Positions 1 to 64,000 of a DNA stretch of 64,000 nt are shown here, piece after piece. Each line of letters begins with the position of its first letter. Within the stretch, counting starts at the first letter, position 1. The DNA lies in NCBI GenBank assembly GCA_963825135.1, contig CAWGRW010000009.1:512001-576000 (forward strand), written 5' to 3'. Under the pieces are notes generated by a model. That model had not been told where the DNA came from and made no database searches. It was given only the letters and a program-made list of their open reading frames with translations. Source of the stretch: an uncultured bacterium (GTDB lineage: Bacteria; Desulfobacterota_D; UBA1144; Nemesobacterales; UBA2774). The position numbers and the translations under genes were made by a program.

Positions 1-2
1 TC

Positions 3-242
3 ACCGACGCCCGCCCCCGTAGGAATATGACGGGTTACGGCGAAATGAGGAAAATGATGATGCGTAGTTATCCGGACCCTTTTTTGCTTATTTTCGGGAC
101 CGGATGGGGCCTGGCCGAAGAAATAATGGATAGAGCCGACTACACTCTGAAGCCCGTCAGCGGGCACACGGGATACAACCATCTTTCCGTGAGATCCGCC
201 GCGGCGATAATACTCGACAGATTATTTTCATGTACAATATGA
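3..242 (+). CDS. SPOUT-class RNA methyltransferase (COG4752/DUF2168-like), 5'-truncated by the window edge
   Basis: Frame is open to the window edge; FGTGWGL and YNHLSVRSAAAIILDR SPOUT knot motifs; lies directly before rplS. Confidence 0.8.
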   Translation, partial: TDARPRRNMTGYGEMRKMMMRSYPDPFLLIFGTGWGLAEEIMDRADYTLKPVSGHTGYNHLSVRSAAAIILDRLFSCTI

Positions 243-257
243 AAGGGGAGAAGTTAG

Positions 258-707
258 ATGAACGTAATAATTGAACTCGAAAATTCCATGATGCGGACCG
301 ACCTTCCCGACTTTCGCTCGGGCGATTCGGTGGCCGTCCACTACAAAATCAAAGAGGGCGACAGGGAAAGGATACAGGTATTCGAGGGAGTCGTCATAGC
401 CAAGAAAAGGGGAGGAGTCCGCGAGACCTTCATTGTGAGAAAGGTTTCGTACGGAGTCGGAGTGGAAAGGATATTCCCCCTTCATTCACCGCTGATAGAC
501 AAAATTGAGGTTAAAAAGAAGGGTAAAGTCAGGCAGGCGAAGCTGTACTACCTGAGGGGCCGTTCCAAGAAGGCGAGCAGGATCAAGGAAAGATCGAGAT
601 ACGATCAGGCCTTACCGGCAAAGGGATCGTCTCCGTTACCCGCGGAACCCGAAATCCAATCCGGAGATGCGGGGGCTTCGGAAGAGAATTCCACGGCTCA
701 GTCATAA
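258..707 (+). CDS. rplS: 50S ribosomal protein L19 with a low-complexity C-terminal extension
   Basis: [24 protein letters not shown] and [10 protein letters not shown] motifs; AAGGGGAG SD. Confidence 0.98.
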
Positions 708-801
708 TTCCTCACAGAACCGTAGAAGGCGTACCTTGGGCCCCGAATAGCGCGGCCCGGTCTAAACGCGGGCCTGATCCGGTTGTGTCTAGACGGCTTA
801 T

Positions 802-1908
802 TTACTCCAGGTCTTTAAACCTTACGACGATATCCTCTTTAAATTCCAGGACGAAACACGTGTGCCAGTACCCCTGCTCGTCGAAACACTGATAGGACCA
901 TTTCTCCGCATTCTTAACGCCCTCTTTTTTCTCAGGCTCCCCCATCGCCTGAAGCGCTTCGTCTTTAGTCATACCGACGGCCGGGTATTTATTTTTTATC
1001 CCCCACCTTACCTTCTTCATGACCTTCTCGTCCCTTACGACCGTCTCGGTTTTCCGCTCGCTCACGTCGATTTGGTCCTTCACCGAATCCGCGCCTTTAC
1101 TGTCGTCAATATCCACCTTCTCAGTGACGTCCTCAGACTCACAGCTCCATACAAGCACGCCGTCAGCAATAGCTTCCGGAGACTCGGGCATTCCGGGCGA
1201 CATATCTTTCACCGTTTCTTTTATATACACCCCCGCCCTTTCATCCTTTGCGCTTATATATTCGAGCGTTCTGTTCTCACACTGCCCGGGCCTCCAGTGC
1301 TGAAGCACGGTCGCCACTCCTGGCGTTTTTTCGCTTATGCGCTCGGCAAGCAGCTTTTCGCTGTCCTCACCCCCGGAATCCTTTACCGCCCTGATATTGC
1401 CGACCAGGAGCACGACAGGGGTATCGCCCGTCATGTTTGCGACTTGTTTCTCCATCCATGCGTCCCTCATCACCGGCACGGAACGCGGCGCGTCTATAGC
1501 GTGGACGGACAGACACTTTCCCGCTCTTATCTGCCCGCTCAGGTCCGTAAGCATTTGTCTATAAGCAACGCTGTCCACGATGTCGTTTATCTGGACTTGC
1601 GAAACGGGCACCTCCCCCTTCATGGCGCTGTCGAGCGTTTCCTGCTGATCGGAGGATATTTCGAGCCCGACTTTGATGCACCCTCCGCCGTTCAGATATT
1701 CGGTAACGGTTTTCGAAAAAAACTGTTCGGATTCGGACTGCCCGTACGTTTCCCCTATGATAAGAACCCGCTTGCTCCCCATGAGAGCAGGCAGCGAAAT
1801 ATTATTCTGCTGCGCCAGAGACGCGGCCGAGTATCCAAAGCACAGTAAACCCGCCAGTATCAAACCGTAATTTATACGCATAATGTCACCCGTAAAAATA
1901 TATTTCAT
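802..1908 (-). CDS. Exported protein: ChaN/EreA/Tiki-like domain plus C-terminal SmpA/OmlA-like domain
   Basis: Signal peptide (…SAASLA|QQ); VLIIGET, VGLEI, RD and LLVGN motifs; C-terminal VGMTKDEALQAMGEP. Confidence 0.55.
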   Translation of the reverse strand: MKYIFTGDIMRINYGLILAGLLCFGYSAASLAQQNNISLPALMGSKRVLIIGETYGQSESEQFFSKTVTEYLNGGGCIKVGLEISSDQQETLDSAMKGEVPVSQVQINDIVDSVAYRQMLTDLSGQIRAGKCLSVHAIDAPRSVPVMRDAWMEKQVANMTGDTPVVLLVGNIRAVKDSGGEDSEKLLAERISEKTPGVATVLQHWRPGQCENRTLEYISAKDERAGVYIKETVKDMSPGMPESPEAIADGVLVWSCESEDVTEKVDIDDSKGADSVKDQIDVSERKTETVVRDEKVMKKVRWGIKNKYPAVGMTKDEALQAMGEPEKKEGVKNAEKWSYQCFDEQGYWHTCFVLEFKEDIVVRFKDLE

Positions 1909-2088
1909 CGGCTCCTACGATTTCATGCGGCCGGTGAGGCACATACACCTACAATTATATAATCAAAAGGAACTGAAATATAAACAGGATACGGGGCCAC
2001 CGTTACCCTTCCGACTGTAACAACACGCATTAGTTCCGGGTCTGCGTATATGACTCCCGGGAATGTAAATCTGAAAGATCGTACCGGT

Positions 2089-2110
2089 GAAATATTAAGG
2101 AAATATTAAG
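2089..2110. repeat. Perfect 11-bp tandem repeat (GAAATATTAAG)x2
   Basis: Read directly from the intergenic sequence. Confidence 0.8.
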
Positions 2111-2117
2111 ACGGCCG

Positions 2118-2915
2118 TCAGACGCCGCGCCACTGGGGCTCCCTCTTTTCGAGGAACGCGTCTATGCCCTCTTCGGCGTCCCGCGCCATCATGTTCTCGA
2201 CCATAACGCGGCTGCAATACTCGTAAGCGCTCGGAAGGTCCTTGTCTGCCTGCTCGTAAAAAGCCCTTTTGCCAATCTTGAGCGTAAGCGGCGACTTCGA
2301 TGAGATCTTCACCGCGAGCTCGTTCGCCGCGCGGTCAAGCTCGTCGACAGGCGCCACGCGGTTAACGAGCCCGATTTCGTATGCGCGCTTCGCCGAAATG
2401 TAATCTCCCGTCAGGAGCATCTCCATGGCGTGTTTCCTGGAGACGTTCCGCGAAAGAGCCACCATGGGGGTCGAGCAGAAGAGGCCTATGTTGACGCCCG
2501 GGGTAGCGAACCTCGCGTTCTCGCCGGCGACGGCGAGGTCGCAGGTCGCGACCAGCTGGCACCCGGCTGCGGTTGCAACCCCGTGCACCTTCGCTATCAC
2601 GGGTTTTGTACAATCTATTATCGAGAGCATCATCTTAGTGCAGGCGTCGAAGGTCTTCTCGTAGAATTCCTTTCCCGGGTTCCTCCTCATCTCCTTCAAG
2701 TCGTGCCCGGCGCAAAAACCCTTCCCTGCGCCCGAAAGGATTACCACTCTGACGTTATTGTCCCGCGAGAGCGACTCGAATTCCGATGTCAGCGCCTCCA
2801 TGCATTCGATCGAGAGGGAGTTATAGGACTCGGGCCTGTTTATGGTCAGCTCCGATACGGCTCCCTTGTCGTTTCGCAAGACGAGCCTTCCGGAATTTTT
2901 CTCTGCAAGAGCCAT
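2118..2915 (-). CDS. Enoyl-CoA hydratase/isomerase family protein (ECHDC3-like)
   Basis: FCAGHDLKE, ATAAGCQLVATCD and FATPGVNIGLFC motifs. Confidence 0.92.
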   Translation of the reverse strand: MALAEKNSGRLVLRNDKGAVSELTINRPESYNSLSIECMEALTSEFESLSRDNNVRVVILSGAGKGFCAGHDLKEMRRNPGKEFYEKTFDACTKMMLSIIDCTKPVIAKVHGVATAAGCQLVATCDLAVAGENARFATPGVNIGLFCSTPMVALSRNVSRKHAMEMLLTGDYISAKRAYEIGLVNRVAPVDELDRAANELAVKISSKSPLTLKIGKRAFYEQADKDLPSAYEYCSRVMVENMMARDAEEGIDAFLEKREPQWRGV

Positions 2916-3022
2916 ACCGTGGTTTCTCCGGGAAAAGGCGGATATTTTATCTAGTATATATGGAAAAAACTCGTGAGTTCAAATCGGGGGAGTTTATGAC
3001 GCCGTCTTTTCGGCAAAGACCG

Positions 3023-3280
3023 TCAGTCCGTTCTTACGCGGTCGGTCAGAACCGTGACCTTATCGTCCCTTACCTCGGCGATGCCGCCTTCGACGATCAT
3101 CTTTTTCTCGTGTGCGCCTTTTTTATACCTGAGCTCCCCTTCCGCAAGGATTGTAATAAAAGGCACGTGGCCCGGCAGGACCCCGAACTCACCGGCCTCG
3201 CCGGGAGCGACCACCTCGTCCACCCGTTCGTCGACGACGAGATTTACAGGGGTTATTACTTGTAGATGAAGGTCGGCCAA
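3023..3280 (-). CDS. atpC: ATP synthase epsilon subunit, short form (beta-sandwich domain only), TTG start
   Basis: VITP…APGEAGEFGVLPGHVP…VEGG motif; follows atpD; AGGAG SD. Confidence 0.93.
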   Translation of the reverse strand: MADLHLQVITPVNLVVDERVDEVVAPGEAGEFGVLPGHVPFITILAEGELRYKKGAHEKKMIVEGGIAEVRDDKVTVLTDRVRTD

Positions 3281-3338
3281 TTTAATATCTCCTAGGAGTC
3301 AAGGACTCTTTTATTATTTACCGGAGCCTTAAGTATCG

Positions 3339-3362
3339 GGAGACAGGCCCGAGCCTGCCTCC
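3339..3362 (-). promoter_or_regulatory. Intercistronic stem-loop between atpD and atpC
   Basis: Minus strand GGAGGCAGGC-TCGG-GCCTGTCTCC, 10-bp stem with one G-U pair. Confidence 0.5.
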
Positions 3363-3379
3363 GGCTTAAATTCATTTGA

Positions 3380-5690
<2,311 letters not shown>

Positions 5691-5725
5691 TTTATTTTCG
5701 TCTCAGTTATAAAGAATTTGTAAAT

Positions 5726-7264
<1,539 letters not shown>

Positions 7265-7274
7265 TTAGGGGGTT

Positions 7275-7817
7275 TCAGGACCGCGTGAGGACGTTTCGCA
7301 TCTTCTCAAGCTGGGTCTTTATACTACCATCGAACACCTTATCTTCAACCTTGGTGATAACTCCGCCGATAATGCCCGGGTCGACCTTTGTGGTAACCTC
7401 GATATCCTGCCCGACCGCCTTCGACAGCGCGCTTTTTATTCTGGCGAGCTCGGATTCGGTAGGCTCGGTCGCCATTATTACCTCCGCCCTGAGCTTTCCC
7501 GATGCCTTCCTCAGCTTCTGGACGACCGTCTGTTCGGATTTGACGAGTGATTTGAACTTGTCGAGCTCGATTACGAGCGTCAGGAAATTGACCGTCAATT
7601 TATCATAGCCCTTCTTTTGACCTATATCCTCGACAATCCCTTTTCTTTCCCGGAATTCGAAAGTGGAGCTCCAGAGTATGTTCCTCACCCCTTCCGCCTG
7701 GGAGAGCAACTCAAAAAAATCCTCGAGGTCGGAAGTTACCCGGTCGAGCTTGCCCTCTTCCCTTGCGCTCTCGATGAGCGCCTCCGTAAGGTCCCTCAGT
7801 GTTGCGATTGATGCCAT
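7275..7817 (-). CDS. atpH: F1 ATP synthase delta subunit
   Basis: VDPGIIGG…DKVFDGSIKTQL C-terminus; operon position. Confidence 0.93.
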   Translation of the reverse strand: MASIATLRDLTEALIESAREEGKLDRVTSDLEDFFELLSQAEGVRNILWSSTFEFRERKGIVEDIGQKKGYDKLTVNFLTLVIELDKFKSLVKSEQTVVQKLRKASGKLRAEVIMATEPTESELARIKSALSKAVGQDIEVTTKVDPGIIGGVITKVEDKVFDGSIKTQLEKMRNVLTRS

Positions 7818-8350
7818 TTTTCATCCTCGATATTCTTGCTGAATTCCTCTACGAACTTTTCCTTATCCGAGTCAACGAGGTGCTGCCTGATCAGAGCCGC
7901 CGCATTCCCCAGGGCCAGATCCACCACCTCCGCCTGTATCTCCCGTTTGGCGCGTTCCGACTGGAGCGCGATCGATTCCTTCGCTTCCCTCTTGATGGTT
8001 TCGGAGGCCGATTCCGCCTGTTTCAGAATCTCACTCCTCTCGGTCTCTCCCTGCTTGCGGAGCGTATCTTTCAGGGAATTAATTTCCGTTTCGATAGCCT
8101 GGAGCTTCCTGGCGTATTCGTCATATCTGGATTTCGCATCGCTTATCGTCTTCTGCGCCGTGTCTATCTCGTGTCCGATCAGACCTCGGCGTTCCACGAG
8201 GAAATTCTTTACAGGGGTCTTTAGGAAGTACACGAGCACGCCGAGGAGGATTATCAGGTTGACGGTGTGCTCCATGACGAACCGCCAGTTAAACGCCCCG
8301 TGCTCAGAAGCCCCTGCAAGAATTAAATTTATTATTTCGTGCCCGGTCAT
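7796..8350 (-). CDS. atpF: F0 ATP synthase subunit b
   Basis: N-terminal TM (VNLIILLGVLVYF) then a long coiled coil; operon position. Confidence 0.92.
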   Translation of the reverse strand: MTGHEIINLILAGASEHGAFNWRFVMEHTVNLIILLGVLVYFLKTPVKNFLVERRGLIGHEIDTAQKTISDAKSRYDEYARKLQAIETEINSLKDTLRKQGETERSEILKQAESASETIKREAKESIALQSERAKREIQAEVVDLALGNAAALIRQHLVDSDKEKFVEEFSKNIEDEKWHQSQH

Positions 8351-8859
8351 GCCCCGACCTCCCTGCCCAACACCTTCGAAGCAACTTCCTTTGAAAGCAG
8401 CTGAACGTCGCCTTTGAGCTTCTCTTTTATTATTTCCGTCTCGTCCTCAAGCTTCTTTTTCGCCTCGTCGAGCAGTCCCGCTGTCTCCCCTCTCGTCTTG
8501 GAAATAATCGCCGCGGCGGCGCTTTCGCCCTCGCGTACGATTTTAGTCCGCTCTTCCTGAGCCTGCGCCCTGGCCTCGTTGAGCTTGGCTTCGTATTCCA
8601 GAATTATCCCCTTTACCTTCTCCTCAAGCTCTCTGGCCTCTTTTATAGCCCCTTTCGTAAGCTTGTCACGCCTGTCTATAAGTCCGATAAACGGCTTGAA
8701 AACCAGAGTATTCAGTATGTATATGGCGGCGATGAATATTACGATCTGGATGAATACGGTCTTGTCCACGCTGAGCAAGTTCTCGGACGCGAAGGCCCTG
8801 GACGCCGTTATGAACAATAAGAGGAGTGAGGCCGCAGAGATAAATTTCTTTTGTCTCAT
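8347..8859 (-). CDS. F0 ATP synthase subunit b'
   Basis: DKTVFIQIVIF…FKP…RR TM motif then coiled coil; second b-type gene, 4-nt overlap with atpF. Confidence 0.9.
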   Translation of the reverse strand: MRQKKFISAASLLLLFITASRAFASENLLSVDKTVFIQIVIFIAAIYILNTLVFKPFIGLIDRRDKLTKGAIKEARELEEKVKGIILEYEAKLNEARAQAQEERTKIVREGESAAAAIISKTRGETAGLLDEAKKKLEDETEIIKEKLKGDVQLLSKEVASKVLGREVGA

Positions 8860-8900
8860 TTACTTCATATCTCCTTTGCCGGGGATGACGCCGGCTATAT

Positions 8901-9107
8901 CTACCCGATTTCCCCCGCATACGCGTTTTTGAGAAGAGGAGCATCAAAAAAGCCGGTCACTGGTACCATAACCGTTATAGCCGAAAAGAGCACGCAGCAG
9001 AACAATACTAAATCCGCAACAGAACCCGCCGCCGAAAATAAAATAAATAGGGCAGACGCGATAAAATGCTTATTAGTCGGGCAATAACCTGCTTCTTCCA
9101 GACTCAT
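8901..9107 (-). CDS. Possible small hydrophobic protein upstream of the atp operon
   Basis: 68-aa ATG ORF with a long hydrophobic stretch, same strand as atp genes; no clear SD. Confidence 0.25.
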   Translation of the reverse strand: MSLEEAGYCPTNKHFIASALFILFSAAGSVADLVLFCCVLFSAITVMVPVTGFFDAPLLKNAYAGEIG

Positions 9108-9233
9108 TTTGCGGGCTTAATTCCTTAAGGGCAGAACGTTAAAAAAACGAAATTATTTAACATGAAATAGGGGTAGTGTCAAACAAATTCATGCCATATA
9201 CACAATCCGGGACCGGGGACCAGGCTCCCGGGA

Positions 9234-10184
9234 CTAAGCCGTCCGGTTATCCTGATTGAATTTATCGAGCTCGATATCGTACTCGGTATAAATCCCGAGA
9301 GCGTGGAGGCAGTCGTTCGCCTCCTCGAGGCTCCCCGCCCCGGAGACTGCGCGGGACATGCCCGATAATTTTTCATATAAAACGCCCGGATAGAAGTAAT
9401 ACGTCACCGTGGAGGACATCGAGAGACTGACTTGCCTCCTCCCGCTCCTTATGCTCGTATCGGAGAACTCACCCTTGGCATAGAGGGTCGGGGTACGGCT
9501 CGCTTCGGTGGGGACCACGGCGATCAGTCTTTCGAGGAGCGAAAGCGCCTCTTTGGTAATGCCCCAGCTCCCGAGGAGCCCTCCCTCCCTCGCGAGAATG
9601 CCCATCGACCTCTCGAGCTCCGCCTGTGTAAGCTCCCCGTCGCTCCCGAACCCGAACAACCCCATAATGGCCGGCATTCTTTTCTCGATCAGGGCAAAAG
9701 AAGCGGTCATGACGGAATCGGCGAGGGGGCTCATGAGCCCGGGCTCGTTCCCGAACGCAAGCAGATCCCCTCCGACATCGATGCCGACAATAAGGTCGGC
9801 CCCGAGCTCGCCGGCCGCGTGGAGTATCCCTTCAGCCACGGCCTCAGGGCCGGGATGTATGTTAATTAAAAGGGTCTCCGCCCCCAGGACCTCCGCCATG
9901 CCGGATTCAGCGAACCTGACCCCGGTGCTGGTTACCGTGTCCTCGTTCGCGAACCAGACGACATCGTTTAATTTACGCGCGTTCCTCACCTCGTCGAATT
10001 TTCTCGGGCCCGGCACGGGGTCTATCACGGACCTTTCCCAGGAGAGTCCCCCGAATACGCATCCGACTCCGAACATCCCCAGCAGGTCGGCCGTGGGGAC
10101 CGTGCCGACTATGTCTCCCCCGCCGCCTATGCCTATGAGCATGGCCTTCCTCGAATTCGTGATTATCTGCCTGAGCGATTTCAT
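9234..10184 (-). CDS. DUF1152 family protein
   Basis: GIGGGGD, GIDVGGD, SPLAD and GSDGEL motifs; ATG at 10184 preferred over TTG at 10199. Confidence 0.75.
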   Translation of the reverse strand: MKSLRQIITNSRKAMLIGIGGGGDIVGTVPTADLLGMFGVGCVFGGLSWERSVIDPVPGPRKFDEVRNARKLNDVVWFANEDTVTSTGVRFAESGMAEVLGAETLLINIHPGPEAVAEGILHAAGELGADLIVGIDVGGDLLAFGNEPGLMSPLADSVMTASFALIEKRMPAIMGLFGFGSDGELTQAELERSMGILAREGGLLGSWGITKEALSLLERLIAVVPTEASRTPTLYAKGEFSDTSIRSGRRQVSLSMSSTVTYYFYPGVLYEKLSGMSRAVSGAGSLEEANDCLHALGIYTEYDIELDKFNQDNRTA

Positions 10185-10325
10185 TCCGGGCAAGGGCAAT
10201 CTCCGTCTACAGTAGATTAAAGTGCGGGAATCCGCGTGAAATACTCTACTTTACGGGACGCAACTTTCAATTAATTCGACGTACAGGGAACACGGGAGAA
10301 GGGAGCGGCGCAGTGTCGGGGGCTT

Positions 10326-11747
10326 TCATGACCTCGGCTCTTCGAGCAGGATGAAAAGGACGTTGTCGCTGAAGGCGGGGGATTTGGTCAAACCCAGGTG
10401 GTCCGTGAAGAGGAAGGTAACGTTTGACCACTTAATCGGAGAAACGAGGTTAGGCGTCCAGTACCCCCCCACCCTCTCGTCCTCAAGCGCGCTTGCCCGC
10501 GTCACCGTCCCGTCGCCGGGGCTGTATTGGGACACCTCGAATTTGCCCGTGGATCTATCGACTTTAAGCCCCGAGCCCGTGAGAATCGCGTCCCCGGCGA
10601 TCAGATACAGCTTCAGGCCTTGAGGGAGCTCGGCCGGGGTATCTATCGCGTCCTGAAATTCTTTTGCGCGTTTTAAGGATTTTCTTAAATGATCTATGGC
10701 GATTTCACGCCTCTTCGCCGGATCCGGCACGTCCGGAAGCAGCCACTCGAGCACCTTGTCCTGTCCCGGGTCGGCAAGGCCCCAGCCGAGGCTTACCCAG
10801 GTTTCAGCATCCATAAGGTCGAGCCTGCCGCCGCTCTCGTCCACGACCTCTCCGTGCCTCGTCCTCGGCAGCTGCTGATAAAGTGAAGGCATCGTCGCTA
10901 TTACCGCAGGCTCGTATTTGGGAAGAAAGGGTCCAATGTCCTTCCCCTTGACGAGGGTCTCGACGGCCCCGACCGCGCCCGCGTTGGGCGTGCCCACGAT
11001 GATCACCTTCTCGACTAATTTCGCACCCTCCCACGTCACCACCGGTTTCGAGCCGTCCTCCGGCAGGTCGCTGTCGCCGTACATGAGGAAATACCGTGTA
11101 AGAAGGCCGCCCATGGAATGGGCCACTATGTCGAATTTGACATCTTCCTTCACTATCCCGCGTTTCTTGTTTTCTTCAATAATGTAAGCCCTCTTCTCCT
11201 CTATAAACTTCTTGAGCCGCTTCGCGTTCTCCACGTTATCGAGCCTCCAGTCGTAATCGAACTGAAAGCACGTGAAGTGGTCCTTCCCGTAGTCGATCTG
11301 GTTTAATTTATTGGAGGCGAGGGACTGGTCGAGGTATCCGCCTGCGCCCAGGGTGCTCAGGATGTTGATATACGCGTTTAGCTGAATAGGCAGCCCGAAT
11401 AGCTTCACCTTCACCCTGTCGAGAGCCCCGTCCGAGTGCACGCTGTCCGTGAGGTCGTCAATCGGGACGCCCTCTTTCATCGGGATAGCGATGAGGCGCG
11501 CGCCTTCAGGGGTCTCAGGATCGGCCTCGCCCCCGTCAAACGCCCCCCAGACGAGCTGGCCCGTCTCGCCGTCCCTCAGCTTCGAGCCCAGTATACCGGG
11601 TATCAGGATAACGGGATTGCTCTCGACGTCCGAGCGCATCGCCGCCTGCGTGTATATCCCCCCGAGGTCTGGCGGGGCGTACTCCGCCCTGGCGCAGGCA
11701 AGTAATACCGTGACTGGTATAAATAAGACCGATATTAGATTTCTCAT
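10326..11747 (-). CDS. Lipoprotein, alpha/beta hydrolase of lipase/LCAT-like acyltransferase type
   Basis: Lipobox LLAC; PVILIPGILGS, YDWR, AHSMGG nucleophile elbow, GDGTV and C-terminal His. Confidence 0.85.
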   Translation of the reverse strand: MRNLISVLFIPVTVLLACARAEYAPPDLGGIYTQAAMRSDVESNPVILIPGILGSKLRDGETGQLVWGAFDGGEADPETPEGARLIAIPMKEGVPIDDLTDSVHSDGALDRVKVKLFGLPIQLNAYINILSTLGAGGYLDQSLASNKLNQIDYGKDHFTCFQFDYDWRLDNVENAKRLKKFIEEKRAYIIEENKKRGIVKEDVKFDIVAHSMGGLLTRYFLMYGDSDLPEDGSKPVVTWEGAKLVEKVIIVGTPNAGAVGAVETLVKGKDIGPFLPKYEPAVIATMPSLYQQLPRTRHGEVVDESGGRLDLMDAETWVSLGWGLADPGQDKVLEWLLPDVPDPAKRREIAIDHLRKSLKRAKEFQDAIDTPAELPQGLKLYLIAGDAILTGSGLKVDRSTGKFEVSQYSPGDGTVTRASALEDERVGGYWTPNLVSPIKWSNVTFLFTDHLGLTKSPAFSDNVLFILLEEPRS

Positions 11748-11976
11748 GGCAACCGTACAAGGAATACGGGTTTAACGGCCCCCGCCGGGCTTTCTAACAT
11801 TGGACGGGATACGAGCGGAATTGGATTTATTTTTGCGGGATAGACCGCGATGGAAAGGCGCTTCGGGCCCTCGCCGAGAGGTATTATTATGTTGAACGCG
11901 GTTCGGATATTTACCGTTCCGGTGCCCTCTAACCGCTGCACCGGCAAATATAAGCGAACCCGGCTTTATCGTCGAC

Positions 11977-12243
11977 TCAATCGGCGTACTGTATGCCGAG
12001 CCTCACCTGTGTTATCGCCTGGTTGACGAGCTCAAGAGCCCTGACCCTGTGCCCGCCCTTATCGGGTGACGAAACCTCCAGATTGATCCGCGCCTCATGC
12101 AGGCTGCCGAGGGCCTGCTCCATGTTCGGCTGATAACCGGGCTGGGCATTCGCTTCCCTGAACATATTAAAAGTGCCCATGAGAAACGCGGCAAAGAGAA
12201 CGCCCGCAAAAAACGGCAACGAAACCTTTATGATTCTGGACAT
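11977..12243 (-). CDS. Small exported helical protein (QPxM…DKGGHR family)
   Basis: AGGAGG SD before ATG at 12243; hydrophobic signal ending ANA|Q; QPNMEQAL…PDKGGHR. Confidence 0.75.
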   Translation of the reverse strand: MSRIIKVSLPFFAGVLFAAFLMGTFNMFREANAQPGYQPNMEQALGSLHEARINLEVSSPDKGGHRVRALELVNQAITQVRLGIQYAD

Positions 12244-12337
12244 TACGCCTCTCCTTGTTGATAAGAATTTACAGAAACTATAAAACAAGCGAACGGCGAC
12301 CGCAAACCAAAATTAAAAGCCGGACGCCGTCCGGACG

Positions 12338-14056
12338 TCAACGCTTGACCTTGTATCCGGCCTTCTCCCTGTCCCACGTGTCTTTGGTGATACCCATCTC
12401 GCGGAGTTTATTCTTCTGCACCCTCTCCGTGCCCGTCTTGGGCAGTGTGGCTTCGAAACGCAGGAATCTCGGGAGCATGAAATGGGGCATCCTGGGCTCG
12501 AGGAATTCCATGAGCTTGTGGGGATCGACCTTCTTCCCCTTTTTAGCGACAACCACGATCATTACCTCGTCCTCGGCGTACCTTCCTCCCTCGGCCTTAA
12601 TGCCTATGACGCCGCACTCCTCGATATCGGTGTGGGAGTTAACGATCTTCTCGACCTCGAACGAGCTGATGTTCTCGCCCCTCCTCCTTATATAGTCCTT
12701 GACCCTGTCGACGAAATATATGTATCCGTCCTTGTCCATCATGCCCGCGTCCCCGGTATGGAACCAGAAGTTCCTGAAGTCCTGCACGGTCTTCTCGGGC
12801 ATCTTGTTGTAATAATGGAGCATTATGTTGGGGGTCCTCGGGCGCACGATTATCTCGCCCACGTGCCCCCTCGGGACCTCCTCGTCTGTCTCGGGGTCGG
12901 CGATCTTTATCTCGTAACCCGGCGCTTCCTTGCCGCACGATCCCACCCTGAAAGGCTCGCCCGGCCTCATCCACGTGCACTGACCTATCTCCGTAAGCCC
13001 GTACCCCTCCATGAATCTGATATTAAACCTTTCCATAAATTTCTCGATGATGTCGTGAGGCGCGGGAGAACCCAGAACGAGCTTTACCCTGTGCTGTTTC
13101 TCCTCGGGCGCGGGCGGCGTATTCCACATGAAATAGGCCATGGTCCCGACGATGTTGAACTTGGTCACCCCGTGGTCCTTTATCCATTTCCAGAACTGTC
13201 TCGCGGAGTACTTCTCCTCGACGACTACCCCGGCCCCCTTGATGAGAGCGGGGTATACGGACATAACCATGGCGTTTGAATGATAGAGGGGAAGGCACGT
13301 GAAGCAGACGTCCCGCGGGCCTACGTCCATTATCTCCGCATAATTCCTCGCGCTCGAATAATCGGCTGCGCAGGGCCTCACGACACCCTTCGACCTCCCG
13401 GTAGTGCCCGAGGTGTACATGAGCCTCGCATGGTCCATGAACGTCACTTCGACGCCCGGGTCCGTGCTCTTCGGGGATTTTATGAACTTGGAATACGGGA
13501 TCATGCTCTCGAAATTAAAACCTTGTTTGTCGAATTTATCGCTCCCGCCCCTGGTCCATACTATCACACGCTCGAGCTGCGGGAGGTCGTTCGCTATGGG
13601 AGGCATCCTGTCGAGATACTCCTCGGCTATAAAAAGGAGCTTCGAATCGGAGCTGTCGAGTATGTACTGGAGGAAATCCATCTTGTACGCCGTGTTTATC
13701 GGCACCATGACGGCGCCCATTTTCAGTATGCCGAACCACGTTATCACGTAATCGTCCGAATTCGGCATGTACACCGCGACCTTGTCGCCTTTCTTTATCC
13801 CGAGCCCGAGGAGCCCGTTGGCGATCTTGTTCGCGAGCTGATTGGTCTTGAAGTAACTGAGCGGCTTCTTATAGCCGAACCGTAGAAACGGTTTCGCGCC
13901 GAGCTTCTTTGCCTGAAGCGTGAGTATCCTTGGAAGCACCCAGTTGCTTTTATCCTGACCAAGGTACCACTCCACGTTGAACTTGCCGTTCTCCCTCTTG
14001 TAGGCAATCGGGTGCATGAGGTCGCGGCCCTTCTTCCGCTTCGGTTTGGCTGCCAT
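12338..14056 (-). CDS. AMP-forming acyl-CoA ligase, CaiC-like
   Basis: YTSGTTGRSKG, GYGLTE, WFHTGD, RRRGENISSFE and LPKT motifs; GAGGGG SD before ATG at 14056. Confidence 0.9.
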   Translation of the reverse strand: MAAKPKRKKGRDLMHPIAYKRENGKFNVEWYLGQDKSNWVLPRILTLQAKKLGAKPFLRFGYKKPLSYFKTNQLANKIANGLLGLGIKKGDKVAVYMPNSDDYVITWFGILKMGAVMVPINTAYKMDFLQYILDSSDSKLLFIAEEYLDRMPPIANDLPQLERVIVWTRGGSDKFDKQGFNFESMIPYSKFIKSPKSTDPGVEVTFMDHARLMYTSGTTGRSKGVVRPCAADYSSARNYAEIMDVGPRDVCFTCLPLYHSNAMVMSVYPALIKGAGVVVEEKYSARQFWKWIKDHGVTKFNIVGTMAYFMWNTPPAPEEKQHRVKLVLGSPAPHDIIEKFMERFNIRFMEGYGLTEIGQCTWMRPGEPFRVGSCGKEAPGYEIKIADPETDEEVPRGHVGEIIVRPRTPNIMLHYYNKMPEKTVQDFRNFWFHTGDAGMMDKDGYIYFVDRVKDYIRRRGENISSFEVEKIVNSHTDIEECGVIGIKAEGGRYAEDEVMIVVVAKKGKKVDPHKLMEFLEPRMPHFMLPRFLRFEATLPKTGTERVQKNKLREMGITKDTWDREKAGYKVKR

Positions 14057-14245
14057 ATCGATATCCCCTCTCGAGCGAGCTCGAATTAATAATGGTTGAA
14101 TTTTAACACTACGCGATTTACATAACCCGCTTAGCTGTTTCATTTTCTACTTTATTTTTTTATAGGGAAAAGTCAAGCGATACGAACGGTACTACTTTAG
14201 TGATAGTCCCGCATGGCCGGGCGGCTCGATCACCGGAATCCCGGA

Positions 14246-15016
14246 TCAGGAAACACCGCCGTCTTCCGGGGTCTCGCCGTCTTCGCTCGCTGCCCTCTTC
14301 TTGCCGAACAACCACGCCACAACGATGCTTAGCTCGTAGAAAACTACGATCGGGACGAACATGAACATAAACGAAACCGCGTCCGTCGTGGGGGTGAGTA
14401 CGGCGGCGGCGATCGCGCTCACGAGGATAGCGTACTTCCTCTGTCTCCTGAGCCATGCGCTGTCGACGATCCCGATCCTCGCTAAAACGAAAATCACCAG
14501 GGGGAATTCGAAAACGAGCCCGAAGCCCAAAAGCAGGGCCATAAAGAAGGAAAGGGCTTCACTTATGGACGGAAACGCCTTGACGTACTCCGACGAATAT
14601 TGGTTCAGGAGGAAATCGAATGCCTTGGGAGCCGCGATGAAATAGCAAAAAGAGACTCCGAAGGCAAAAAACAGGGTCCCGAAAAAAATAAACGGAATGG
14701 CTATCTGCTTTTCATGCTTGTATAGTCCGGGCGCGATGAATTTCCAGGCCTGATAGAGTATAAACGGCACCGCGGCGGCGATCGCAGCGAAAAATGAGAC
14801 TTTAAGATAAGTCGTGAACCCCTCGGCGGGCATGGTGAATATGAGGGTGCTCCCCTGGGGGAGGCTCTCCCTTATAGGCTTCATCAGGAAATCGAATAGC
14901 CAACTCGAAAAATAGTAAGCGGGAATGAAGAAAACGATAATTGCCAGGATCGACCAGAGCATCCTGCGCCTGAGCTCACCCAGGTGTTCAAGGAACGACA
15001 TTTTGGATTCTTCCAT
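14246..15016 (-). CDS. tatC: Twin-arginine translocase subunit TatC
   Basis: EHLGELRRR, YQAWKFIAPGLY and FEFP motifs; about 6 TM segments. Confidence 0.97.
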   Translation of the reverse strand: MEESKMSFLEHLGELRRRMLWSILAIIVFFIPAYYFSSWLFDFLMKPIRESLPQGSTLIFTMPAEGFTTYLKVSFFAAIAAAVPFILYQAWKFIAPGLYKHEKQIAIPFIFFGTLFFAFGVSFCYFIAAPKAFDFLLNQYSSEYVKAFPSISEALSFFMALLLGFGLVFEFPLVIFVLARIGIVDSAWLRRQRKYAILVSAIAAAVLTPTTDAVSFMFMFVPIVVFYELSIVVAWLFGKKRAASEDGETPEDGGVS

Positions 15017-15156
15017 ATGTGGGGCAAAAGATTAACCCAATCGCGCGTGGTTCTCAAACTATAAGGTTCGGGGAACATTATTCCGACACCCGGATATGCC
15101 CGTTAAATTCAGGCTCGCGGGTGTTTCAGAAGGCTGCCGACGGATAACCCCTGTAA

Positions 15157-15185
15157 TTGACAACAAATCATAGCTCGCATATATT
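15157..15185 (+). promoter_or_regulatory. sigma70-type promoter of serA-hisZ-purA
   Basis: TTGACA-N17-TATATT. Confidence 0.7.
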
Positions 15186-15230
15186 CTTATCCCGTTAAAA
15201 ATTATCCCTTGACAGCTCTCGGAGGAAAAA

Positions 15231-16817
15231 TTGAAAGTACTGATTACAGACGGTATGTCCAAGGAAGGACTCAGCATACTGGAAAATGCGGAGGGTCTCG
15301 ACCTGGATGTGAGGAAGAGCACGCCTAAAGAGGAATTGGCCGGAATAATAGGCGGTTATGACGCGATTATCATCAGAAGCGCGACTAAGCTCACCGCGGA
15401 TTTGATAGAAGCCGGAAAGAACCTGAGGGTAATAGGCAGGGCGGGCATCGGTGTGGACAACGTCGAGGTCGAGACGGCGACAAAGAAGGGGATCGTCGTT
15501 ATGAACACCCCTGAGGCAAACGCGATCACGACGGCCGAGCATACAATCACGCTAATGCTTTCTCTCGCGAGACAGATACCGCAGGCGCACGCGTCCATAA
15601 AGGCGGGCAAATGGGAAAGGAGCAAATTTAAAGGTATAGAAATCTATGGAAAAACACTCGGATGTATCGGGCTCGGGAATATCGGCAAACTTGTGGCCGA
15701 GAGGGCGCTCGGGCTAAAGATGAACGTCATTGCCTATGACCCGTTCCTCTCAAAGGAAGCCGCCGAGAAAATAGGCGTCGAGCTCGTTACGCTGGACGAG
15801 CTGCTCAAGAGGTCTGACATCATTACGATACATACTCCGCTAAACTCTGAAACGAAGAACCTGATCAACAAAGACACGCTCGAAAAAACGAAAAAAGGAC
15901 TTGTCGTGATTAACTGTGCCCGCGGAGGGGTGATAAACGAAAAAGACATCTCCGAGGCGATAAAGTCGGGCAGGGTCGCGGGCGCGGCGTTCGACGTCTT
16001 CATAAACGAGCCCCCGGAAGAGGGGAATCCCCTCCTCGCGCTCGAAGACAACGTGGTATTTACCCCGCATCTCGGGGCTTCCACAGAGGAGGCCCAGACG
16101 AAGGTAGGGGTGGCAATCGCCGAGCAGATAGTCGATTTTCTCAATAACGGAGTGGTGAAGAACGCCGTGAACATGCCCTCCGTGAGTCTCGAGGTGCTAA
16201 AGACCATGAAGCCTTATCTGAACCTGGCGGAAAAGCTGGGAAGTCTCCAGGGCCAAATATGCAAGGGCGGAGTCACGGAAATACATATAGAATACGACGG
16301 CGAAGTTTCCGACATGGATACCTCACCTCTAACCGTAGCCGCTTTAAAGGGATTCCTCACTCCGATGATGGACGTGGTCGTGAGCCACGTAAACGCCCCG
16401 GTTATCGCACAGGAGAGGGGTATTAAGGTCATCGAATCGAAATCTTCACAAACCAGGGACTATACGAGCCTCATATCCATAAAGGTAAAGACGGAAGAAG
16501 GCGAAAACCACGTATCGGGAACGATATTCGGAAAAGAAGAGCCTAGATTCGTCAGGATAAACGGTGTTACAATAGACGTCGTGCCGAAAGGATATCTCCT
16601 GGTGAGCGAGAACAACGACAGGCCCGGGTTTATCGGCGCGATGTGCACGCTGCTCGGGGAAAACGGTGTAAACATCGGTCTCCTTCATCTCGGAAGAGAG
16701 GCGATCGGAGGAAGGGCCATAGTATTTACGAACGTAGACTCCCCGGTCCCCGCTAAAGTGATAGAAAAAATATCGAAACTCCCGGACATCATTTCCGTGA
16801 CACAGGTCAAGCTTTAA
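15231..16817 (+). CDS. serA: D-3-phosphoglycerate dehydrogenase (ASB+ACT type), TTG start
   Basis: RAGIGVDN, GLGNIG, NCARGG and TPHLGASTEEAQ motifs; C-terminal ACT; GGAGG SD. Confidence 0.96.
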   Translation: MKVLITDGMSKEGLSILENAEGLDLDVRKSTPKEELAGIIGGYDAIIIRSATKLTADLIEAGKNLRVIGRAGIGVDNVEVETATKKGIVVMNTPEANAITTAEHTITLMLSLARQIPQAHASIKAGKWERSKFKGIEIYGKTLGCIGLGNIGKLVAERALGLKMNVIAYDPFLSKEAAEKIGVELVTLDELLKRSDIITIHTPLNSETKNLINKDTLEKTKKGLVVINCARGGVINEKDISEAIKSGRVAGAAFDVFINEPPEEGNPLLALEDNVVFTPHLGASTEEAQTKVGVAIAEQIVDFLNNGVVKNAVNMPSVSLEVLKTMKPYLNLAEKLGSLQGQICKGGVTEIHIEYDGEVSDMDTSPLTVAALKGFLTPMMDVVVSHVNAPVIAQERGIKVIESKSSQTRDYTSLISIKVKTEEGENHVSGTIFGKEEPRFVRINGVTIDVVPKGYLLVSENNDRPGFIGAMCTLLGENGVNIGLLHLGREAIGGRAIVFTNVDSPVPAKVIEKISKLPDIISVTQVKL

Positions 16818-19363
<2,546 letters not shown>

Positions 19364-19373
19364 AAAATTACTG

Positions 19374-19826
19374 CTAATCGAACTCGTATTCCCTGATCCA
19401 GAAAGTCAGGTTCGGACTCCAGCTTTCCAAACGCTTTGCCTCGATTCTGTTATCGAAATAGTCGCCCTGGGTCTGAAAATCCTTCCTGAATAGCCCGACT
19501 ACCCTTATATACTCGCCGTCCACTACCGGGGCCTCTCCGTTAACATAGACGTCAATTCCGACACCCTTCCTGTCTGAGAGCGTGAACTTGGTATAGACCT
19601 GTTCTACCCCATTCTCATTCACTCCCATGGATTCCACTCTCGGGCGCCATATCTTGCCGATCACGATCACTCCCGACATGTCGTAGGCATCGGGACTCGC
19701 GAGAATCGTCGCTATGCTGACGCTCTGGGCCGGAAGGGCCGTGTCCGGGTCCCTCCAATTTTGGGAGCACGCCGCGGAGAAAGAGATTATTATCGCCAGC
19801 GTGATTATATATAGAGATTTTTGCAT
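19374..19826 (-). CDS. Lipoprotein with a probable OB-fold
   Basis: Lipobox SAAC; beta-rich pattern (VIVIG…IRVVGLF); GGAGG SD. Confidence 0.6.
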   Translation of the reverse strand: MQKSLYIITLAIIISFSAACSQNWRDPDTALPAQSVSIATILASPDAYDMSGVIVIGKIWRPRVESMGVNENGVEQVYTKFTLSDRKGVGIDVYVNGEAPVVDGEYIRVVGLFRKDFQTQGDYFDNRIEAKRLESWSPNLTFWIREYEFD

Positions 19827-19878
19827 CAGGGGCGCCTCCGGTAAGGATGCCGATCAGTAGAGAATTATAACACATTCC

Positions 19879-20850
19879 TCACGAATTTTTCTCGTACGCC
19901 TCGATAATCTTCCTTACGAGCGGGTGTCTCACCACGTCGTTCTTCGAAAAATACACGAACGATATCCCCTCTATCTTTTTCATAAGCATTTCGGCCTCCA
20001 TAAGACCCGACTTTTCGCTCGCTGCAAGATCCACCTGGGTTGTATCGCCGGTAATGACCGCCTTTGAGTTGTAGCCGAGCCTCGTAAGGAACATCTTCAT
20101 CTGCATAGAGGTCGTGTTCTGGGCTTCGTCCAATATTATAAACGCGTCATTCAGCGTCCTGCCCCTCATAAACGCGAGAGGGGCTATCTCTATCACGCTC
20201 TTTTCCAGCAGGCGCGAGGCCTTATCATAGTCCATCATATCGTAGAGCGCGTCGAGGACCGGTCTCAGGTACGGGTCAACCTTCTGCGACAGGTCGCCCG
20301 GAAGGAACCCCAGCTTCTCCCCCGCCTCGACTGCGGGTCTCGTCAGCACTATCCTGTTGACTTCCTTATTCACGAACGCCGATACCGCCATAGCCATCGC
20401 GAGATAAGTTTTTCCGGTCCCTGCCGGACCTATTCCGAATACTATATCGTGCTTCCTGATAGACTCGATATACACCTTTTGAGTAATGCTCTTGGGAGCG
20501 ATAATGCGCTTCCTCGTCGATATGCAGACAGTGTCCAGAAACACGTCCGCAAGCCGTATTTTCCCCTCGTCCACTATCCTCGTCGCAAGCTCTATATCGG
20601 CCGGGTCGAGCGTGTAGCCTTTTTCCAGAAGCCCGTAAACCTCCCTTAAAAACCTGTTGGCGGACTCTACCCCGTCCATTTCTCCTTCGAGGTTGAGCTT
20701 CCCGCCCCTGGAATGGATTCTTATCCCGTAATGGTTTTCTATTTCCTTCAGGTTGTCGTTATTTTCGCCGTAAAGCTCTTTGACGAGGTTGTTATCGCCG
20801 AATTCAAGCTCCCTTGCGCTCCCGTTTCCGATTCTCATGGTATCCTGCAT
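19879..20850 (-). CDS. phoH: PhoH-like ATPase
   Basis: GPAGTGKT, RPAVEAGEKLGFLPGD, FMRGRT and DEAQN motifs. Confidence 0.95.
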   Translation of the reverse strand: MQDTMRIGNGSARELEFGDNNLVKELYGENNDNLKEIENHYGIRIHSRGGKLNLEGEMDGVESANRFLREVYGLLEKGYTLDPADIELATRIVDEGKIRLADVFLDTVCISTRKRIIAPKSITQKVYIESIRKHDIVFGIGPAGTGKTYLAMAMAVSAFVNKEVNRIVLTRPAVEAGEKLGFLPGDLSQKVDPYLRPVLDALYDMMDYDKASRLLEKSVIEIAPLAFMRGRTLNDAFIILDEAQNTTSMQMKMFLTRLGYNSKAVITGDTTQVDLAASEKSGLMEAEMLMKKIEGISFVYFSKNDVVRHPLVRKIIEAYEKNS

Positions 20851-21150
20851 GTTATATCGTCATTCCTCCCCCCGGATATAGGCCGGGATTTCTCGAGATG
20901 AATCTAAGCTTAACGTGGTCAATTTTATCGCAGATGCCGATTATAGATGACATAACGGATTGTTTGTCCGGGATATGAACAAGACGCTGATTTAATAATG
21001 ACGGAAAATGTGTGGGCTTTTTTATATATTCCCAACTGTTAGAAACAAAATAACCGGGGATTTCCTGTAATTTGATGTAAATTAGTATAACAGAAGACCA
21101 GTTAATTCCAACCCCTTAACCTGGAAGACCCTCAGTTAAATCTCCCCCGT

Positions 21151-21966
21151 TCAATCATCTATACGGGACGGGTCCGGGTGTTTAAAATCATAATCCAGGA
21201 GCTTTTTCAGCTTATCGCTCCTGACCAGCTTATACCCCCCTGCCCCGCCGTCCTTAAAGCCGGGTGGGTCGAGCCCGAGTTTCCGGGCCTGAGCGGAGTA
21301 ATATTCCTTTCTGGCCGGATGCTCGTCCGCGCACGCGTTCAGGGTCTCGTCCCAAATATCCCGCTCTATTATTCTATGGATGATAGCCACGCAGTCGTCC
21401 CTGTGTATGAGGTTCACGGGCGCATCTCCCCCCGTAAGATCTCTTTTACCGGCAAGGAACCTCCCGGGCATACGGTCGTAGCCTATGAGGCCGCCGAATC
21501 TGACGATTGTGGTCTTGAGCCCGCGGCAATCCCGGAGGAGTCTCTCGGCCTCAAGAAGGGCGATGCCCGAGGGCTTTGTAGGCGGAACCCTGTCAGTTTC
21601 AGAGACATCGCGGTTGAGATCGGGATAAACGGACGTAGAGCTTACGAAGAGCAGCTTTTTAACCGGAGAATCCTCGATCCGGGCGATCAACGATCGTATC
21701 TGAGCCGGGTGATATTCGGCGATATCGTCCCTCCTCTCGGGAGGAAAGTTGACGACCAGCACGCCGGAATTGAAAAAACCGTCGACGCACTCGCCCCGGA
21801 GCTCCGGATCGAGGACCACGTAAAAGGGCTCTATGCCGCGGGCTTTGATTACGTCGAGCTCGCCAGGTGTCCTCGTTGACCCCTTCACGCTGTAACCCTT
21901 CCCGATCAGATAATCCGCCAGAGGCAGCCCGAGCCACCCGCACCCCAATATGCTTATCGTTTCCAT
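21151..21966 (-). CDS. Atypical SDR / NAD(P)-binding oxidoreductase (YeeZ-like)
   Basis: ILGCGWLG, SSTSVY, RFGGLIG and NLIHRDD motifs. Confidence 0.85.
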   Translation of the reverse strand: METISILGCGWLGLPLADYLIGKGYSVKGSTRTPGELDVIKARGIEPFYVVLDPELRGECVDGFFNSGVLVVNFPPERRDDIAEYHPAQIRSLIARIEDSPVKKLLFVSSTSVYPDLNRDVSETDRVPPTKPSGIALLEAERLLRDCRGLKTTIVRFGGLIGYDRMPGRFLAGKRDLTGGDAPVNLIHRDDCVAIIHRIIERDIWDETLNACADEHPARKEYYSAQARKLGLDPPGFKDGGAGGYKLVRSDKLKKLLDYDFKHPDPSRIDD

Positions 21967-22053
21967 ATGGTATCAAGGGTAAGCGGGATTAAAGGTATCT
22001 TCAATAATGCCCGCCGGGGGGGTCCGCACCGGCACCCCTGCGTATTGCATATA

Positions 22054-22947
22054 TTAAGCTGTAAGGCGTTTGAGCGCCTCTTTATATTTTTCGGAGGTCT
22101 TTAGTATTACGTCGGCCGGAAGCGACGGCGCCGGAGGGTTCTTGTCCCAGTCGAGGGATTCGAGATAATCCCTCACGAACTGTTTATCGAAGCTCTTCTG
22201 AGCGTCCCCGGGCCTATACTCGTCCCTGGGCCAGAACCTCGAGGAATCGGGCGTCAGCGCCTCGTCTATGAGAACGAGCTCTCCGGTCTTTTCATCCGTC
22301 CCGAACTCGAATTTGGTGTCCGCGATTATGATTCCTTTCTTCTCGGCGATATCCCTCGCCCTCGAATAGAGGGTTATGCTCACGTCCCTTACCCTTTCGG
22401 CAAGCTCCCTGCCCAGGAGTCCCGCCGCGCGCTCGAACTCGATGTTCTCGTCGTGCGCACCCGCCCCGGCCTTGGTCGAAGGCGTGAATATGGGGGATTC
22501 GAGCCTGGACGATTCCACGAGTCCCGCCGGGAGCGGTATGCCGCAGATCGAATTGCTTTTTTTGTATTCCTTCCAGCCCGAGCCCGCAACGTAACCCCTT
22601 ACGATACATTCGACGGGGAGGGGCTTCGTCTTCAAAACCAGCATGCTCCTGCCTTCAAGCACATCCGCGTATGCCCGGAACTCCTCCGGGTAGTCCTTCA
22701 CATCGGTCGAGATCATGTGGTTCCGGGTGATGTCGCCCGTTTGCTCGAACCAGAATTTCGATATCAGATTCAGCACCCTGCCCTTACCCGGAATACCCTC
22801 GGGGAGGACCACGTCGAACGCGGAAATGCGGTCTGAAGCCACGAGCAGCAATCTGTCCCCGAGGTCGTAGATGTCCCTGACCTTCCCCCTCGCGGGAGGC
22901 TTCACGCCCGCAAATTCGGTACGCATCACAATAGCGTCTTTTTTTAT
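22054..22947 (-). CDS. purC: SAICAR synthetase (start uncertain: ATA 22947, GTG 22929 or ATG 22926)
   Basis: [33 protein letters not shown] and DKQFVRD motifs. Confidence 0.97.
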
Positions 22948-22990
22948 CGCCGTATCCCCCGTCGGACAGCTGAAAATTAAGAAGCTCAGA

Positions 22991-23019
22991 ATTCTAGTAA
23001 AGAAAAAAAGATATGTCAA
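22991..23019 (-). promoter_or_regulatory. sigma70-type promoter of purC
   Basis: TTGACA-N17-TAGAAT on the minus strand; the ORF-track TTG start is the -35 box. Confidence 0.75.
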
Positions 23020-23080
23020 AACGCGAAGCGGCGCGAGACCGGGGAAAGCGGCTTATGCCGCGCGCACCGATATTTTTATC

Positions 23081-23377
23081 CTATTCCGCCCCTCTCGACG
23101 CCCTGTCCCTCATCCTCGATGCGTCGACGATATCCTTGAAAAACCAGATCATGAGGAGCGGCAGATAATAAAAAAGCGTAATGTAGACGGAGGTAACGAG
23201 ATTCCGGTATAACGCAAATATGCCGATGAAATCAAGGACGGCGACCGATATCAGTACAACATACGCACGCTTGTATGGGTCGGATATCCATCTTCTCAGC
23301 ACGAGATGCGCGCCTCTGGAAAGCAGGGTCACGTTGATAAACGCTCCCGCGAGCCTCCACAACATAAGGGTGTCCAT
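23081..23377 (-). CDS. Small membrane protein (about 3 TM), unknown function
   Basis: 98-aa hydrophobic ORF filling the gap between purC and htpX. Confidence 0.65.
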   Translation of the reverse strand: MDTLMLWRLAGAFINVTLLSRGAHLVLRRWISDPYKRAYVVLISVAVLDFIGIFALYRNLVTSVYITLFYYLPLLMIWFFKDIVDASRMRDRASRGAE

Positions 23378-23553
23378 ACTCTTTCCGGCCTCTTTATTTA
23401 TATCCCGGCGCCGAGCTTTTCACTTGAAATTTCGCGCCGAACCATTATTTTCATTATATCACCTCATTTGAGGGGTGTATGTATCGGCACACGCGCGGAA
23501 CACGATCGATTTAACGCGCGATTCGAAGTTTTACCAGGCAGGGAGAGACAAAA

Positions 23554-24423
23554 ATGAACACACTTAAGAGCCTGATACTGCTTGCGGCGCTATCCGCCAT
23601 CCTCATGTGGATCGGAGGGGCTATGGGGGGCAAACAGGGGCTGATCATAGCGTTCGGATTCGCGATGATAATGAATTTCGCGAGCTACTGGTGGAGCGAC
23701 AGGATAGTCCTTTCCCTGTACGGGGCTAAAGAGGTCAGGTACGAGGACGCGCCGGAGCTTTACGGAGACATTCAGGAGCTTTCCCAAAGGGCCGGTCTCC
23801 CCATGCCCAGGGTGTTTATAACCCCTCAGGAGCAGCCAAACGCGTTTGCCACAGGCAGGAGCCCGGAACACGCGGCCGTAGCCGTGACTCAGGGCATATT
23901 GAGACTCCTCAGCCGCGAGGAATTGAAGGGGGTGCTTGCCCATGAGCTCGCGCACGTCAGGCACAGGGACATACTGATCGGGTCCATTGCCGCGACTATA
24001 GCGACGGCGATCACCTATCTTGCCTATATGGCCCAATTCGCGGCCATATTCGGCGGAGGGGGCGGAAACGACAGGCAAAGGGGCGGAAACCCGCTCGGAC
24101 TCCTCGTAATGGCCGTACTGGCACCGCTTGCGGCCACAGTGATAAGGCTGGCGATTTCGAGAACGAGGGAATACGGCGCCGATCAGGGCGGGGCCGAGAT
24201 CTGCGGAAACCCGATGTCGCTTGCGAACGCATTGAGAAAGCTCGGAGCTGCCTCGGACAGGATACCCCTTCAGGTAAGCGAGCAGGTCGCGGACAGCACG
24301 TCCCATATGCTGATCGCGAGCCCTCTCTCGGGCAGGGGACTCTCTGCCCTATTCAGCACGCATCCGCCCATGGAAGAGAGGATAAGAAGGCTCGAGGCCA
24401 TGGCCGCGGGAACTTCCACATAA
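23554..24423 (+). CDS. htpX: Membrane zinc metalloprotease HtpX (M48)
   Basis: PNAFATGR, HELAH, SRTREYGAD and STHPP motifs. Confidence 0.97.
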   Translation: MNTLKSLILLAALSAILMWIGGAMGGKQGLIIAFGFAMIMNFASYWWSDRIVLSLYGAKEVRYEDAPELYGDIQELSQRAGLPMPRVFITPQEQPNAFATGRSPEHAAVAVTQGILRLLSREELKGVLAHELAHVRHRDILIGSIAATIATAITYLAYMAQFAAIFGGGGGNDRQRGGNPLGLLVMAVLAPLAATVIRLAISRTREYGADQGGAEICGNPMSLANALRKLGAASDRIPLQVSEQVADSTSHMLIASPLSGRGLSALFSTHPPMEERIRRLEAMAAGTST

Positions 24424-24485
24424 ACATACTGTCCGCGTGAAGCACGCAATAACGCATGAGGATACGCCGCGAAAGGAAGACGGGG

Positions 24486-26540
24486 CTATTCGGGGCCGCG
24501 GTTCTCAAGGTGAGCGGAGACAGCTTCCCACCTGTCGTATAATTTCTTTAATTCACCGTTCAGGCGGCTGAACTCCTTTGAGGCTTCGGCCGAGCGGCTG
24601 CCGTCCGTGAAGTTTTCCGGGTCCGCCAGGAATGTTTCGACGTCGGATATGTTCGCCTCGATACCGTGGATCCTCCGTTCGAGCTCCGTCAGGGCCGACC
24701 TGAGCTGCTTTAACGAAAGCTCGTCCCAGTTCTCCATATTCTCGATGCCGCGCTCGACGAGCTCCCTGTAAAGCCGGTTACGCCTCTCGGCCTCGATCCT
24801 CTTGGATTCACTCGTTTCCGAAATTCCGACTTGCGCCCGGTCGTAGCCAGTATGCTTTCCGTTCTTTCCCGAGGCGCTACCCCGGACGTTGTCCGAGGCC
24901 TCCTCGGACTCTTTGAGACTCTGGTGGTATCTGTACTCCGAATACGTACCCGGATACGTGACGATCCGGCCGCTCGATGCGTACCAGATCTTGTTCGTTA
25001 CCCTGTCGAGGAAGTGCCTGTCGTGACTCACGACGAGGAAAGTCCCTTTATACTGCCTGAGGGCCTCTATGAGCACGTTTCTCGACTGTATGTCCAGGTG
25101 GTTCGTGGGTTCGTCGAGAACCAGGAAGTTCCTGGGAGAGAGGAGCGTTTTGGCGAGCGCGACGCGGCTCTTCTCCCCTCCCGATAATACCGACACTTTT
25201 TTATATACGTCCCCTTCGGAGAACAGGAACGCGCCGAGAAGAGACCTGATTTGGGTCACATTACGCGCTTCCGCCACAGACTCGAGCTCCTCTATTATCG
25301 TATTGGAAGGATCGAGAGATTCGGCGAGGTGCTGGGCAAAAAAAGTGACGGCCACGTTGTGCCCCTCCTTCCTCTCGCCCTCAAACGTTTCAGCGCCTAT
25401 TATCATCCTCGCGAGAGTGCTCTTTCCCGCCCCGTTCTTCCCGATGAGGGCTATTTTATCCCCCCTCGACACGACAAGCGGCTCCGCGTCCTCAAACACC
25501 CGGACGTCCATCCCGTCCTCGCCCCTGTACGATTTGGAGAACCGGGACAGCTCGAGCACAGTCTTCCCCGACCGCTCGGGCTCCGGAAACTTGAAATGGA
25601 TGGCGGGGTCCTCAGCGGGAGGCGGAGGTATCCTCTCGAGCTTCTCCAGAGCCTTTATACGGCTCTGGGCCTGTTTCGCTTTCGTGCTCTTATACCTGAA
25701 CCTCTCGATGAACCGCTCTGTATCTTTTATTTTCCTCTGCTGGTTGTCGTATGCGGATTTATGGATAGCGAGGCGGGACTTCCTCTCCTTGAGATAATAA
25801 GAGTAATTCCCGGCGTACTCCGTAATCCGGCCCATGCCGAGCTCGGCTATCGTGTCCACCATTCGGTCGAGGAAATACTGGTCGTGCGATACCAGTATCA
25901 CGGTCCCCTTGAAGTCCTGCAGGTATTTCTCAAGCCAGTCGATGCTCTCTATATCCAGGTGGTTGGTAGGCTCGTCGAGAAGAAGGACGTCGGGCTTCAC
26001 CAAAAGGAGCTTGGCCAGGGCTACCCTCATCCTCCATCCTCCCGAGAATGTGCCGAGCGGCCGGGTCAGGTCTTCCGTCTCGAACCCAAGGCCCAGGAGC
26101 AGCTTCTCGGTCTGATACCGGACCGTGTGGGACCCCCTCGCGTTAAGCTCGCTCTGAATCGCATCGAGTCTCAGGAGAAGCCTGCCCCTCTCCACAGGGC
26201 TCTCGTCTCCGAGCCTCCCGAGCCCCTCTCTGACCGATTCCATCTCCCTCTCGAGCTCCTGTATCTCGCGGAACGCGGTCATGCCCTCCTCGACCACGGT
26301 GTTGCCCGATACGGAGTCGCCCACCTCCTGAGGCAGGTAGCCCACCGTTACGCCCGGAGGCACGATTACAGCTCCGCTGTCAGGCTCCGCGAGTCCGGCC
26401 ATGATATTGAGAAGCGTGGTCTTCCCCACGCCGTTAGGACCGAAGAGGCCTATCCTCTTGCGGTCTTTTATGTGCCAGGTGAGATTTTTAAAAATCTCCC
26501 TCGACCCGTATGAGAGGGAAATATCATCGAGCTGAATCAT
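24486..26540 (-). CDS. ABC-F family ATPase
   Basis: Two NBDs (GPNGVGKT/FSGGW/LDEPTNHLD; GKNGAGKS/LSGGE), no TM segments, C-terminal coiled coil. Confidence 0.95.
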   Translation of the reverse strand: MIQLDDISLSYGSREIFKNLTWHIKDRKRIGLFGPNGVGKTTLLNIMAGLAEPDSGAVIVPPGVTVGYLPQEVGDSVSGNTVVEEGMTAFREIQELEREMESVREGLGRLGDESPVERGRLLLRLDAIQSELNARGSHTVRYQTEKLLLGLGFETEDLTRPLGTFSGGWRMRVALAKLLLVKPDVLLLDEPTNHLDIESIDWLEKYLQDFKGTVILVSHDQYFLDRMVDTIAELGMGRITEYAGNYSYYLKERKSRLAIHKSAYDNQQRKIKDTERFIERFRYKSTKAKQAQSRIKALEKLERIPPPPAEDPAIHFKFPEPERSGKTVLELSRFSKSYRGEDGMDVRVFEDAEPLVVSRGDKIALIGKNGAGKSTLARMIIGAETFEGERKEGHNVAVTFFAQHLAESLDPSNTIIEELESVAEARNVTQIRSLLGAFLFSEGDVYKKVSVLSGGEKSRVALAKTLLSPRNFLVLDEPTNHLDIQSRNVLIEALRQYKGTFLVVSHDRHFLDRVTNKIWYASSGRIVTYPGTYSEYRYHQSLKESEEASDNVRGSASGKNGKHTGYDRAQVGISETSESKRIEAERRNRLYRELVERGIENMENWDELSLKQLRSALTELERRIHGIEANISDVETFLADPENFTDGSRSAEASKEFSRLNGELKKLYDRWEAVSAHLENRGPE

Positions 26541-26577
26541 CGTTTGTTAGTTTCGGAGAAATATCAGAAACCCTTAT

Positions 26578-26928
26578 CTATTCCTTTTTGAAATCGAGCC
26601 TGGTCTTAATATATTCGAAATCGGTCTCGGGGACGAGCGTAAGCGTTTTCTTATCCCCGCTGAATTCATACGAGAAAGTCACCTCGCCCCCTTTGTCGAA
26701 CTTCAGGACGAGAGTTTTGTCGTCGTAGCTGTATTCTCCGTTGAGGTTAAAGGATATGGTGCTCCCAACGACGAATTTGAATGAACGGTCGCTGCCGAAC
26801 TTGAGCTCGGTCATCCCCGCCTTCCACTTCCCGGCAAACGGATTGAAGAGACTCTTTACCGCGTCGCATCCCGAAACCGCGACCGAAATGAAAAGCATGA
26901 GCGCCGCTAACGTCATTACCCTGCGCAT
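26578..26928 (-). CDS. Small lipoprotein, lipocalin-like beta-barrel
   Basis: GGAGG SD before ATG at 26928; lipobox VSGC; FAGKW and GEYSY motifs. Confidence 0.7.
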   Translation of the reverse strand: MRRVMTLAALMLFISVAVSGCDAVKSLFNPFAGKWKAGMTELKFGSDRSFKFVVGSTISFNLNGEYSYDDKTLVLKFDKGGEVTFSYEFSGDKKTLTLVPETDFEYIKTRLDFKKE

Positions 26929-26964
26929 ATCCGAAACCCTCCTTCCCGCCAATTAACTATCAGT

Positions 26965-27540
26965 TTAACCGACAGACAGCAGCCCGAACATGTAAACCGT
27001 CATATAAGATATACCAAGGGATATGAGCACCGCAAATGTGAATACATATTTATTGAGAAGAGACAGGTAATTGCCGTTCCTCCAAAGAAAGAACGCCCCT
27101 GATAGAATCAGCGCGCCAACGGATATGCCGGCGTAGAAAAGTATGAGGAGGTGGAACACGGCCATCGGGACGGGATAGAGGCCGACCACCGCGCTTGCGG
27201 GAAAGAGAGCCGACAATATCAGCGCGGGCACGAGAATGAAGACAGTTCTCCCGAGCCTGCCGGCCATGCCCGCCCTCCTCTTCCTCGAATCCCCGCGTAA
27301 GGAGACCGCAAATACCAGGGCGCTGAGAAGTACGTGAGCACACAGAAAGATAGGGATAAGCGAAAGGTTGAAAAACGGATGCTCGTATTTTAAAGCGGTC
27401 CCGAAAAATACATAAACTACCGACGCCGCAAGAACCGAAATCAGCATGAAATATAAGCCTTTAAGCATTATCGAGCCCGCTCCGCATCCGGAGATAAGAA
27501 TAATGCAGAAAAGAATCGCCGGCAGAAAAACTTTTTCCAT
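26965..27540 (-). CDS. Polytopic membrane protein with an N-terminal lipobox-like segment
   Basis: ISGC after the first hydrophobic stretch; about 5 further TM segments. Confidence 0.65.
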   Translation of the reverse strand: MEKVFLPAILFCIILISGCGAGSIMLKGLYFMLISVLAASVVYVFFGTALKYEHPFFNLSLIPIFLCAHVLLSALVFAVSLRGDSRKRRAGMAGRLGRTVFILVPALILSALFPASAVVGLYPVPMAVFHLLILFYAGISVGALILSGAFFLWRNGNYLSLLNKYVFTFAVLISLGISYMTVYMFGLLSVG

Positions 27541-27621
27541 AGGCTCACGAACGATCTTGCTTTTTTTTGCGGGGACAAATATCTTTAGCTCGAAGCAAGA
27601 TCGGTCATTTCAAGGGAACCC

Positions 27622-28326
27622 ATGAAACGTAATAGACCGGTGATCGGCATCACGACCGACATCAAGGACGGCAATTTTGTAATCGAGGACGCGTACGCGC
27701 GGGCCGTGGCGAAGGCCGGGGGGATTCCGTTCCTCATACCGTCGATACCGGACAATCCGGATCTGCTAAGAGAGGCCGCCGCCGGGCTCGACGGGCTTCT
27801 CCTGCCCGGGTCGAGGGACATGGACCCTAAATTCTATGGCGAGGAGCCCCATCCGAAGCTCCGGCCGATGAGCATTGAAAGAACGGAGACCGAGTTCATA
27901 GTGCTCGGGGAGTCCCGGGAGAGAAAAATCCCTGTTCTCGGCATCTGCGGGGGAATGCAGATGCTTAACGTCTTTTTGGGCGGCTCCCTCTATCAGGACA
28001 TCTCCTCGTTCCTGTCCGACGCGTTACCGCACGAGAAGGGAGCAGTCCACGATATTCTCGCGGAGAGCGGATCGTCCCTTGCCGGCGTGCTCGGAATAAG
28101 GGAATTCCCCGTAAAGAGCTACCACCATCAATCGGTCAAAGAGCTCGGCAGGGGGTTAAGGGTCTCGGCGCGCGCGCCCGACGGAATTGTAGAAGGGATA
28201 GAGTCGCCCGAGCCGCAATATATAATAGGGGTACAATGGCACCCCGAGCGCGAGGATTCCGAAATTTCAGACCGTATATTTAAATCGTTTATCGAAGAAT
28301 GCGGTCACTCAAAAGGGAACGGATAA
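27622..28326 (+). CDS. Gamma-glutamyl-gamma-aminobutyrate hydrolase / peptidase C26 family (class I GATase)
   Basis: PVIGIT, GICGGMQ, SYHHQ and GVQWHPE motifs. Confidence 0.9.
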   Translation: MKRNRPVIGITTDIKDGNFVIEDAYARAVAKAGGIPFLIPSIPDNPDLLREAAAGLDGLLLPGSRDMDPKFYGEEPHPKLRPMSIERTETEFIVLGESRERKIPVLGICGGMQMLNVFLGGSLYQDISSFLSDALPHEKGAVHDILAESGSSLAGVLGIREFPVKSYHHQSVKELGRGLRVSARAPDGIVEGIESPEPQYIIGVQWHPEREDSEISDRIFKSFIEECGHSKGNG

Positions 28327-28336
28327 ACGGCGAGCG

Positions 28337-28808
28337 CTACTTCGAGCCGCTCTGTTTAAGTAGCGTAAGAAACTCTGCAAGAGTTCTCGGCGCATCAGAC
28401 GACGAGCCGACTATGAATCCGGCTATCGCGGCCGTGAGACCCGACTCGAGCGGATACTTGTAAACAAGCTCCAGGGGGTCGGTATTCTAATCCCGCCTGC
28501 GCGGGTTGCGATTTTGTTTTCACTCTCCCCCCCATCCTGTAGCGGCCGGTAAGAAGGAGGGCAATCAGCACAATCCCCGCTGCGAGTATGATCACCGCCG
28601 ACCCGCTTATAAGCGCGGCCTGGTAGGGGGCAAACAGGGTTTCCAGATAGAGGTACAGGGACCACACGAGAAAGCCCAGCCCCAATACGGCTATTACGGA
28701 CGATATGCACAGGACTACCAGCAGTATAAGCAGCCTGAAGAGCATCGACCTGAGAGCGGCGAAATCGGGCTTAACCGAGCTTAAGAGTATGTTAATTATT
28801 TCTTTCAA
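28337..28808 (-). pseudogene. YqjE/holin-X-like membrane protein with an apparent +1 frameshift near 28485
   Basis: Two TM helices in frame 1; a natural-looking tail (TDPLELVYKYPLESGLTAAIAGFIVG…SGSK*) continues in the +1 frame to TAG at 28337. Confidence 0.6.
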
Positions 28809-28819
28809 ATCGCCTGAAC

Positions 28820-29113
28820 CTACCTGCGGTCAACAATTTTTCCAAGGACAAGCCCCGCCAGAAACGCGATAAGGAGGCTCATCAAAGGCTTTTCCTGGAT
28901 TTTACGCTCAACCGTCTCAACCGTCTCGCCGCTCCTATCGCGCGCCGAATGGAGGTTCGACATAAATTCGCCCATGACTCTGTCCCTGGCGGTATCCGTC
29001 TCGCTCTTCCCCTTTTCGAGCAAAGACTTGGCCAGCTGCGACAGATCGGCCCTTAACCTCGTAACGTCCTCCCGGAGCGTTTCCAAATCCTGACCCAGTT
29101 TTTCCTGACTCAT
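28820..29113 (-). CDS. ElaB/YqjD/DUF883 family tail-anchored protein
   Basis: Coiled coil then IQEKPLMSLLIAFLAGLVLG; GGAAGG SD before ATG at 29113. Confidence 0.88.
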   Translation of the reverse strand: MSQEKLGQDLETLREDVTRLRADLSQLAKSLLEKGKSETDTARDRVMGEFMSNLHSARDRSGETVETVERKIQEKPLMSLLIAFLAGLVLGKIVDRR

Positions 29114-29247
29114 ATGTGTCACCTTCCCATACAGATTTATTAATAATAATAACACCTTTGAGTGCAAATCTAAACTAATATTTTGCCGCCGGATGGGTTT
29201 CTGAAGAGACTATCGGCTAGTTTGTAAATGAGTAAGGCGGGTTATAT

Positions 29248-30102
29248 CTATTTTTCGGCGCTGTATCCGGAGATGACGGCAAGCCGCTCAAGGGGCATGG
29301 CGCCCTCGTAGAACTTTCCGCCTATTTCCCATGTGGGGTAATTCTCTATAGCCTTGGCGAAACATAGGGACGGATTCGCGTTTTTCCCGGACGGATTACA
29401 TTCGACGTATTTGATATATTTAAACGCATCGCCGAACATCTTTTTCTGCAGATTACAATGAGGGCATTTGAACGAGCCGTACATCACCGCGCCGTGTTCC
29501 CCCATATACACTGCGAGCCCGGTTTGAAAGGAGTCGGAGGGCTCTGAAAGGCCGGACGCCGTACCTGACGGTTCACCGAATTTCTCAGCCTGAACCAATG
29601 CGGCGCCGAGTATTACGGTGGCGGCGACGGCAAGGCTCAGCACCATAATATAAGACGCCGACAATTTCGGGTGATACTCGGATTTTGCCGTAATGAGGGC
29701 TATAAAAATTATCGTCATCAGGACCGCGGAGACGATGCAGTACATGCAGACCGCTTTTATGACGAAAAATTCGATGTACGTGAGGTATGCGGAGAATACG
29801 AACCCGGCCAGAGCCAGAATATACAGCAGAAGCCACTTCGTCCGGTTTTTGATTGTTATCAGGGAAACCGCGAATATAACTGAGTAGCCCACGACCCCCA
29901 AGGCGGCGACGGGGATGCCGAAGATGGTGGAGAAACCGCTCTGCCTCACCGTATCGCAATCCGTCCCCGAGGGGCAGAAGACTGCATGGGACTGAGTAAT
30001 GTGCAGGTACGCGAGATAGAGAGACAATATCATACCCACGGCGGCGAGCGCCGATATAGCGGGTTTTATACGACTACTCTTGTGTTTGCTGTCGGAACTC
30101 AT
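29248..30102 (-). CDS. VKOR-thioredoxin fusion (disulfide bond formation)
   Basis: Loop Cys pair CPSGTDC, CMYC in a TM helix, C-terminal CPHC and YPTW thioredoxin domain. Confidence 0.92.
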   Translation of the reverse strand: MSSDSKHKSSRIKPAISALAAVGMILSLYLAYLHITQSHAVFCPSGTDCDTVRQSGFSTIFGIPVAALGVVGYSVIFAVSLITIKNRTKWLLLYILALAGFVFSAYLTYIEFFVIKAVCMYCIVSAVLMTIIFIALITAKSEYHPKLSASYIMVLSLAVAATVILGAALVQAEKFGEPSGTASGLSEPSDSFQTGLAVYMGEHGAVMYGSFKCPHCNLQKKMFGDAFKYIKYVECNPSGKNANPSLCFAKAIENYPTWEIGGKFYEGAMPLERLAVISGYSAEK

Positions 30103-30186
30103 AAGAGCTAAATTATAACTACCGGATTTAAGAATTCATACCCGAATAATCTAAAACTTCCGCCGACCCGCCGGTTGACCGTCACA

Positions 30187-32343
30187 TCAATTCTCATAAA
30201 ATTTATTGCCGCCGACCGCGGTGTTTTTCAGGATGACGGGAGGAGTATACCTGGTGCCGTATCTCACGCTGAGGTTGTGGAGTTTTTTCAATACCTCGCC
30301 GGCCCCGATCGAGTCAACGTACCTGAACGGACCGCCCCTGTAATTCGGGAACCCGAGTCCCAGGAGCGCTCCCACGTCCCCTTCCCTGGCGCTGCCGATG
30401 ACCTCTTCCTGAAGGCACAGCATCGCCTCATTCACCATTGCGAGTACCAGCCTGTCCTGAATGTATTCCTGTGAAACGCTTTCCGAATCGCCCTCTTCCA
30501 GAGACAACAGCTTATTAAGCGACCTGTCCAGCCTTTTTTCATCCCTGCCGTATTTGTAGAACCCTTTGCCGCTCCTGACCCCGGTCCTTCCGTCCTCGAT
30601 CATGCCGTCGAGCATCGAGAGCGGCTTCATCCGCTCCGCCGACTGTTTAAACGCGGCCTGAGAGCCCTTTTGAACGAGATCGATGCCGATTTCATCCATA
30701 GCGCTGAACGGCCCTTCCGGAAACCCGAACTGCGTCATCGCGTCCTCTATTTCCTGAACCCCTATTCCCTCGCTCAGCAGATGGAGAGCTTCATTAAAAT
30801 AGGCGAGCTGTATGCGGGTCGTATAAAAACCGGTCTTATTCTTCACTACGATCGGTATTTTCCCGAGGCTCCTGCCGAATTCAACCATTTCCGCTATGGT
30901 TTCCTGAGACGTATTTTCGGCGACGGCGACCTCCATGAGCTCCGTCTCGTGTATAGACCCCGGGATGCGCATGCCCACGATCCTTTCGGGCCGCCTGGAG
31001 CCGCCGGTGATAAGCGCTACCGGGAGAGCGAAGGAGTTCGAGACGTATATGTGATCCCCTCCCTGGAGCGACTCGACCTCTTTAAGTATCCTGCGTTTTT
31101 CCTCCAGGTCCTCCCCGGAAGACTCTATAATGATGTCGGCCCTTTTGAAACCGCTATAATCGGCCGCCCCGCTTATCAGGTCGAGCTTCCTCTCCGCTCC
31201 GAGCTCGTCCGTTTCGTGTTCTCCCAGCTTGTCCATAAAGAATTCGAAACACGCTTTCAGGTTCTTCGCCGCTGCGTTAACGTCCTTACCCTTTATCCTC
31301 ACTCGAATGCCCTTATCCGCGGCCAGGCAGGCGATACCTGCTCCGTGATTCTCGTCGCCTATAATGGCTATCTTTTCGACTCTCTTTCTGGTCTTATGGC
31401 CCGCCCTCGTGAATCTGCCGTCATTCTTTATCTCGTCTACGGCTATGCTCGATCTGATTAACTGTCTGGAATATCCCGTCACGGCGAGCTCGCCGAAATA
31501 AACGGACTCCGCGTGAAGCCCCCTGTTGAAGCTCGCGACGCCTATCTCAAGGGCCTCGATTGCCATTCTGGAAGCCGTAACGTAAAGCTCGCGGTTTCCC
31601 TTTATCTCCTTTTTCGCCTTATCGAAATACATTTTCCTGGACACCGGGTTTTCTTTTATCAGGGCGTTCGCCATGCCGCTGAAACGAAGACGTCTCGGCT
31701 TGAATTCCTTGTTCGATAAATCGAGCGCGCGTTTCTTGGCGATACCGAGAAGGTACTCCCCGGGGACGACCTCGTCGAGCAGCCCCATCTGCCTCGACCT
31801 TTGAGGGTCGAGCGTCTCTCCCGAGAGGATCATATCGAGGGTCTCTTTCGTGCCTATGAGCCTTGCAAGCTTGAGCATCCCACCGGCGCAGGGAATCAAG
31901 CCCATATCTATCTGGTCGAGACCCAGTACCGTATGCACGTTATTCGCGGCGACCCTGTACTTGCACGATATCGCGAACTCAAGACCGATCCCGAGGCACG
32001 CGCCCTGGATCGCGGCCACAAACGGGGCCCTCGAGTTCTCTATCTTCTCCGATATTTCCTGGGCCTTCAGACTGTACGACCTGCCTTCGTCGGCGAGAGT
32101 GAAACTGAGGAATTCCCCCGCGTCGGCGCCGTTTATGAAGCTCCCCTCTTTGGCGCTCGCGATCACGACCGCCCTTATCTCGTCGTTGCTCTGCAGCATA
32201 TCGAGCTCTCCCTCAATCTTGTTGAGGAATTCTTCGAGAGACATGAAGCTCTCCTGGCCTATCCTGTTGACGGCGCTGCCCGGAGTGTTGATAGTCACCA
32301 CCGCGACGCCAGTATCATCTATCGTATATGATATGCTGCTCAT
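30187..32343 (-). CDS. FadJ-like fatty acid oxidation multifunctional protein with degenerate active sites
   Basis: Crotonase domain plus 3-hydroxyacyl-CoA dehydrogenase architecture (GPF…DEIGID, GKGFY, GLGFP…GGPF); key catalytic motifs altered. Confidence 0.85.
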   Translation of the reverse strand: MSSISYTIDDTGVAVVTINTPGSAVNRIGQESFMSLEEFLNKIEGELDMLQSNDEIRAVVIASAKEGSFINGADAGEFLSFTLADEGRSYSLKAQEISEKIENSRAPFVAAIQGACLGIGLEFAISCKYRVAANNVHTVLGLDQIDMGLIPCAGGMLKLARLIGTKETLDMILSGETLDPQRSRQMGLLDEVVPGEYLLGIAKKRALDLSNKEFKPRRLRFSGMANALIKENPVSRKMYFDKAKKEIKGNRELYVTASRMAIEALEIGVASFNRGLHAESVYFGELAVTGYSRQLIRSSIAVDEIKNDGRFTRAGHKTRKRVEKIAIIGDENHGAGIACLAADKGIRVRIKGKDVNAAAKNLKACFEFFMDKLGEHETDELGAERKLDLISGAADYSGFKRADIIIESSGEDLEEKRRILKEVESLQGGDHIYVSNSFALPVALITGGSRRPERIVGMRIPGSIHETELMEVAVAENTSQETIAEMVEFGRSLGKIPIVVKNKTGFYTTRIQLAYFNEALHLLSEGIGVQEIEDAMTQFGFPEGPFSAMDEIGIDLVQKGSQAAFKQSAERMKPLSMLDGMIEDGRTGVRSGKGFYKYGRDEKRLDRSLNKLLSLEEGDSESVSQEYIQDRLVLAMVNEAMLCLQEEVIGSAREGDVGALLGLGFPNYRGGPFRYVDSIGAGEVLKKLHNLSVRYGTRYTPPVILKNTAVGGNKFYEN

Positions 32344-32365
32344 TAGTATTATTCCGGGTTACCCG

Positions 32366-33664
32366 TTATTCCTTTTCAAGCACTATCGAGATTCCGAGAC
32401 CGCCCGCGGAAGGGAGACTGACGAGTCCGAAATTTCCTTTCCTCTTCGACATCCTGTAAACGAGAGTCATGATAATCCTGGCGCCAGTTGCGCCCAGGGT
32501 GTGACCTATTGCGATAGAGCCCCCGGAGACGTTTAGCCTGTCCATGTCGATCTCTCCCACAGGCTGGCTCCTCCCGAGCTTCTCCTTCGCGAACCCCTTG
32601 GAACCAAGCGCCCTTACATATGAGATAACCTGTGAGGAGAAAGCCTCGTGTATCTCTACCAGATCGACCTCTGCGAGCTCGATTCCGGCACGGTCGAGCG
32701 CAGCCGGGGTCGAATATGCCGGACTCAGCAGCGGCTCCTCCGATGGGTCGAGAGCGGCGTATGCGTAGGACCTGACAAATACCATCGGCTTATAACCGAG
32801 CGCCCTCGCCTTATCCTCCGACATGAGGAGTATCACCGAGGCTCCGTCGGTAAGGGGCGCAGAGTTTCCCTCCGTCACCGTACCGAATTCCTTATCGAAA
32901 CAGGGCGGCATGTTCGAGAGTGTTTCGATGCTCATTCCGTCTCCGACGCAGTTATCGCCGGAAACGACCTCGGTAAAATCGGGAGGCACGAAGGTATGAA
33001 TTATTTCGTCCTCGAATATGCCCTCCGCCTGGGCCCTCGAGGCGAGGGTGTGGCTCCTCAAGGCAAAGGAGTCCTGTTCTTCCCTGCTGATCTGATATGT
33101 CCGGGCGAGCTTCTCCGCGGATTCCCCCAGCGTATTCCCGGCCGAACGTTCAGGCAGCAGAGGCAGCGAAAACGCATTTTCACCCGTACCCATTTTAAGC
33201 AGCGGCATTGCCTTGTCGATTAAATTTATCCCCCTCGGCGAATGATAAACCCTCGACCTCGGCACCTTCGCCGACATATAGGGCGAATCCTGTATCGAGT
33301 CCGCTCCGCCCGCCAGAACGACTTCGGAATCCCCGGACAATATGCTGTCGACCGCGCTTGTGAAAGCCTGGCTCGCTGACGCGCACGCGCTCGTCACGGT
33401 GAATGCCGGGACATCGGGAGGAATTCCGGAGCCGAGCGCGATTTCACGGGCGAGGTTCGGGGTTCTGACGGAAGGGATAACACTGCCGAAAAACACCTTA
33501 TCTATATCATCGACCGATATTTCGGTCCTGTTCAGAAGCTCGACTGTCGTCATCTTCCCAAGATCGAGCGATGTGAGGTTCTTGAAAAGAGTCCCGTTTT
33601 TTATAAACGGCGTCCTTAAACCGTGGACTATGGCGACCCGTCTTCCGTGATTAATTCGACTCAC
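32366..33664 (-). CDS. FadI-like thiolase lacking the C-terminal catalytic Cys
   Basis: GLRTPF, NLAREIAL, ACAS, HEAF and GGSIAIGH motifs; SLPSAGG replaces TACAAGG. Confidence 0.88.
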   Translation of the reverse strand: MSRINHGRRVAIVHGLRTPFIKNGTLFKNLTSLDLGKMTTVELLNRTEISVDDIDKVFFGSVIPSVRTPNLAREIALGSGIPPDVPAFTVTSACASASQAFTSAVDSILSGDSEVVLAGGADSIQDSPYMSAKVPRSRVYHSPRGINLIDKAMPLLKMGTGENAFSLPLLPERSAGNTLGESAEKLARTYQISREEQDSFALRSHTLASRAQAEGIFEDEIIHTFVPPDFTEVVSGDNCVGDGMSIETLSNMPPCFDKEFGTVTEGNSAPLTDGASVILLMSEDKARALGYKPMVFVRSYAYAALDPSEEPLLSPAYSTPAALDRAGIELAEVDLVEIHEAFSSQVISYVRALGSKGFAKEKLGRSQPVGEIDMDRLNVSGGSIAIGHTLGATGARIIMTLVYRMSKRKGNFGLVSLPSAGGLGISIVLEKE

Positions 33665-33836
33665 TACCCGCTCCCGAGAAATAATTCATATCTATTTTAT
33701 CCGTGACTGCGAGGTTAAGAAAGCGAATTGAGCGCCGGAGGCTAAAATAGAGTAAACCCCGCCTCACCTCAGAGCCCGCATAAGGGCCTGTCCGAAATTC
33801 ACGGCCGAGGGGAAATTCAGTAGTTCCCGAATTTAC

Positions 33837-34295
33837 TTACGAGCCCTGAATCTCTTGCTTAACCTTCATCTTGAGCTCGATGAATTTTGAATGGTCGATA
33901 TTGAGCATCCTGTAAAGCTTCTGGGCTACGTAGTTCTCGAATTCACCCAGGGTGCCGTCCGAGTAGATGACCTCCCAGACCTCTTCCATCAATTCATACT
34001 TTTCTTCATTAGTCAGGTCATGGTTTAAGAGATTGGTAAAATACCATATGTCGGGCTCGTTCTGCCTCTCCCTCTTCGATTCCTCAAGGAGCTCCAGTAC
34101 GGCTTCGTCCGACATCCCGAACCTGTTCTTCAATATCTCGACGACTTTCTTCTGTTCCGTGTCGGAGAACGAATCGTCCGCGGTCGCCGCTTCGAGCAAC
34201 AAGACGCACGTGGCCGTCTTCAGCCTGGCTCCCCCGTCCTCTTCTTTCCTGTTGCCGCCCGCGCCCTCAAAGAGCTTTTTGAACATACTGAGCAT
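33837..34295 (-). CDS. TerB family protein
   Basis: LLEAATADD…VWEVIYSDG…E pattern; GGAGG SD. Confidence 0.85.
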   Translation of the reverse strand: MLSMFKKLFEGAGGNRKEEDGGARLKTATCVLLLEAATADDSFSDTEQKKVVEILKNRFGMSDEAVLELLEESKRERQNEPDIWYFTNLLNHDLTNEEKYELMEEVWEVIYSDGTLGEFENYVAQKLYRMLNIDHSKFIELKMKVKQEIQGS

Positions 34296-34546
34296 GGATT
34301 TACCTCCCGGTCTCCCGCGGGTATTTAATCCCTGGAAATCAGGACTGTAATGTAACCAAACTGCGCCGAAATTCCACTCTCAGGCTCCGAAGCCCTTTTC
34401 TCGACCGGGCAATCCCGGCGTCCGGGATTAACCCCGCCCGCCTGCGGGCCCGATCTCCCCGCGGAGATTACCGTCGGAGACAGATTTTTCTTGCGAACAT
34501 GTTCAAACCATGTAACATTATCGGAGCTAATTCGGAGTGCACGGAC

Positions 34547-35020
34547 ATGCCTTTTCCAGAACCCCTTAAAGAAAGGATTGATGCGATCGTTTCGGGGTCC
34601 GAAACGAAACAATCGGCCCTCATACCGGTGCTTAGAGAGATCCAGAACGAATTCGGATATCTTTCTAACGAATCGATGGAAGAGACGGCTGAGATACTCG
34701 GGATTCCGCCCGCGAGCGTCCAGAACGTCGCGACGTTTTATACCATGTTCTTCAGAAAACCTGTGGGAGAACACGTAATCTGGCTCTGCCGAACCCTATC
34801 ATGCGCACTCAGGGGGGCCGAGCACGTCGAACATTATATGTGCGGACGCCTTGGCGTTAAGACAGGAGAGACCACGTCCGACGGGAAAATAACGCTCATG
34901 GAAGCGGAATGCCTAGCCTCCTGCGGAACGGCGCCCGTAATGCTCGTCGATGACAAGCTCGAAGAGAACCTCACGAAAGAAAAGGTCGACAGATTGATCG
35001 ATGAGCTCAGAAAAAGCTGA
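34547..35020 (+). CDS. nuoE: NuoE-like [2Fe-2S] protein, stand-alone
   Basis: SALIPVL, VATFYTMF, CRTLSC…CLASC; GGAG SD before ATG at 34547. Confidence 0.9.
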   Translation: MPFPEPLKERIDAIVSGSETKQSALIPVLREIQNEFGYLSNESMEETAEILGIPPASVQNVATFYTMFFRKPVGEHVIWLCRTLSCALRGAEHVEHYMCGRLGVKTGETTSDGKITLMEAECLASCGTAPVMLVDDKLEENLTKEKVDRLIDELRKS

Positions 35021-35075
35021 ATTCTTCTGAGGTTCCGCGAATCGGAAAATTTCCGATTCCCGAAATATACATAAA

Positions 35076-36410
35076 ATGGATTTCAAGAAATCGCGCGAAA
35101 ATGCCCTCAAGATATACCGGGAAGCCGTCGAAGCCGCTAACCCCTACAAATGTGTCCTCGACTACCTGAGCCGAAAAGGCGATGTGCTTACCGTAGACAA
35201 GAAGAGATATAGCCTGAACGAGTTCGGTTCGATCTACGCGGTGGCATTCGGTAAAGCCGCTACGTCGATGGCGGAAGCCGTCGAGGAGGTTCTCGACGAC
35301 AGGCTCTCGGGCGGCATCGTAGTATCGAATACCCAGCCTCAGAACCCTTACAAGAAACTCGGGTTTTATTTGTCGAGCCACCCCGTACCCGACGACAGGA
35401 GCCTCATCGCCGCAAAAGAGGTCCTTTCGATCCTGGACAGGGCGGGGGAGAACGATCTCGTGATCTTTCTCATTTCCGGGGGAGGCAGCGCGCTGCTTGC
35501 CATGCCTTCGCCGGGGATATCCCTTGACGACAAGAGGAAAGCCACCGAAACGCTCCTGAGGTCGGGTGTGGACAAATACGGGCTGAACGCGGTGAGGAAG
35601 CACATCTCCCAGATCAAGGGCGGAGGACTTCTGAAAAAGGCGCTCCCGGCAAAGGTAATAACACTTATCCTTTCGAACGTCGTGAGCGACAAGCTCGATG
35701 CCATAGCGTCGGGCCCGACTGTGCCAGACCCCACGACGTATGAAGACGCCTGGCGGGTGGTGGAAGCCCTCGACCTCGAACACAAGCTCCCCCCTCAGGT
35801 AATCGTCCATCTCGAGGAGGGGCGGAGCGGTAATGCGCCCGAAACCCTTAAAGAGGGTGAATACGACCAGAAAATCGTTCAGACTATTATTGTCGGAAAC
35901 AACTACAAATCCCTTAAAGCGGCCGAGAAAAAAGCCGGCGAGCTCGGATACAACACCCTAATGCTATCGTCGCAGATAAGCGGCGAGTCGAGGGAGGTCG
36001 CGAAGGTAGCGGCGGCGGTCGCGTTCGATATAGAGAGATTCGGAAATCCGGTTAAAAAACCGTCCTGCTTGATATTCGGAGGGGAGACGACCGTTACGAT
36101 TCAAAACAGTCTCGGAACCGGGAAAGGCGGCAGAAGCACGGAAACCGCCCTCTCCTTCTGCATGGAGATCATCGGGCACGACATCGTCGGGCTGTTCTGC
36201 GATACGGACGGCATTGACGGGCCCATAGACGCCGCCGGGGCGATCTGCGACGGTCAGAGCAGGCTCCAGGCGAGGACCATAAACGTGAGCGCGAGGGAGC
36301 ATCTGGCCCAGAATAACTCATATGACTTCTTCGACAAGCTGGGCGACCTCATCATCACAGGACCCACCGGCACAAACGTAATGGACATAGGCATCATACT
36401 GGTCGAATAA
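35076..36410 (+). CDS. Glycerate 2-kinase / hydroxypyruvate reductase (TtuD/MOFRL family)
   Basis: FGKAA, HPVPD, LISGGGSAL, IASGP, GGETTV, TDGIDG and TGTNVMD motifs. Confidence 0.92.
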   Translation: MDFKKSRENALKIYREAVEAANPYKCVLDYLSRKGDVLTVDKKRYSLNEFGSIYAVAFGKAATSMAEAVEEVLDDRLSGGIVVSNTQPQNPYKKLGFYLSSHPVPDDRSLIAAKEVLSILDRAGENDLVIFLISGGGSALLAMPSPGISLDDKRKATETLLRSGVDKYGLNAVRKHISQIKGGGLLKKALPAKVITLILSNVVSDKLDAIASGPTVPDPTTYEDAWRVVEALDLEHKLPPQVIVHLEEGRSGNAPETLKEGEYDQKIVQTIIVGNNYKSLKAAEKKAGELGYNTLMLSSQISGESREVAKVAAAVAFDIERFGNPVKKPSCLIFGGETTVTIQNSLGTGKGGRSTETALSFCMEIIGHDIVGLFCDTDGIDGPIDAAGAICDGQSRLQARTINVSAREHLAQNNSYDFFDKLGDLIITGPTGTNVMDIGIILVE

Positions 36411-36433
36411 CCTCTACCGTAGCGGGCGGATCA

Positions 36434-37162
36434 TTGAGATACGCTATCATCTCGGACATACATGCGAACCTCGAGGCCTTTAACTCAGTACTCGATGAAA
36501 TAGACGCCGCCGGGGCGGACATGATCGTCTGTCTCGGAGATATAGTGGGTTACGGGGCTAACCCCAACGAGTGCGTCGAGATCGTAATGAACCGGAACAT
36601 CGATTCTTTGATCGGCAATCACGACAAAGCCGCATGCGGCCTTACCGAGCCCACGGGCTTCAACCCGGCCGCAAGGGAGGCGGCGCTCTGGACGAGGGGA
36701 GAGCTCACGGAAAAAAACCGCGAGTTCTTAAAAGCCCTGCCCGAGACCAAAGAGATAAACGGTTTCGTTGCCGTCCACGGCGCGATCTCCGATCCCGACA
36801 GTTACATCCTGTCCCCGTACGACGCGGCCCGCGAATTCGGGCTCCTCGGAGAAAAAAGCCTTTGCTTCTTCGGCCACACACACGTAGCCGCGGCCTTTTC
36901 TCTAGATAACGGCCGTGTATCGGAGTCGAGAGCGGATAGGTTCGAATTGCGGGAGGGCCGGAAGTACCTCGTCAACCCGGGCAGCGTCGGCCAGCCGCGG
37001 GACAGAGACCCGCGCGCGTCGTTCCTTATATACGACACATGCGACGATAAGGGAAAAGCCGAGCGCAGGAGGGTCGAGTACCCCATAGAAAGAGCGCAAA
37101 AAAAGATAATCAAACGCGGGCTCGACAGCTTCCTCGCCGAGAGGCTCTCCCACGGATACTGA
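36434..37162 (+). CDS. Calcineurin-like metallophosphoesterase (YfcE/MJ0936-like)
   Basis: SDIHAN, GDIVGYG, GNHD, GHTH and NPGSVGQPRD motifs. Confidence 0.92.
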   Translation: MRYAIISDIHANLEAFNSVLDEIDAAGADMIVCLGDIVGYGANPNECVEIVMNRNIDSLIGNHDKAACGLTEPTGFNPAAREAALWTRGELTEKNREFLKALPETKEINGFVAVHGAISDPDSYILSPYDAAREFGLLGEKSLCFFGHTHVAAAFSLDNGRVSESRADRFELREGRKYLVNPGSVGQPRDRDPRASFLIYDTCDDKGKAERRRVEYPIERAQKKIIKRGLDSFLAERLSHGY

Positions 37163-37247
37163 AGCCGCTCCGTAAACCGCCCTTACTCCTTCCTTTTAAA
37201 ACCCACATGTTGAAAACATCGGAACAAGTGATTTAATATAGATAGTC

Positions 37248-38606
37248 ATGGAGATGCTCACACGTCAACTCCCCCAGAATCTGGAAGCGGAACAGGCCGT
37301 TCTGGGCGCTATTCTCATAGAGAGCTCGTCAATAAATCAGGTCCTCGAGATACTGACCGCCGAAGACTTCTATAAAGAGGCGCACAGGAAGATATTTAAC
37401 GCGATGATAGACCTCGACCGGGACAACAAGCCGATCGACCTCCTCACGCTGTTCGATTACCTGAAGGGAAACGGCAACCTGCTGGAGGAAGTTGGCGAGA
37501 GCAGTTATCTCACGTATTTGACGGAGATCGTGCCCGCTACGGAGAACGTGAGCTATTACGCGCAGCTGGTCAAGGAAAAGTCGATAGTAAGAAACCTCGT
37601 GATGGCCGCGAGCGATATCGCTCACAGGGGACACGAAGGGGTGTCGGATATCGACGAGTTCATAGACAGGGCCGAGCACGCGATCCTCGACATAGCTCAA
37701 AATAAAATCAAGCCCAGCTTCTACGAATCGCGGGACCTCGCGGCCAAAGCGCTCGATATAATAGAAGCCCTCCACGCCAGAAAGGAACTCGTCACCGGAA
37801 TACCAACCGGGTTCGAGAAGCTCGACTACATGACCTCGGGGCTCCAGCAGGCGGACCTGGTCATCGTTGCCGCGAGACCGGGTCTGGGGAAGACCTCCCT
37901 CTGCCTGAACATTGCCGCCCACGCCGGGATAGAGTACGGCATGTCGGTGGGTATTTTTTCACTCGAAATGACGAAGGAGCAGCTCATGCTGAGGCTCCTT
38001 TCGATGAAAGCGCTCGTCAGTTATTCGAATATCAGAAGCGGCTACATCAAGGACGAAGACCTGGAGAGTCTCGTAAAGGCGGCCGAGGAGTACAGCCGGG
38101 CGAAGATATATATCGACGATACGCCCGCTATAAGCGTGCTCGAGATTCGAGCCAAGGCCCGGAGACAAAAAAGGGATAAGGGGCTCGACTTAATCATCGT
38201 CGATTACCTCCAGCTGATGCGCGGCACGAGGAGAACAGAGACGAGGGAGCGCGAAATCGCCGAGATATCCGGGTCTCTGAAGGCCCTCGCGAAGGAGCTG
38301 AGTGTCCCCGTGATAGCCGTATCCCAGCTGAGCAGACAGACCGAGACGAGATCGGACAGGCGCCCGCAGTTATCCGACCTCAGGGAGAGCGGAGCTATAG
38401 AGCAGGACGCCGACCTCGTACTCTTCATACACCGGGCCGACGCCTACAGAAAGACCCCCGAGGAGAAAGACGGCATAGCAGAGCTTATTATAGGCAAGCA
38501 GAGAAACGGCCCCACCGGAACAGTGAAGCTTACTTTCCTCGACAGCTCGAGGGGTGTTCCCACTTTTAAAGACCTGTCCGAAGAATATACGGACGATTAC
38601 GGATGA
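37248..38606 (+). CDS. dnaB: Replicative DNA helicase
   Basis: EAEQAVLG, ARPGLGKT, DYLQL, SQLSR, DLRESGAIEQDAD and KQRNGP motifs; no intein. Confidence 0.98.
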   Translation: MEMLTRQLPQNLEAEQAVLGAILIESSSINQVLEILTAEDFYKEAHRKIFNAMIDLDRDNKPIDLLTLFDYLKGNGNLLEEVGESSYLTYLTEIVPATENVSYYAQLVKEKSIVRNLVMAASDIAHRGHEGVSDIDEFIDRAEHAILDIAQNKIKPSFYESRDLAAKALDIIEALHARKELVTGIPTGFEKLDYMTSGLQQADLVIVAARPGLGKTSLCLNIAAHAGIEYGMSVGIFSLEMTKEQLMLRLLSMKALVSYSNIRSGYIKDEDLESLVKAAEEYSRAKIYIDDTPAISVLEIRAKARRQKRDKGLDLIIVDYLQLMRGTRRTETREREIAEISGSLKALAKELSVPVIAVSQLSRQTETRSDRRPQLSDLRESGAIEQDADLVLFIHRADAYRKTPEEKDGIAELIIGKQRNGPTGTVKLTFLDSSRGVPTFKDLSEEYTDDYG

Positions 38607-38667
38607 TTAATCAGGATGAGTAGTCAGGGCAGCGGGAAACTGCGGGAATCCGGCGGATCGATTCTTT

Positions 38668-39306
38668 TCAAACCATCATGGGTATGACTACGGCTTTCGA
38701 TTTTACTTCCCTGTGAAAGAGCCCTTCGTCAGACTGCCAGGAGCGGAACCTGTCGGAAATCTCCTTGAGCCTTTCCCTCACGGTAGTCCAGTAGAAATCC
38801 CAGGCGTAATCCTTCTTCCTGCTTTTAAAAAACATGTTGAAGAATATCTCCCTCTCGACCGGGAAGCCTTTCTCCGCAACCCACCCGGTGCGGACGCTCC
38901 CGTACCCGGCGCCGAAGGCCATGGCGAAGGTGCCGTTCAAGCCGAGCCTCTCTGAGGCCTTTGTCGCAAGCTCGATGAAAACATAAAGCGCCTCCGAAGT
39001 CGAATACCCGCGTACGGCGAACTCCCCGTCCATGGCGAGGAGGTTGTCAACAAAGTACATCGGGTAAAACGTGGGGGCGTAAACGGAGACTGACTTCGTG
39101 GGGCTTATGAGAGGCTGCCTTATAATTACGTCCTCTTTAATGACCCCTATCATGAAGTCCTCTTTATCGAACCCGCCTATGTCGCCGCACTCCCCGAGGG
39201 AGAGCCTCACGTTCTCCCATTCCCTCTCGGCGATGACCAGGGCCCTTTCGAGACGCTTCTCGCCCTCATCGAATTCCCTGTCTTTCAGGAGCTCTTCCAG
39301 TTCCAT
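38668..39306 (-). CDS. Hypothetical protein
   Basis: 212-aa ORF with GAGG SD, fills the gap; no recognisable motif. Confidence 0.7.
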   Translation of the reverse strand: MELEELLKDREFDEGEKRLERALVIAEREWENVRLSLGECGDIGGFDKEDFMIGVIKEDVIIRQPLISPTKSVSVYAPTFYPMYFVDNLLAMDGEFAVRGYSTSEALYVFIELATKASERLGLNGTFAMAFGAGYGSVRTGWVAEKGFPVEREIFFNMFFKSRKKDYAWDFYWTTVRERLKEISDRFRSWQSDEGLFHREVKSKAVVIPMMV

Positions 39307-39501
39307 GTCGTCCTCTCTTGAACCGATCCCTGCATAAAACTCAGACCGTAAAAATATACCCCGATAATATAGGTTCTCAATGTTTCAGCCCCGGCTTTAT
39401 CAAGAATCCCCGCAATCGGCCTGATCGGAGAGGCCGGGGCCATTGTTTTTAAGCGGCGTGTATTGTAATATGAGTTTTCCAAGGCGTCAGGGGGTTCTTA
39501 T

Positions 39502-40485
39502 ATGGCAACACTAGTTACGGGGGCCACGGGGTTTTTAGGCTCTCACATAGCGAGAAAACTGGCGGAGAGGGGGGACAAGGTAAGGATTCTCCTCAGAAAG
39601 ACCAGTAAAACGATAAATATCGACGATATCAACGCTGAGCGGGTTTACGGCGACGTAACTGACATAGACTCGATCAGAAAAGCGCTGGAAGGCTGCGATA
39701 CACTCTACCACGCGGCGGGCATCGTATCGCTCAAGCAGGCAGATTCCAAAAAGATGGAGGATATAAACGTAAAAGGTACCTGTAACGTACTCATGGCAGC
39801 GATGGAAGCGGGCGTGAAAAAAGTGGTCTATACGAGCAGCGTCGCCGCAATAGGGTTAAAACCGGGGAAAGAGGCCGCCGACGAAGAGACGCCGTTTGAC
39901 CCGGCCGCGACCGACATCCAGTATATCAAATCGAAATACTACGCGGAGCAGGAGGCCCTTAAATTTTTCGGGAAAGGCCTGCCGCTCGTGATCGTCAACC
40001 CTTCGATAGTGATAGGCGCAGGAGACGTCTACGTCTCGACCACGGGTATCATTCTCTGGTACTGCAAGAGGAGGTTTCCGGGATATACGGACGGAGGCAT
40101 AAATCTCGTCGACGCCGAAGACGTCGCCACCGGACACCTGCTTGCGGCGGAGAAGGGCAGACTTGGCGAGCGCTACATACTGAGCAGCCGCAATATCACC
40201 ATAAAAGAGCTATTCGAGGTCATAGAGAAGGTGACGGGAATCCCGGGACCGAAGATGAAGATACCCTACCCGCTCGCTTACATGGGCGCGTTTATCGCCG
40301 AGCGCGTATTCGGCATACCCGCGCCCAACTACTCAGCCATTCAACTAGACTCTATAAAGGCGTCAAAGCACTACTGGTATGTCGATAATTCAAAGGCGGT
40401 CAGGGAACTCGGCTTCTCTACGAGGCCGCTTGAAGAAACAATAGAAAGCACAGTAAAGTGGTTCAAGGAAAACGGTTATCTGTGA
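39502..40485 (+). CDS. NAD-dependent epimerase/dehydratase (HpnA/dihydroflavonol-reductase-like extended SDR)
   Basis: TGATGFLG, YTSS, YIKSK (YxxxK) and GRLGERYIL motifs. Confidence 0.9.
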   Translation: MATLVTGATGFLGSHIARKLAERGDKVRILLRKTSKTINIDDINAERVYGDVTDIDSIRKALEGCDTLYHAAGIVSLKQADSKKMEDINVKGTCNVLMAAMEAGVKKVVYTSSVAAIGLKPGKEAADEETPFDPAATDIQYIKSKYYAEQEALKFFGKGLPLVIVNPSIVIGAGDVYVSTTGIILWYCKRRFPGYTDGGINLVDAEDVATGHLLAAEKGRLGERYILSSRNITIKELFEVIEKVTGIPGPKMKIPYPLAYMGAFIAERVFGIPAPNYSAIQLDSIKASKHYWYVDNSKAVRELGFSTRPLEETIESTVKWFKENGYL

Positions 40486-40505
40486 ATTTAAGCGTTCACC
40501 CTTGT

Positions 40506-40534
40506 TTGTAACCATTATCCCGTTAATATAGACT
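40506..40534 (+). promoter_or_regulatory. Candidate promoter for a leaderless aroC transcript
   Basis: TTGTAA-N17-TAGACT, 6 nt before ATG 40541, no SD. Confidence 0.5.
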
Positions 40535-40540
40535 CTTGTC

Positions 40541-41612
40541 ATGCCCGGAAATTCATTCGGACAACCTGTTTCGTATCACGACATGGGGCGAGTCCCACGG
40601 TCTGGCGCTCGGCGTAGTCATAGACGGCTGCCCGGCGGGTCTCGAGATATCGAAAGAGGATATACAATTCGAGCTCGACCGCAGGCGCCCCGGACAGAGC
40701 AGGATAACCACGCAAAGAAAAGAATCTGACAGCGTCGAGATTCTCTCAGGCGTATTCGAGGGAAAAACGCTCGGCACGCCTATCTCGCTCATGGTCAGGA
40801 ACGAGGACGTTATTTCCAAATCCTACGAGGATATTAAAGACACGTACCGGCCCGGACACGCCGATTATACGTACGACGCGAAATTCGGCATAAGGGATTA
40901 CAGGGGCGGCGGCAGGTCTTCGGCAAGGGAGACGGTTGGAAGGGTCGCCGCGGGGGCGGTCGCAAAAAAGATCCTGAATATGAACGGTATAAATACATAC
41001 GGGTTCGTCAGGCAGGTCGGACGGATCGCGGCAAAAAAAATAGACCTCGACGAGATAGAGAGGAACATAGTGAGATGTCCCGATGCCGAAAAGGCCGCCC
41101 AAATGATTGAGCTGATAGAAAAGGTGAGGAAGGAAGGGGACTCGGTCGGCGGCACGGTGGAGGTAATTTCGAAGGGACTTCCGGCGGGTCTCGGGAATCC
41201 GGTATTCAATAAGCTGGACGCTGATCTCGCTTCGGCGCTTATGAGCCTCGGGGGAATAAGGGGGTTCGAAGTAGGCATGGGCTTCGAAGCGTCCAAAAAG
41301 AAAGGCTCTCAGGTGAACGACGTAATGTATAAAGACAAAGCTGGAAGCCTCAGGTTTAAAACGAATAACGCGGGCGGTCTCCTTGGCGGGATTACGAACG
41401 GCGAGGACCTCGTCGTGCGAATCGCCATCAAGCCTACTTCTTCCATCTCCAAGGTTCAGCATACCGTAGATAAATACGGCAACCCGAAAGAGCTCAAGGT
41501 AAAGGGCAGGCACGACCCGTGCCTATGCCCGAGGGCAGTGCCTATAGCAGAGGCGATGGTAAACCTCGTTCTCGCCGATCATCTGCTCATGTCCAGAGTC
41601 GCGAGGATTTAA
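40541..41612 (+). CDS. aroC: Chorismate synthase with an apparent 1-bp insertion near 40561-40566
   Basis: MPGNSFG in one frame and LFRITTWGESHG, RPGHAD, RSSARET, GRHDPC in the next. Confidence 0.95.
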
Positions 41613-41691
41613 ATCCCCGCAGATCGATAAGTGCGGAAATGCATTCTCTCGCCCCCGGCAGTGTTTCCCACCGCCCATTTCATATAACCTA

Positions 41692-41720
41692 TTGAAACAA
41701 AAAACAAATTGCACTAAACT
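41692..41720 (+). promoter_or_regulatory. sigma70-type promoter upstream of the riboswitch
   Basis: TTGAAA-N17-TAAACT, about 20 nt before the aptamer. Confidence 0.6.
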
Positions 41721-41739
41721 TGCAAAAAGGGTTAGTATC

Positions 41740-41832
41740 CTTCCGAAATGGCAAACTATCCGAAAGGGTAGGACGCAAAGCCTCAAGCCTAAGGACGCCT
41801 GAGCGGTGTCTAGGGCGGTTGGGTTGCCGAAG
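41740..41832 (+). ncRNA. c-di-GMP-I (GEMM-I) riboswitch
   Basis: GGCAAAC-TATCC-GAAA-GGGTA-GGACGCAAAGC…CCTAA…GGTTGCCGA matches the class I consensus (GNRA tetraloop, CUAA receptor); P1 CTT(C)CG/CGAAG. Confidence 0.93.
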
Positions 41833-41950
41833 AACGTATACTTGCAATAATTCTAATAATCAAGGATTATTATGGTAGAGCTATAAACAAATATATTAAC
41901 AATGTTAAAGAACAATGCTAAAATAATTTTTTGAGAGGGGGATCCGAATA

Positions 41951-44707
41951 ATGGGGATAATAATCCGAGAATCGAAAGAACGGAGAAGGCATGAAAGAAT
42001 CCCTGTGGATTTTCATGTCTATTCGAAAAATTCCGGCAAGAAGATCGGGCAGGCGAAAGACCTCTCGTATAAAGGGCTATTCATACAAACTGAAGACGAG
42101 TTCAAGCCGGGAACTAAGCTCCTTCTCGAGTGTGATTTATCAGGCACGTTTCCCATCAAGGCCTACTGTGAAGTAAAGAGGCACGAAACAAACGGTACCG
42201 GCGAGCACGGTATCGGGGTCGAATTCATAAACATATACGATTCGGACAGGACGAAGTTAGAGAGCTATATCGAGAAAAGTAAAAATACCCTCAACTCCGA
42301 CGACTATTATCTATCCGACTTCGCGGACATCCCGGACGAGGACCTCTTTAAAAAGGCCGAAGTATTCTGGCAATACGGACTGGACATGGCGTCGAAGGGA
42401 TACATCAGATACAGAAGACCCCTGGCGTCGCCCTCGGCGCACAGAGTGATCATCGACGACGACTTCACCGGAAAGAAAAAAGAGATGATCATGATGGGCA
42501 GCAACAACTACCTCGGGCTCACATCCCATCCGAGGGTTATGAAAATAGCCAAAGAAAATATCGATAAATACGGCGCAGGCGCAGGCTCGGTGCCGCTCCT
42601 GGCCGGGTCGTTCGACATACACAGGCGGCTGGAGATGAAGCTGGCCGAGCTCAAGGGCGCAGAGGACGCGATAATCTTTCCGAGCGGATACGTTACGAAC
42701 CTCGGATGCATACAGGCGCTTGTTAAAAATGAGGACCTCGCGGTCATAGACAGGCTCGCCCACGCGAGCATCATCGACGGCTGTATGCTGTCCTCAGGCA
42801 CATTCAGGACATTCAAGCACTCGGACGTCCGGAGCCTCGAAAACGTATTAAAAAGAAATAGAGACAATTTTAAAGGAAGGATAGTTATAGTCGACGGCGT
42901 ATACAGCATGGACGGGGACATAGCCCCTCTCAGGCAGATCGCCGAGACGGCCCACAGGTACGGCGCCAAGGTTATGGTGGACGAGGCTCACGCCACAGGT
43001 GTCATTGGGGACAGGGGCAAGGGAACTCCCAGCCATTTTAAAATGAAGCCCGGAGAGATAGATATCGTTATGGGCACGCTGAGCAAATCCCTGGGCGGCG
43101 TCGGCGGATTCATAGCTTCGACGAAAGAAGTAGTGAGCTACCTGAGGTACTACACCAGGTCCTTTTTCTTCTCGTCCAATTTCCCCCCTTCCGTCGCGGC
43201 CTCGGTACTGGCCGCGATCGAGGTAATGGAAACGGATAAATCCATCCACGAAAACCTCTGGAAGAATATCAAGCACATGAAGGAAAACCTGAAATCAATG
43301 GGATTCAACACGGGGCAGACCGAGTCGGCGATCATCCCCGTTATGACCGGCGACGAGCTCACCCAGAAAAAGATGAGCAGGAGGTTCCATGAAGAGGGGA
43401 TATACGTAAACGCGATACCTCATCCCGCCGTGCCGAAAGGACATGAAAGGTTCAGGTTCAGCCTAATGGCCACACACACGCGCGAAGACATCGACAAGAC
43501 GCTCGAGGTTGTTGAAAAACTGGGAAGGGAATTCGGTATCATCGACAGACCGGTCTCTCTCTACGTGTCTGAAAATGACAAATACACCGTGAGAGAAATA
43601 TCTACCAAAGAGGAGATCGAAAAATCTGTCAGGTTCTCGTGGGGAGTGTACAAGGATTATCCCGCGTGGGTGCCTTACTTCCTGATAAAAGATCAGGTTA
43701 AGCTCGTTTCGAACGACTACTTCTACTTCAGAAAGGTCTACGGGAAGCGGTTCGTTGTGGAGGAAAAAGGAGAGATAGCGGGAACCGTAAGTGCGTTTAT
43801 CGACAATTACTACAACCGTTATCACGATACCAACGCAGGGTTCCTCGGGTTTTTCGAGGCCCTCCCTGAAAAACAGGAAGCTGTGGGACTGATGCTGAAG
43901 AAGGCGGAAGATTTCCTCACCGGCAACGGATGTACCGAGCTGCAAGGACCCGTGAACGGGATATTCGGTCTCTTCGGCGGCGGCCTGCTCTCGAGCAACT
44001 ACGGGAAGATACCGTCCTTCCTCCAGGTATACACCCAGCCCTACTACCACGACTATTTCACAAACGCGGGGTTCGGGCCGGTGAAAAAGCTCCTGCACTA
44101 CACTATAGACCTTAAATCGCCCGAGAACGTGGAAGCGATAATGAAATACTCTCGGGAATCGGCGCTGCAGGATATAAAGATAAGGCGAATGAACAAATCC
44201 GACTGGGAGAACGAGGTGAGGAGCGTGGTCAGGATTTTCAACAATTCCCTCGCTCAGCTCTGGGGCAATGTCCCGTTTGACGCCGACGAGTTCATAGAGA
44301 TCGCGGATGAATTCAAGAGCCTTATAGTTCCCGAATACTGGCTAATCGCGGAATCGGCCGGCGAAGCTATAGGCTTCATAGGGGGATTCCCCCAGTACGC
44401 TTCCGTATTCAGGGGCTTAAACGGGGAGATCAAGCCCCACAAGCTGGTGACGCTGCCCCTCCGGCTAAGAGGCATCAAGGAAGGCGTGTTAATGATCATG
44501 GGCCTCATGGACGAATTTAAGGGAAGGAGAATCGGCACCCTCCTCCTCAGCAGAGTCTGCGAGGCGATGATCGGGAACGGGTACGAAAAGGTAGCCGGCA
44601 CATGGGTTCTGGAAGATAACCTGGGCTCGCGGCGTATCGTGGAGAACCTGGGCGGCAAGGTAGATCTATACTGGGATATGTATTCGAAAACACCTGTTAC
44701 AGGCTGA
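41951..44707 (+). CDS. Fusion: PilZ + PLP-dependent alpha-oxoamine synthase (SPT/BioF/CqsA family) + YghO/bCerS-like GNAT N-acyltransferase
   Basis: RRHER and DLSYKG (PilZ); SNNYLGL, HASI, DEAH, GTLSK (alpha-oxoamine synthase); VYKDYPAWVP, GFLGFFE, GPVN, RRIGTLL, TWVLEDN (GNAT). Confidence 0.88.
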   Translation: MGIIIRESKERRRHERIPVDFHVYSKNSGKKIGQAKDLSYKGLFIQTEDEFKPGTKLLLECDLSGTFPIKAYCEVKRHETNGTGEHGIGVEFINIYDSDRTKLESYIEKSKNTLNSDDYYLSDFADIPDEDLFKKAEVFWQYGLDMASKGYIRYRRPLASPSAHRVIIDDDFTGKKKEMIMMGSNNYLGLTSHPRVMKIAKENIDKYGAGAGSVPLLAGSFDIHRRLEMKLAELKGAEDAIIFPSGYVTNLGCIQALVKNEDLAVIDRLAHASIIDGCMLSSGTFRTFKHSDVRSLENVLKRNRDNFKGRIVIVDGVYSMDGDIAPLRQIAETAHRYGAKVMVDEAHATGVIGDRGKGTPSHFKMKPGEIDIVMGTLSKSLGGVGGFIASTKEVVSYLRYYTRSFFFSSNFPPSVAASVLAAIEVMETDKSIHENLWKNIKHMKENLKSMGFNTGQTESAIIPVMTGDELTQKKMSRRFHEEGIYVNAIPHPAVPKGHERFRFSLMATHTREDIDKTLEVVEKLGREFGIIDRPVSLYVSENDKYTVREISTKEEIEKSVRFSWGVYKDYPAWVPYFLIKDQVKLVSNDYFYFRKVYGKRFVVEEKGEIAGTVSAFIDNYYNRYHDTNAGFLGFFEALPEKQEAVGLMLKKAEDFLTGNGCTELQGPVNGIFGLFGGGLLSSNYGKIPSFLQVYTQPYYHDYFTNAGFGPVKKLLHYTIDLKSPENVEAIMKYSRESALQDIKIRRMNKSDWENEVRSVVRIFNNSLAQLWGNVPFDADEFIEIADEFKSLIVPEYWLIAESAGEAIGFIGGFPQYASVFRGLNGEIKPHKLVTLPLRLRGIKEGVLMIMGLMDEFKGRRIGTLLLSRVCEAMIGNGYEKVAGTWVLEDNLGSRRIVENLGGKVDLYWDMYSKTPVTG

Positions 44708-44714
44708 TCTGATA

Positions 44715-47288
44715 ATGAATGAGAAACAGCTGACTATGCCGAAATACGGCACTGCGAACATACAGAAATCTGTATTCAGCATAGTTATATTTATTTTGCT
44801 GTTGTTTTGCATAGCAAACTTCGTTTTAGGCCTGAACTGGACAAATAAACCATATCCGGGATTTTTCTTCTATAGAAACCTCGTAATAACCGATATCTCT
44901 CCGAAGACAGTTGACGGAGATTCACTAAAAAGATTCAAAGACCAGATAAAGAAAGTTAATGGCATACCGGTCACAACACCGGGCGATGTATTCAACATAT
45001 TAGACGATCTCCCTGTAGGCACCGAGGTGGACTACACGATAGCGAGAAACAGCGGGACTTTCGATCTAAGAATCCCTATTGAGAGGTTCAGTTTAAAAGA
45101 ACTGCTCGTTATGTTCGGAATCGGATATGTAATCGGCATTGTCTTCCTCGCTATCGGCGTACTCGTCCTGTACAAGAAACCGAACATAAAGGCGAGTAAA
45201 GCGTTCTTCATATTCTGCGTGTCTATTTGTATATGGTTTGTTGGCTCGTTCGACGCGCAGGCCATCTATTTCTTCGACCAGCTGACTTTCTTCTCCTGGA
45301 TCTTCAGTCCGCTCTTCGGCATTTATCTGATGTTCATTTTTCCTTCTGATGCGCAGGTAAACGGAGTGACGCACACCGTCACTTCAATCCTGTTTTTATT
45401 TATCTCGGCAATGCTATTCGTCCTCCAATTCATCTTCTTCTACAACTATGAAATATGGAAATATGTCAATACCATAAGCTGGATTTACGTAGTCCTGAGC
45501 ACCATGATTTTCCCCATCTCTTCGCTCGTGACCTACATGCATCCGTCGTCGGCGCTTGAAAAACAACGCGCACAGATAATCTTGCTCGGCTGCATTTTCG
45601 GCCTCATCGCCCCGGCTTCGGTGGTGGCTTGCATCACGGTCTTTAAAATTAGCATGCCGTACAATCTGATGGCTCTCCCAGTGATAATATTCCCGGTGTC
45701 CATCGCATACTCCATAGTAAAACACAAGCTCTTCGACATAGACGTTATCATTGAAAAGGCGCTCACGTACGGACTCCTCACAGGAGCCGTCGGCGGCATC
45801 TTCGCCCTCACCGTGCTCGGATTCAATGTCGCATTCGCCAAATACGGGGGCTGGAAGAATCCCGCATTCTTCGTAATCCTGAGCGGGTTTCTCGTAATTG
45901 CGTTAAACCCCCTCAAAACCCGGATACAGGACCTGGTAGACCTGACCTTTTTCAGAAAGAAGTACGATTACAGGGGAACCGTCGAGGAAGTAAGCTATGC
46001 GATGACGTCCCTCCTGAGCCTCGACAAGATCATCGATAAGATCATCGATATAGTCGAAAGCACCATGTTCTCCACCCCTGTTACCGTATCCGTATACAAC
46101 CAGGACCTGGGGGCTTATGAGCGGTATTCCAAAGAGGGCGTCATCCAGAGCTCTCCCGATACGACGCTCGCGGAGGACAATATTCTCGTACAGCAGCTCA
46201 ATTTTCACGGAAACGAGATATTCAAGGAAGACCTTATAGCGGACGAGAGGTATATCCACAACTCCCAGAGACTCGTGAACGAATTCGAGAGATTCGGCGC
46301 ATCGCTCATCATTCCGCTTTTTTTCAAAAAACAACTCATCGGCTTCATAGCCCTCGGAGAAAAGAAGTCCGGACTCTCGTACACATCACGGGACGTGAAA
46401 CTCCTAAAGCTTCTCGCAAACCAGAGCGCTATAGCCATAGAAAACGCGCTCGCATTCAAGCTCGTCGAGGACTACGCCAAGAAGCTCGAAAAAACGAATA
46501 AGGAGCTCAAGGATGCGCAGATGCAGCTCGTGCATGCTGAAAAGATGTCCGCGATCGGACAGCTTGCCGCGGGCGTTGCCCACGAGATAAGGAACCCGCT
46601 GAACATCATCGAAGGCGCCAGGTACTACATCTCCACCTACATGATGGACAAAGAAAATACGGAGGTCGTCGGAGAGTACCTCGACTACATAAAACACGAG
46701 ATCGACAGGACGAACCGTCTGATAGACAGCCTGCTCAAGTTCTCAAAAGCCGAGCCGCCCTATTTCGAGAGGGTTAATATAAACAGCGTGCTCGAGAACG
46801 TCGTTATCCTCGTACGCAAGCAGCTCTCGGACAACAACATCAACCTCACCCAGAACCTGGACGAGAACATCCCTCCCATAATGGCGGACCCGAACCAGCT
46901 CTGGCAGGTATTCATAAACATTATTTTAAACGCGATACAAGCGATGCCGAAAGGCGGAGACTTCGTAATAGAGACTTCTACGCGCTGGGACGAATTCGCC
47001 AGCGGGGACTCCGGACACGTCTACATACATTTCAAAGACTCCGGAGTGGGAATAGATAAAGAAGACATGATGAGAATCTTCGATCCGTTCTTCACAAAGA
47101 AAGATATGGGGACGGGACTCGGGCTTTCGATAGCCTACAAGATCATCGAAAAGCATAAAGGAAGAATAATAGTTGAGAGCGAAAAGGGGCAAGGAACGGT
47201 ATTTACGATTGAACTTCCGTCAAATAACTATAATATTACTTCAGGAGAGGTTGATGACGAACACGAAAAAGAGGGTGCTGGTTGTTGA
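44715..47288 (+). CDS. Membrane sensor histidine kinase (TM-PDZ-multi-TM-GAF-HisKA-HATPase)
   Basis: DQIKKVNG PDZ-like motif; about 8 TM segments; GFIALGEKKSG…LANQSAIAIENA GAF; AHEIRNPL H-box; N, G1, F and G2 boxes. Confidence 0.92.
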   Translation: MNEKQLTMPKYGTANIQKSVFSIVIFILLLFCIANFVLGLNWTNKPYPGFFFYRNLVITDISPKTVDGDSLKRFKDQIKKVNGIPVTTPGDVFNILDDLPVGTEVDYTIARNSGTFDLRIPIERFSLKELLVMFGIGYVIGIVFLAIGVLVLYKKPNIKASKAFFIFCVSICIWFVGSFDAQAIYFFDQLTFFSWIFSPLFGIYLMFIFPSDAQVNGVTHTVTSILFLFISAMLFVLQFIFFYNYEIWKYVNTISWIYVVLSTMIFPISSLVTYMHPSSALEKQRAQIILLGCIFGLIAPASVVACITVFKISMPYNLMALPVIIFPVSIAYSIVKHKLFDIDVIIEKALTYGLLTGAVGGIFALTVLGFNVAFAKYGGWKNPAFFVILSGFLVIALNPLKTRIQDLVDLTFFRKKYDYRGTVEEVSYAMTSLLSLDKIIDKIIDIVESTMFSTPVTVSVYNQDLGAYERYSKEGVIQSSPDTTLAEDNILVQQLNFHGNEIFKEDLIADERYIHNSQRLVNEFERFGASLIIPLFFKKQLIGFIALGEKKSGLSYTSRDVKLLKLLANQSAIAIENALAFKLVEDYAKKLEKTNKELKDAQMQLVHAEKMSAIGQLAAGVAHEIRNPLNIIEGARYYISTYMMDKENTEVVGEYLDYIKHEIDRTNRLIDSLLKFSKAEPPYFERVNINSVLENVVILVRKQLSDNNINLTQNLDENIPPIMADPNQLWQVFINIILNAIQAMPKGGDFVIETSTRWDEFASGDSGHVYIHFKDSGVGIDKEDMMRIFDPFFTKKDMGTGLGLSIAYKIIEKHKGRIIVESEKGQGTVFTIELPSNNYNITSGEVDDEHEKEGAGC

Positions 47289-49170
47289 CGACGAGCTCCT
47301 TATATTGAAAATCATTTCCGACATCCTGACCAAGGAGGGGTATGAAGTCGTAGTCGCCAATAACTGCGAGAAAGCGACCGAGTACCTGAGGGCGTCCAAT
47401 TTCAATGTAGTCTTGTCCGACATCAAAATGCCGGTAAAAAGCGGTATCGACCTTCTTGAGGAAATAAAGAAGAAAGACCCGAATATCCCCGTAATACTTA
47501 TGACCGGATTTGCTTCGTTGGAAACAGCGGTTGAGGCAGTACAGAACGGAGCCTTCGATTACCTCATTAAACCACTCGACTACGGGAAACTCAGGAGCGT
47601 CATAGACCACGCAGCCGATAGATTCGAACTCCACAGCGAAAACACGCGCCTGCTGAGCGATTTGAAAGAGCTGAACACGAATCTTGAATTGAAGGTCCGG
47701 GAAAGGAACAGGCAGCTTGAGAATACGCTGAATAGTACGATAGAGAGCATAATCACAACCGACAGGGACCTGATAATAGAATCAGCGAACCCGAAGACCT
47801 CGGAAATTTTCGGCAGAAGCTGCGTGGGCGAAAAACTGAGTCTCTTATTTCAGGGTGTTAATTTTGACACAATTATTCCAAACATTCTAAGCGACCCCTC
47901 ATATTCGACGAAGCACGAAATAAGATACGACAATAAGTTCCTCGAAGTTAGCCTGTCGCCCCTGATCGATTTTGAGACGAAAGAAATTTTCGGCGTGATA
48001 GCAGCGACGGAAGACATAACGGAGAAGAAGAAGCTCGAAGCGCAGCTCATACATTCCGCGAAGATGTCGGGTGTCGGCCAGCTGGCCGCCGGCGTCGCAC
48101 ACGAATTCAATAATATCTTGTCAGGCATCATAGGCTACACGAGCCTCGCGCTCACGAGGCAGGACCTGGACAGCGTCAGGAAAGACCTGAGAGTAATCGA
48201 GAAGGCCTCCGACAGGGCGGTCGAGATAGTGAACAAACTCCTTTCCTTCTCAAGACAAAAAGGGGAGAAATTCCAGGTCGCACAGATAGAGAGCATCATA
48301 GACGACGCGCTCGGACTCGTTGAGCACAACTTCGAAACGGAGGGTATAAGAATACTCAGGAGTTACGAAAAGGTCCCCGCCATCCGATTGAATCCGGGGG
48401 AGATACAGCAGGTGTTCCTGAACCTCGCGATCAACTCGAAACACGCCATGCCTAAAGGCGGAGCGATAGCGATCAGCACGAAGCTCTCCGGCAATTATGT
48501 GAGAATCGATTTCTCCGATACGGGCATTGGCGTATCACCGGAGAACCTGCCCAGGATATTCGAACCCTTTTTCACGACAAAACTGAGCGAGGGCACAAAA
48601 TCCGGCACGGGTCTCGGTCTGTCGGTAATATACGCGATCATAGAAAGACACGGCGGGCGCATCGAAGTATCGAGCGAGGTCAATAAAGGCACGACGTTCA
48701 CGATTCACCTGCCGAACATTCAGGCCATTGCCAAAACTCCCGAGATCGAGCCCGCTCAGAAAGTACAGAACGCCAAAGTAATCGAAATGAGGCGAAAAGG
48801 GAATGTCTTGATAGTCGATGACGAAGAATTCATCAGAGATATCGTAAGTGATTGCCTTTCCAGCACCGGACACAATGTTATGACGGCTGAAAGCGGCGAC
48901 CAGGCGATCGAGCTCATAAAGAGGAATCATTTCGACATCACGTTCCTCGATTTCTCCATGCCTAATAAAAGCGGTCTCGAACTTCTGAGAGAAATAAAAG
49001 TTATCGATCCCAACTCCACGGTGGTAATAATAAGCTCGAGACCGGAAGAGCAGCTCCCGGACGAGCTTTCGGACGAGGGCTCGTACAATATAATTAAGAA
49101 ACCGTTCTCGGTCGACCAGATTCAAAACGCGGTCTCCAGGGTTCTTGGGGCCGAGGCGATGAGCAGATAA
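47254..49170 (+). CDS. Cytoplasmic hybrid kinase REC-PAS-HisKA-HATPase-REC
   Basis: VLVVDDE…SDIKMP…KP; AHEFNNIL; GTGLGL; second VLIVDDE…LDFSMP…KKP; AGGAGAGG SD before ATG at 47254. Confidence 0.93.
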   Translation: MTNTKKRVLVVDDELLILKIISDILTKEGYEVVVANNCEKATEYLRASNFNVVLSDIKMPVKSGIDLLEEIKKKDPNIPVILMTGFASLETAVEAVQNGAFDYLIKPLDYGKLRSVIDHAADRFELHSENTRLLSDLKELNTNLELKVRERNRQLENTLNSTIESIITTDRDLIIESANPKTSEIFGRSCVGEKLSLLFQGVNFDTIIPNILSDPSYSTKHEIRYDNKFLEVSLSPLIDFETKEIFGVIAATEDITEKKKLEAQLIHSAKMSGVGQLAAGVAHEFNNILSGIIGYTSLALTRQDLDSVRKDLRVIEKASDRAVEIVNKLLSFSRQKGEKFQVAQIESIIDDALGLVEHNFETEGIRILRSYEKVPAIRLNPGEIQQVFLNLAINSKHAMPKGGAIAISTKLSGNYVRIDFSDTGIGVSPENLPRIFEPFFTTKLSEGTKSGTGLGLSVIYAIIERHGGRIEVSSEVNKGTTFTIHLPNIQAIAKTPEIEPAQKVQNAKVIEMRRKGNVLIVDDEEFIRDIVSDCLSSTGHNVMTAESGDQAIELIKRNHFDITFLDFSMPNKSGLELLREIKVIDPNSTVVIISSRPEEQLPDELSDEGSYNIIKKPFSVDQIQNAVSRVLGAEAMSR

Positions 49171-49186
49171 TAAAGCGCGACGGAAT

Positions 49187-49549
49187 ATGGAAGACGCTCC
49201 TTCTTTTTACTGCAAAATATTCGTAAACGAAAACGAGATATATTCGGGAGACTTCGGGGAAGTCCCCGAGAAGTTCAGGACCGGCATGGTCAGGGACCTG
49301 TCGGAATGGGCGGGATCGCTCGGCAAGAGGGGCCTGAACGAGCTCATTTATTCACACCTCGCCTGGTATGAAGAAAAGGGTCAATATTGCGAGGAGTGCG
49401 GAACGTGGAAGGCGGAAAGCGGTGTGAAAGAGTGCGGCGAGTGCGGAAAAAAGCTGAAAGAACGTTATATTTATGAGCGGGAGAAGAGGCTCGACATGAT
49501 TATCACCTGTGTGGGAATGATATCAGGAGTGCAAATTTCAGCAGCTTAG
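49187..49549 (+). CDS. Hypothetical protein with a zinc ribbon
   Basis: CEECG…CGECG pair. Confidence 0.7.
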   Translation: MEDAPSFYCKIFVNENEIYSGDFGEVPEKFRTGMVRDLSEWAGSLGKRGLNELIYSHLAWYEEKGQYCEECGTWKAESGVKECGECGKKLKERYIYEREKRLDMIITCVGMISGVQISAA

Positions 49550-49591
49550 AACGGAAGCCTGACGACAGGCGCAATTCAATAGGGGTCGAAA

Positions 49592-49882
49592 ATGAAATTA
49601 ACAGTTAAAGGTCAGATTTTTCCCGGGGTCTGGAAGATCGCGGATAGCGTCAGGAAACTGAGAGACGACAGAAAGCCCGTTAATATAGGATCCGGGACGG
49701 TCGGATTTCCCGTCTATGAAGTGGACCTCCCGGACAATACCAGAAAAGAGGGTCTATACTTTGTGACTCCGGAGGGCACAAGACTCTACTTTAACCCTGG
49801 CGATCAGTATCAGGTCGGCTACCTGATATCCGAAACCGACAGCGACCCGCTGCGAGAAAAACATTTTAAAGGGACCGCATAA
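49592..49882 (+). CDS. Hypothetical protein
   Basis: 96-aa ORF with AGGGG SD. Confidence 0.6.
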   Translation: MKLTVKGQIFPGVWKIADSVRKLRDDRKPVNIGSGTVGFPVYEVDLPDNTRKEGLYFVTPEGTRLYFNPGDQYQVGYLISETDSDPLREKHFKGTA

Positions 49883-49959
49883 AGCGCGCCTTCGTCTAAA
49901 ACCCGCCCGGACGGCCTGCATTTTGACTCCCGGCAGGAGGCTATGTACTTTTAATTCCG

Positions 49960-50910
49960 ATGGAGCAGCACGACCATACTCACGAGATAAGAAACGCCAA
50001 GGAAAAAAAGGCGCTGATTATAGTGCTTATAATCACGGCGAGCTTCATGATACTGGAAGCCGCTTCCGGATTCTACACCGGAAGTCTCGCCCTCCTATCG
50101 GACGCGGCGCACATGCTCACGGACGTGTTCGCGCTGTCGATCGCTTACTTCGCCCTCTGGTTCTCCGTTAAACCGCCGACCGTCGACAAAACCTTCGGGT
50201 TCTACAGGACGGAGATTCTCGCCGCGTTCATAAACGGAATCCTTCTGTTCGTAATCTCGGCGGGCATTATCATGGAGGCCTACGAAAGGATCAAGACCCC
50301 TCAGGAGATAAAGAGCCTTGAAATGACCGCCGTGGCAGTGACGGGTCTGATACTCAACATAGGCTCGGCCTATATGTTGTCCAGATATCAGAGCACGAAC
50401 CTGAACATAAAAAGCGCTCTCTACCATGTGATAAGCGATACGCTAGGCTCGGCAGGAGCCGTGGTCGCGGGCGTGGTGATGCTTTTCACCGGATGGTATT
50501 ATGCCGACAGCATCATAAGCATCCTGGTCTCCGTCCTGATATTGAGAAGCGCATGGGTCATCATAAAGGAGTCGGTGCATATTCTCCTCGAAGGCACGCC
50601 TCGGGGCATCGACCTCGAATCCGTACAGAGCTCGATCCGCTCACACGAGGGAGTCCTCGGCGTACACGACCTGCACGCATGGACGCTCACTCAGGGATTC
50701 GAAGCGTTAAGCGCGCACCTCGTCGTCGACGACATGCACAGAAGCGAAAGCCTGATCAGCGATATACGGGATCAGCTGTACGGCAAATTCCGCATCAGCC
50801 ACGTTACGCTTCAGCTGGAGACTAAGGAGTGCTGCTCCGCGAACAACACCTGTTACGAAGACTCTCAGGGCGGGAAAGAGAACGGGGCGGTCACTCACCC
50901 TCACGGATGA
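49960..50910 (+). CDS. Cation diffusion facilitator (CzcD/ZitB-like Zn/Co/Cd exporter)
   Basis: SLALLSDAAHMLTD, TFGFYRTE, HVISD, HDLHAW and HVTLQLE motifs. Confidence 0.95.
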   Translation: MEQHDHTHEIRNAKEKKALIIVLIITASFMILEAASGFYTGSLALLSDAAHMLTDVFALSIAYFALWFSVKPPTVDKTFGFYRTEILAAFINGILLFVISAGIIMEAYERIKTPQEIKSLEMTAVAVTGLILNIGSAYMLSRYQSTNLNIKSALYHVISDTLGSAGAVVAGVVMLFTGWYYADSIISILVSVLILRSAWVIIKESVHILLEGTPRGIDLESVQSSIRSHEGVLGVHDLHAWTLTQGFEALSAHLVVDDMHRSESLISDIRDQLYGKFRISHVTLQLETKECCSANNTCYEDSQGGKENGAVTHPHG

Positions 50911-52153
50911 GCTTCTCGGCATATGACTTCATATCATCGCCTACCTTCTTGAGCTCGGGTTTGGATTGCACATACTTCTCGAGCGCTTCGAGCACGCTCA
51001 TGGTCTTTGTGAGCTCGGTCTGTCTCATTGTTTTCCCGGGCTTGGAGAAGATTCTCTCTATCTTTAGCGTCTGAGCGCCCTCGAACGCGGCCCTGATCCC
51101 GCGTTCGTCCACTTCCTCCCCGGGACTCCCGACCTCGTATCTTACCCTCACTACGGCTCCGTTTACGTCTATTCGGGAGAACCTGTCGAGACCCGGGTCT
51201 TTGCCGCGGTCCGCACCCACTTCTCCCAGATCAATTGTGATAAATTTCCTCGCCGGGGTCTCCCTGAATTCAAAGACGCAGGTCCAGCCTCCGGGCGTCT
51301 CTACAAGCTCGCCCAGGACAAATCCCTTTCGCTCCTTCTCCTCCGTGAAGTCGATCCTCTCGATACTGCCCGAATAGACCACCGGGGGGACGTCCCCTTC
51401 GTTCAGGTCCTGAAACCGGTGGATGTGACCGAGCGCGACATAATTAAACGCGCTGTCGCCGAGCACCGCTACCGGGACCACGGGATCGGAAGTCGATAGC
51501 GTGTCGAGTTCGGTACCGGATAGTTTCGCCCCCCTTGCCGCCACGTGCCCGAGCAATACCGCGGGGTCTCTCCTGTCGATCTTTTTTGCGAGTCCGCGGA
51601 TTATATCCCCCAGTCTCCTTTCTATCTCCGCCTGGAGCTCCTGAGGGGATAGCGACCTGTATTCTTCTTTCGCGAGAAGAGCGCCCCTTCCCGCCCACGG
51701 CAGGCATGCGACCTGGACCGTTCCGCTATTCGTGCTTACATGAATCAACTCGGGTTTTCTGGCTATGGTCACGCCCTCGATAGCGAGGGCAGGGAAGATT
51801 TCCACGGCGGAAGCGCCTGTGCCTGAAGCCGAGTAGTCATGGTTCCCGAGCACTATGACAACCCGGGCCCCGTCTCTACCGGCCGCTTTTCCGATTCTGC
51901 GGGCGAATTCTATTTCTTCCGCGGGAAGCGGGTTTTCTCTGTGGAACACATCTCCCGCGATGAGTATGAGGTCGACGGATTCGTTCGACGCGGTTTCCAA
52001 TACGTGATCGAGACACTTCAGTATGTCTTCGAATCTCGTGTTGTATCCCGTCGACGGGTTCAGCCTGCCGTGCGTCAGAAGTCCGATATGTATATCGGAT
52101 AAGTGAATGAACCTTATTTTTCTCAACCGCGGTCCGGCGCTTCGGAAACTCAA
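50891..52153 (-). CDS. sbcD: SbcD/Mre11 family nuclease (start may be TTG 52126)
   Basis: HLSDIHIG, AGDVF, GNHD, ALGHIH and YSGS motifs. Confidence 0.88.
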   Translation of the reverse strand: MSFRSAGPRLRKIRFIHLSDIHIGLLTHGRLNPSTGYNTRFEDILKCLDHVLETASNESVDLILIAGDVFHRENPLPAEEIEFARRIGKAAGRDGARVVIVLGNHDYSASGTGASAVEIFPALAIEGVTIARKPELIHVSTNSGTVQVACLPWAGRGALLAKEEYRSLSPQELQAEIERRLGDIIRGLAKKIDRRDPAVLLGHVAARGAKLSGTELDTLSTSDPVVPVAVLGDSAFNYVALGHIHRFQDLNEGDVPPVVYSGSIERIDFTEEKERKGFVLGELVETPGGWTCVFEFRETPARKFITIDLGEVGADRGKDPGLDRFSRIDVNGAVVRVRYEVGSPGEEVDERGIRAAFEGAQTLKIERIFSKPGKTMRQTELTKTMSVLEALEKYVQSKPELKKVGDDMKSYAEKLIREGE

Positions 52154-52174
52154 CCGTTCCCTGGAACGCTTCTT

Positions 52175-53317
52175 TTATTTATCTCCGAATAGAATTTCGG
52201 ACGCCTTTTTCGTCCCGGCTCCGTAGTTGAACTTGTAGCCGAGCTTGTGGAGCACGCTCTCTATCGCCGATATGAAGAACAATGTATCCGTTCTGTCCAA
52301 ATCGCCGATGTGCGACACGCGGAATATTACTCCCTTGGCCTGGTCCTGCCCGTCGGCGACTGTTATGCCGAATTCGCTGCTGAGCGCCTTGATGACCTTC
52401 GAGGAGCCTATTTCAGGGGGAGCTATCACCGTAGTGAGCGCGGGGCTCGGAACGTCTTTCACATATATATCAAGCCCTATCGCCTTCATTCCTTCCCTCA
52501 TGGCGAGAGAGAGCTTGGCATGACGTTTGAACATGCTCTCCCTTCCCTCTTCTTTAAATCTCCTCAGCACGGCGGCGAGTCCGATAATCAGCGTGACGGC
52601 CGGGGTATAGGGGGTCGTATTTTTCTCCGCGTTTTTCTGAGCGGCTTTAAAATCGAAATAGTATTTCGGGAGGTCCGAAGTCTTATTGAACTTCCAGGCC
52701 TTTTCACTCATAGCGGCGAAGGACAGCCCCGGGGGCAGCATGAAAGCCTTCTGGGAGCCGCCTACCATCACGTCTATACCGATCTCGTCGAAAGGCAGCG
52801 GGAAAACGCCCACTCCCGTTATGCCGTCCACAATAAGGATTACGTCGTCTCTATGCCTGGTGATGTCGGCGATTTCCTTTATCGGATGCATGGCGCCTGT
52901 AGAGGTCTCGCTCGCCTGTACCAAAACGGCCCGTATGGAAGGGTCTTCCGCGAGGGCTTTCTCGATTTCCGCGGGATCGACCGAACGGCCCCACTCCACC
53001 ATAAGCTCTTCGGTCTCAAGCCCGAAAGCGCGGCATATCTTTCCCCACCTTTCGCCGAATTTCCCGCCGTTGACGACGAGCACCCTGTCGCCCCTGGAGA
53101 GCGTATTGACCACGGCCCCCTCCATTGCGCCCGTTCCCGAAGCCGCGAGTATAAATACTTCCTGTTTGGTATCGTATATGTATTTGAGCCCTTCCCTGAC
53201 TTCGGCGAATATGGCCTCGAATTCCTTAGTCCTGTGGTGCATGATGGGCTTCGCCATCTCAATGAGAACTTCGCTTGGCACGGCTACCGGCCCGGGTGTA
53301 AATATGTAGTTTTTCAC
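52175..53317 (-). CDS. Class V aminotransferase (serine-pyruvate/alanine-glyoxylate type; possibly SerC-like), GTG start
   Basis: TPGP, HHRT, SGTGAME, ETSTG, GSQKAFMLPPG and PYTP motifs. Confidence 0.92.
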   Translation of the reverse strand: MKNYIFTPGPVAVPSEVLIEMAKPIMHHRTKEFEAIFAEVREGLKYIYDTKQEVFILAASGTGAMEGAVVNTLSRGDRVLVVNGGKFGERWGKICRAFGLETEELMVEWGRSVDPAEIEKALAEDPSIRAVLVQASETSTGAMHPIKEIADITRHRDDVILIVDGITGVGVFPLPFDEIGIDVMVGGSQKAFMLPPGLSFAAMSEKAWKFNKTSDLPKYYFDFKAAQKNAEKNTTPYTPAVTLIIGLAAVLRRFKEEGRESMFKRHAKLSLAMREGMKAIGLDIYVKDVPSPALTTVIAPPEIGSSKVIKALSSEFGITVADGQDQAKGVIFRVSHIGDLDRTDTLFFISAIESVLHKLGYKFNYGAGTKKASEILFGDK

Positions 53318-53517
53318 TTTGTAATTCTCCTCTGTAGTGATTTTATTTCAGTATTCGAGAAACCCGACTGTCGAATCATTCCATTCACTGACGATATCGT
53401 GTGAAGCTAACGGGTTAGAAACATAGAAATTTACCCTAAGATCAGGATAATTCAACTATCCTTGCTTTTGAAAACCCAAACCTTATATTATTAAAATAAA
53501 GAAAAAGGGAGCGCGAA

Positions 53518-54628
53518 ATGTTCGGAGAAAATAAAGAGCAAATACAGGAACTTAGAAAGAGACTCCTAGTCCTTGGGGACTTTCTTTGACCTTCCCGGAA
53601 AGAATTCGCGCCTGAAAGAGCTCGAAGAGATCACGGGGAAGGAAGGCTTCTGGAATAACGCCGAAAAGGCGCAGGAAATTTTGAGGGAGCAGGCGCGTAT
53701 TAAAAGCGCGCTCGACAGCCTGACCAGGCTCACCCGCGACCTCGAGGACGCTGAAATCCTGGAGGAGCTTTCTCTCGAAGCGGAAGACGAGGAGGCGGCA
53801 AGGGAGGCCAGGGAGAAGCTGTCCGAGATCGAGAACCAGGTAGAAACGCTGGAATTCAAGAGGATACTCGGCGAGCCCGACGACGAGAGGAACGCAATCG
53901 TTTCGATCAACGCCGGAGCGGGGGGTACGGAAGCCCAGGACTGGGCGGAGATGCTCCTCCGAATGTATCTGAGATACGCCGAGCTTAACAAATACACTAC
54001 CGAAATGGTCGAGTATCAGGAAGGGGACGAAGCGGGAATGAAGAGCGCTACGTTCCTCGTAAAGGGGGATTACGCGTTCGGTTACCTCAAGGGCGAGAGC
54101 GGCGTTCACAGACTCGTCAGGATATCCCCGTTCGATGCTAATAAAAGGAGGCATACGTCGTTCGCGTCGGTATTCGTGTCTCCGGAAATCGATGACAGCA
54201 TCGTGGTCGAGATAGAAGAGAAAGATTTGAGGGTGGATACCTACCGGGCGAGCGGAGCCGGCGGGCAGCACGTAAACAAAACCGATTCGGCTATAAGGAT
54301 AACCCACTTTCCGACGGGTATAGTCGTGAGTTGTCAGAACGAGCGATCCCAGCACCAGAACCGCGCGACAGCCATGAAGATATTGAAGGCGAGGATGTAC
54401 GAGCTTGAGAAAGAAAAACAGAGAGAAAAGATCGACGAGATGCACTCTACAAAGAAGGAGATCGGCTGGGGGAGCCAGATACGCTCCTACGTCCTCCATC
54501 CGTACAGGATGATTAAGGACCATAGGACCGGATACGAAACGGGGAACGTCGAGCCGGTTCTGGACGGAGACCTGAGCGAGTTCATAAAATCCTACCTCCT
54601 GATGCAGGCCGGGGAAAAGCCGCTCTAA
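53518..54628 (+). CDS. prfB: Peptide chain release factor 2 with programmed +1 frameshift at CTT-TGA-C (53584-53590)
   Basis: 23 codons from ATG 53518 to CTT TGA, internal SD-like GGGGA just upstream; +1 frame carries SPF and GGQ motifs. Confidence 0.97.
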
Positions 54629-54763
54629 AACCGAAAAGAGCGCCAAGGCCTCCCGGCTCACACCCCGTAATCCTATGTTTCCCTCCGCGGGGTGGTATAT
54701 TTATCATTCGACAACAGCGGCACCTGAAAACTAGTCTTCATCCCTGTCGGGAGGGGCGGTATT

Positions 54764-55633
54764 TTGAGAATCGGAATAATCGGGAAAACGAATATCAACA
54801 AGACCTGCGAGATCGCGAAAGACCTCGGCAAATGGTTTAAAAACAGGGGGGTCGAGGTCATTCTCGAAAGAGAGCTCGGAGAGAAAATCCGCCATAAAAA
54901 TTCTGTCCCCGCCGCCGAATTACCCGATCTCGTGGATGTAATCCTGGTTTTCGGAGGCGACGGCTCGTTCCTGGGCGTGGCCAGGCTCGCCTGCAGGCAC
55001 GGGACTCCTATTTTGGGAATAAACCTCGGAGGACTCGGGTTTCTTACCGAGATAACAGTCGACGAAATTTATCCGATGATGGAGAGGATATTGAGCGGCG
55101 ATTATGAAATAGAGAACCGAAGGATGCTCCGTACTACATTAAGGAGAGGAAAAACCAGAGCAAGGAACTACGAAGTCCTGAACGATGTGGTTATAAACAA
55201 AGAGGCCGTCGCCAGGATTATCGATCTCGAAATCTACATAGAAGGCTCACACGTCACGACGTACAAGGCGGACGGGATAATCCTCTCGACCCCCACGGGC
55301 TCGACCGCCTATTCCCTCTCGGCGGGAGGACCCATAGTCCACCCCGCGCTTCCCGTAACGATCATAACGCCTATTTGTCCTCATACACTCACAAACAGAC
55401 CGCTCGTAGTAGCAAGCGAAATGAAGGTCGAAATAAAAATCACCACGCAGGAGCCCGATACCTACCTTACGCTCGACGGCCAGATCGGAATCAGGCTCAA
55501 GACCGGCGACATAATAGAGGTTATAGAGTCCGATACGGTCGTAAAGCTGATAAAATCACCTTTCAGGGATTATTTCACCATCCTCAAGACCAAGCTCATG
55601 TGGGGAGAAAGATATGGCAAGATCAACGGATGA
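54764..55633 (+). CDS. nadK: NAD kinase, TTG start
   Basis: GGDGS, NLGGLGFL, LNDVV, TPTGSTAYSLSAGG and PICPH motifs. Confidence 0.96.
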   Translation: MRIGIIGKTNINKTCEIAKDLGKWFKNRGVEVILERELGEKIRHKNSVPAAELPDLVDVILVFGGDGSFLGVARLACRHGTPILGINLGGLGFLTEITVDEIYPMMERILSGDYEIENRRMLRTTLRRGKTRARNYEVLNDVVINKEAVARIIDLEIYIEGSHVTTYKADGIILSTPTGSTAYSLSAGGPIVHPALPVTIITPICPHTLTNRPLVVASEMKVEIKITTQEPDTYLTLDGQIGIRLKTGDIIEVIESDTVVKLIKSPFRDYFTILKTKLMWGERYGKING

Positions 55634-55982
55634 GCAGTTCCTGCACGACTGGGTGATAAGGAAGGTGCATGAGAAATATTCGAGGCTATACAGCGAGATA
55701 CGCATAAATCCGGGCAGAGAGACGAATTTCGATTACAAGGGTAAATACCCGGACATAATCATAGTAAATTACGGGCAGGTCGTTCAAATAGTCGAAGTGG
55801 AAACAAGGGAGTCGATAAATATCGAAAGAGTCCCCAAATGGAAGGAGCTCTCGGAGCTAGGCGTGAAATTTACCCTCATGGTGCCAAAAGAGCTGGAGGG
55901 ACACGCAAGGGACATCTGCTGGAAGAACGGGCTTGCCGCTAAAGTTAATCTCGGGGGCTTCGACGTTCTGATTAACACCTGA
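55614..55982 (+). CDS. Small hypothetical protein, possible PD-(D/E)xK fold
   Basis: YPDIIIV…IVEVET pattern; overlaps the nadK stop. Confidence 0.6.
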   Translation: MARSTDEQFLHDWVIRKVHEKYSRLYSEIRINPGRETNFDYKGKYPDIIIVNYGQVVQIVEVETRESINIERVPKWKELSELGVKFTLMVPKELEGHARDICWKNGLAAKVNLGGFDVLINT

Positions 55983-55993
55983 TTCTGCCGCCC

Positions 55994-58036
55994 CTAATCG
56001 CGTGCTCCGGTTTTCTTCGTCGATATCGGGAAAACGATATTGAACATAGTCCCGTTTTCGTTCCGGAGCTCCACCGTCCCCTTGAGCTGATCCGCGAGTG
56101 TGCAGACTAGCTGAAGACCGAGGGTATTCGTATTCCGGATGTCCATATTAACGGGAAATCCGACTCCGTTGTCCCTTACCGAGAGGGTAAGAATCCCGTC
56201 CGAATCCGAATATATTTCCACCGACACTTTGTTCCTGGCCCTCTTGGCCGGATTATCGCCGTCCGGATAATTGAAGGCGTGCTTGAGGCAATTCGAGAAA
56301 AGCTCGTTGATTATCAGCCCGCAGGGAATCGCCTGATCGACATCAATCGAGATATCGTACGCATTTATTTGAACTTGCATATTCTCCCCGAAATCCTTAT
56401 AGACCCTGAGCAGGTTTCTGGTCAGGTCCGTTATATAGTCGAGCATTTTTATCTCGTCGATGTTCCTCGACTGGTAGAGCTTCTCGTGGATCAGAGCTAT
56501 TGTGGATATCCTGCTCTGACTCTCATAGAAAAGGGCTAGTGATTCCTCGTCCTTCGCGTAATCGGACTGGAGGCTCAACAGGCTCGATATGACCTGGAGG
56601 TTGTTCTTTACCCTGTGGTGTATCTCCCTCAGCAGGGACTCCTTCCGCATGAGCGATTCCTGTATCTGTTCGTCGGACTTTTTACGCTCCGTGATATCGC
56701 GTGTATCGACTATCGCCCTGATCTCCCCCGTCGACGTCCTGAACGGTTTGCCGGTGGCTTCGAACCAGCGCCAATCCCCGTTTTTATGCCTGTACCTGTA
56801 AACGGCTCTCCCGGCGGACCCGGAGCTGAACCCCTGTACGAATGCAGACATCACGGCAGAGCGGTCATCCGGGTGCATAAATTCGAACGCATTTTTCCCG
56901 AAAAGCTCCTCGGGTTCATATCCCAATATCTCTTTATGGTTGGAGCTGGCGTACATTATGCGCCCGTCGTACAATATCTCGAGAATGAGGTCATGCGCGT
57001 TCTCGACGAGCGTGCGGTACAACTCCTCTTTTTCCTTCAGCATGTCCTCCGCTCTTTTGCGCTCTATCATCGTGCCGATCCAGCGTCCCATGAGCCTTAT
57101 AAAATCCTTGTCCGCCGTTGTAAAAGGCTCCTTCCGCGGATGTGGACTTGCAAAATTAAGCGTCCCGAATACCATTCCGTTAATCCGTAAAGGTACGCCG
57201 ATATAGGACTCGAAGCCGAAGTCTTTATAGAACTCTTCATTCCGATACTCGGATTCTCCCACGTGGTCAATGGCAAGAACGTCGTCGTTTGCGAGTGTAA
57301 TTTTGCAGTAAGTCTTCGAAAGCTCACATTCGAGGCCCTGAGTCACTCTCCCCATCTCATCGTAGCAATATAGGACCGTGCAATACTTGCCGGCGATCCG
57401 GCCGACTCCCGCAACTTCCATACATAGCATGTCGGCGCCCGTCTTGAGTGTCTCGACGAGCTGCGTTTCGATCCCTACGCCGGGTTCAGCCGAGATCTCA
57501 TAGAGGGACCTGATCCGTTTCTCCTGGAGCGCGTGCGCCTCGTCGGAGAGCTTCCTTCCGGTGTTGTCCCTGAGTGAGCCGATGATACCCGTGACATTAC
57601 CCCCCTTCGCGCCGGACGAAACCGACACCTCGGCGCTTACGGAACCGCCTCCGCTTAAAAGGATATCAGCTTCAAAAACCCCTCTCTGCCCCCCATTCTC
57701 AAATTCGAGGTAATTGCGCGCTGAGTTATGTCCCGTATCGTTAGCGAGCAGATCAGAAAACGGTCTGCCTATCCACAAGTTGCGCTTCCAGCCCGTCAGC
57801 GTCTCGAACGCGGGATTGATATAGGTAATAACGCCTTCCGGTGTGAGACTGAAAAAAACATCGGGCGCATTCTCCAAAAGGCCGAAAAAGAAATCCCCGT
57901 TGCTCAAAACCTCGTTCATACCGGGGGCGGGGGAACACCCGTCGTCAAGGAATGTACCGACAGGACCTATAAGATCGAGCGCTGCCTGTTTTAGATCAAG
58001 CTCCGGCACAATATTTTGTTTCAATTTGCTCTTCAT
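55994..58036 (-). CDS. Cytoplasmic PAS-GAF-PAS histidine kinase (HisKA_2 type)
   Basis: Two PAS domains, GAF (SYIGVPL…FGTLNF), EIHHRVKNNLQ H-box, DNGVG; no TM segments. Confidence 0.92.
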   Translation of the reverse strand: MKSKLKQNIVPELDLKQAALDLIGPVGTFLDDGCSPAPGMNEVLSNGDFFFGLLENAPDVFFSLTPEGVITYINPAFETLTGWKRNLWIGRPFSDLLANDTGHNSARNYLEFENGGQRGVFEADILLSGGGSVSAEVSVSSGAKGGNVTGIIGSLRDNTGRKLSDEAHALQEKRIRSLYEISAEPGVGIETQLVETLKTGADMLCMEVAGVGRIAGKYCTVLYCYDEMGRVTQGLECELSKTYCKITLANDDVLAIDHVGESEYRNEEFYKDFGFESYIGVPLRINGMVFGTLNFASPHPRKEPFTTADKDFIRLMGRWIGTMIERKRAEDMLKEKEELYRTLVENAHDLILEILYDGRIMYASSNHKEILGYEPEELFGKNAFEFMHPDDRSAVMSAFVQGFSSGSAGRAVYRYRHKNGDWRWFEATGKPFRTSTGEIRAIVDTRDITERKKSDEQIQESLMRKESLLREIHHRVKNNLQVISSLLSLQSDYAKDEESLALFYESQSRISTIALIHEKLYQSRNIDEIKMLDYITDLTRNLLRVYKDFGENMQVQINAYDISIDVDQAIPCGLIINELFSNCLKHAFNYPDGDNPAKRARNKVSVEIYSDSDGILTLSVRDNGVGFPVNMDIRNTNTLGLQLVCTLADQLKGTVELRNENGTMFNIVFPISTKKTGARD

Positions 58037-58199
58037 AGTAAAAATCCAATGAGGCCGAATCCGGCGAAGGAAACAACCGCGGCTGCCCGGCCTTGATTCA
58101 TATACATAAATTTTTTCTGAATCGCCGAACGCCTAACTTTATTGTAATAACATACTCAAATACATGCAATCCGCTAGTCTCGCGTCCCGCGTGTTAATC

Positions 58200-58215
58200 A
58201 ATAACATATGTTATT
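58200..58215. promoter_or_regulatory. Perfect 16-bp palindrome AATAACATATGTTATT in the divergent HK/glyA promoter region
   Basis: Read directly; extra half-site AATAACATA at 58146-58154. Confidence 0.5.
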
Positions 58216-58357
58216 ATCGGCTGCCAGGCGCTTCCGGTAATGCTCCATTCCGATTGCCCGCTATCGAGTCCGCCGCCCGCATTAAGGAACGGCGCCCTGC
58301 TTGATAATTCGTCCAATCTTGGATAGGCTTTACTTGAATTAAGGGGGTAGGTATCAG

Positions 58358-59605
58358 ATGTCGAAGCTCGAAATTGTCGATCCCGAAATTTACCGCGCGA
58401 TCAAGGCCGAAGTCGAGCGCCAGGAGTACAAACTGGAGCTCATCGCTTCGGAAAACTACGTGAGCGAAGCGGTTCTGGAAGCCCTGGGCTCGGTGCTGAC
58501 GAACAAGTACGCGGAAGGTCTTCCCGGAAAGAGGTACTACGGCGGGTGCGAGTTCGTGGACATCGCCGAGAACCTGGCAAGGGACCGGGCAAAGGCGCTT
58601 TTCGGCTGCGATGCGGTGAACGTGCAGCCCCACTCGGGCGCTCAGGCAAATATGTCCGTCTATTTCGCCTGCCTCGAGCCGGGCGACACCATACTGGGAA
58701 TGAACCTCGCTCACGGCGGTCATCTGACCCACGGGAGCCCGGTAAACTTCTCCGGGCGTCTGTACAACGTCATCCCCTACGGGGTTACCGAGGATACGAA
58801 CCTCATCGATTTCGACGAGGTAAGAAGGCTTGCCCTCGAGCACAAGCCGAAACTCATAGTCGCCGGCTGGAGCGCATATCCGAGGGATATAGACTTTGCC
58901 AGGTTCAGGGAAATAGCGGACGAAGCGGGATCCCTACTCATGGCCGACATCGCTCACCCGGCGGGCTTGGTCGTGGCCGGACTCTATTCGAACCCGATCC
59001 CCCACTGCGATTTCGTAACTACTACGACACATAAGACCCTCAGGGGACCGAGGGGCGGAATGGTAATGATGAAGGAAAGCCAGGAAAAGCAGGTCAACAG
59101 CAGGGTGTTCCCCGGCACTCAAGGGGGCCCTCTCATGCACGTAATCGCCGCAAAGGCGGTTGCATTTAAAGAAGCTCTCGAACCCGGCTTCAAGGAATAT
59201 CAAAAACAGATCGTGAAGAATTCCAGAAAATTAGGGGAGTGCCTGACTAAAATGGGGCTCAAACTGGTCTCCGGAGGCACTGACACCCACCTGGTGCTTG
59301 TGGACTTGAGAGAGACCGAGCTCACCGGAAAAATAGCCGAGGAGACGCTGGAGCAGGCCGGTATCACAGTCAATAAGAACGCTATTCCGTTTGACCCGCG
59401 GCCGCCCGCAGTAACGAGTGGAATAAGGATAGGAACCCCCGCAGTCACCACGAGAGGCATGAAGGAAAAAGAAATCGAGATGATCGCTAATTTCATCAAA
59501 GAGGCTTTAAACAACCCGGGAAGCGAGAAGGTCCTTTCGAGGATAAAGAACGACGTCCGGGAACTTTGCAGCCAATTCCCGATCTACAGACACAGACTAA
59601 TTTAG
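58358..59605 (+). CDS. glyA: Serine hydroxymethyltransferase
   Basis: LIASEN, NKYAEG, GGHLTHG and [14 protein letters not shown] motifs. Confidence 0.99.
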
Positions 59606-60139
59606 ATGAAATGTCCATTCTGCTCCAGCCTTGAGAGTAAGGTAATAGATTCACGTCTCGCCAAGGAAGATACTTCCATCAGGAGACGGAGGGAATGCCT
59701 CAGCTGTAAAAGCCGTTTCACGACATATGAGAGAGTGGAGGAAGTCGAGCTCCTGGTCATCAAGAAGGGCGGAGTCAGGGAGCCCTTCGACCGCAATAAA
59801 ATAATCGCGGGAATGATCAAGGCATGCGAGAAAAGACCCATCAGCATGGAGGTCATAGAGAACTTCGTCTCCGATCTGGAACGGGAGTTCCAGGAAAGAG
59901 GGGACAGGGAAGTGGATAGCAGCGAAATTGGGGAGAGGGTGATCAACAAGCTGTACGAGATTGACGAGGTGGCGTATGTGAGGTTCGCTTCCGTTTACCG
60001 GTCGTTTAAGGACGTGAATCAGTTCCTGAGCGAGCTGACCGACCTTCTCAAGGAGAAGGGCGGACAGATGACATTGAGGGGCAAACCGGATTCTCTGGTT
60101 AATAGTCTATCGCTTATAAAGGACAAGACAAAGAAGTAA
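59606..60139 (+). CDS. nrdR: Transcriptional repressor NrdR
   Basis: MKCPFC…RRRRECLSC…RFTTYE, ATP cone, [10 protein letters not shown]. Confidence 0.98.
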
Positions 60140-60900
60140 TGCTCATAGATACTCATGCACACCTGGATTCCCTCGATGATCTGCCCGGCGCTCTCGCAAG
60201 GGCAGGGGCAGAAGGGATAGAGAAGATAATAGCGATATCCTCGGACCTGGAATCCTCGCTGAGCACAATTTCAATTGCGGAAAATAATAATAGCGTCTTC
60301 GCAGCCGCTGGCATACACCCGCACGCCGCCAGGACCGCCGACGTAAGATCTCTATCCGAAATAGAGAGGCTCGCCCGGACCGGAAAAGTGGTAGCAGTCG
60401 GCGAGACCGGCCTCGACTATCACTACATGAACTCCGATAAAAACGCGCAGATAAATTCATTTACAGAGCAAATCGGTATCGCGTCTCGCCTCGGCCTCCC
60501 GATCGTAATCCATGTACGGGACGCCGACCACGATCTCATAGACATTCTCAAGTCCGAGAAAGTGTCCGACAGGACCGGAGTTATCCACTGCTTTACAGGG
60601 GATTACGAGACCGCCAGAATGTATCTCGACCTGGGGTTCTACATTTCCTTTTCAGGAATCGCAACATTTAAGAAATCGGAGGATATCCGCGACGCGGCGA
60701 AAAAAATCCCCGGAGACAGGCTGCTGGTCGAAACGGATTCGCCTTACCTGGCCCCGGTGCCGCTGAGAGGGAAAGCAAACGAGCCCGCCTACGTGAAATA
60801 TATCGCCGAGATGATAGCCGGAATAAGAGGCGTGTCGTTTGAGGAGATAGCCGGGATGACGACAGACAATGCTGAAAGGTTATTTAGGCTAGGGCGATGA
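60139..60900 (+). CDS. TatD family hydrolase
   Basis: DTHAHL, GIHPH, GETGLDY, HCF and ETDSPYLAP motifs. Confidence 0.95.
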   Translation: MLIDTHAHLDSLDDLPGALARAGAEGIEKIIAISSDLESSLSTISIAENNNSVFAAAGIHPHAARTADVRSLSEIERLARTGKVVAVGETGLDYHYMNSDKNAQINSFTEQIGIASRLGLPIVIHVRDADHDLIDILKSEKVSDRTGVIHCFTGDYETARMYLDLGFYISFSGIATFKKSEDIRDAAKKIPGDRLLVETDSPYLAPVPLRGKANEPAYVKYIAEMIAGIRGVSFEEIAGMTTDNAERLFRLGR

Positions 60901-60961
60901 TTATCAGGCGCGAGTCTAGGGACGACATCGATCGTAAATCTTCATTCATGAGATACCCGTT

Positions 60962-61927
60962 ATGAGCGCGAAACCTAGGATAGGAATATCGATGGGCGAC
61001 CCGAACGGCATAAGCCCGGAGATCGTAGTAAAAGCCCTTAACTCAAGAGAGGTGACGGATGTATGCTCTCCCGTGGTGTTCGGGAGCTCCGAAGTTCTGG
61101 AATCTGCGGCGAACCTGACGGGGTCGAGATTGGACTTCAAGGTTGTCGATACGTCGGAATTCGGGATCGCCGACCTCAAGCCCGCCAGAGTGGACAGGAA
61201 AGCGGGAGAAGCCAGTCTTTCTTACATTCGCGAGGCTGTTAAAGCGGCGATGTCGGGCAGCATCGATGCGGTAGTCACCGCTCCCATCAGTAAAGAATCC
61301 ACCCACCTGGCAGGGTCAAAATACCCGGGGCATACGGAAATGCTTAAAGATCTCACGGGCGCCGACGAGGTCGTGATGATGTTCGAAGGGGGAAGTTTCA
61401 GAGTCGTACTCGTCACAATTCACACCGCGCTGAGAGAGGTGCCGAAGCTTATAACGAAAGAAAAGGTGCTTTCGGTAATAAATATCACGCACCGGGCGCT
61501 CGTGAACCAGTTCAAGATAAAGGATCCGAAGCTGGTCGTCTGCGGCCTGAACCCCCACGCCGGTGAGTCGGGGGCATTCGGAGACGAGGAGATCCTCCAT
61601 ATCGCGCCTGCGGTGGCGGAGGCGAGAAAACAGGGAATCACCATTACCGGTCCCCTTCCGGCGGACACTCTCTTTTACTACGCCCACAAAGGGAAATGGG
61701 ACGCCGTCGTTGCAATGTATCACGACCAGGGCCTGATCCCGTTCAAGATGCTCTCGTTTAACGTTGGAGTAAATCTGACTCTCGGTCTGCCGATAATAAG
61801 GACTTCCCCCGACCACGGAACGGCTTTTAACATTGCATGGAAAGGAATTGCCGATCCGTCGAGCATGATCGCTTCAGTCATCGTAGCATCCAGACTCGCA
61901 TTAATCCCGGACCAAATCCCGGAATAA
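60962..61927 (+). CDS. pdxA: 4-hydroxythreonine-4-phosphate dehydrogenase
   Basis: GDPNGI, GHTE, LNPHAGE, MYHDQG and RTSPDHGTA motifs. Confidence 0.95.
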   Translation: MSAKPRIGISMGDPNGISPEIVVKALNSREVTDVCSPVVFGSSEVLESAANLTGSRLDFKVVDTSEFGIADLKPARVDRKAGEASLSYIREAVKAAMSGSIDAVVTAPISKESTHLAGSKYPGHTEMLKDLTGADEVVMMFEGGSFRVVLVTIHTALREVPKLITKEKVLSVINITHRALVNQFKIKDPKLVVCGLNPHAGESGAFGDEEILHIAPAVAEARKQGITITGPLPADTLFYYAHKGKWDAVVAMYHDQGLIPFKMLSFNVGVNLTLGLPIIRTSPDHGTAFNIAWKGIADPSSMIASVIVASRLALIPDQIPE

Positions 61928-61941
61928 GCGATTGAATCACT

Positions 61942-62694
61942 TCAACTGTAGGCTTGCCGGGGTTTATAGAGAAGGGGGAGAACCTCCCCGGACTTACCGA
62001 GTATCGTGAGATCGAAAAGCGGCGAGTTGGGAGTATATTCGAGGTTTATCTCGACAACTGTCTTTCCGGTCTGCTTGGCCACGAGGCCCATCGATGCCGC
62101 GGGCTCAACGATTCCTGAGGTGCCTACGATGAGCATCACGTCGCACTCTTCGATTGACTTAAGCGATCTGTCTATAACCTGCATGGGTATGATCTCGCCG
62201 AACCATACCACGTTCGGCCGTCCGATCTCATTGCAAAGACCGCACCTGGGCGGTATCTCCTCGAGAGGGACCTTATGGTTCTGCTGGATGTCGCCGCACT
62301 TCGTGCACCTTACCTGCCATACATTCCCGTGCATCTCCAGAATATTCCTGCTGCCGGCCATCTGATGGAGACCGTCTATATTCTGCGTAATCAGCGTGAA
62401 CTTCTTTTTCTGGCTTTCAAGCTCCGCGAGAGCGAAATGCCCGGGATTCGGCTTCGCGTCCTTTATCGCATTCCTTCTCCAGTCATACCATTCCCACACG
62501 AGCTTCGGGTCGTCCCAGAACGCTTCCGCGGTCGCCAGGTCCTCCGACCGGAAATTCCGCCAGAGCCCGTCCTTGCCCCTGAAAGTCGGAACTCCGCTCT
62601 CAGCCGAAATACCGGCGCCGGTCAGTACCGTGAGCGAGGAACAATTCTCTATGATCTCCCTCGCGGCTTCTATTTTCTCGTGCATCTCGTTCAT
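61942..62694 (-). CDS. cobB: NAD-dependent protein deacylase (sirtuin, class III-like)
   Basis: GAGISAESG, TQNIDGLH, HG, two CxxC pairs; WYxxRR Tyr/Arg typical of desuccinylases. Confidence 0.93.
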   Translation of the reverse strand: MNEMHEKIEAAREIIENCSSLTVLTGAGISAESGVPTFRGKDGLWRNFRSEDLATAEAFWDDPKLVWEWYDWRRNAIKDAKPNPGHFALAELESQKKKFTLITQNIDGLHQMAGSRNILEMHGNVWQVRCTKCGDIQQNHKVPLEEIPPRCGLCNEIGRPNVVWFGEIIPMQVIDRSLKSIEECDVMLIVGTSGIVEPAASMGLVAKQTGKTVVEINLEYTPNSPLFDLTILGKSGEVLPLLYKPRQAYS

Positions 62695-62840
62695 ATAGAG
62701 TAAGTGTACAGCACTTCATAATTATCCAATATTCTTTTTTTCATTACTCACCCCGGGGAGCCGCGTGGAGATAATTAGGGTGTTCTGAAAGTAAGAATTT
62801 ATTGGTTTTAAAAGCGATGCAATCGCTCTTGAGGAGCCTC

Positions 62841-63974
62841 TCAATAGGCGGGCGTCATCGGATACGTAAATACTGCTTCTGAAAGATGCCCGGGATGGAC
62901 GATCATCTTTCTACCGCCTTGCCATTGAACGACGACCATTTCATGCCCAGTCTGAGAGCCCATATGATCCGTCCTGAAAATCCCGTAAAAAGTTTTGAAT
63001 TCAGCGCGCCGTCCTTTCTCTCTTAAGACCTTATCGTCGATGGTCCCCGCTTCCTCGATGCATTTTTGCACGATCAAGCCGATATTGTAACCCTGAGCCG
63101 CCACGTAATCCGGATCCTTCCCGTATGCCGACTTAAACCTGCCGACGAAATCCTCCGGCGACGGTCCGAGGTCGGGCGTTATTTTAATTCCGCTCTCCCA
63201 CTGACTGCAGGAGAGGAATCCATCCGCGTCGCTCCGAAACGTATCCTTAAACAGATTTATAGAAGCGGCGACAAGGGCGACCGCTTTTACCCTCGTTCCC
63301 GTTTTTATTATTTGCCCCGCAAGCGCGAGATCGTCGTGGGCTCGCCCCGCTCCCAGAATCATGTCCGGCAAAAAATCCAGGGCTTCCTCCAGAAGCCCCG
63401 AGAAATCCTCATGTCCGGACCGGAAGTTAAATTCCTTTATGGCGAATCCGTTCTCCCCCGCGAATGTCCTCGCTCCTCGGGCGATGTTTTTAGAGAAACC
63501 GCTGTCGAGGGCGCTGAATACCGCTATCCGCCCGGCCCCCGGGTCCTGTTTCCTGAGGAGCGTGATGATGCCTTCCGAGTACCTGCTCGCGGGAGTAATG
63601 GCGCTCACCAGGCAGTTAAATCCCCTTTCCTCGATTTCGTCGGTAGCCCCCCCGTGGTTCCAGAGAGTTACATCGTGCACCTCGGCAATTTCGGCCGAAG
63701 CGAGCGTAAGGGAGCTCGAATAAGGGCCGAAAACAATATCGACATTCTCTTTCGAGACCAGCCGCTCCGTATTCGACCGGCATGTCCGGACAGAGCTCCC
63801 GTCGTCCAGGCAAACGAGATCGACCGGGAGCTTTCTCCCGTATTCCTTTACGAAGATTCCCCCTTCTTTATTTACGTCCGCGACCCAGAGGCTCGTACCC
63901 CCAAAGCTCTCCCTGCCCTGGACGGAATAGATCCCGGTGAGTGAAACGGATATACCGATTTTGATTTTTCGCAT
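62841..63974 (-). CDS. Branched-chain amino acid ABC-type solute-binding fold protein with no signal peptide
   Basis: IKIGISVSLTG, VNKEGGI, DDGS, GPYSS and VVQWQ motifs; in-frame TGA just upstream of the ATG. Confidence 0.85.
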   Translation of the reverse strand: MRKIKIGISVSLTGIYSVQGRESFGGTSLWVADVNKEGGIFVKEYGRKLPVDLVCLDDGSSVRTCRSNTERLVSKENVDIVFGPYSSSLTLASAEIAEVHDVTLWNHGGATDEIEERGFNCLVSAITPASRYSEGIITLLRKQDPGAGRIAVFSALDSGFSKNIARGARTFAGENGFAIKEFNFRSGHEDFSGLLEEALDFLPDMILGAGRAHDDLALAGQIIKTGTRVKAVALVAASINLFKDTFRSDADGFLSCSQWESGIKITPDLGPSPEDFVGRFKSAYGKDPDYVAAQGYNIGLIVQKCIEEAGTIDDKVLREKGRRAEFKTFYGIFRTDHMGSQTGHEMVVVQWQGGRKMIVHPGHLSEAVFTYPMTPAY

Positions 63975-64000
63975 GTCCGGAAGCCGCGCGAGTCAGCCTT

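Follow-up and report, generated by a model that had tools for sequence, protein, structure and literature searches.

A c-di-GMP riboswitch operon of Candidatus Dadabacteria with an exchangeable enzyme–sensor cassette: a candidate polymorphic signalling pair

An operon in a Ca. Dadabacteria genome encodes an enzyme made of a PilZ domain, an alpha-oxoamine synthase (AOS) and a GNAT acyltransferase, followed by two sensor kinases and preceded by a c-di-GMP-I riboswitch. Sequence comparison among relatives indicates that the enzyme and the sensor part of the first kinase (HK1, aa ~1–320) are an exchangeable cassette, which is new here. We regard it as probable, by a modest measure, that the operon encodes a signal synthase and its receptor, polymorphic among relatives and gated by c-di-GMP, which serve quorum or kin signalling by way of an N-acyl aminoketone. 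The window referred to below is the whole stretch of 64,000 nucleotides that was analysed, and all features lie on its forward (+) strand.

Results

Layout and distribution of the locus

A sigma70-like promoter, TTGAAA-17-TAAACT (41692–41720, 9/12 consensus positions), lies 5' of the riboswitch aptamer (41740–41831), which scored 78.2 bits with the RF01051 covariance model (gathering score 35, E 1.1e-13). A conserved AT-rich leader (41832–41950), containing further promoter-like sites and the ribosome-binding site (RBS), leads to the fusion ORF of 918 aa (41951–44707). This comprises a PilZ domain (41978–42274, aa 10–108, E 1.4e-14) with the motifs R12xxxR16 and D37xS39xxG42, an AOS domain (42296–43555; aminotransferase I/II, aa 178–520, E 7.9e-57) and a double-GNAT acyltransferase (43586–44707; Pfam GNAT at aa 791–901) with bCerS/YghO homology. 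HK1 (44715–47288) begins after a gap of 7 nt. Its sensor part (44715–45680) holds TM1, a PDZ domain and helices 1–6 with the outer half of helix 7 of a 7TM bundle, and its transmitter part (45681–47288) two further TM helices, GAF, HisKA (H623) and HATPase. The hybrid kinase HK2 (47254–49170), with the order REC(D56)-PAS-like-HisKA(H283)-HATPase-REC(D566), overlaps HK1 by 35 nt, counted from the likely ATG at 47254, and a zinc-ribbon ORF with two CxxC motifs (49187–49549) follows after 16 nt. The operon contains neither a DNA-binding regulator nor an exporter.

The overall anatomy given in the earlier note, with its riboswitch, both gaps and the overlapping kinases, was borne out, except that the PAS match in HK2 is weak (20.7 bits against a cut-off of 27). 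The zinc-ribbon gene, placed in the operon by the same note, is a positional neighbour and non-member: it was found in 99 of 120 genomes, system-less ones included, as against 39 for HK1, and is not adjacent in G044, G064, G065 and G068. These four loci have a gene with a REC-HD domain upstream. The SDR gene upstream in the window (39502–40485) was considered as a CerR and rejected (350/368 to HpnA; missing from several loci).

HK1 orthologues were present in 39 of the 120 genomes and HK2 in 38, every one of them among the 39. Of the 38 genomes that hold at least a piece of the enzyme, 37 have HK1 next to it on the same contig, and the proposed linkage of enzyme and kinase is therefore upheld by conserved synteny. 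The fusion is present in the window, but GNAT is missing from 12 of the 39 genomes with HK1, and HK1 copies with no adjoining enzyme were seen in the second locus of G036 and in L118. No AOS or GNAT was found near any of the 27 distant HK1 homologues that could be parsed (31–37% identity; 11 more were unparsed and many contigs are short), and the link between enzyme and receptor thus appears confined to the phylum Ca. Dadabacteria. No described system with this layout was found in the full-text literature searched, which covered titles and the starts of abstracts and had most subscription papers outside it.

Joint exchange of the enzyme and the HK1 sensor

In eight lineages, near relatives diverge up to about aa 320 of HK1 and agree beyond it. 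G006, which belongs to the window's genus, shares with the window only 52% identity in AOS, 41% in GNAT, 28% in PDZ and 40% in the TM region, against 96% in the next helices, 91% in the kinase, 88% in HK2 and 91% in AroC. At the DNA level homology is lost from 42056 to 45681, with the break at 45681, and the exchanged block has a G+C content of 0.40 compared with 0.48–0.54 beside it. The same step at aa ~320 was seen in G046-G054, G064/G044-L133, G064-G065, G056-G066, G067-L127, L135-L136 and G048-G052.

For the phylogenetic analysis, dereplication reduced 52 loci to 42 and later to 31 (29 under the mixture model), and segments that contained stops or were covered to less than 75% were excluded. 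Six loci (G006, G011, G066, G067, G068 and L133), representing five classified genera and one metagenome, formed one clade in both the AOS and the sensor tree (100/100 in both), which held under the mixture model, and the GNAT tree also groups them. This clade was rejected in the HK1 kinase core (p-AU 5e-40), in HK2 (4e-51, 5 rows) and in AroC (6e-58, 3 rows), and the transmitter part of HK1 follows kinship. The fusion of the window is of type A, and those of G006 and G011 are of type B. A wider group of 10 loci in the AOS tree had support of only 76/59.

Over the 42 dereplicated loci, the partial correlation of AOS with the sensor, given the core, was 0.69, compared with 0.15 for AOS with the core, given the sensor; the AOS–sensor value was reached in none of 5000 permutations, in which kin are not independent. 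For GNAT, over 27 loci, the corresponding partial correlations were 0.92 with the sensor and 0.23 with the core. Among 17 non-overlapping sister pairs, picked, like the groups, after the trees had been viewed, the sensors are 33–68% identical in all six pairs in which AOS was swapped, and 61–95% identical in nine of the ten in which it is unchanged. Sensor columns diagnostic of the type lie at aa 56–61, 176–178 and 195. There were exceptions. G044 and G065 have AOS domains at 93% identity and sensors at only 47%, G056 joins an AOS of the G044 type to a GNAT and a sensor of type A, and L136 and L121 are placed differently between trees. Fragmentary contigs from four DNA runs showed no joint at the cassette borders.

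One replacement is of a different kind. G048 keeps its congener's promoter, riboswitch, RBS and first ~40 codons of the AOS gene, and then continues into a methyltransferase gene. No NCBIfam model matched this methyltransferase. Among the 120 homologues listed, 14 of the 23 named rows are called '3-hydroxypalmitic acid methyl ester biosynthesis protein', an automatic source name carried here by homologues at 48–56% identity. This name is of the PhcB type, and PhcB is described as a quorum-signal synthase (PMC7694676). Together with the joint exchange, the appearance of a PhcB-labelled methyltransferase in the same slot lends independent support to the idea that the kinase senses the product.

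Riboswitch, promoter and PilZ domain

On its own the promoter at 41692–41720 is not significant (the scan gave 3 sites, and shuffled sequences 1.1 ± 1.1), but all 16 aligned leaders share its TTG and TAxAxT letters without change. Two promoter-like sites 3' of the aptamer, TTGCAA-17-GATTAT (41842–41870) and one with 10/12 consensus positions (41896–41924), could bypass the riboswitch. No intrinsic terminator was found in the window leader. Folding gave a weak hint that the free RNA pairs the 5' strand of the aptamer with the RBS; in most leaders the RBS came out less paired once the aptamer was locked (window value, 0.30 to 0.55), a constraint that itself favours this result. The riboswitch would probably act as a translational ON switch.

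A cGAMP-type riboswitch was rejected, as G occupies aptamer position 20 in 16/16 leaders, with position 20 placed by Vc2 numbering. All five GGDEF domains of the genome retain the Asp that Hypr enzymes are without. The source for this class describes G20 with C92 as specifying c-di-GMP and A20 as the mark of cGAMP variants (PMC6140456).

Beyond the window's family (f1) the riboswitch is not a universal part of the operon: it was not found at the loci of nine genomes outside f1 or at 9 of 12 metagenome loci. At five loci it lies 3' of AOS, ahead of the kinase or of a tailoring gene. The leader palindrome matched a single further site of the main contig, and no regulon was obtained.

PilZ domains bind c-di-GMP through RxxxR and (D/N)xSxxG motifs, which are present in 53/56 and 50/56 of the orthologous domains, respectively. 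From their sequences, both c-di-GMP receptors, riboswitch and PilZ, look intact. The PilZ domain does not track the cassette type strictly (p-AU 0.022), and the left cassette border is thus variable.

The enzyme

The AOS domain retains the PLP lysine (K379), the stacking His (H271) and the DEAH motif (D344 and H347), and its fold compares with Spt and ThAOS at TM-scores of 0.93–0.94; it belongs to the alpha-oxoamine synthase family. It did not prove to be a canonical Spt, lying below all three Spt equivalog cut-offs (379/640, 345/500 and 291/670) and lacking the S-R-x-x-N loop of Spt. The amino-acid gate, equivalent to ThAOS-V79 and SmSPT-S81, is V214 in GSVPLLAG, a Kbl-type valine where Ser is expected of Spt, which makes glycine or alanine the more likely substrate than serine. 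In a tree with few references, 13 Dadabacteria AOS group in a clade of their own (100/98) that excludes three references from sphingolipid clusters. A CqsA/LqsA-type enzyme is likewise not indicated: NF005526 gave 207.6 bits against a cut-off of 428, and among solved relatives the domain scored 124 bits with CqsA and 245–298 bits with Spt, Kbl and ThAOS. The top NCBIfam scores came from BioF/Kbl-family models, all under the cut-off (409/535, 395/460 and 390/426).

The C-terminal 373 aa of the fusion match YghO/bCerS homologues over 98–99% of this stretch at 23–26% identity (E to 5e-37 in the family; 5e-36 to Sphingomonas and 6e-30 to E. coli sphingolipid-cluster proteins), and this full-length homology assigns the GNAT half to the bCerS/YghO acyltransferase family. 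It shares 14 invariant columns with four references, yet sits on a long separate branch, and no solved structure matched it by sequence. It is the only such homologue in the genome. Its homologues sit in spt-acp-reductase clusters, which have been described with such acyltransferases (PMC9386255). No ACP, acyl-AMP ligase, LptFG or CerR-type gene was found within the unit, and SDR matches elsewhere in the genome were generic (25–33%). Among relatives the tailoring genes vary between GNAT, reductases and methyltransferases, and the sensor clades track this content (GNAT-A; GNAT-B; GNAT-less with an outer-membrane-barrel-like gene; methyltransferase-linked).

The HK1 sensor

The PDZ domain attributed to HK1 gave no profile match in the window protein itself. 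PDZ_2 was matched in 30 of 50 aligned homologues, the sensor profile matches solved PDZ domains, and the structure model (pLDDT 85.9) shows a PDZ fold, which together uphold the assignment. The predicted order is TM1, PDZ, seven helices, two more helices and GAF, with 10 helices in all. Foldseek returned no match to the sensor model at E <= 0.001. A wide structure search gave designed GPCR-like folds as the best match (Z 14.1, rmsd 3.4, 200 aligned) and class C GPCRs at Z 12.6, a resemblance that may reflect only a common helical-bundle arrangement; no AgrC or CqsS-type entry was among the structure matches listed.

Discussion

In the mechanism that we propose, c-di-GMP would act twice, through the riboswitch and through the PilZ domain of the enzyme. 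The AOS domain would condense a small amino acid with an acyl-thioester to an alpha-aminoketone, and the bCerS-like GNAT would N-acylate this to an N-acyl aminoketone resembling oxidised ceramide, while relatives would tailor the product with reductases or methyltransferases instead. The outward-facing PDZ-7TM part of HK1 would recognise the product, phosphate would move from H623 to the first of the two REC domains in HK2, and HK2 would relay to unlinked regulators, possibly c-di-GMP enzymes. Enzyme and sensor would move between strains as a single cassette that extends from within PilZ to about aa 320 of HK1, and a swap would change the chemical dialect with input and output wiring staying native. 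A bolder form, in which ceramide-like N-acyl aminoketones (with reduced or methylated variants) constitute a new signal class, made only at high c-di-GMP, sensed by a PDZ-7TM kinase of GPCR-like shape and divided into private dialects traded between genera, is put forward tentatively, as a possibility we would not yet bet on. A two-chain lipid would diffuse poorly, which counts against a cell-to-cell signal.

The enzyme might instead make a c-di-GMP-induced, ceramide-like structural membrane lipid, with the kinases sensing something else and the sensor half hitchhiking in a recombination block that cannot be split. Joint exchange could arise mechanically in this manner, given that recombination depends on conserved flanks and that the sensor is a fast-evolving part, and HK1 may read an envelope protein, since PDZ domains usually bind peptide C-termini. 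The full-length bCerS/YghO homology of the GNAT, the only one in the genome, the spt-acp-reductase clusters in which its homologues occur, the presence of Spt among the best structural matches of AOS, the other riboswitches of the genome, which precede pilus and polysaccharide genes, and some discordance between enzyme and sensor all suit a structural role. We consider it unlikely, as the AOS scores below the Spt cut-offs, lacks the Spt loop, has the Kbl-type valine and branches apart, the unit is without the ACP, ligase, LptFG and CerR-type genes, and GNAT is absent from 12 of the 39 genomes with HK1. Nor would a structural lipid explain why exchange is repeated, why some loci hold the receptor alone or why an unrelated methyltransferase can take the enzyme's place.

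Co-variation of enzyme and sensor would be explained equally well if HK1 monitored its own cell's membrane-resident product, or damage reported by it, and fed back on c-di-GMP, with types differing because the lipids differ. A two-chain lipid would remain in the membrane, and the window's operon lacks an exporter. Receptor-only loci, the PhcB-labelled replacement and the barrel-like genes of GNAT-less types, however, point to an outside molecule, and the recurrence of swaps between genera is suggestive of frequency-dependent selection, so that self-monitoring seems to us distinctly unlikely. That the AOS is a short-chain Kbl-like metabolic enzyme (glycine and acetyl-CoA) or a spare BioF whose neighbours are unrelated to it, as its highest NCBIfam scores and valine gate might suggest, is very improbable: every score is under its cut-off, a distinct BioF is encoded behind bioB- and bioA-like genes, and, unlike those of a housekeeping enzyme, the pocket motifs differ strongly by cassette type and the catalytic lysine is lost in two loci.

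If the locus is a signalling pair, its mode of evolution has precedents. In Bacillus comQXP pherotypes the synthase and the N-terminal sensor co-vary and the kinase C-terminus is conserved. The staphylococcal agr specificity groups are described as varying in the same manner (PMC5007282). As in both, the boundary here falls inside the receptor gene, and with the exceptions listed above (G044-G065, G056, L136 and L121) the cassette resembles an agr-like specificity cassette in how it evolves, with no homology to either system. It differs from both in its predicted small-molecule rather than peptide chemistry, its diderm host, and types that cross genus and family lines.

BcsA and Alg44 are PilZ-gated enzymes, and, like these and the c-di-GMP-I regulons, the operon has a biosynthetic enzyme with its PilZ motifs intact and a canonical G20 aptamer; here the PilZ target is a PLP enzyme forming C-C bonds, and both c-di-GMP layers fall on one gene. 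In CqsA/CqsS and LqsA/LqsS an AOS-family synthase is likewise encoded beside a membrane histidine kinase, the N-terminal helices of which are the presumed ligand site (PMC3376566, PMC5007282). CqsS and LqsS have six helices and no periplasmic domain, in contrast to the PDZ, 10 predicted helices and GAF of HK1, and the window AOS is distant from CqsA and LqsA and has a fused N-acyltransferase, PilZ, a riboswitch and exchangeable types. The bacterial ceramide pathway Spt-bCerS-CerR, in which AOS and then bCerS are described as yielding oxidised ceramide (PMC11087976, PMC9386255, PMC11334938), shares the succession of AOS and a bCerS/YghO-family acyltransferase, but here the AOS is not a canonical Spt, ACP, acyl ligase, CerR and LptFG are absent from the unit, the enzyme is PilZ-fused and tied to a receptor, and GNAT is optional. 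Ralstonia phcBSRQ, described as a synthase, a membrane kinase and a hybrid kinase/regulator in that order, with PhcB and PhcS split by signal type (PMC7694676), has the same operon order; it differs from the window in that the synthase here is an AOS-GNAT and c-di-GMP gating is predicted.

Few chemistries of quorum sensing have been described, nearly all of them in cultured bacteria. In the present case a synthase and its probable receptor could be paired by comparative genomics alone, and the natural cognate and non-cognate combinations obtained in this way make the claim testable in a laboratory strain, with no need to culture the host. If the signalling reading is true, a lipid-amide class would be added to the known signals and c-di-GMP would be linked directly to signal production, with a second messenger licensing an autoinducer synthase at both the RNA and the enzyme level, and agr-style dialects would exist in a diderm small-molecule system. 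The locus also serves as a warning that Spt-like and bCerS-like genes do not always denote structural sphingolipids. A ligand for HK1 would be the first for the PDZ-7TM sensor module, which was found in 1,443 cluster representatives at E <= 1e-30. Among 52 of these scanned for partner domains, the module was joined to kinases in 24, nucleotide cyclases in 13, SpoIIE phosphatases in 10 and a sigma54 activator in one.

Structure and distribution of the operon

The domains described in an earlier note, the 7-nt and 16-nt gaps and the overlap of the two kinase genes are all present in the sequence. A c-di-GMP-I aptamer (41740–41831; a single Rfam match, 78.2 bits against a gathering threshold of 35) precedes a 918-aa ORF (41951–44707) that fuses PilZ, class I/II aminotransferase (alpha-oxoamine synthase, AOS) and GNAT domains. 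The first kinase, HK1 (44715–47288), has GAF, HisKA and HATPase domains, and its proposed PDZ domain was supported by homologues (30 of 50 members positive), by profile matches to solved PDZ domains and by the predicted model. HK2, with a likely ATG at 47254 and its end at 49170, is a kinase flanked by two REC domains as proposed, though the signal for the PAS domain was weak.

Distribution was counted over 120 genomes of the phylum, kin among which are not independent. An HK1 orthologue was found in 39 (41 matches minus two weak paralogues), HK2 in 38, the PilZ-AOS N-terminus in 35 and the GNAT in 27. The riboswitch family occurs in 44 genomes, which include all 39 with HK1. The zinc-ribbon gene was rejected as an operon member, as it is found in 99 genomes compared with 39 for HK1; in the window (49187–49882) this gene, near-universal in the order, is followed by a conserved 96-aa ORF without a Pfam match.

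The expected synteny of enzyme and kinase was borne out: of the 38 genomes holding any enzyme part, 37 have HK1 after it on that contig. In the exception, G034, the contig ends within PilZ-AOS and HK1 was not detected; on another contig (L183:4997–5305) a fragment of a methyltransferase family labelled PhcB lies directly before the zinc-ribbon gene, with no kinases there. Distant HK1 homologues (31–37% identity) had no AOS or GNAT nearby in the 27 loci parsed of 38; many of the contigs are short. Split ORFs in L046, L048, L052, L068 and L125, which affect the fusion, HK1 and also housekeeping genes, are most likely assembly indels. A CRISPR array with 12 CRISPR-DR2 repeats lies downstream of one locus (L136:17006–17770).

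Joint exchange of the enzyme and the sensor

Between the window and G006, a genome of the same genus, identity was 52% in the AOS, 41% in the GNAT, 28% in the PDZ domain and 40% in the sensor helices, versus 96% in the next helices, 91% in the kinase, 88% in HK2 and 91% in AroC. DNA homology is lost at 42056 (PilZ residue ~36) and returns at 45681 (HK1 residue ~323), and the G+C content of the exchanged block is 0.40 against 0.48–0.54 alongside. The step in identity near HK1 residue 320 recurs in seven further lineages. The sensor is modelled as TM1, PDZ (42–125), a seven-helix bundle (127–335) and two more helices, so the exchanged part would stop midway in the seventh helix; by its inferred topology it would hold everything outward-facing.

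In trees of both AOS and sensor, G006, G011, G066, G067, G068 and locus L133 formed a single clade (100/100; 31 rows), which held under a mixture model and was also found with the GNAT. The kinase core rejected this clade (p-AU 5e-40), while the genus clade was rejected by the AOS (2e-88) and by the sensor (7e-52); the HK2 and AroC trees behaved as the kinase core did. Across 42 loci, AOS and sensor had a partial correlation of 0.69 given the core, versus 0.15 for AOS and core given the sensor. Among 17 non-overlapping sister pairs, the AOS was swapped in six, with sensors 33–68% identical, and unchanged in 10, nine of which had sensors 61–95% identical; the remaining pair was distant. Clades and pairs were picked after the initial trees had been seen. 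Exceptions were G044 and G065, which have a common AOS but not a common sensor and differ in tailoring genes (the variable genes beside the AOS), and G056, where the sensor goes with the GNAT rather than the AOS. A wider ten-locus group was weak in the AOS tree (76/59).

We lean towards reading the operon as a putative c-di-GMP-gated pair of signal and receptor with dialects. The product might instead be a structural ceramide-like lipid, the sensor hitchhiking with the enzyme block, as might happen because recombination needs conserved flanks. Type-specific conserved residues in the sensor count against hitchhiking, as do loci with the receptor only and one locus where an unrelated enzyme bearing a signal-synthase label replaces the AOS, and we regard it as unlikely. 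Monitoring of the product inside the producing cell seems somewhat less likely still, and ordinary metabolism very improbable.

In the locus with the replaced AOS (G048), the promoter, riboswitch, RBS and ~40 codons of the AOS gene of its congener G052 are retained, followed by a methyltransferase; a second protein shares this chimeric start. Among the 120 homologues listed, 14 of the 23 that are named carry the automatic label 3-hydroxypalmitic acid methyl ester biosynthesis protein, the function of the quorum-signal synthase PhcB (PMC7694676). In L096:9447–11969 (G036) and L118, HK1 stands alone, with aroC on one side and the zinc-ribbon gene on the other, and both the enzyme and HK2 are missing; its sensor branches among the GNAT-A types, the window's own, and it is possibly an eavesdropping receptor.

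Depending on lineage, the neighbour of the AOS is a GNAT, an OleD-like SDR, a zinc dehydrogenase, SAM methyltransferases or a TIGR04551-related barrel-like protein. Sensor clades largely track this tailoring content, and AOS pocket motifs vary by type. Tailoring-gene remnants were seen in G044 (the SDR's first 25 codons, L063:~11380–11460) and at L136:8518–9063 (a zinc dehydrogenase with an internal deletion). Beside a methyltransferase, the AOS of L087:6900–8552 (G063) and L126 has His for the catalytic lysine and DDTH for DEAH, and is possibly a pseudo-enzyme. A REC-HD gene lies upstream of the locus in four genomes, and its 57% homologue elsewhere in the window genome is a candidate output.

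The enzyme and its likely product

The AOS retains the catalytic residues K379, H271, D344 and H347, and its model matched Spt and ThAOS with TM-scores of 0.93–0.94. It fell below every NCBIfam cut-off. Assignment as CqsA failed, that NCBIfam model (207.6/428) and CqsA structures being among the weakest matches; HK1 likewise failed as CqsS. Assignment as Spt also failed, as no cut-off was reached, position 214 is valine and the Dadabacteria enzymes group in a clade separate from three sphingolipid-cluster references. The matching site is reported to gate the amino acid; Kbl has Val there, and Spt has Ser (PMC11906848, PMC10196870). The amino-acid substrate is probably not serine. The C-terminal 373 aa of the fusion are a full-length homologue of acyltransferases from spt clusters and of YghO, which in E. 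coli corresponds to the ceramide acyltransferase of Caulobacter (PMC9386255). Since Spt followed by bCerS gives oxidised ceramide (PMC11087976), the product is likely an N-acyl aminoketone. A second AOS in the genome, behind bioB- and bioA-like genes, serves biotin synthesis.

Related enzymes outside the Dadabacteria clade (P0073, P0084, P0090, P0085, P0099, P0115) have REC or PilZ domains, or occur as fusions with FemAB-like acyltransferase, adenylation-carrier or methyltransferase domains, which suggests a wider set of AOS enzymes under signal control.

Proposed input from c-di-GMP

Position 20 of the aptamer (Vc2 numbering) is G in 16 of 16 leaders. This base is reported to mark binding of c-di-GMP rather than cGAMP (PMC6140456), and the window aptamer was therefore read as the c-di-GMP type. 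The genome contains 10 c-di-GMP-I riboswitches, five GGDEF domains and two PilZ domains. The PilZ motifs of the fusion are intact, and the two are kept in 53/56 and 50/56 orthologues. No terminator was found in the leader between aptamer and fusion. In the predicted fold of the ligand-free leader, the RBS pairs with the 5′ strand of the aptamer, which hints weakly at a translational ON switch. Conserved promoter-like sites also lie 3′ of the aptamer and might let transcription bypass it.

The proposed synteny with the riboswitch held in the window's own family (f1), where it precedes the fusion in all 18 genomes having upstream DNA, but only in part elsewhere: it was found in loci of seven genomes outside f1 and not in nine, and in three of 12 metagenome loci and not in the other nine. 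In five loci it lies 3′ of the AOS, ahead of a kinase or tailoring gene, and would thereby link the kinases, too, to c-di-GMP.

Targets of the other nine RF01051 sites (ten in all, L031–L040) on contig C9 of the window genome, G000, were read from translated ORFs. Two of the sites precede a pilM-Q-like operon (riboswitch at 1675096) and a cluster for polysaccharide export (2164445); others precede a subtilase-like gene and the genes for a 1390-aa protein and for several secreted proteins. On this reading the targets would make up a surface-lifestyle regulon. G036 has 16 aptamers, three of them in tandem on the same strand (C87:7818–8472), and insertions in the second hairpin extend others to 135–155 nt (L090:6729–6865, L061:13072–13206, L088:6022–6176).

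Relation to known systems

The cassette evolves as in the agr groups, where a variable synthase and N-terminal sensor accompany a conserved kinase (PMC5007282). Known here from its sequence, the operon would work like CqsA/CqsS (PMC3376566), and we class it as a putative signalling system of the synthase-plus-sensor-kinase kind, in which the chemistry and the receptor module would be new and a second messenger would act directly as the gate. No description of it was found in the literature, judged on titles and abstract openings. The PDZ-7TM-2TM-GAF input module (P0250–P0399) is widespread, and the proteins that carry it include kinases, cyclases, SpoIIE phosphatases and a sigma54 activator.

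Follow-up and report, generated by a model that had tools for sequence, protein, structure and literature searches.

A conserved operon in uncultured bacteria that may place a fused α-oxoamine synthase–N-acyltransferase and two sensor kinases under c-di-GMP control

A conserved block of genes in uncultured Thermodesulfobacteriota/Dadabacteria-like bacteria (sulfate-reducer group) encodes a 918-residue protein in which a PilZ domain, an α-oxoamine synthase (AOS) and a tandem GNAT module are fused, followed by two sensor kinases and preceded by a c-di-GMP-I riboswitch (Table 1). We put at about an even chance the reading that c-di-GMP controls a bifunctional enzyme at the level of expression, and probably also of activity, and that this enzyme makes a ceramide-like envelope lipid, an N-acylated aminoketone. 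The block was analysed within a stretch of 64,000 nucleotides, hereafter the window. The layout joins a fused two-step AOS/N-acyltransferase, a riboswitch together with a PilZ domain, and two sensor kinases; no described system with such a layout was found in the literature searched, nor any paper joining c-di-GMP, a riboswitch and serine palmitoyltransferase. The original prediction had set out this anatomy for positions 41692..49549, and every element that it listed was located. Its PDZ assignment, the start of the second kinase, the zinc-ribbon call and the end of the block are amended here, the last because the conserved block reaches one gene further, to a 96-residue open reading frame (ORF).

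Table 1. Features of the conserved block (positions in the window)
Feature	Position	Strand	Details	Basis
Conserved block			5′ to 3′: promoter candidate, riboswitch, PilZ-AOS-GNAT fusion, kinase 1, kinase 2, Cys4 protein, 96-aa ORF	
Sigma-70-like promoter candidate	41692..41720	+	TTGAAA-17-TAAACT; putative function	9/12 matches
c-di-GMP-I riboswitch aptamer, RF01051	41740..41831	+	full model	78.2 bits
Leader, predicted expression platform	41832..41950	+	Shine-Dalgarno GAGAGGGGG at about 41933-41943	sequence
PilZ-AOS-tandem GNAT fusion	41951..44707	+	918 aa	ORF, Pfam
PilZ domain	41978..42274	+	residues 10-108; RxxxR (R12..R16), DxSxxG (D37, S39, G42)	PF07238
PLP-dependent AOS domain	42383..43543	+	residues ~145-531	Pfam, NCBIfam, solved-structure matches
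Tandem-repeat GNAT N-acyltransferase module	43583..44704	+	residues ~545-918 (~370 aa)	AlphaFold, Foldseek
Sensor histidine kinase 1	44715..47288	+	857 aa; 7-nt gap after fusion; TM 12-44, PDZ-like 45-122, ~7-8 TM bundle 127-413, GAF 435-576, HisKA-HATPase_c 615-836	Pfam, AlphaFold
Hybrid kinase 2	47254..49170	+	638 aa; REC-PAS-HisKA-HATPase_c-REC; ORF open from TTG 47173	Pfam
Cys4 (zinc-ribbon-like) protein	49187..49549	+	120 aa; 16-nt gap	CxxC...CxxC in translation
Conserved ORF, no family assigned	49592..49882	+	96 aa	conserved beside Cys4 gene

The aptamer matches RF01051 over model positions 1-87 of 87 with E = 1.1e-13, well above the gathering score of 35 bits, and is the sole Rfam match at the gathering threshold in the whole window. 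It lies on the same strand as the fusion gene and ends 119 nt before its ATG at 41951. Model position 11, which we take to correspond to G20 of Vc2, the ligand-specifying residue that immediately precedes the first paired GC, is G in the alignment of the window; G at this position marks the c-di-GMP type, whereas A marks the cGAMP-selective GEMM-Ib type. The promoter candidate upstream is weak by itself, because three such sites occur in 41500-42050 against 0.9 ± 1.0 in shuffled sequences. Its stretch is nearly identical in the closest relative, locus L001, and the DNA farther upstream has diverged between the two. No intrinsic terminator was found in the leader; a possible pairing that masks the Shine-Dalgarno sequence appears in the minimum free energy (MFE) fold of the window, but constraining the aptamer did not release it in this simple model, and the pairing was not seen in the MFE fold of the L001 leader. 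L001 carries a homologous aptamer (9793-9884, 77 bits) and is the only one of three related loci in which a riboswitch was seen; none was detected ahead of the fusion gene in L006 with the threshold relaxed to E ≤ 1, so the system does not always include a riboswitch.

The second predicted c-di-GMP input is the PilZ domain, for which Pfam gives 54.7 bits within the full-length fusion against a cut-off of 22.5 (58.5 bits with residues 1-175 alone), alongside Aminotran_1_2 at residues 178-520 (193.5 bits) and Acetyltransf_1 at 791-901 (41.1 bits). The c-di-GMP-binding motifs of PilZ domains are RxxxR and (D/N)xSxxG, and the fusion has R12-R13-H14-E15-R16 and D37-L38-S39-Y40-K41-G42. All 27 family members compared (43-88% identity) keep R12, R16, S39 and G42; at position 37, 26 of them have D or N and one has E. 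This agrees with the double c-di-GMP input proposed earlier, in which a riboswitch and a PilZ domain with conserved binding motifs, both predicted from sequence, act on one gene product; the PilZ domain most likely gates enzyme activity. Among c-di-GMP-gated enzymes, the polymer synthases BcsA (cellulose synthase) and Alg44 offer a close analogy, since they likewise carry a PilZ domain with both motifs on a biosynthetic enzyme, letting c-di-GMP switch on an envelope product. However, the putative gating here would act on a soluble PLP-dependent C–C bond-forming enzyme plus an acyltransferase, rather than on a membrane glycosyltransferase.

The AOS domain shows full-length family homology (PF00155), and H271, D344, H347 and K379, the His/Asp/His triad and the PLP lysine of the AOS family, are invariant in the 27-sequence alignment. 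Its best solved relatives are the Thermus BioF/KBL enzyme 7poa (8e-87, aligned over residues 176-531 with K379 in TLSK) and Spt (8guh/3a2b, 8.4e-84), followed by KBL (1fc4). The NCBIfam scores for the BioF/Kbl subfamily TIGR01825 (409.3), Kbl (395.3), BioF (390) and Spt (378.9) are nearly equal, and several amino-acid and acyl substrates are therefore possible. The domain stays below all Spt equivalog cut-offs (378.9/640 for NF047600, 344.9/500 for NF047599 and 290.7/670 for NF047603) and reaches neither the Kbl nor the BioF cut-off. In an unrooted quick-search tree of 80 rows from 80 loci, all 15 GNAT-linked AOS rows fall within one 31-row clade (SH-aLRT 97), which includes Bacteroidales AOS passing the NCBI Spt equivalog cut-off (662.6 and 669 vs. 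640). Within this clade, the fusion AOS belongs to a sister subclade that it shares with functionally unassigned Bacillota AOS; in the other 49 rows, six AOS were sampled and all pass BioF or Kbl-family cut-offs. The nearest relatives of the fusion AOS are Bacillota enzymes of 45-55% identity, which have neither a GNAT partner nor a lipid context.

The tandem GNAT module was modelled with AlphaFold at pLDDT 89 and pTM 0.86, and its top Foldseek matches are all tandem GNATs, namely GlmA (5kf1, 1.7e-15), MAB_4324 (7q3a, 9.3e-15), the clavulanate protein CBG (2wpw, 2.0e-13) and the mycothiol synthase MshD (1ozp, 2.7e-12), with query TM-scores of 0.56-0.63 and target TM-scores of 0.67-0.71. These enzymes share the two-lobed GNAT fold with the module at 11-14% identity, but their substrates for acetylation are sugars, thiols or aminoglycosides. 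The module itself is matched by no NCBIfam model and belongs to a distinct, unnamed family of very large size (13,106 representative clusters at E ≤ 1e-3). Of the 80 AOS loci, 14 contain ORFs matched by a profile of the module: the AOS and GNAT are fused in L001, L004 and L006, and in 11 loci from other phyla they are separate adjoining genes with the GNAT directly after the AOS (L014, L015, L018, L023, L024, L026, L035, L044, L045, L048 and L049). The L014 GNAT gene is in another reading frame.

These split pairs provide the context that the fusion itself lacks. Among the family models, that for Spt gives the split AOS their highest scores (505 and 515 bits), and these AOS group with bona fide Spt in the tree; directly upstream in L014, L015 and L018 lies an extended SDR (HpnA/OleD/3-ketosteroid-reductase type), a PAP2_3 protein is a neighbour in L018, and accB-accC are neighbours in the Elusimicrobia loci. 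The bacterial ceramide enzyme bCerS is a GNAT-type enzyme, experimentally defined as Caulobacter CC_1154/CCNA_01212, and likewise a GNAT-type N-acyltransferase here is fused to or adjoins an Spt-like AOS, the comparison being one of fold and gene context. As set out in excerpts of three papers, the bacterial ceramide pathway consists of Spt, the N-acyltransferase bCerS and the reductase CerR, whose genes frequently lie together, and the proposed order is acylation first, then reduction (PMC11334938, PMC11087976, PMC11324152). The split AOS, GNAT and ketoreductase-type SDR together resemble this pathway, known from Caulobacter, Bacteroidota and Myxococcota, by analogy of an AOS whose aminoketone product is N-acylated by the next enzyme and only then reduced, of cytoplasmic soluble enzymes from often clustered genes, and of an AOS placed in the clade that holds bona fide Spt. 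In contrast to that pathway, both enzymes are fused in the present operon and bear an N-terminal PilZ domain, the AOS is under every Spt equivalog cut-off, and no gene for a reductase, ACP or acyl-ACP synthetase is found in the operon. Excerpts of the sphingolipid literature searched describe no c-di-GMP control or linked kinases. Of the two comparisons drawn by the original prediction, that with Spt plus a bCerS-like GNAT is thus the better one by AOS-GNAT adjacency and grouping with Spt, and falls short at the Spt cut-offs. Two genes upstream of the fusion, an SDR gene at 39502-40485 is HpnA-like (350.3 bits vs. a cut-off of 367.65); it lies outside the predicted riboswitch-controlled unit.

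On the envelope-lipid reading, the riboswitch in the leader, recognised from its sequence, would set expression of the enzyme in response to c-di-GMP, and the PilZ domain, with its binding motifs intact, would most likely gate its activity. From the domain families, the fusion and the split-gene neighbourhoods in other phyla, we infer the following chemistry. The AOS domain would condense an amino acid with an acyl-thioester to an α-aminoketone, the unstable amine of which would then be N-acylated by the fused tandem GNAT. The resulting N-acyl aminoketone would be of the type of 3-keto-dihydroceramide (oxidised ceramide), either a sphingolipid-like lipid of the envelope or a precursor of one. 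The label "lipid" is itself tentative and depends on the chain length and the amino-acid substrate. Against this reading stand the nearest AOS relatives and the Spt cut-offs described above, the closest solved tandem GNATs, which acetylate amino sugars or thiols and align at a query TM-score of only ~0.6, the lack of partner genes in the operon, and the L006 fusion without a riboswitch.

The same observations could be read as short-chain metabolism, which we consider unlikely, though the best of the alternatives. Here, a Kbl/BioF-like AOS would join glycine or alanine to a short acyl-CoA and the tandem GNAT would acetylate the labile aminoketone; by the same unlikely reading, c-di-GMP would then control the making of a soluble metabolite, an osmolyte or a precursor of pyrazine type. 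The top NCBIfam scores (TIGR01825 and Kbl), the broad specificity of 7poa, the use of acetyl-CoA by the nearest solved tandem GNATs and an operon with no acyl carrier or fatty-acid activation gene all favour it. However, the fusion falls on the side of the tree with bona fide Spt, away from the sampled BioF/Kbl enzymes, its AOS reaches no Kbl or BioF cut-off, and the split homologues adjoin accBC, PAP2_3 and lipid-type ketoreductase genes.

The kinases are tied to the enzyme by conservation of gene order. The fusion is directly followed by both kinases in all three related genome loci, with fusion identities of 81, 49 and 47% and kinase 2 ortholog identities of 90, 63 and 56% in L001, L004 and L006, respectively, and kinase 1 orthologs are recognised in all three, including the kinase-specific N-terminal 430 residues. 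Judged by identical longest-contig size, which is an indirect proxy, kinase 1 orthologs also accompany the three-domain fusion in at least 12 of its 35 clusters and the two-domain PilZ-AOS form in two clusters; of the 23 unmatched three-domain clusters, 12 are on contigs <10 kb and one has no recorded size. Linkage of the fusion to these kinases, the point on which the original prediction had beforehand agreed to fall, is therefore found in both comparisons. Of the wider synteny that it proposed to search for, the fusion and kinases are retained, and the riboswitch is retained in L001 but not in L006.

Kinase 1 has the Pfam architecture GAF-HisKA-HATPase_c (HisKA 49.9, HATPase_c 88.9 bits, both exceeding their Pfam cut-offs). 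In an AlphaFold model of residues 1-430 (pLDDT 78.9), a TM helix, a helical bundle and, at residues 45-122, a beta domain can be recognised. Foldseek gives weak matches of the beta domain to DegS/HtrA PDZ domains (E 1.6e-3 to 6e-3; rmsd 2.1-3.5 Å over 82-104 columns), and target TM-scores to the isolated PDZ entries 9pno_B and 7l71 are 0.60-0.63. Pfam lists no PDZ for this kinase with the threshold loosened to E 10, and one ortholog (P0199) has PF13180 PDZ_2 in its precomputed Pfam list. The "membrane PDZ-GAF" kinase proposed earlier is thus retained for the membrane and GAF parts, and its PDZ is better called PDZ-like, on the strength of a structure model rather than of Pfam. Kinase 2 combines HisKA (47.8 bits), HATPase_c (92.4) and Response_reg (188.1 in two stretches), all exceeding their cut-offs, with a weak PAS_9. 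Its most likely start is ATG 47254 (residue 28 of the TTG ORF), an ATG preceded by GGAGAGG; from there it would overlap kinase 1 by 35 nt, and its orthologs are 634 and 637 aa long. Under the envelope-lipid reading, both kinases would be co-transcribed, obligate evolutionary partners of the enzyme, and the envelope-facing PDZ-like/7TM/GAF sensor and the REC-PAS-HK-REC hybrid most likely couple the envelope or membrane state to the lipid pathway or to c-di-GMP turnover. Further ties to c-di-GMP on this reading are the CZB-GGDEF and REC-HD-GYP genes ahead of the L006 fusion and the HD_5 and REC genes behind the L023 split pair.

Alternatively, and rather improbably in our estimate, the kinases may stand upstream, with the PDZ-like/7TM kinase reading envelope stress, the phosphorelay tuning c-di-GMP or other targets, and the synthase being one output of c-di-GMP that is simply co-expressed. 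The resemblance of the beta domain to the stress-sensing PDZ domains of DegS/HtrA, the absence of a DNA-binding response regulator from the operon, and the stronger conservation of kinase 2 than of the enzyme are consistent with this, as are a CZB-GGDEF and a REC-HD-GYP gene upstream of the L006 fusion. However, no GGDEF, EAL or HD-GYP gene was found among the 58 window ORFs scanned, and this arrangement leaves unexplained why these particular kinases keep their gene order with the synthase over such divergence.

A quorum-sensing-like circuit, the main reading of the original prediction, in which a diffusible or membrane-borne N-acyl aminoketone autoinducer is sensed by the 7TM/GAF kinase and relayed via the hybrid kinase, is doubtful to a greater degree. 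AOS-family enzymes serve as the synthases of the Cqs/Lqs systems, and in CqsA/CqsS and LqsA/LqsS, likewise, the gene beside that of the AOS-family synthase encodes a membrane sensor kinase that passes its signal to a phosphorelay. The synthase-kinase-kinase order is kept over 47-100% identity, the membrane bundle and GAF domain of kinase 1 could in principle bind small or lipid ligands, and the REC-HD-GYP gene near the L006 cassette and the HD_5 and REC genes directly after the L023 split pair could provide an RpfG-like output. However, the comparison with CqsA/LqsA made by the original prediction finds no support at the family level: the AOS scores 207.6 bits on NF005526 against a cut-off of 428, far less than any of the BioF, Kbl and Spt models gives it, and a CqsA/LqsA-type identity was rejected, the tree placing the AOS in the clade that contains Spt. 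To our knowledge, Cqs/Lqs synthases carry no N-acyltransferase, whereas the present synthase has this extra module and predicted c-di-GMP control. Kinase 1 also differs from CqsS/LqsS in its PDZ-like/7TM/GAF input, its lack of a receiver and the second hybrid kinase that follows; no CqsS/LqsS model is among the best 25 of 82 NCBIfam matches of kinase 1 or the best 25 of 169 of kinase 2. In the loci examined from other phyla, no kinase adjoins the split AOS-GNAT pairs, and the modelled periplasmic PDZ-like domain would point to peptide or envelope cues rather than to an autoinducer.

Least probable of all, a c-di-GMP-induced ceramide-type product might be read by the 7TM/GAF part of kinase 1, with the hybrid kinase relaying to c-di-GMP turnover. 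High c-di-GMP would turn the enzyme on via riboswitch and PilZ, the product would enter the membrane, the periplasmic PDZ-like domain would read envelope peptides, and targets of the relay might be genes such as the REC-HD-GYP and GGDEF genes beside the L006 cassette; if true, bacterial sphingolipid chemistry would underlie a circuit of the Cqs/Rpf kind. In the Rpf/DSF system, RpfF is a crotonase, RpfC a hybrid kinase and RpfG a REC-HD-GYP protein, so that a lipid-type signal synthase is tied to a hybrid kinase and c-di-GMP turnover, an analogy to which the REC-HD-GYP neighbours in L006 and the HD_5 and REC genes after the L023 split pair may add. The synthase chemistry is unrelated, however, no HD-GYP gene was seen in the window, and c-di-GMP would act here upstream of the synthase.

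The block closes with two small genes. The Cys4 protein matches PF13248 below threshold (20.4 vs. 27 bits), for which reason we call it only zinc-ribbon-like, and is kept in L001 (70%) and L004 (60%). The 96-residue ORF has no Pfam or NCBIfam match, and in both loci it is kept adjoining the Cys4 gene, at 84% identity in L001 and 74% in L004.

The stretch is chromosomal, with a G+C content of 53%, and carries housekeeping genes including those for ATP synthase, DnaB, SHMT, HisS and PurA. Downstream of a c-di-GMP-I aptamer, five ORFs lie on one strand, are packed tightly or overlap, and would probably be co-transcribed. The set of elements in the original prediction, i.e., the aptamer, the fusion of PilZ, alpha-oxoamine synthase (AOS) and GNAT, the two histidine kinases and the zinc-ribbon (Cys4) gene, is present as described, with minor corrections only. 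We give roughly an even chance to the reading that c-di-GMP, through both riboswitch and PilZ domain, controls a bifunctional enzyme, a serine palmitoyltransferase (Spt)-like AOS joined to an N-acyltransferase, whose product is an N-acylated aminoketone lipid resembling oxidised ceramide and which has its own envelope-sensing phosphorelay encoded alongside.

Features of the operon and its upstream flank (window coordinates)
Feature	Coordinates	Strand	Remarks
SDR gene, two genes upstream of the riboswitch	39502-40485		HpnA-like, 350.3 bits vs. cut-off 367.65
Sigma-70-like site	41692-41720		TTGAAA-17-TAAACT, statistically weak
c-di-GMP-I aptamer	41740-41831	+	complete; 78.2 bits vs. threshold 35, E 1.1e-13 (Rfam)
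Fusion ORF	41951-44707	+	918 aa; ATG at 41951, 119 nt after the aptamer end
Kinase 1 ORF	44715-47288	+	857 aa
Kinase 2 ORF	open from TTG 47173	+	most likely start ATG 47254
Cys4 protein ORF	49187-49549	+	120 aa
96-aa ORF	49592-49882	+	conserved beside the Cys4 gene

Pfam assigns residues 10-108 of the fusion to PilZ, 178-520 to Aminotran_1_2 and 791-901 to Acetyltransf_1. The PilZ domain contains R12-x-x-x-R16 and D37-x-S39-x-x-G42, i.e., the RxxxR and DxSxxG motifs which we take to bind c-di-GMP, and R12, R16, S39 and G42 are invariant in 27 family members of 43-88% identity; an Atlas search with this part returned PilZ clusters only (score 0.80) and was uninformative. The middle domain, as judged from its sequence, is a complete AOS. 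Its best solved relatives are Thermus BioF/KBL (7poa, 8e-87), Sphingobacterium serine palmitoyltransferase (8guh/3a2b, 8.4e-84) and E. coli KBL (1fc4), and the PLP lysine K379, together with H271, D344 and H347, is invariant in the 27 members. This AOS falls below every NCBIfam equivalog cut-off and does not clearly favour any one model (409 bits for the BioF/Kbl subfamily, 395 for Kbl, 390 for BioF and 379 for Spt). On the CqsA-type model it scores just 208 bits against a cut-off of 428, so that the comparison with CqsA raised in the original prediction gains no support from family membership. A quorum-sensing circuit, in which the fusion product would be a signal read by the kinase, is unlikely; nothing specific speaks for it, and its synthase fails the CqsA membership test.

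Residues ~545-918, the C-terminal module, are conserved as a single block, and the structure model of the module is confidently a tandem-repeat GNAT (pLDDT 89, pTM 0.86). GlmA, MAB_4324, MshD and the clavulanate CBG protein are the nearest solved structures; they share 11-14% identity with it and give query TM-scores of ~0.6. The module has no sequence match to a solved structure at E <= 0.01. In four family members tested, no NCBIfam family was found beyond chance-level GNAT matches, and Pfam gives members of this family a partial Acetyltransf_1 match or nothing. At E <= 1e-3, a profile search finds 13,106 representative clusters of the tandem-GNAT family, a number that falls to 3,152 at E <= 1e-30; most members are stand-alone proteins of 370-390 aa. 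As a lead only, the Atlas search with the module (score 0.98) points to clusters of 369-397 aa in Pseudomonadota, Bacteroidota and Chloroflexota, all with just the generic label "GNAT family". No description of the domain structure of Caulobacter bCerS (CCNA_01212/CC_1154), the bacterial ceramide synthase, was found in the literature searched.

The partnership of AOS and tandem GNAT extends well beyond the lineage of the window, because the two occur as separate adjacent genes in 11 other loci; here, they are joined in one chain. The tandem-GNAT profile matched ORFs in 14 of 80 AOS loci, namely the three relatives carrying the fusion and these 11, which come from Elusimicrobia, Methylomirabilales and one bin labelled Eggerthellaceae. 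In each of the 11, an AOS of ~400 aa is followed immediately by a tandem-GNAT coding region, whose product, ~370 aa where complete, is 24-30% identical to fusion residues 545-918. The locus labelled Eggerthellaceae (L049) matches the Elusimicrobiales loci L045 and L048 almost exactly, both in sequence and in gene order (AOS end branches of 0.019-0.042), suggesting that it is a mis-binned contig.

In an unrooted AOS tree of 81 rows (quick IQ-TREE with SH-aLRT support), all 15 GNAT-linked AOS fall into one 31-row clade with support 97, and the GNAT-linkage label changes just twice on the tree, which 0 of 500 shuffles equalled. The clade includes two Bacteroidales AOS above the NCBI Spt equivalog cut-off (662.6 and 669 vs. 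640), and the split AOS have Spt as their best model (505 and 515 bits). Outside the clade, sampling of six AOS among the remaining 49 rows gave scores above BioF or Kbl-family cut-offs for all six. Within the 31-row clade, the subclade of the fusion is sister to Bacillota AOS without informative context; the neighbours of these closest relatives (L002, L003, L005 and L009) are SASP, SipL, polyamine genes and a class-V aminotransferase, and these four neighbourhoods gave no functional lead.

The genes around the split pairs have a lipid or envelope flavour. Directly upstream of the AOS, an extended SDR of HpnA/OleD/3-ketosteroid-reductase type is found in three loci (L014:3075-4067, L015:1858-2883 and L018:1864-2847), with 28-32% identity to the SDR of the window and HpnA/OleD/SdmB-like scores of 134-144 bits; this placement is like that of a CerR-type ketoreductase, CerR being the reductase of the ceramide pathway. 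A PAP2_3 protein is also encoded near the split pair of L018. In Elusimicrobia, the pair is grouped with fatty-acid and LPS-core genes, in a row of accB (BCCP), accC (biotin carboxylase), an RfaE-domain-II-like adenylyltransferase (188.4 bits vs. cut-off 181.5), AOS and tandem GNAT at L035:7759-12337. The same row occurs in L026, L044, L045 and L048, as recognised by Pfam in L035 and L044 (accB not scanned in L044) and by ORF sizes in the others. The SDR of the window itself was considered as the CerR of the operon and rejected, since it is HpnA-like, lies outside the riboswitch unit and has a neighbourhood kept only in the close relative L001.

Three enzymes make up the bacterial ceramide pathway, namely Spt, the reductase CerR and bCerS, which acts as N-acyltransferase (PMC11334938, PMC11087976, PMC11324152), and N-acylation has been proposed to come directly after the condensation step (PMC11087976). 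The presence of AOS and N-acyltransferase in one chain fits this order well, and such a natural fusion supports the proposal. The product would be an N-acylated aminoketone lipid, its form and the substrates being predicted from the domain families, the fusion and the neighbourhoods of the split genes.

A protein search listed 35 clusters of the full three-domain fusion (>= 880 aa, 42-98% identity), the few named ones being Deltaproteobacteria, Desulfobacterota or Thermodesulfobacteriota MAGs, as well as ~50 clusters in which PilZ and AOS are the only two domains (~545 aa), some PilZ-less AOS-GNAT fusions (~800 aa) and two AOS fusions with PF04339, one of these with PilZ. Among the best 80 of 599 matching stretches in the genome scan, three loci carry genuine members of this family: L001 (81% identity), from a long-read MAG in which frameshifts interrupt the fusion and kinase 1 genes; L004 (49%), in which the fusion N-terminus is lost at the contig end; and L006 (47%). 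Orthologs of kinase 1 and then kinase 2 directly follow the fusion in all three, with identities of 79, 53 and 49% for kinase 1, its kinase-specific N-terminal 430 residues included, and 90, 63 and 56% for kinase 2. The Cys4 and 96-aa genes are kept in L001 and L004, and the L006 contig stops after kinase 2. Wider linkage was assessed by an indirect proxy, i.e., the same longest-contig size shared by fusion clusters and kinase-1 ortholog clusters. Such sizes (e.g., 139407, 629240, 188867 and 71826) were found for at least 12 of the 35 three-domain clusters, or at least 12 of the 22 on contigs of at least 10 kb, counts that are lower bounds among the clusters listed, where non-matching clusters are uninformative. 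Two PilZ-AOS clusters (57328, 8273) and one 476-aa AOS+GNAT cluster from the C-terminal query (17097) share a size as well. The outcome that would have refuted the original prediction on this point, fusion homologues unlinked to these kinases, is therefore contradicted by the three loci and the shared contig sizes.

Two details of these loci are noted. In L004, an inserted DUF255 thioredoxin-domain gene (7174-9270) separates kinase 2 from the Cys4/96-aa pair, which still accompanies the cassette. In L001 (10001-15329), the fusion and kinase 1 are broken by frame changes into ORFs of 748, 89, 164 and 590 aa, a pattern that suggests errors of assembly more than genuine pseudogenes.

Kinase 1 has an N-terminal TM helix, an outward-facing beta domain of ~80 residues, a helix bundle, GAF, HisKA and HATPase_c. 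In the AlphaFold model (pLDDT 78.9), the beta domain matches DegS/HtrA-type PDZ domains weakly but consistently; Pfam finds nothing in residues 1-430 even at E 10, the support for a PDZ-like domain coming from the structure model. The bundle of seven to eight helices resembles 7TM receptors at the level of topology only, and some orthologs list PDZ_2 or HisKA_7TM in precomputed Pfam annotation. Kinase 2 has the Pfam domain order REC-PAS-HisKA-HATPase_c-REC, and no DNA-binding regulator is encoded in the operon block. The two kinases may form an envelope-sensing phosphorelay that stays with the enzyme and is functionally coupled to it.

The aptamer is the sole Rfam match at the gathering threshold on both strands of the 64-kb window. 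The promoter-like stretch and the whole leader are near-identical in L001, with diverged DNA farther upstream, and L001 alone among 17 loci scanned with Rfam carries the aptamer, at the homologous place (77 bits). Upstream of the L006 fusion, the aptamer is absent from a 700-nt region even at E <= 1, and L004 falls outside this comparison. The expected synteny of fusion, kinases and riboswitch holds for the kinases; the riboswitch is kept in L001 and missing from L006. The PilZ domain is thus the constant predicted c-di-GMP input and the riboswitch a lineage-specific extra layer, both of which would be gated by the ligand. A terminator scan found no intrinsic terminator in the leader. In the MFE fold of the window leader, CCUUCC at the aptamer 5' edge pairs with the Shine-Dalgarno sequence; this pairing is not robust, as forcing the Rfam aptamer pairs in a simple model does not free the Shine-Dalgarno sequence and the pairing is missing from the L001 MFE fold, the comparison covering these two leaders only (86% identity).

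The riboswitch-less L006 instead has c-di-GMP turnover genes adjoining the cassette: directly upstream of its fusion lie genes for a CZB-GGDEF diguanylate cyclase (689-1612) and a REC-HD-GYP (HD_5) protein (2104-3186). In a distant Elusimicrobia MAG (L023:7166-8779), an HD_5 (HD-GYP-type) protein and a single-domain receiver follow the split AOS-GNAT pair. These two loci hint at a link between AOS-GNAT cassettes and c-di-GMP turnover.

Most known outputs of c-di-GMP are exopolysaccharides, adhesins, pili, flagella and transcription factors, and to our knowledge no PLP-dependent lipid-building enzyme has its own PilZ domain and riboswitch. No paper on a PilZ-AOS fusion or on c-di-GMP control of such an enzyme was found in the literature searched, which lay mostly outside subscription journals. 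Desulfobacterota Spt-like genes of this kind may already be in the supplementary tables of PMC11334938, a paper which proposes that Thermodesulfobacteriota are abundant producers of sphingolipids where waters are euxinic. A ceramide-like product would mean that, in these anaerobes, the operon couples the messenger of biofilm formation and sessility directly to envelope remodelling with sphingolipid-type lipids, and would provide the first known point of control over ceramide synthesis in bacteria. The fusion also marks the very large unnamed tandem-GNAT family as candidate aminolipid/ceramide N-acyltransferases, and the strictly linked PDZ-like/7TM/GAF kinase and hybrid kinase would allow the idea of a sensor module reserved for one lipid-building enzyme to be tested.

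Elsewhere in the window, genes for a DUF1152 protein, an LCAT-like (lecithin:cholesterol acyltransferase family) protein and an AMP-binding acyl-activating enzyme are grouped ~28 kb upstream (9234-14143, minus strand); these are candidate lipid-metabolism genes. Another cytoplasmic sensor kinase (PAS-GAF-PAS-HisKA_2-HATPase_c) is encoded 6 kb downstream (55994-58036, minus strand).

Follow-up and report, generated by a model that had tools for sequence, protein, structure and literature searches.

A c-di-GMP-linked PilZ/alpha-oxoamine synthase/GNAT fusion exchanged as a block with the sensor half of its neighbouring kinase: a candidate chemical signalling cassette

Closest described systems

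In the Spt-bCerS-CerR pathway of Caulobacter crescentus and the yghO cluster of Escherichia coli, an alpha-oxoamine synthase (AOS) family PLP enzyme is followed by a bCerS/YghO tandem GNAT, both soluble and encoded in the order spt-bcerS (as outlined in passages of PMC11087976, PMC9386255 and PMC11334938). The locus analyzed here shares these features but differs in that both enzymes form one polypeptide with a PilZ domain, its AOS lies outside the Spt clade, acyl carrier, acyl-CoA synthetase and lptFG neighbours are lacking, and a riboswitch and a co-varying kinase are present. Vibrio, Legionella and Bacteroides also have AOS enzymes that produce signals and are encoded next to the corresponding receptors (passages of PMC3376566 and PMC13080023). 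In particular, in the alpha-hydroxyketone systems CqsA/CqsS of Vibrio and LqsA/LqsS/LqsR of Legionella, where synthase and receptor specificities co-evolve, the synthase adjoins a multi-helix membrane histidine kinase, as it does here (PMC3376566, in the sections on these systems). However, the fusion AOS is not of the CqsA type, its receptor has a PDZ domain, about ten helices and a GAF domain in place of the six-helix CqsS, and the locus adds a fused N-acyltransferase and PilZ and riboswitch inputs.

Two further systems resemble the locus in part. In staphylococcal agr the signal-making genes co-vary with the N-terminal sensor half of the kinase, whereas the kinase domain is conserved (PMC5007282, in part). 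Lgs of Bacteroides fragilis is a non-Cqs AOS that yields a released regulatory small molecule; in the passages of PMC13080023 that describe it, the receptor is a cytoplasmic TetR protein, with neither GNAT nor c-di-GMP input. The agr signal is a peptide made by unrelated proteins, in contrast to the small lipophilic product predicted here in a Gram-negative lineage. Synthase-receptor coevolution in comQXP offers another comparison, although a literature search on it found nothing relevant. Finally, the seryltransferase domain of PigH, an enzyme of prodigiosin synthesis, is the nearest annotated relative of the fusion AOS in three trees (40-44% identity), the PigH label being assigned from cluster context; unlike it, the fusion has no ACP domains or pig cluster and carries other active-site motifs.

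The fusion protein and its domains

The window, a 64,000-nt stretch of a contig from an uncultured bacterium, contains at 41951..44707 (+) a single uninterrupted reading frame encoding a 918-aa protein with no predicted membrane helix. The Pfam architecture agrees with an earlier note on this DNA, which had proposed a PilZ domain, a PLP enzyme and a GNAT in one polypeptide with intact PilZ motifs and catalytic lysine. At least 41 full-length fusions, the query included, occur at 42-100% identity among the 120 matches listed, ruling out an assembly artefact. The PilZ domain (aa 10-108, 41978..42274, +; PF07238, E 1.4e-14) retains both the RxxxR (R12-R16) and DxSxxG (D37-G42) motifs, as do 39 of the 41 fusions and 27 of 35 two-domain relatives. 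In the AOS domain (approximately aa 140-535, 42368..43555, +; Aminotran_1_2 at aa 178-520, E 7.9e-57) the PLP lysine is K379, encoded at 43085-43087, and its motif is present in 41/41 fusions. An alignment of 20 homologues shows no variation at H271, D344, H347, K379 and R502, and this His/Asp/His/Lys/Arg catalytic set on a fold-type-I PLP domain places the enzyme in the alpha-oxoamine synthase family.

Phylogenetic analysis separates the AOS from the characterized members of that family. The Spt clade (support 96-100; eight references labelled from operon context) leaves it out in every tree, and its placement inside that clade is rejected (AU p=0.0009, 27/49 rows). Three NCBIfam Spt models score below their cut-offs (379/640, 345/500 and 291/670 bits). 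The Spt motif, of the GSRxLNG type and present in the reference sequences, occurs in none of 76 family members. It is retained in P0159, a genuine Spt-bCerS fusion distinct from this one. The earlier designation of the domain as SPT-like is therefore not borne out as Spt membership, and with it ceramide synthesis loses its support as the default function. CqsA, an identity which the earlier note had left open, does not fit either: the CqsA/LqsA model NF005526 gives 207.6-209.8 of the required 428 bits, and CqsA in the PDB matches at E 2.5e-34, the AOS trees themselves containing no CqsA sequence.

The same note had asked whether the PLP domain was a plain BioF or Kbl, and it proves to be neither. 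A BioF/Kbl-type enzyme joined to an unrelated acetyltransferase, with incidental neighbours, would account for the highest NCBIfam scores (BioF/Kbl-family models) and the best PDB match (a promiscuous Thermus AOS, E 8e-87), but it is hardly credible, as every model stays below its cut-off (409/535, 395/460 and 390/426 bits), BioF and Kbl branch apart in the trees, bio or tdh context is absent, the genome has its own bioF (C9:1321667, after bioB-like and bioA-like frames), and neither the synteny nor the mosaic structure described below is incidental. The nearest annotated AOS relatives include PigH from clusters of the prodigiosin type, along with PKS/AMP-ACP-AOS fusions; across four trees, one of them built with a quick model and no mixture model, the PigH kinship has support of 99, 97, 95 and 85, and in a further tree the smallest node uniting the two has a support of 4.

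The C-terminal domain (approximately aa 545-918, 43583..44704, +; Acetyltransf_1 at aa 791-901, E 2.4e-10) aligns colinearly, through its approximately 375 residues, over 94-97% with YghO of E. coli and Pseudomonas and with GNATs of spt-type operons (best references by tblastn, E 6e-37 to 7e-27 over 97%). Identity to the bCerS/YghO references is 23-26%, compared with 27-67% among the references. The structural model has the tandem GNAT fold (Z 25.2, rmsd 3.4 A, 305 residues aligned to 7q3a). In an unrooted tree lacking Caulobacter bCerS, the fusion GNATs group together (100), set apart by a long branch from the eight references (98), and the fusion has Thr in the GRI motif where the references share Arg. 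Thus, of the earlier bCerS/YghO-like assignment, family membership stands, and the domain appears to be a divergent sister group rather than one nested among the references. A PDB sequence search gave no match for the GNAT, Foldseek matches of the fusion being taken up by the PLP domain; the fold matches of the GNAT included no bCerS structure, which excludes nothing, and no NCBIfam model matches either this GNAT or two of the bCerS references.

A c-di-GMP-I riboswitch aptamer (41740..41831, +; RF01051, 78.2 bits, cut-off 35) lies 120 nt 5' of the fusion start codon, one of ten such riboswitches in this genome, and precedes 18 of 20 fusion loci scanned. It keeps the consensus GGCAAA and has G, not A, at the Rfam consensus position that we take to be Vc2 G20. 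The G20 rule for the ligand of these riboswitches is given in PMC6140456 (in the part dealing with ligand choice). The leader folds with z -2.05, and no terminator was found in 41550-42050; transcription from a promoter-like site at 41896-41924 could escape the switch. Control by c-di-GMP, suggested earlier, appears supported at the sequence level and is strengthened by the conserved riboswitch. Both this riboswitch and the co-varying sensor kinase were overlooked in the first reading.

Conserved neighbours and exchange of a specificity block

Seven nucleotides past the fusion stop begins a membrane histidine kinase of 857 aa (44715..47288, +), with one N-terminal helix, a PDZ-like periplasmic domain (detected as PDZ_2 in the orthologue from genome G022), about nine further helices, GAF, HisKA and HATPase domains. 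Such a PDZ/multi-helix/GAF kinase comes after the synthase in 27 of 28 loci, and its sensor half is present in 37 of the 38 genomes of the class that carry the AOS type of the fusion. Next come a hybrid kinase, REC-(PAS)-HisKA-HATPase-REC (47173..49170, +; true start probably near 47257), and two conserved proteins, each in 17/28 loci: a 120-aa zinc-ribbon protein (49187..49549, +; weak Zn_ribbon_3) and a 96-aa protein of no Pfam family (49592..49882, +). The cassette contains no DNA-binding output regulator.

The content of the cassette varies between relatives. The tailoring slot is filled by an SDR (G005, G031 and G032), a SAM methyltransferase (G004, G022 and G031), a Zn-dehydrogenase (G006) or a split GNAT (G013). 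In G015 an unrelated methyltransferase replaces the AOS while the riboswitch, the start and the kinase are retained; in the sensor tree it pairs with the methyltransferase-bearing G004 as sister (98/92), and a presumptive likeness of its methyltransferase to PhcB, the signal synthase of Ralstonia, is a lead only. G030 and G031 have a kinase with no synthase at the aroC site. Similar PDZ and multi-helix kinases occur in Acidobacteriota, Chloroflexota and Myxococcota. Among the matches listed from GTDB, mostly ordinary Spt/Kbl loci, HMM searches of 80 loci detected neither a PilZ nor a cognate sensor domain, which says little on the range of the cassette beyond the class. Fusions such as P0074, P0085 and the P0156 type are encountered outside the class.

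Comparison with a genome of the same genus (G074) revealed a block at 42057..45680 (+), from about codon 36 of the synthase to about codon 322 of the kinase, which has no DNA alignment between the two genomes except 293 nt at 67%, whereas the flanks (33843-41616, 41673-42056 and 45681-52945) align at 78-80%. At the protein level AroC (90%), the kinase domain (91%) and GAF (84%) are conserved, in contrast to the AOS (51%), GNAT (41%) and PDZ (26%), and there is a step in identity at kinase residue ~320, with 12-52% before it and 85-98% beyond. A similar step is seen in the pairs G001/G008, G001/G010, G097/G078 and G011/G005, and at the DNA level in G013/G015. The synthase and the first ~320 residues of the kinase have thus been replaced as one block in G074. 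An assembly chimera at this junction was considered and set aside, as an independently assembled protein, P0028, has the same chimeric start.

The trees are consistent with this exchange. G074, G078, G008, G010 and G011 are grouped by both the AOS (99.9) and sensor (99.8) trees, a clade that the kinase tree rejects (p-AU 5e-43); conversely, the six members of the genus come together in the kinase tree (100), and the AOS and sensor trees reject that grouping (p-AU ~1e-42). The AOS tree has 7/21 splits in common with the sensor tree and 4/21 with the kinase tree, and Mantel p-values overstate, as all the genomes are kin within one class. As in Cqs- and agr-like cassettes, the synthase is linked to the receptor sensor domain and co-varies with it. 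G005, with an SDR, and G007, with none in the cassette, have near-identical sensors.

Candidate function and its alternatives

The observed architecture, riboswitch, synteny, phylogenetic position and mosaic block suggest, with a probability of roughly 60%, a c-di-GMP-gated enzyme that makes an N-acylated amino-ketone, a product which would be read by the cognate kinase, with agr-like specificity types. By the chemistry of its family, the AOS would condense an amino acid with acyl-CoA or acyl-ACP to an alpha-amino-ketone, which the fused bCerS-type GNAT may N-acylate to a keto-ceramide-like amide; the two-step logic of condensation and N-acylation proposed earlier is, to judge from the domains, supported. 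The product would then leave the cytoplasm and be sensed by the neighbouring kinase through its PDZ/transmembrane half, and this kinase may relay the signal via the hybrid kinase, probably the next phosphorelay step. c-di-GMP would gate the system twice, acting on expression through the riboswitch and on the enzyme through PilZ, and exchange of synthase, tailoring enzyme and sensor half among lineages as one block would generate the specificity types. The fusion, its riboswitch and its swap together with the sensor half of the receptor favour a chemical signalling system not yet described over ordinary ceramide synthesis, and because of the riboswitch and co-varying sensor kinase the likely role moves from membrane lipid to signal.

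We propose more tentatively, at somewhat less than even odds for the reading as a whole, that this uncultured class uses keto-ceramide-like N-acyl amino-ketones for signalling between cells, a new autoinducer chemistry from a repurposed ceramide-synthase domain, with a PDZ/multi-helix kinase as receptor, pherotypes arising by cassette recombination, and production dependent on c-di-GMP via the RNA switch and allosteric PilZ. Several observations weigh against the signalling interpretation in general. The synthase lies right next to the sensor half, and whichever of them is transferred brings its neighbour along; linkage alone thus explains co-transfer, though not why the sensor half has split into types that track the enzymes; crossovers sit in conserved sequence for mechanical reasons, and the concordance of the AOS and sensor trees is imperfect. 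The kinase could sense a lipid within the membrane of its own cell instead of a shared signal, the nearest references of the GNAT make membrane ceramide, and an output regulator is absent from the cassette.

The best-surviving alternative, which we consider unlikely, is a c-di-GMP-regulated structural ceramide synthase: Spt-like activity would have arisen separately in this AOS clade, the GNAT would give keto-ceramide, an SDR elsewhere would reduce it, and the lipid would remodel the envelope, the kinase at most monitoring it. The GNAT is the only bCerS relative in the genome and its AOS the only AOS there besides bioF, the domain order is that of spt-bcerS genes in Rubrobacter, Streptomyces, Aureispira and many GTDB loci, and a survey extends the Spt-like label beyond known Spt to a wider clade if bCerS/CerR are near (PMC11334938, in its account of the clade). 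The genome also has three SDRs at 26-34% identity to CerR references (24-37% among themselves), one of them two genes upstream of the fusion (39502-40485). This last is HpnA-like and stays at aroC where the synthase is missing, and was set aside as a dedicated CerR. Against this alternative, besides the position of the AOS outside Spt and its lack of the Spt motif, 11 of 28 loci have the AOS with no GNAT, 10 of those genomes having no GNAT match to this query, and a housekeeping lipid enzyme is not expected to swap with a sensor half or to yield to a methyltransferase.

A small PigH-like secondary-metabolite pathway, in which the amino-ketone is cyclised or tailored into an antibiotic, pigment or surfactant and the kinase serves feedback or self-protection, is improbable. 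It agrees with the relatives of the AOS noted above, with the variety of tailoring enzymes and with the outer-membrane protein encoded in 9 of 12 non-fused loci, but a carrier protein, PKS, exporter and resistance gene are all missing from the conserved neighbours, the PigH kinship is unstable across trees, and N-acylation would be expected on chemical grounds to block pyrrole formation.

Even a structural ceramide would link c-di-GMP to bacterial sphingolipid-like synthesis, a link not found in the literature searched, which covered neither supplements nor the bCerS discovery paper (Stankeviciute 2022), which may list fusions. If, on the other hand, the signalling interpretation is true, it would provide a ligand class for a widespread orphan receptor type, the PDZ and multi-helix kinases, and would tie c-di-GMP directly, at the molecular level, to the synthesis of a signal. 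bCerS-family enzymes would then not be limited to membrane ceramide, and surveys scoring AOS plus bCerS as sphingolipid producers would call for caution. The natural type-A/type-B pairs and tailoring variants open the question of the ligand to direct testing in E. coli.

Domain architecture and family assignment of the fusion

The gene at 41951-44707 on the forward strand is, as claimed in an earlier note, a single uninterrupted frame of 918 amino acids, in which the motifs listed by that note are present where it placed them. Pfam assigns a PilZ domain (residues 10-108), a PLP domain of the α-oxoamine synthase (AOS) type (178-520) and a GNAT signature (791-901). The catalytic residues H271, D344, H347, K379 and R502 are unchanged across 20 homologues. 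The AlphaFold model contains three folded modules (mean pLDDT 76, pTM 0.59), and the last 379 residues, modelled separately (pLDDT 83), match a tandem GNAT with Z of 25.2 and rmsd of 3.4 Å over 305 residues. Among the 120 matches listed in a homologue search, labelled as Deltaproteobacteria/Thermodesulfobacteriota, there are 41 full-length fusions (query counted); 35 two-domain PilZ-AOS proteins from the same matches served for comparison. Both PilZ motifs are retained in 39/41 and 27/35 proteins, respectively, truncated starts accounting for some misses. One relative (G023, L063:1-1422) has a degenerate PilZ-AOS gene, truncated where its contig stops, that lacks the motif around the PLP lysine.

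No NCBIfam model reached its cut-off on the AOS domain. In five trees, with references drawn from annotated operons and labelled here from operon context, the clade of serine palmitoyltransferases (Spt; support 96-100) leaves out the AOS family of the fusion. Forcing the two together was rejected (AU p=0.0009; 27/49 rows, LG+G4), and the Spt motif is missing in 76 of 76 family members. Judged by sequence, the PLP domain is thus not Spt, and the description "SPT-like" has to be given up. A true Spt-clade AOS-bCerS fusion, with the Spt motif and without PilZ, exists separately (P0159). Two other candidates were rejected: bioF is present as a separate gene in the genome, and the AOS domain scores far under the cut-off for CqsA, a family absent from the trees. 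The closest relatives are receiver-AOS, AMP/ACP-AOS and AOS-GNAT fusions without PilZ, and PigH, for which support of the grouping is unstable (99, 97, 95, 85 and 4 in the five trees).

AOS fusions with regulatory domains recur; in P0085, P0091, P0100 and P0108 the partner is a receiver domain or a PF12147 methyltransferase. Five proteins of the same non-Spt group (P0156, P0185, P0199, P0229, P0252) join AOS to a bCerS-type GNAT without PilZ. P0074 and P0148, near AOS relatives joined to a different, FemAB-like GNAT (P0074 also with PilZ), represent another way of arriving at this architecture.

The GNAT domain matches 43 plasmid records, the best of them in spt-GNAT-epimerase operons and yghO clusters; yghO is given as the orthologue of the Caulobacter acyltransferase in PMC9386255. 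The proposed likeness to bacterial ceramide synthases (bCerS/YghO) holds as a family relationship, but a divergent one: the domain is 23-26% identical to eight references, which are mutually 27-67% identical, and its family forms its own clade on a long branch, without the Arg common to the eight. It occurs in 27 of the 120 class genomes, two further short weak matches being set aside, and is fused in all but one (G013).

Putative c-di-GMP inputs and putative neighbouring receptor kinase

A c-di-GMP-I aptamer upstream of the gene (41740-41831, 78.2 bits) is a predicted second c-di-GMP input, beside PilZ. Presumably it keeps the G responsible for ligand selectivity. Such a G is described in PMC6140456 as favouring c-di-GMP over c-AMP-GMP. 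The riboswitch precedes 18/20 fusion loci (a contig end cuts one of the misses) and is found at 4/12 non-fused loci. In G013 it stands upstream of an AOS that has lost PilZ, and in three other relatives (G004, G006, G009) between AOS and the next gene. A terminator was searched for around the aptamer and fusion start and not found; a promoter-like site in the interval between these two may bypass the riboswitch. The genome contains ten c-di-GMP-I riboswitches and, by pattern search, three GGDEF-motif and two HD-GYP-motif frames. The switches mark a ten-member regulon (G000:C9), whose genes other than the fusion resemble, by eye, those for secreted proteins, for the export of polysaccharide and for a type IV pilus. 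In small-genome families of the class, riboswitches and cassette are mostly both missing.

We compared 28 loci, of which 16 have the fusion, 1 a split form and 11 a two-domain synthase. In 27 of them the synthase is followed by a PDZ/multi-helix/GAF histidine kinase, and the contig of the remaining one stops short; a hybrid kinase comes next. Two small conserved genes (49187-49882 in the window), encoding a 120-aa zinc-ribbon protein and a 96-aa protein, each follow the kinases in 17/28 loci and are possible outputs of the cassette. HD-GYP and GGDEF genes adjoin some loci. Three SDRs of the genome are 26-34% identical to CerR references, which share 24-37% with one another. The SDR gene two genes upstream of the fusion is HpnA-like and stays beside aroC where the synthase is missing. 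In loci without GNAT the slot is filled by an SDR, SAM methyltransferases or a Zn-dehydrogenase, or is empty, and 9/12 non-fused loci also carry a signal-peptide-bearing protein resembling TIGR04551, under cut-off. The genome also encodes, away from this locus, two proteins (G000:C9:1063854-1065410 and 262387-263886) homologous, at 34-39% identity, to the outer-membrane-type protein associated with the cassette.

The sensor half of the kinase occurs in 42/120 genomes. Among them are 37 of the 38 that carry this type of AOS; G015, G030 and three genomes that have a distant paralogue only make up the rest. The kinase directly follows aroC, without synthase or riboswitch, in G031 (L163:7166-10969) and G030 (L164:7717-9513), possibly as an orphan receptor; G031 has a complete cassette on another contig. 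In several family-2 genomes a distant kinase paralogue is divergent from a dnaE-like gene, the synthase being absent (L165-L167, L169).

Exchange of the synthase and sensor half

The window and a same-genus genome (G074) share 78-80% DNA identity across aroC, the riboswitch and the first 35 synthase codons; the alignment breaks off at 42057-45680 and restarts at kinase codon ~322, whereas two further genus members align over the whole stretch. Protein identity to G074 is 90% for aroC, 91% for the kinase core and 84% for GAF, versus 51% for AOS, 41% for GNAT and 26% for PDZ. The step near kinase residue 320 recurs in four more genome pairs. G074, G078, G008, G010 and G011 form a clade in the AOS and sensor trees that is rejected in the kinase tree, and genus members form a clade in the kinase tree that is rejected in the other two; these groups were picked after the identities were known. 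The trees confirm that the cassette is exchanged as one block. Overall agreement of AOS and sensor trees is partial (7/21 splits). With the kinase allowed for, AOS distance gave a partial r of 0.57 with the transmembrane region versus 0.11 with GAF (24 non-independent genomes).

G015 and its genus-mate G013 have aroC, riboswitch, first ~26 codons and kinase core in common (84-86% DNA), whereas G015 carries an unrelated methyltransferase and a different sensor type. At this locus of G015 (L162:5729-10739) a 370-aa SAM methyltransferase, possibly resembling PhcB, takes the place of the synthase; PilZ or cNMP domains are frequent fusion partners in its family. As predicted in advance, methyltransferase-bearing G004 shares the G015 sensor type (sisters, support 98/92). 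Sensors of each of the two GNAT types form supported clades spanning families, and the sensor of G006 (dehydrogenase) separates from those of its genus-mates. Three points count against this picture: the agreement of the trees is only partial, adjacency alone would suffice for synthase and sensor half to travel together, and in G005 and G007 the cassette SDR differs and the sensors are near-identical.

Proposed function

We consider it probable (about 60%) that fusion and kinase form a cognate synthase-receptor system. A synthase product is read by a matching sensor in CqsA/CqsS and LqsA/LqsS (PMC3376566), and Bacteroides Lgs works by the same kind of synthesis and sensing (PMC13080023); the mechanism proposed for the cassette is alike, yet by sequence it is no member of the Cqs type. 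The conserved-kinase/variable-sensor mosaic described for agr (PMC5007282) is also seen in the cassette. The open-access literature, searched at title/abstract level, yielded no PilZ-AOS-GNAT protein, c-di-GMP control of bacterial sphingolipid synthesis or such a synthase-sensor cassette.

Structural ceramide synthesis is an unlikely role. The fusion has a bCerS-family domain, yet is not an Spt-bCerS pathway. Proteobacterial ceramide clusters examined for comparison have carrier protein, acyl-CoA synthetase and lptFG, whereas none of these is among the conserved neighbours of the 28 loci. Participation in a secondary-metabolite pathway seems somewhat more doubtful still, and a BioF/Kbl enzyme is highly improbable.

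In the synthase-receptor system, AOS would, by its family chemistry, condense an amino acid and an acyl-thioester to an α-amino-ketone, and the fused GNAT would most likely acylate the new amine, which would trap the reactive intermediate in the form of an amide resembling keto-ceramide. Where another enzyme fills the tailoring slot, it would reduce or methylate this same core, giving different products with different matching sensors. The product may be either shared among cells or sensed within the producer's own envelope.
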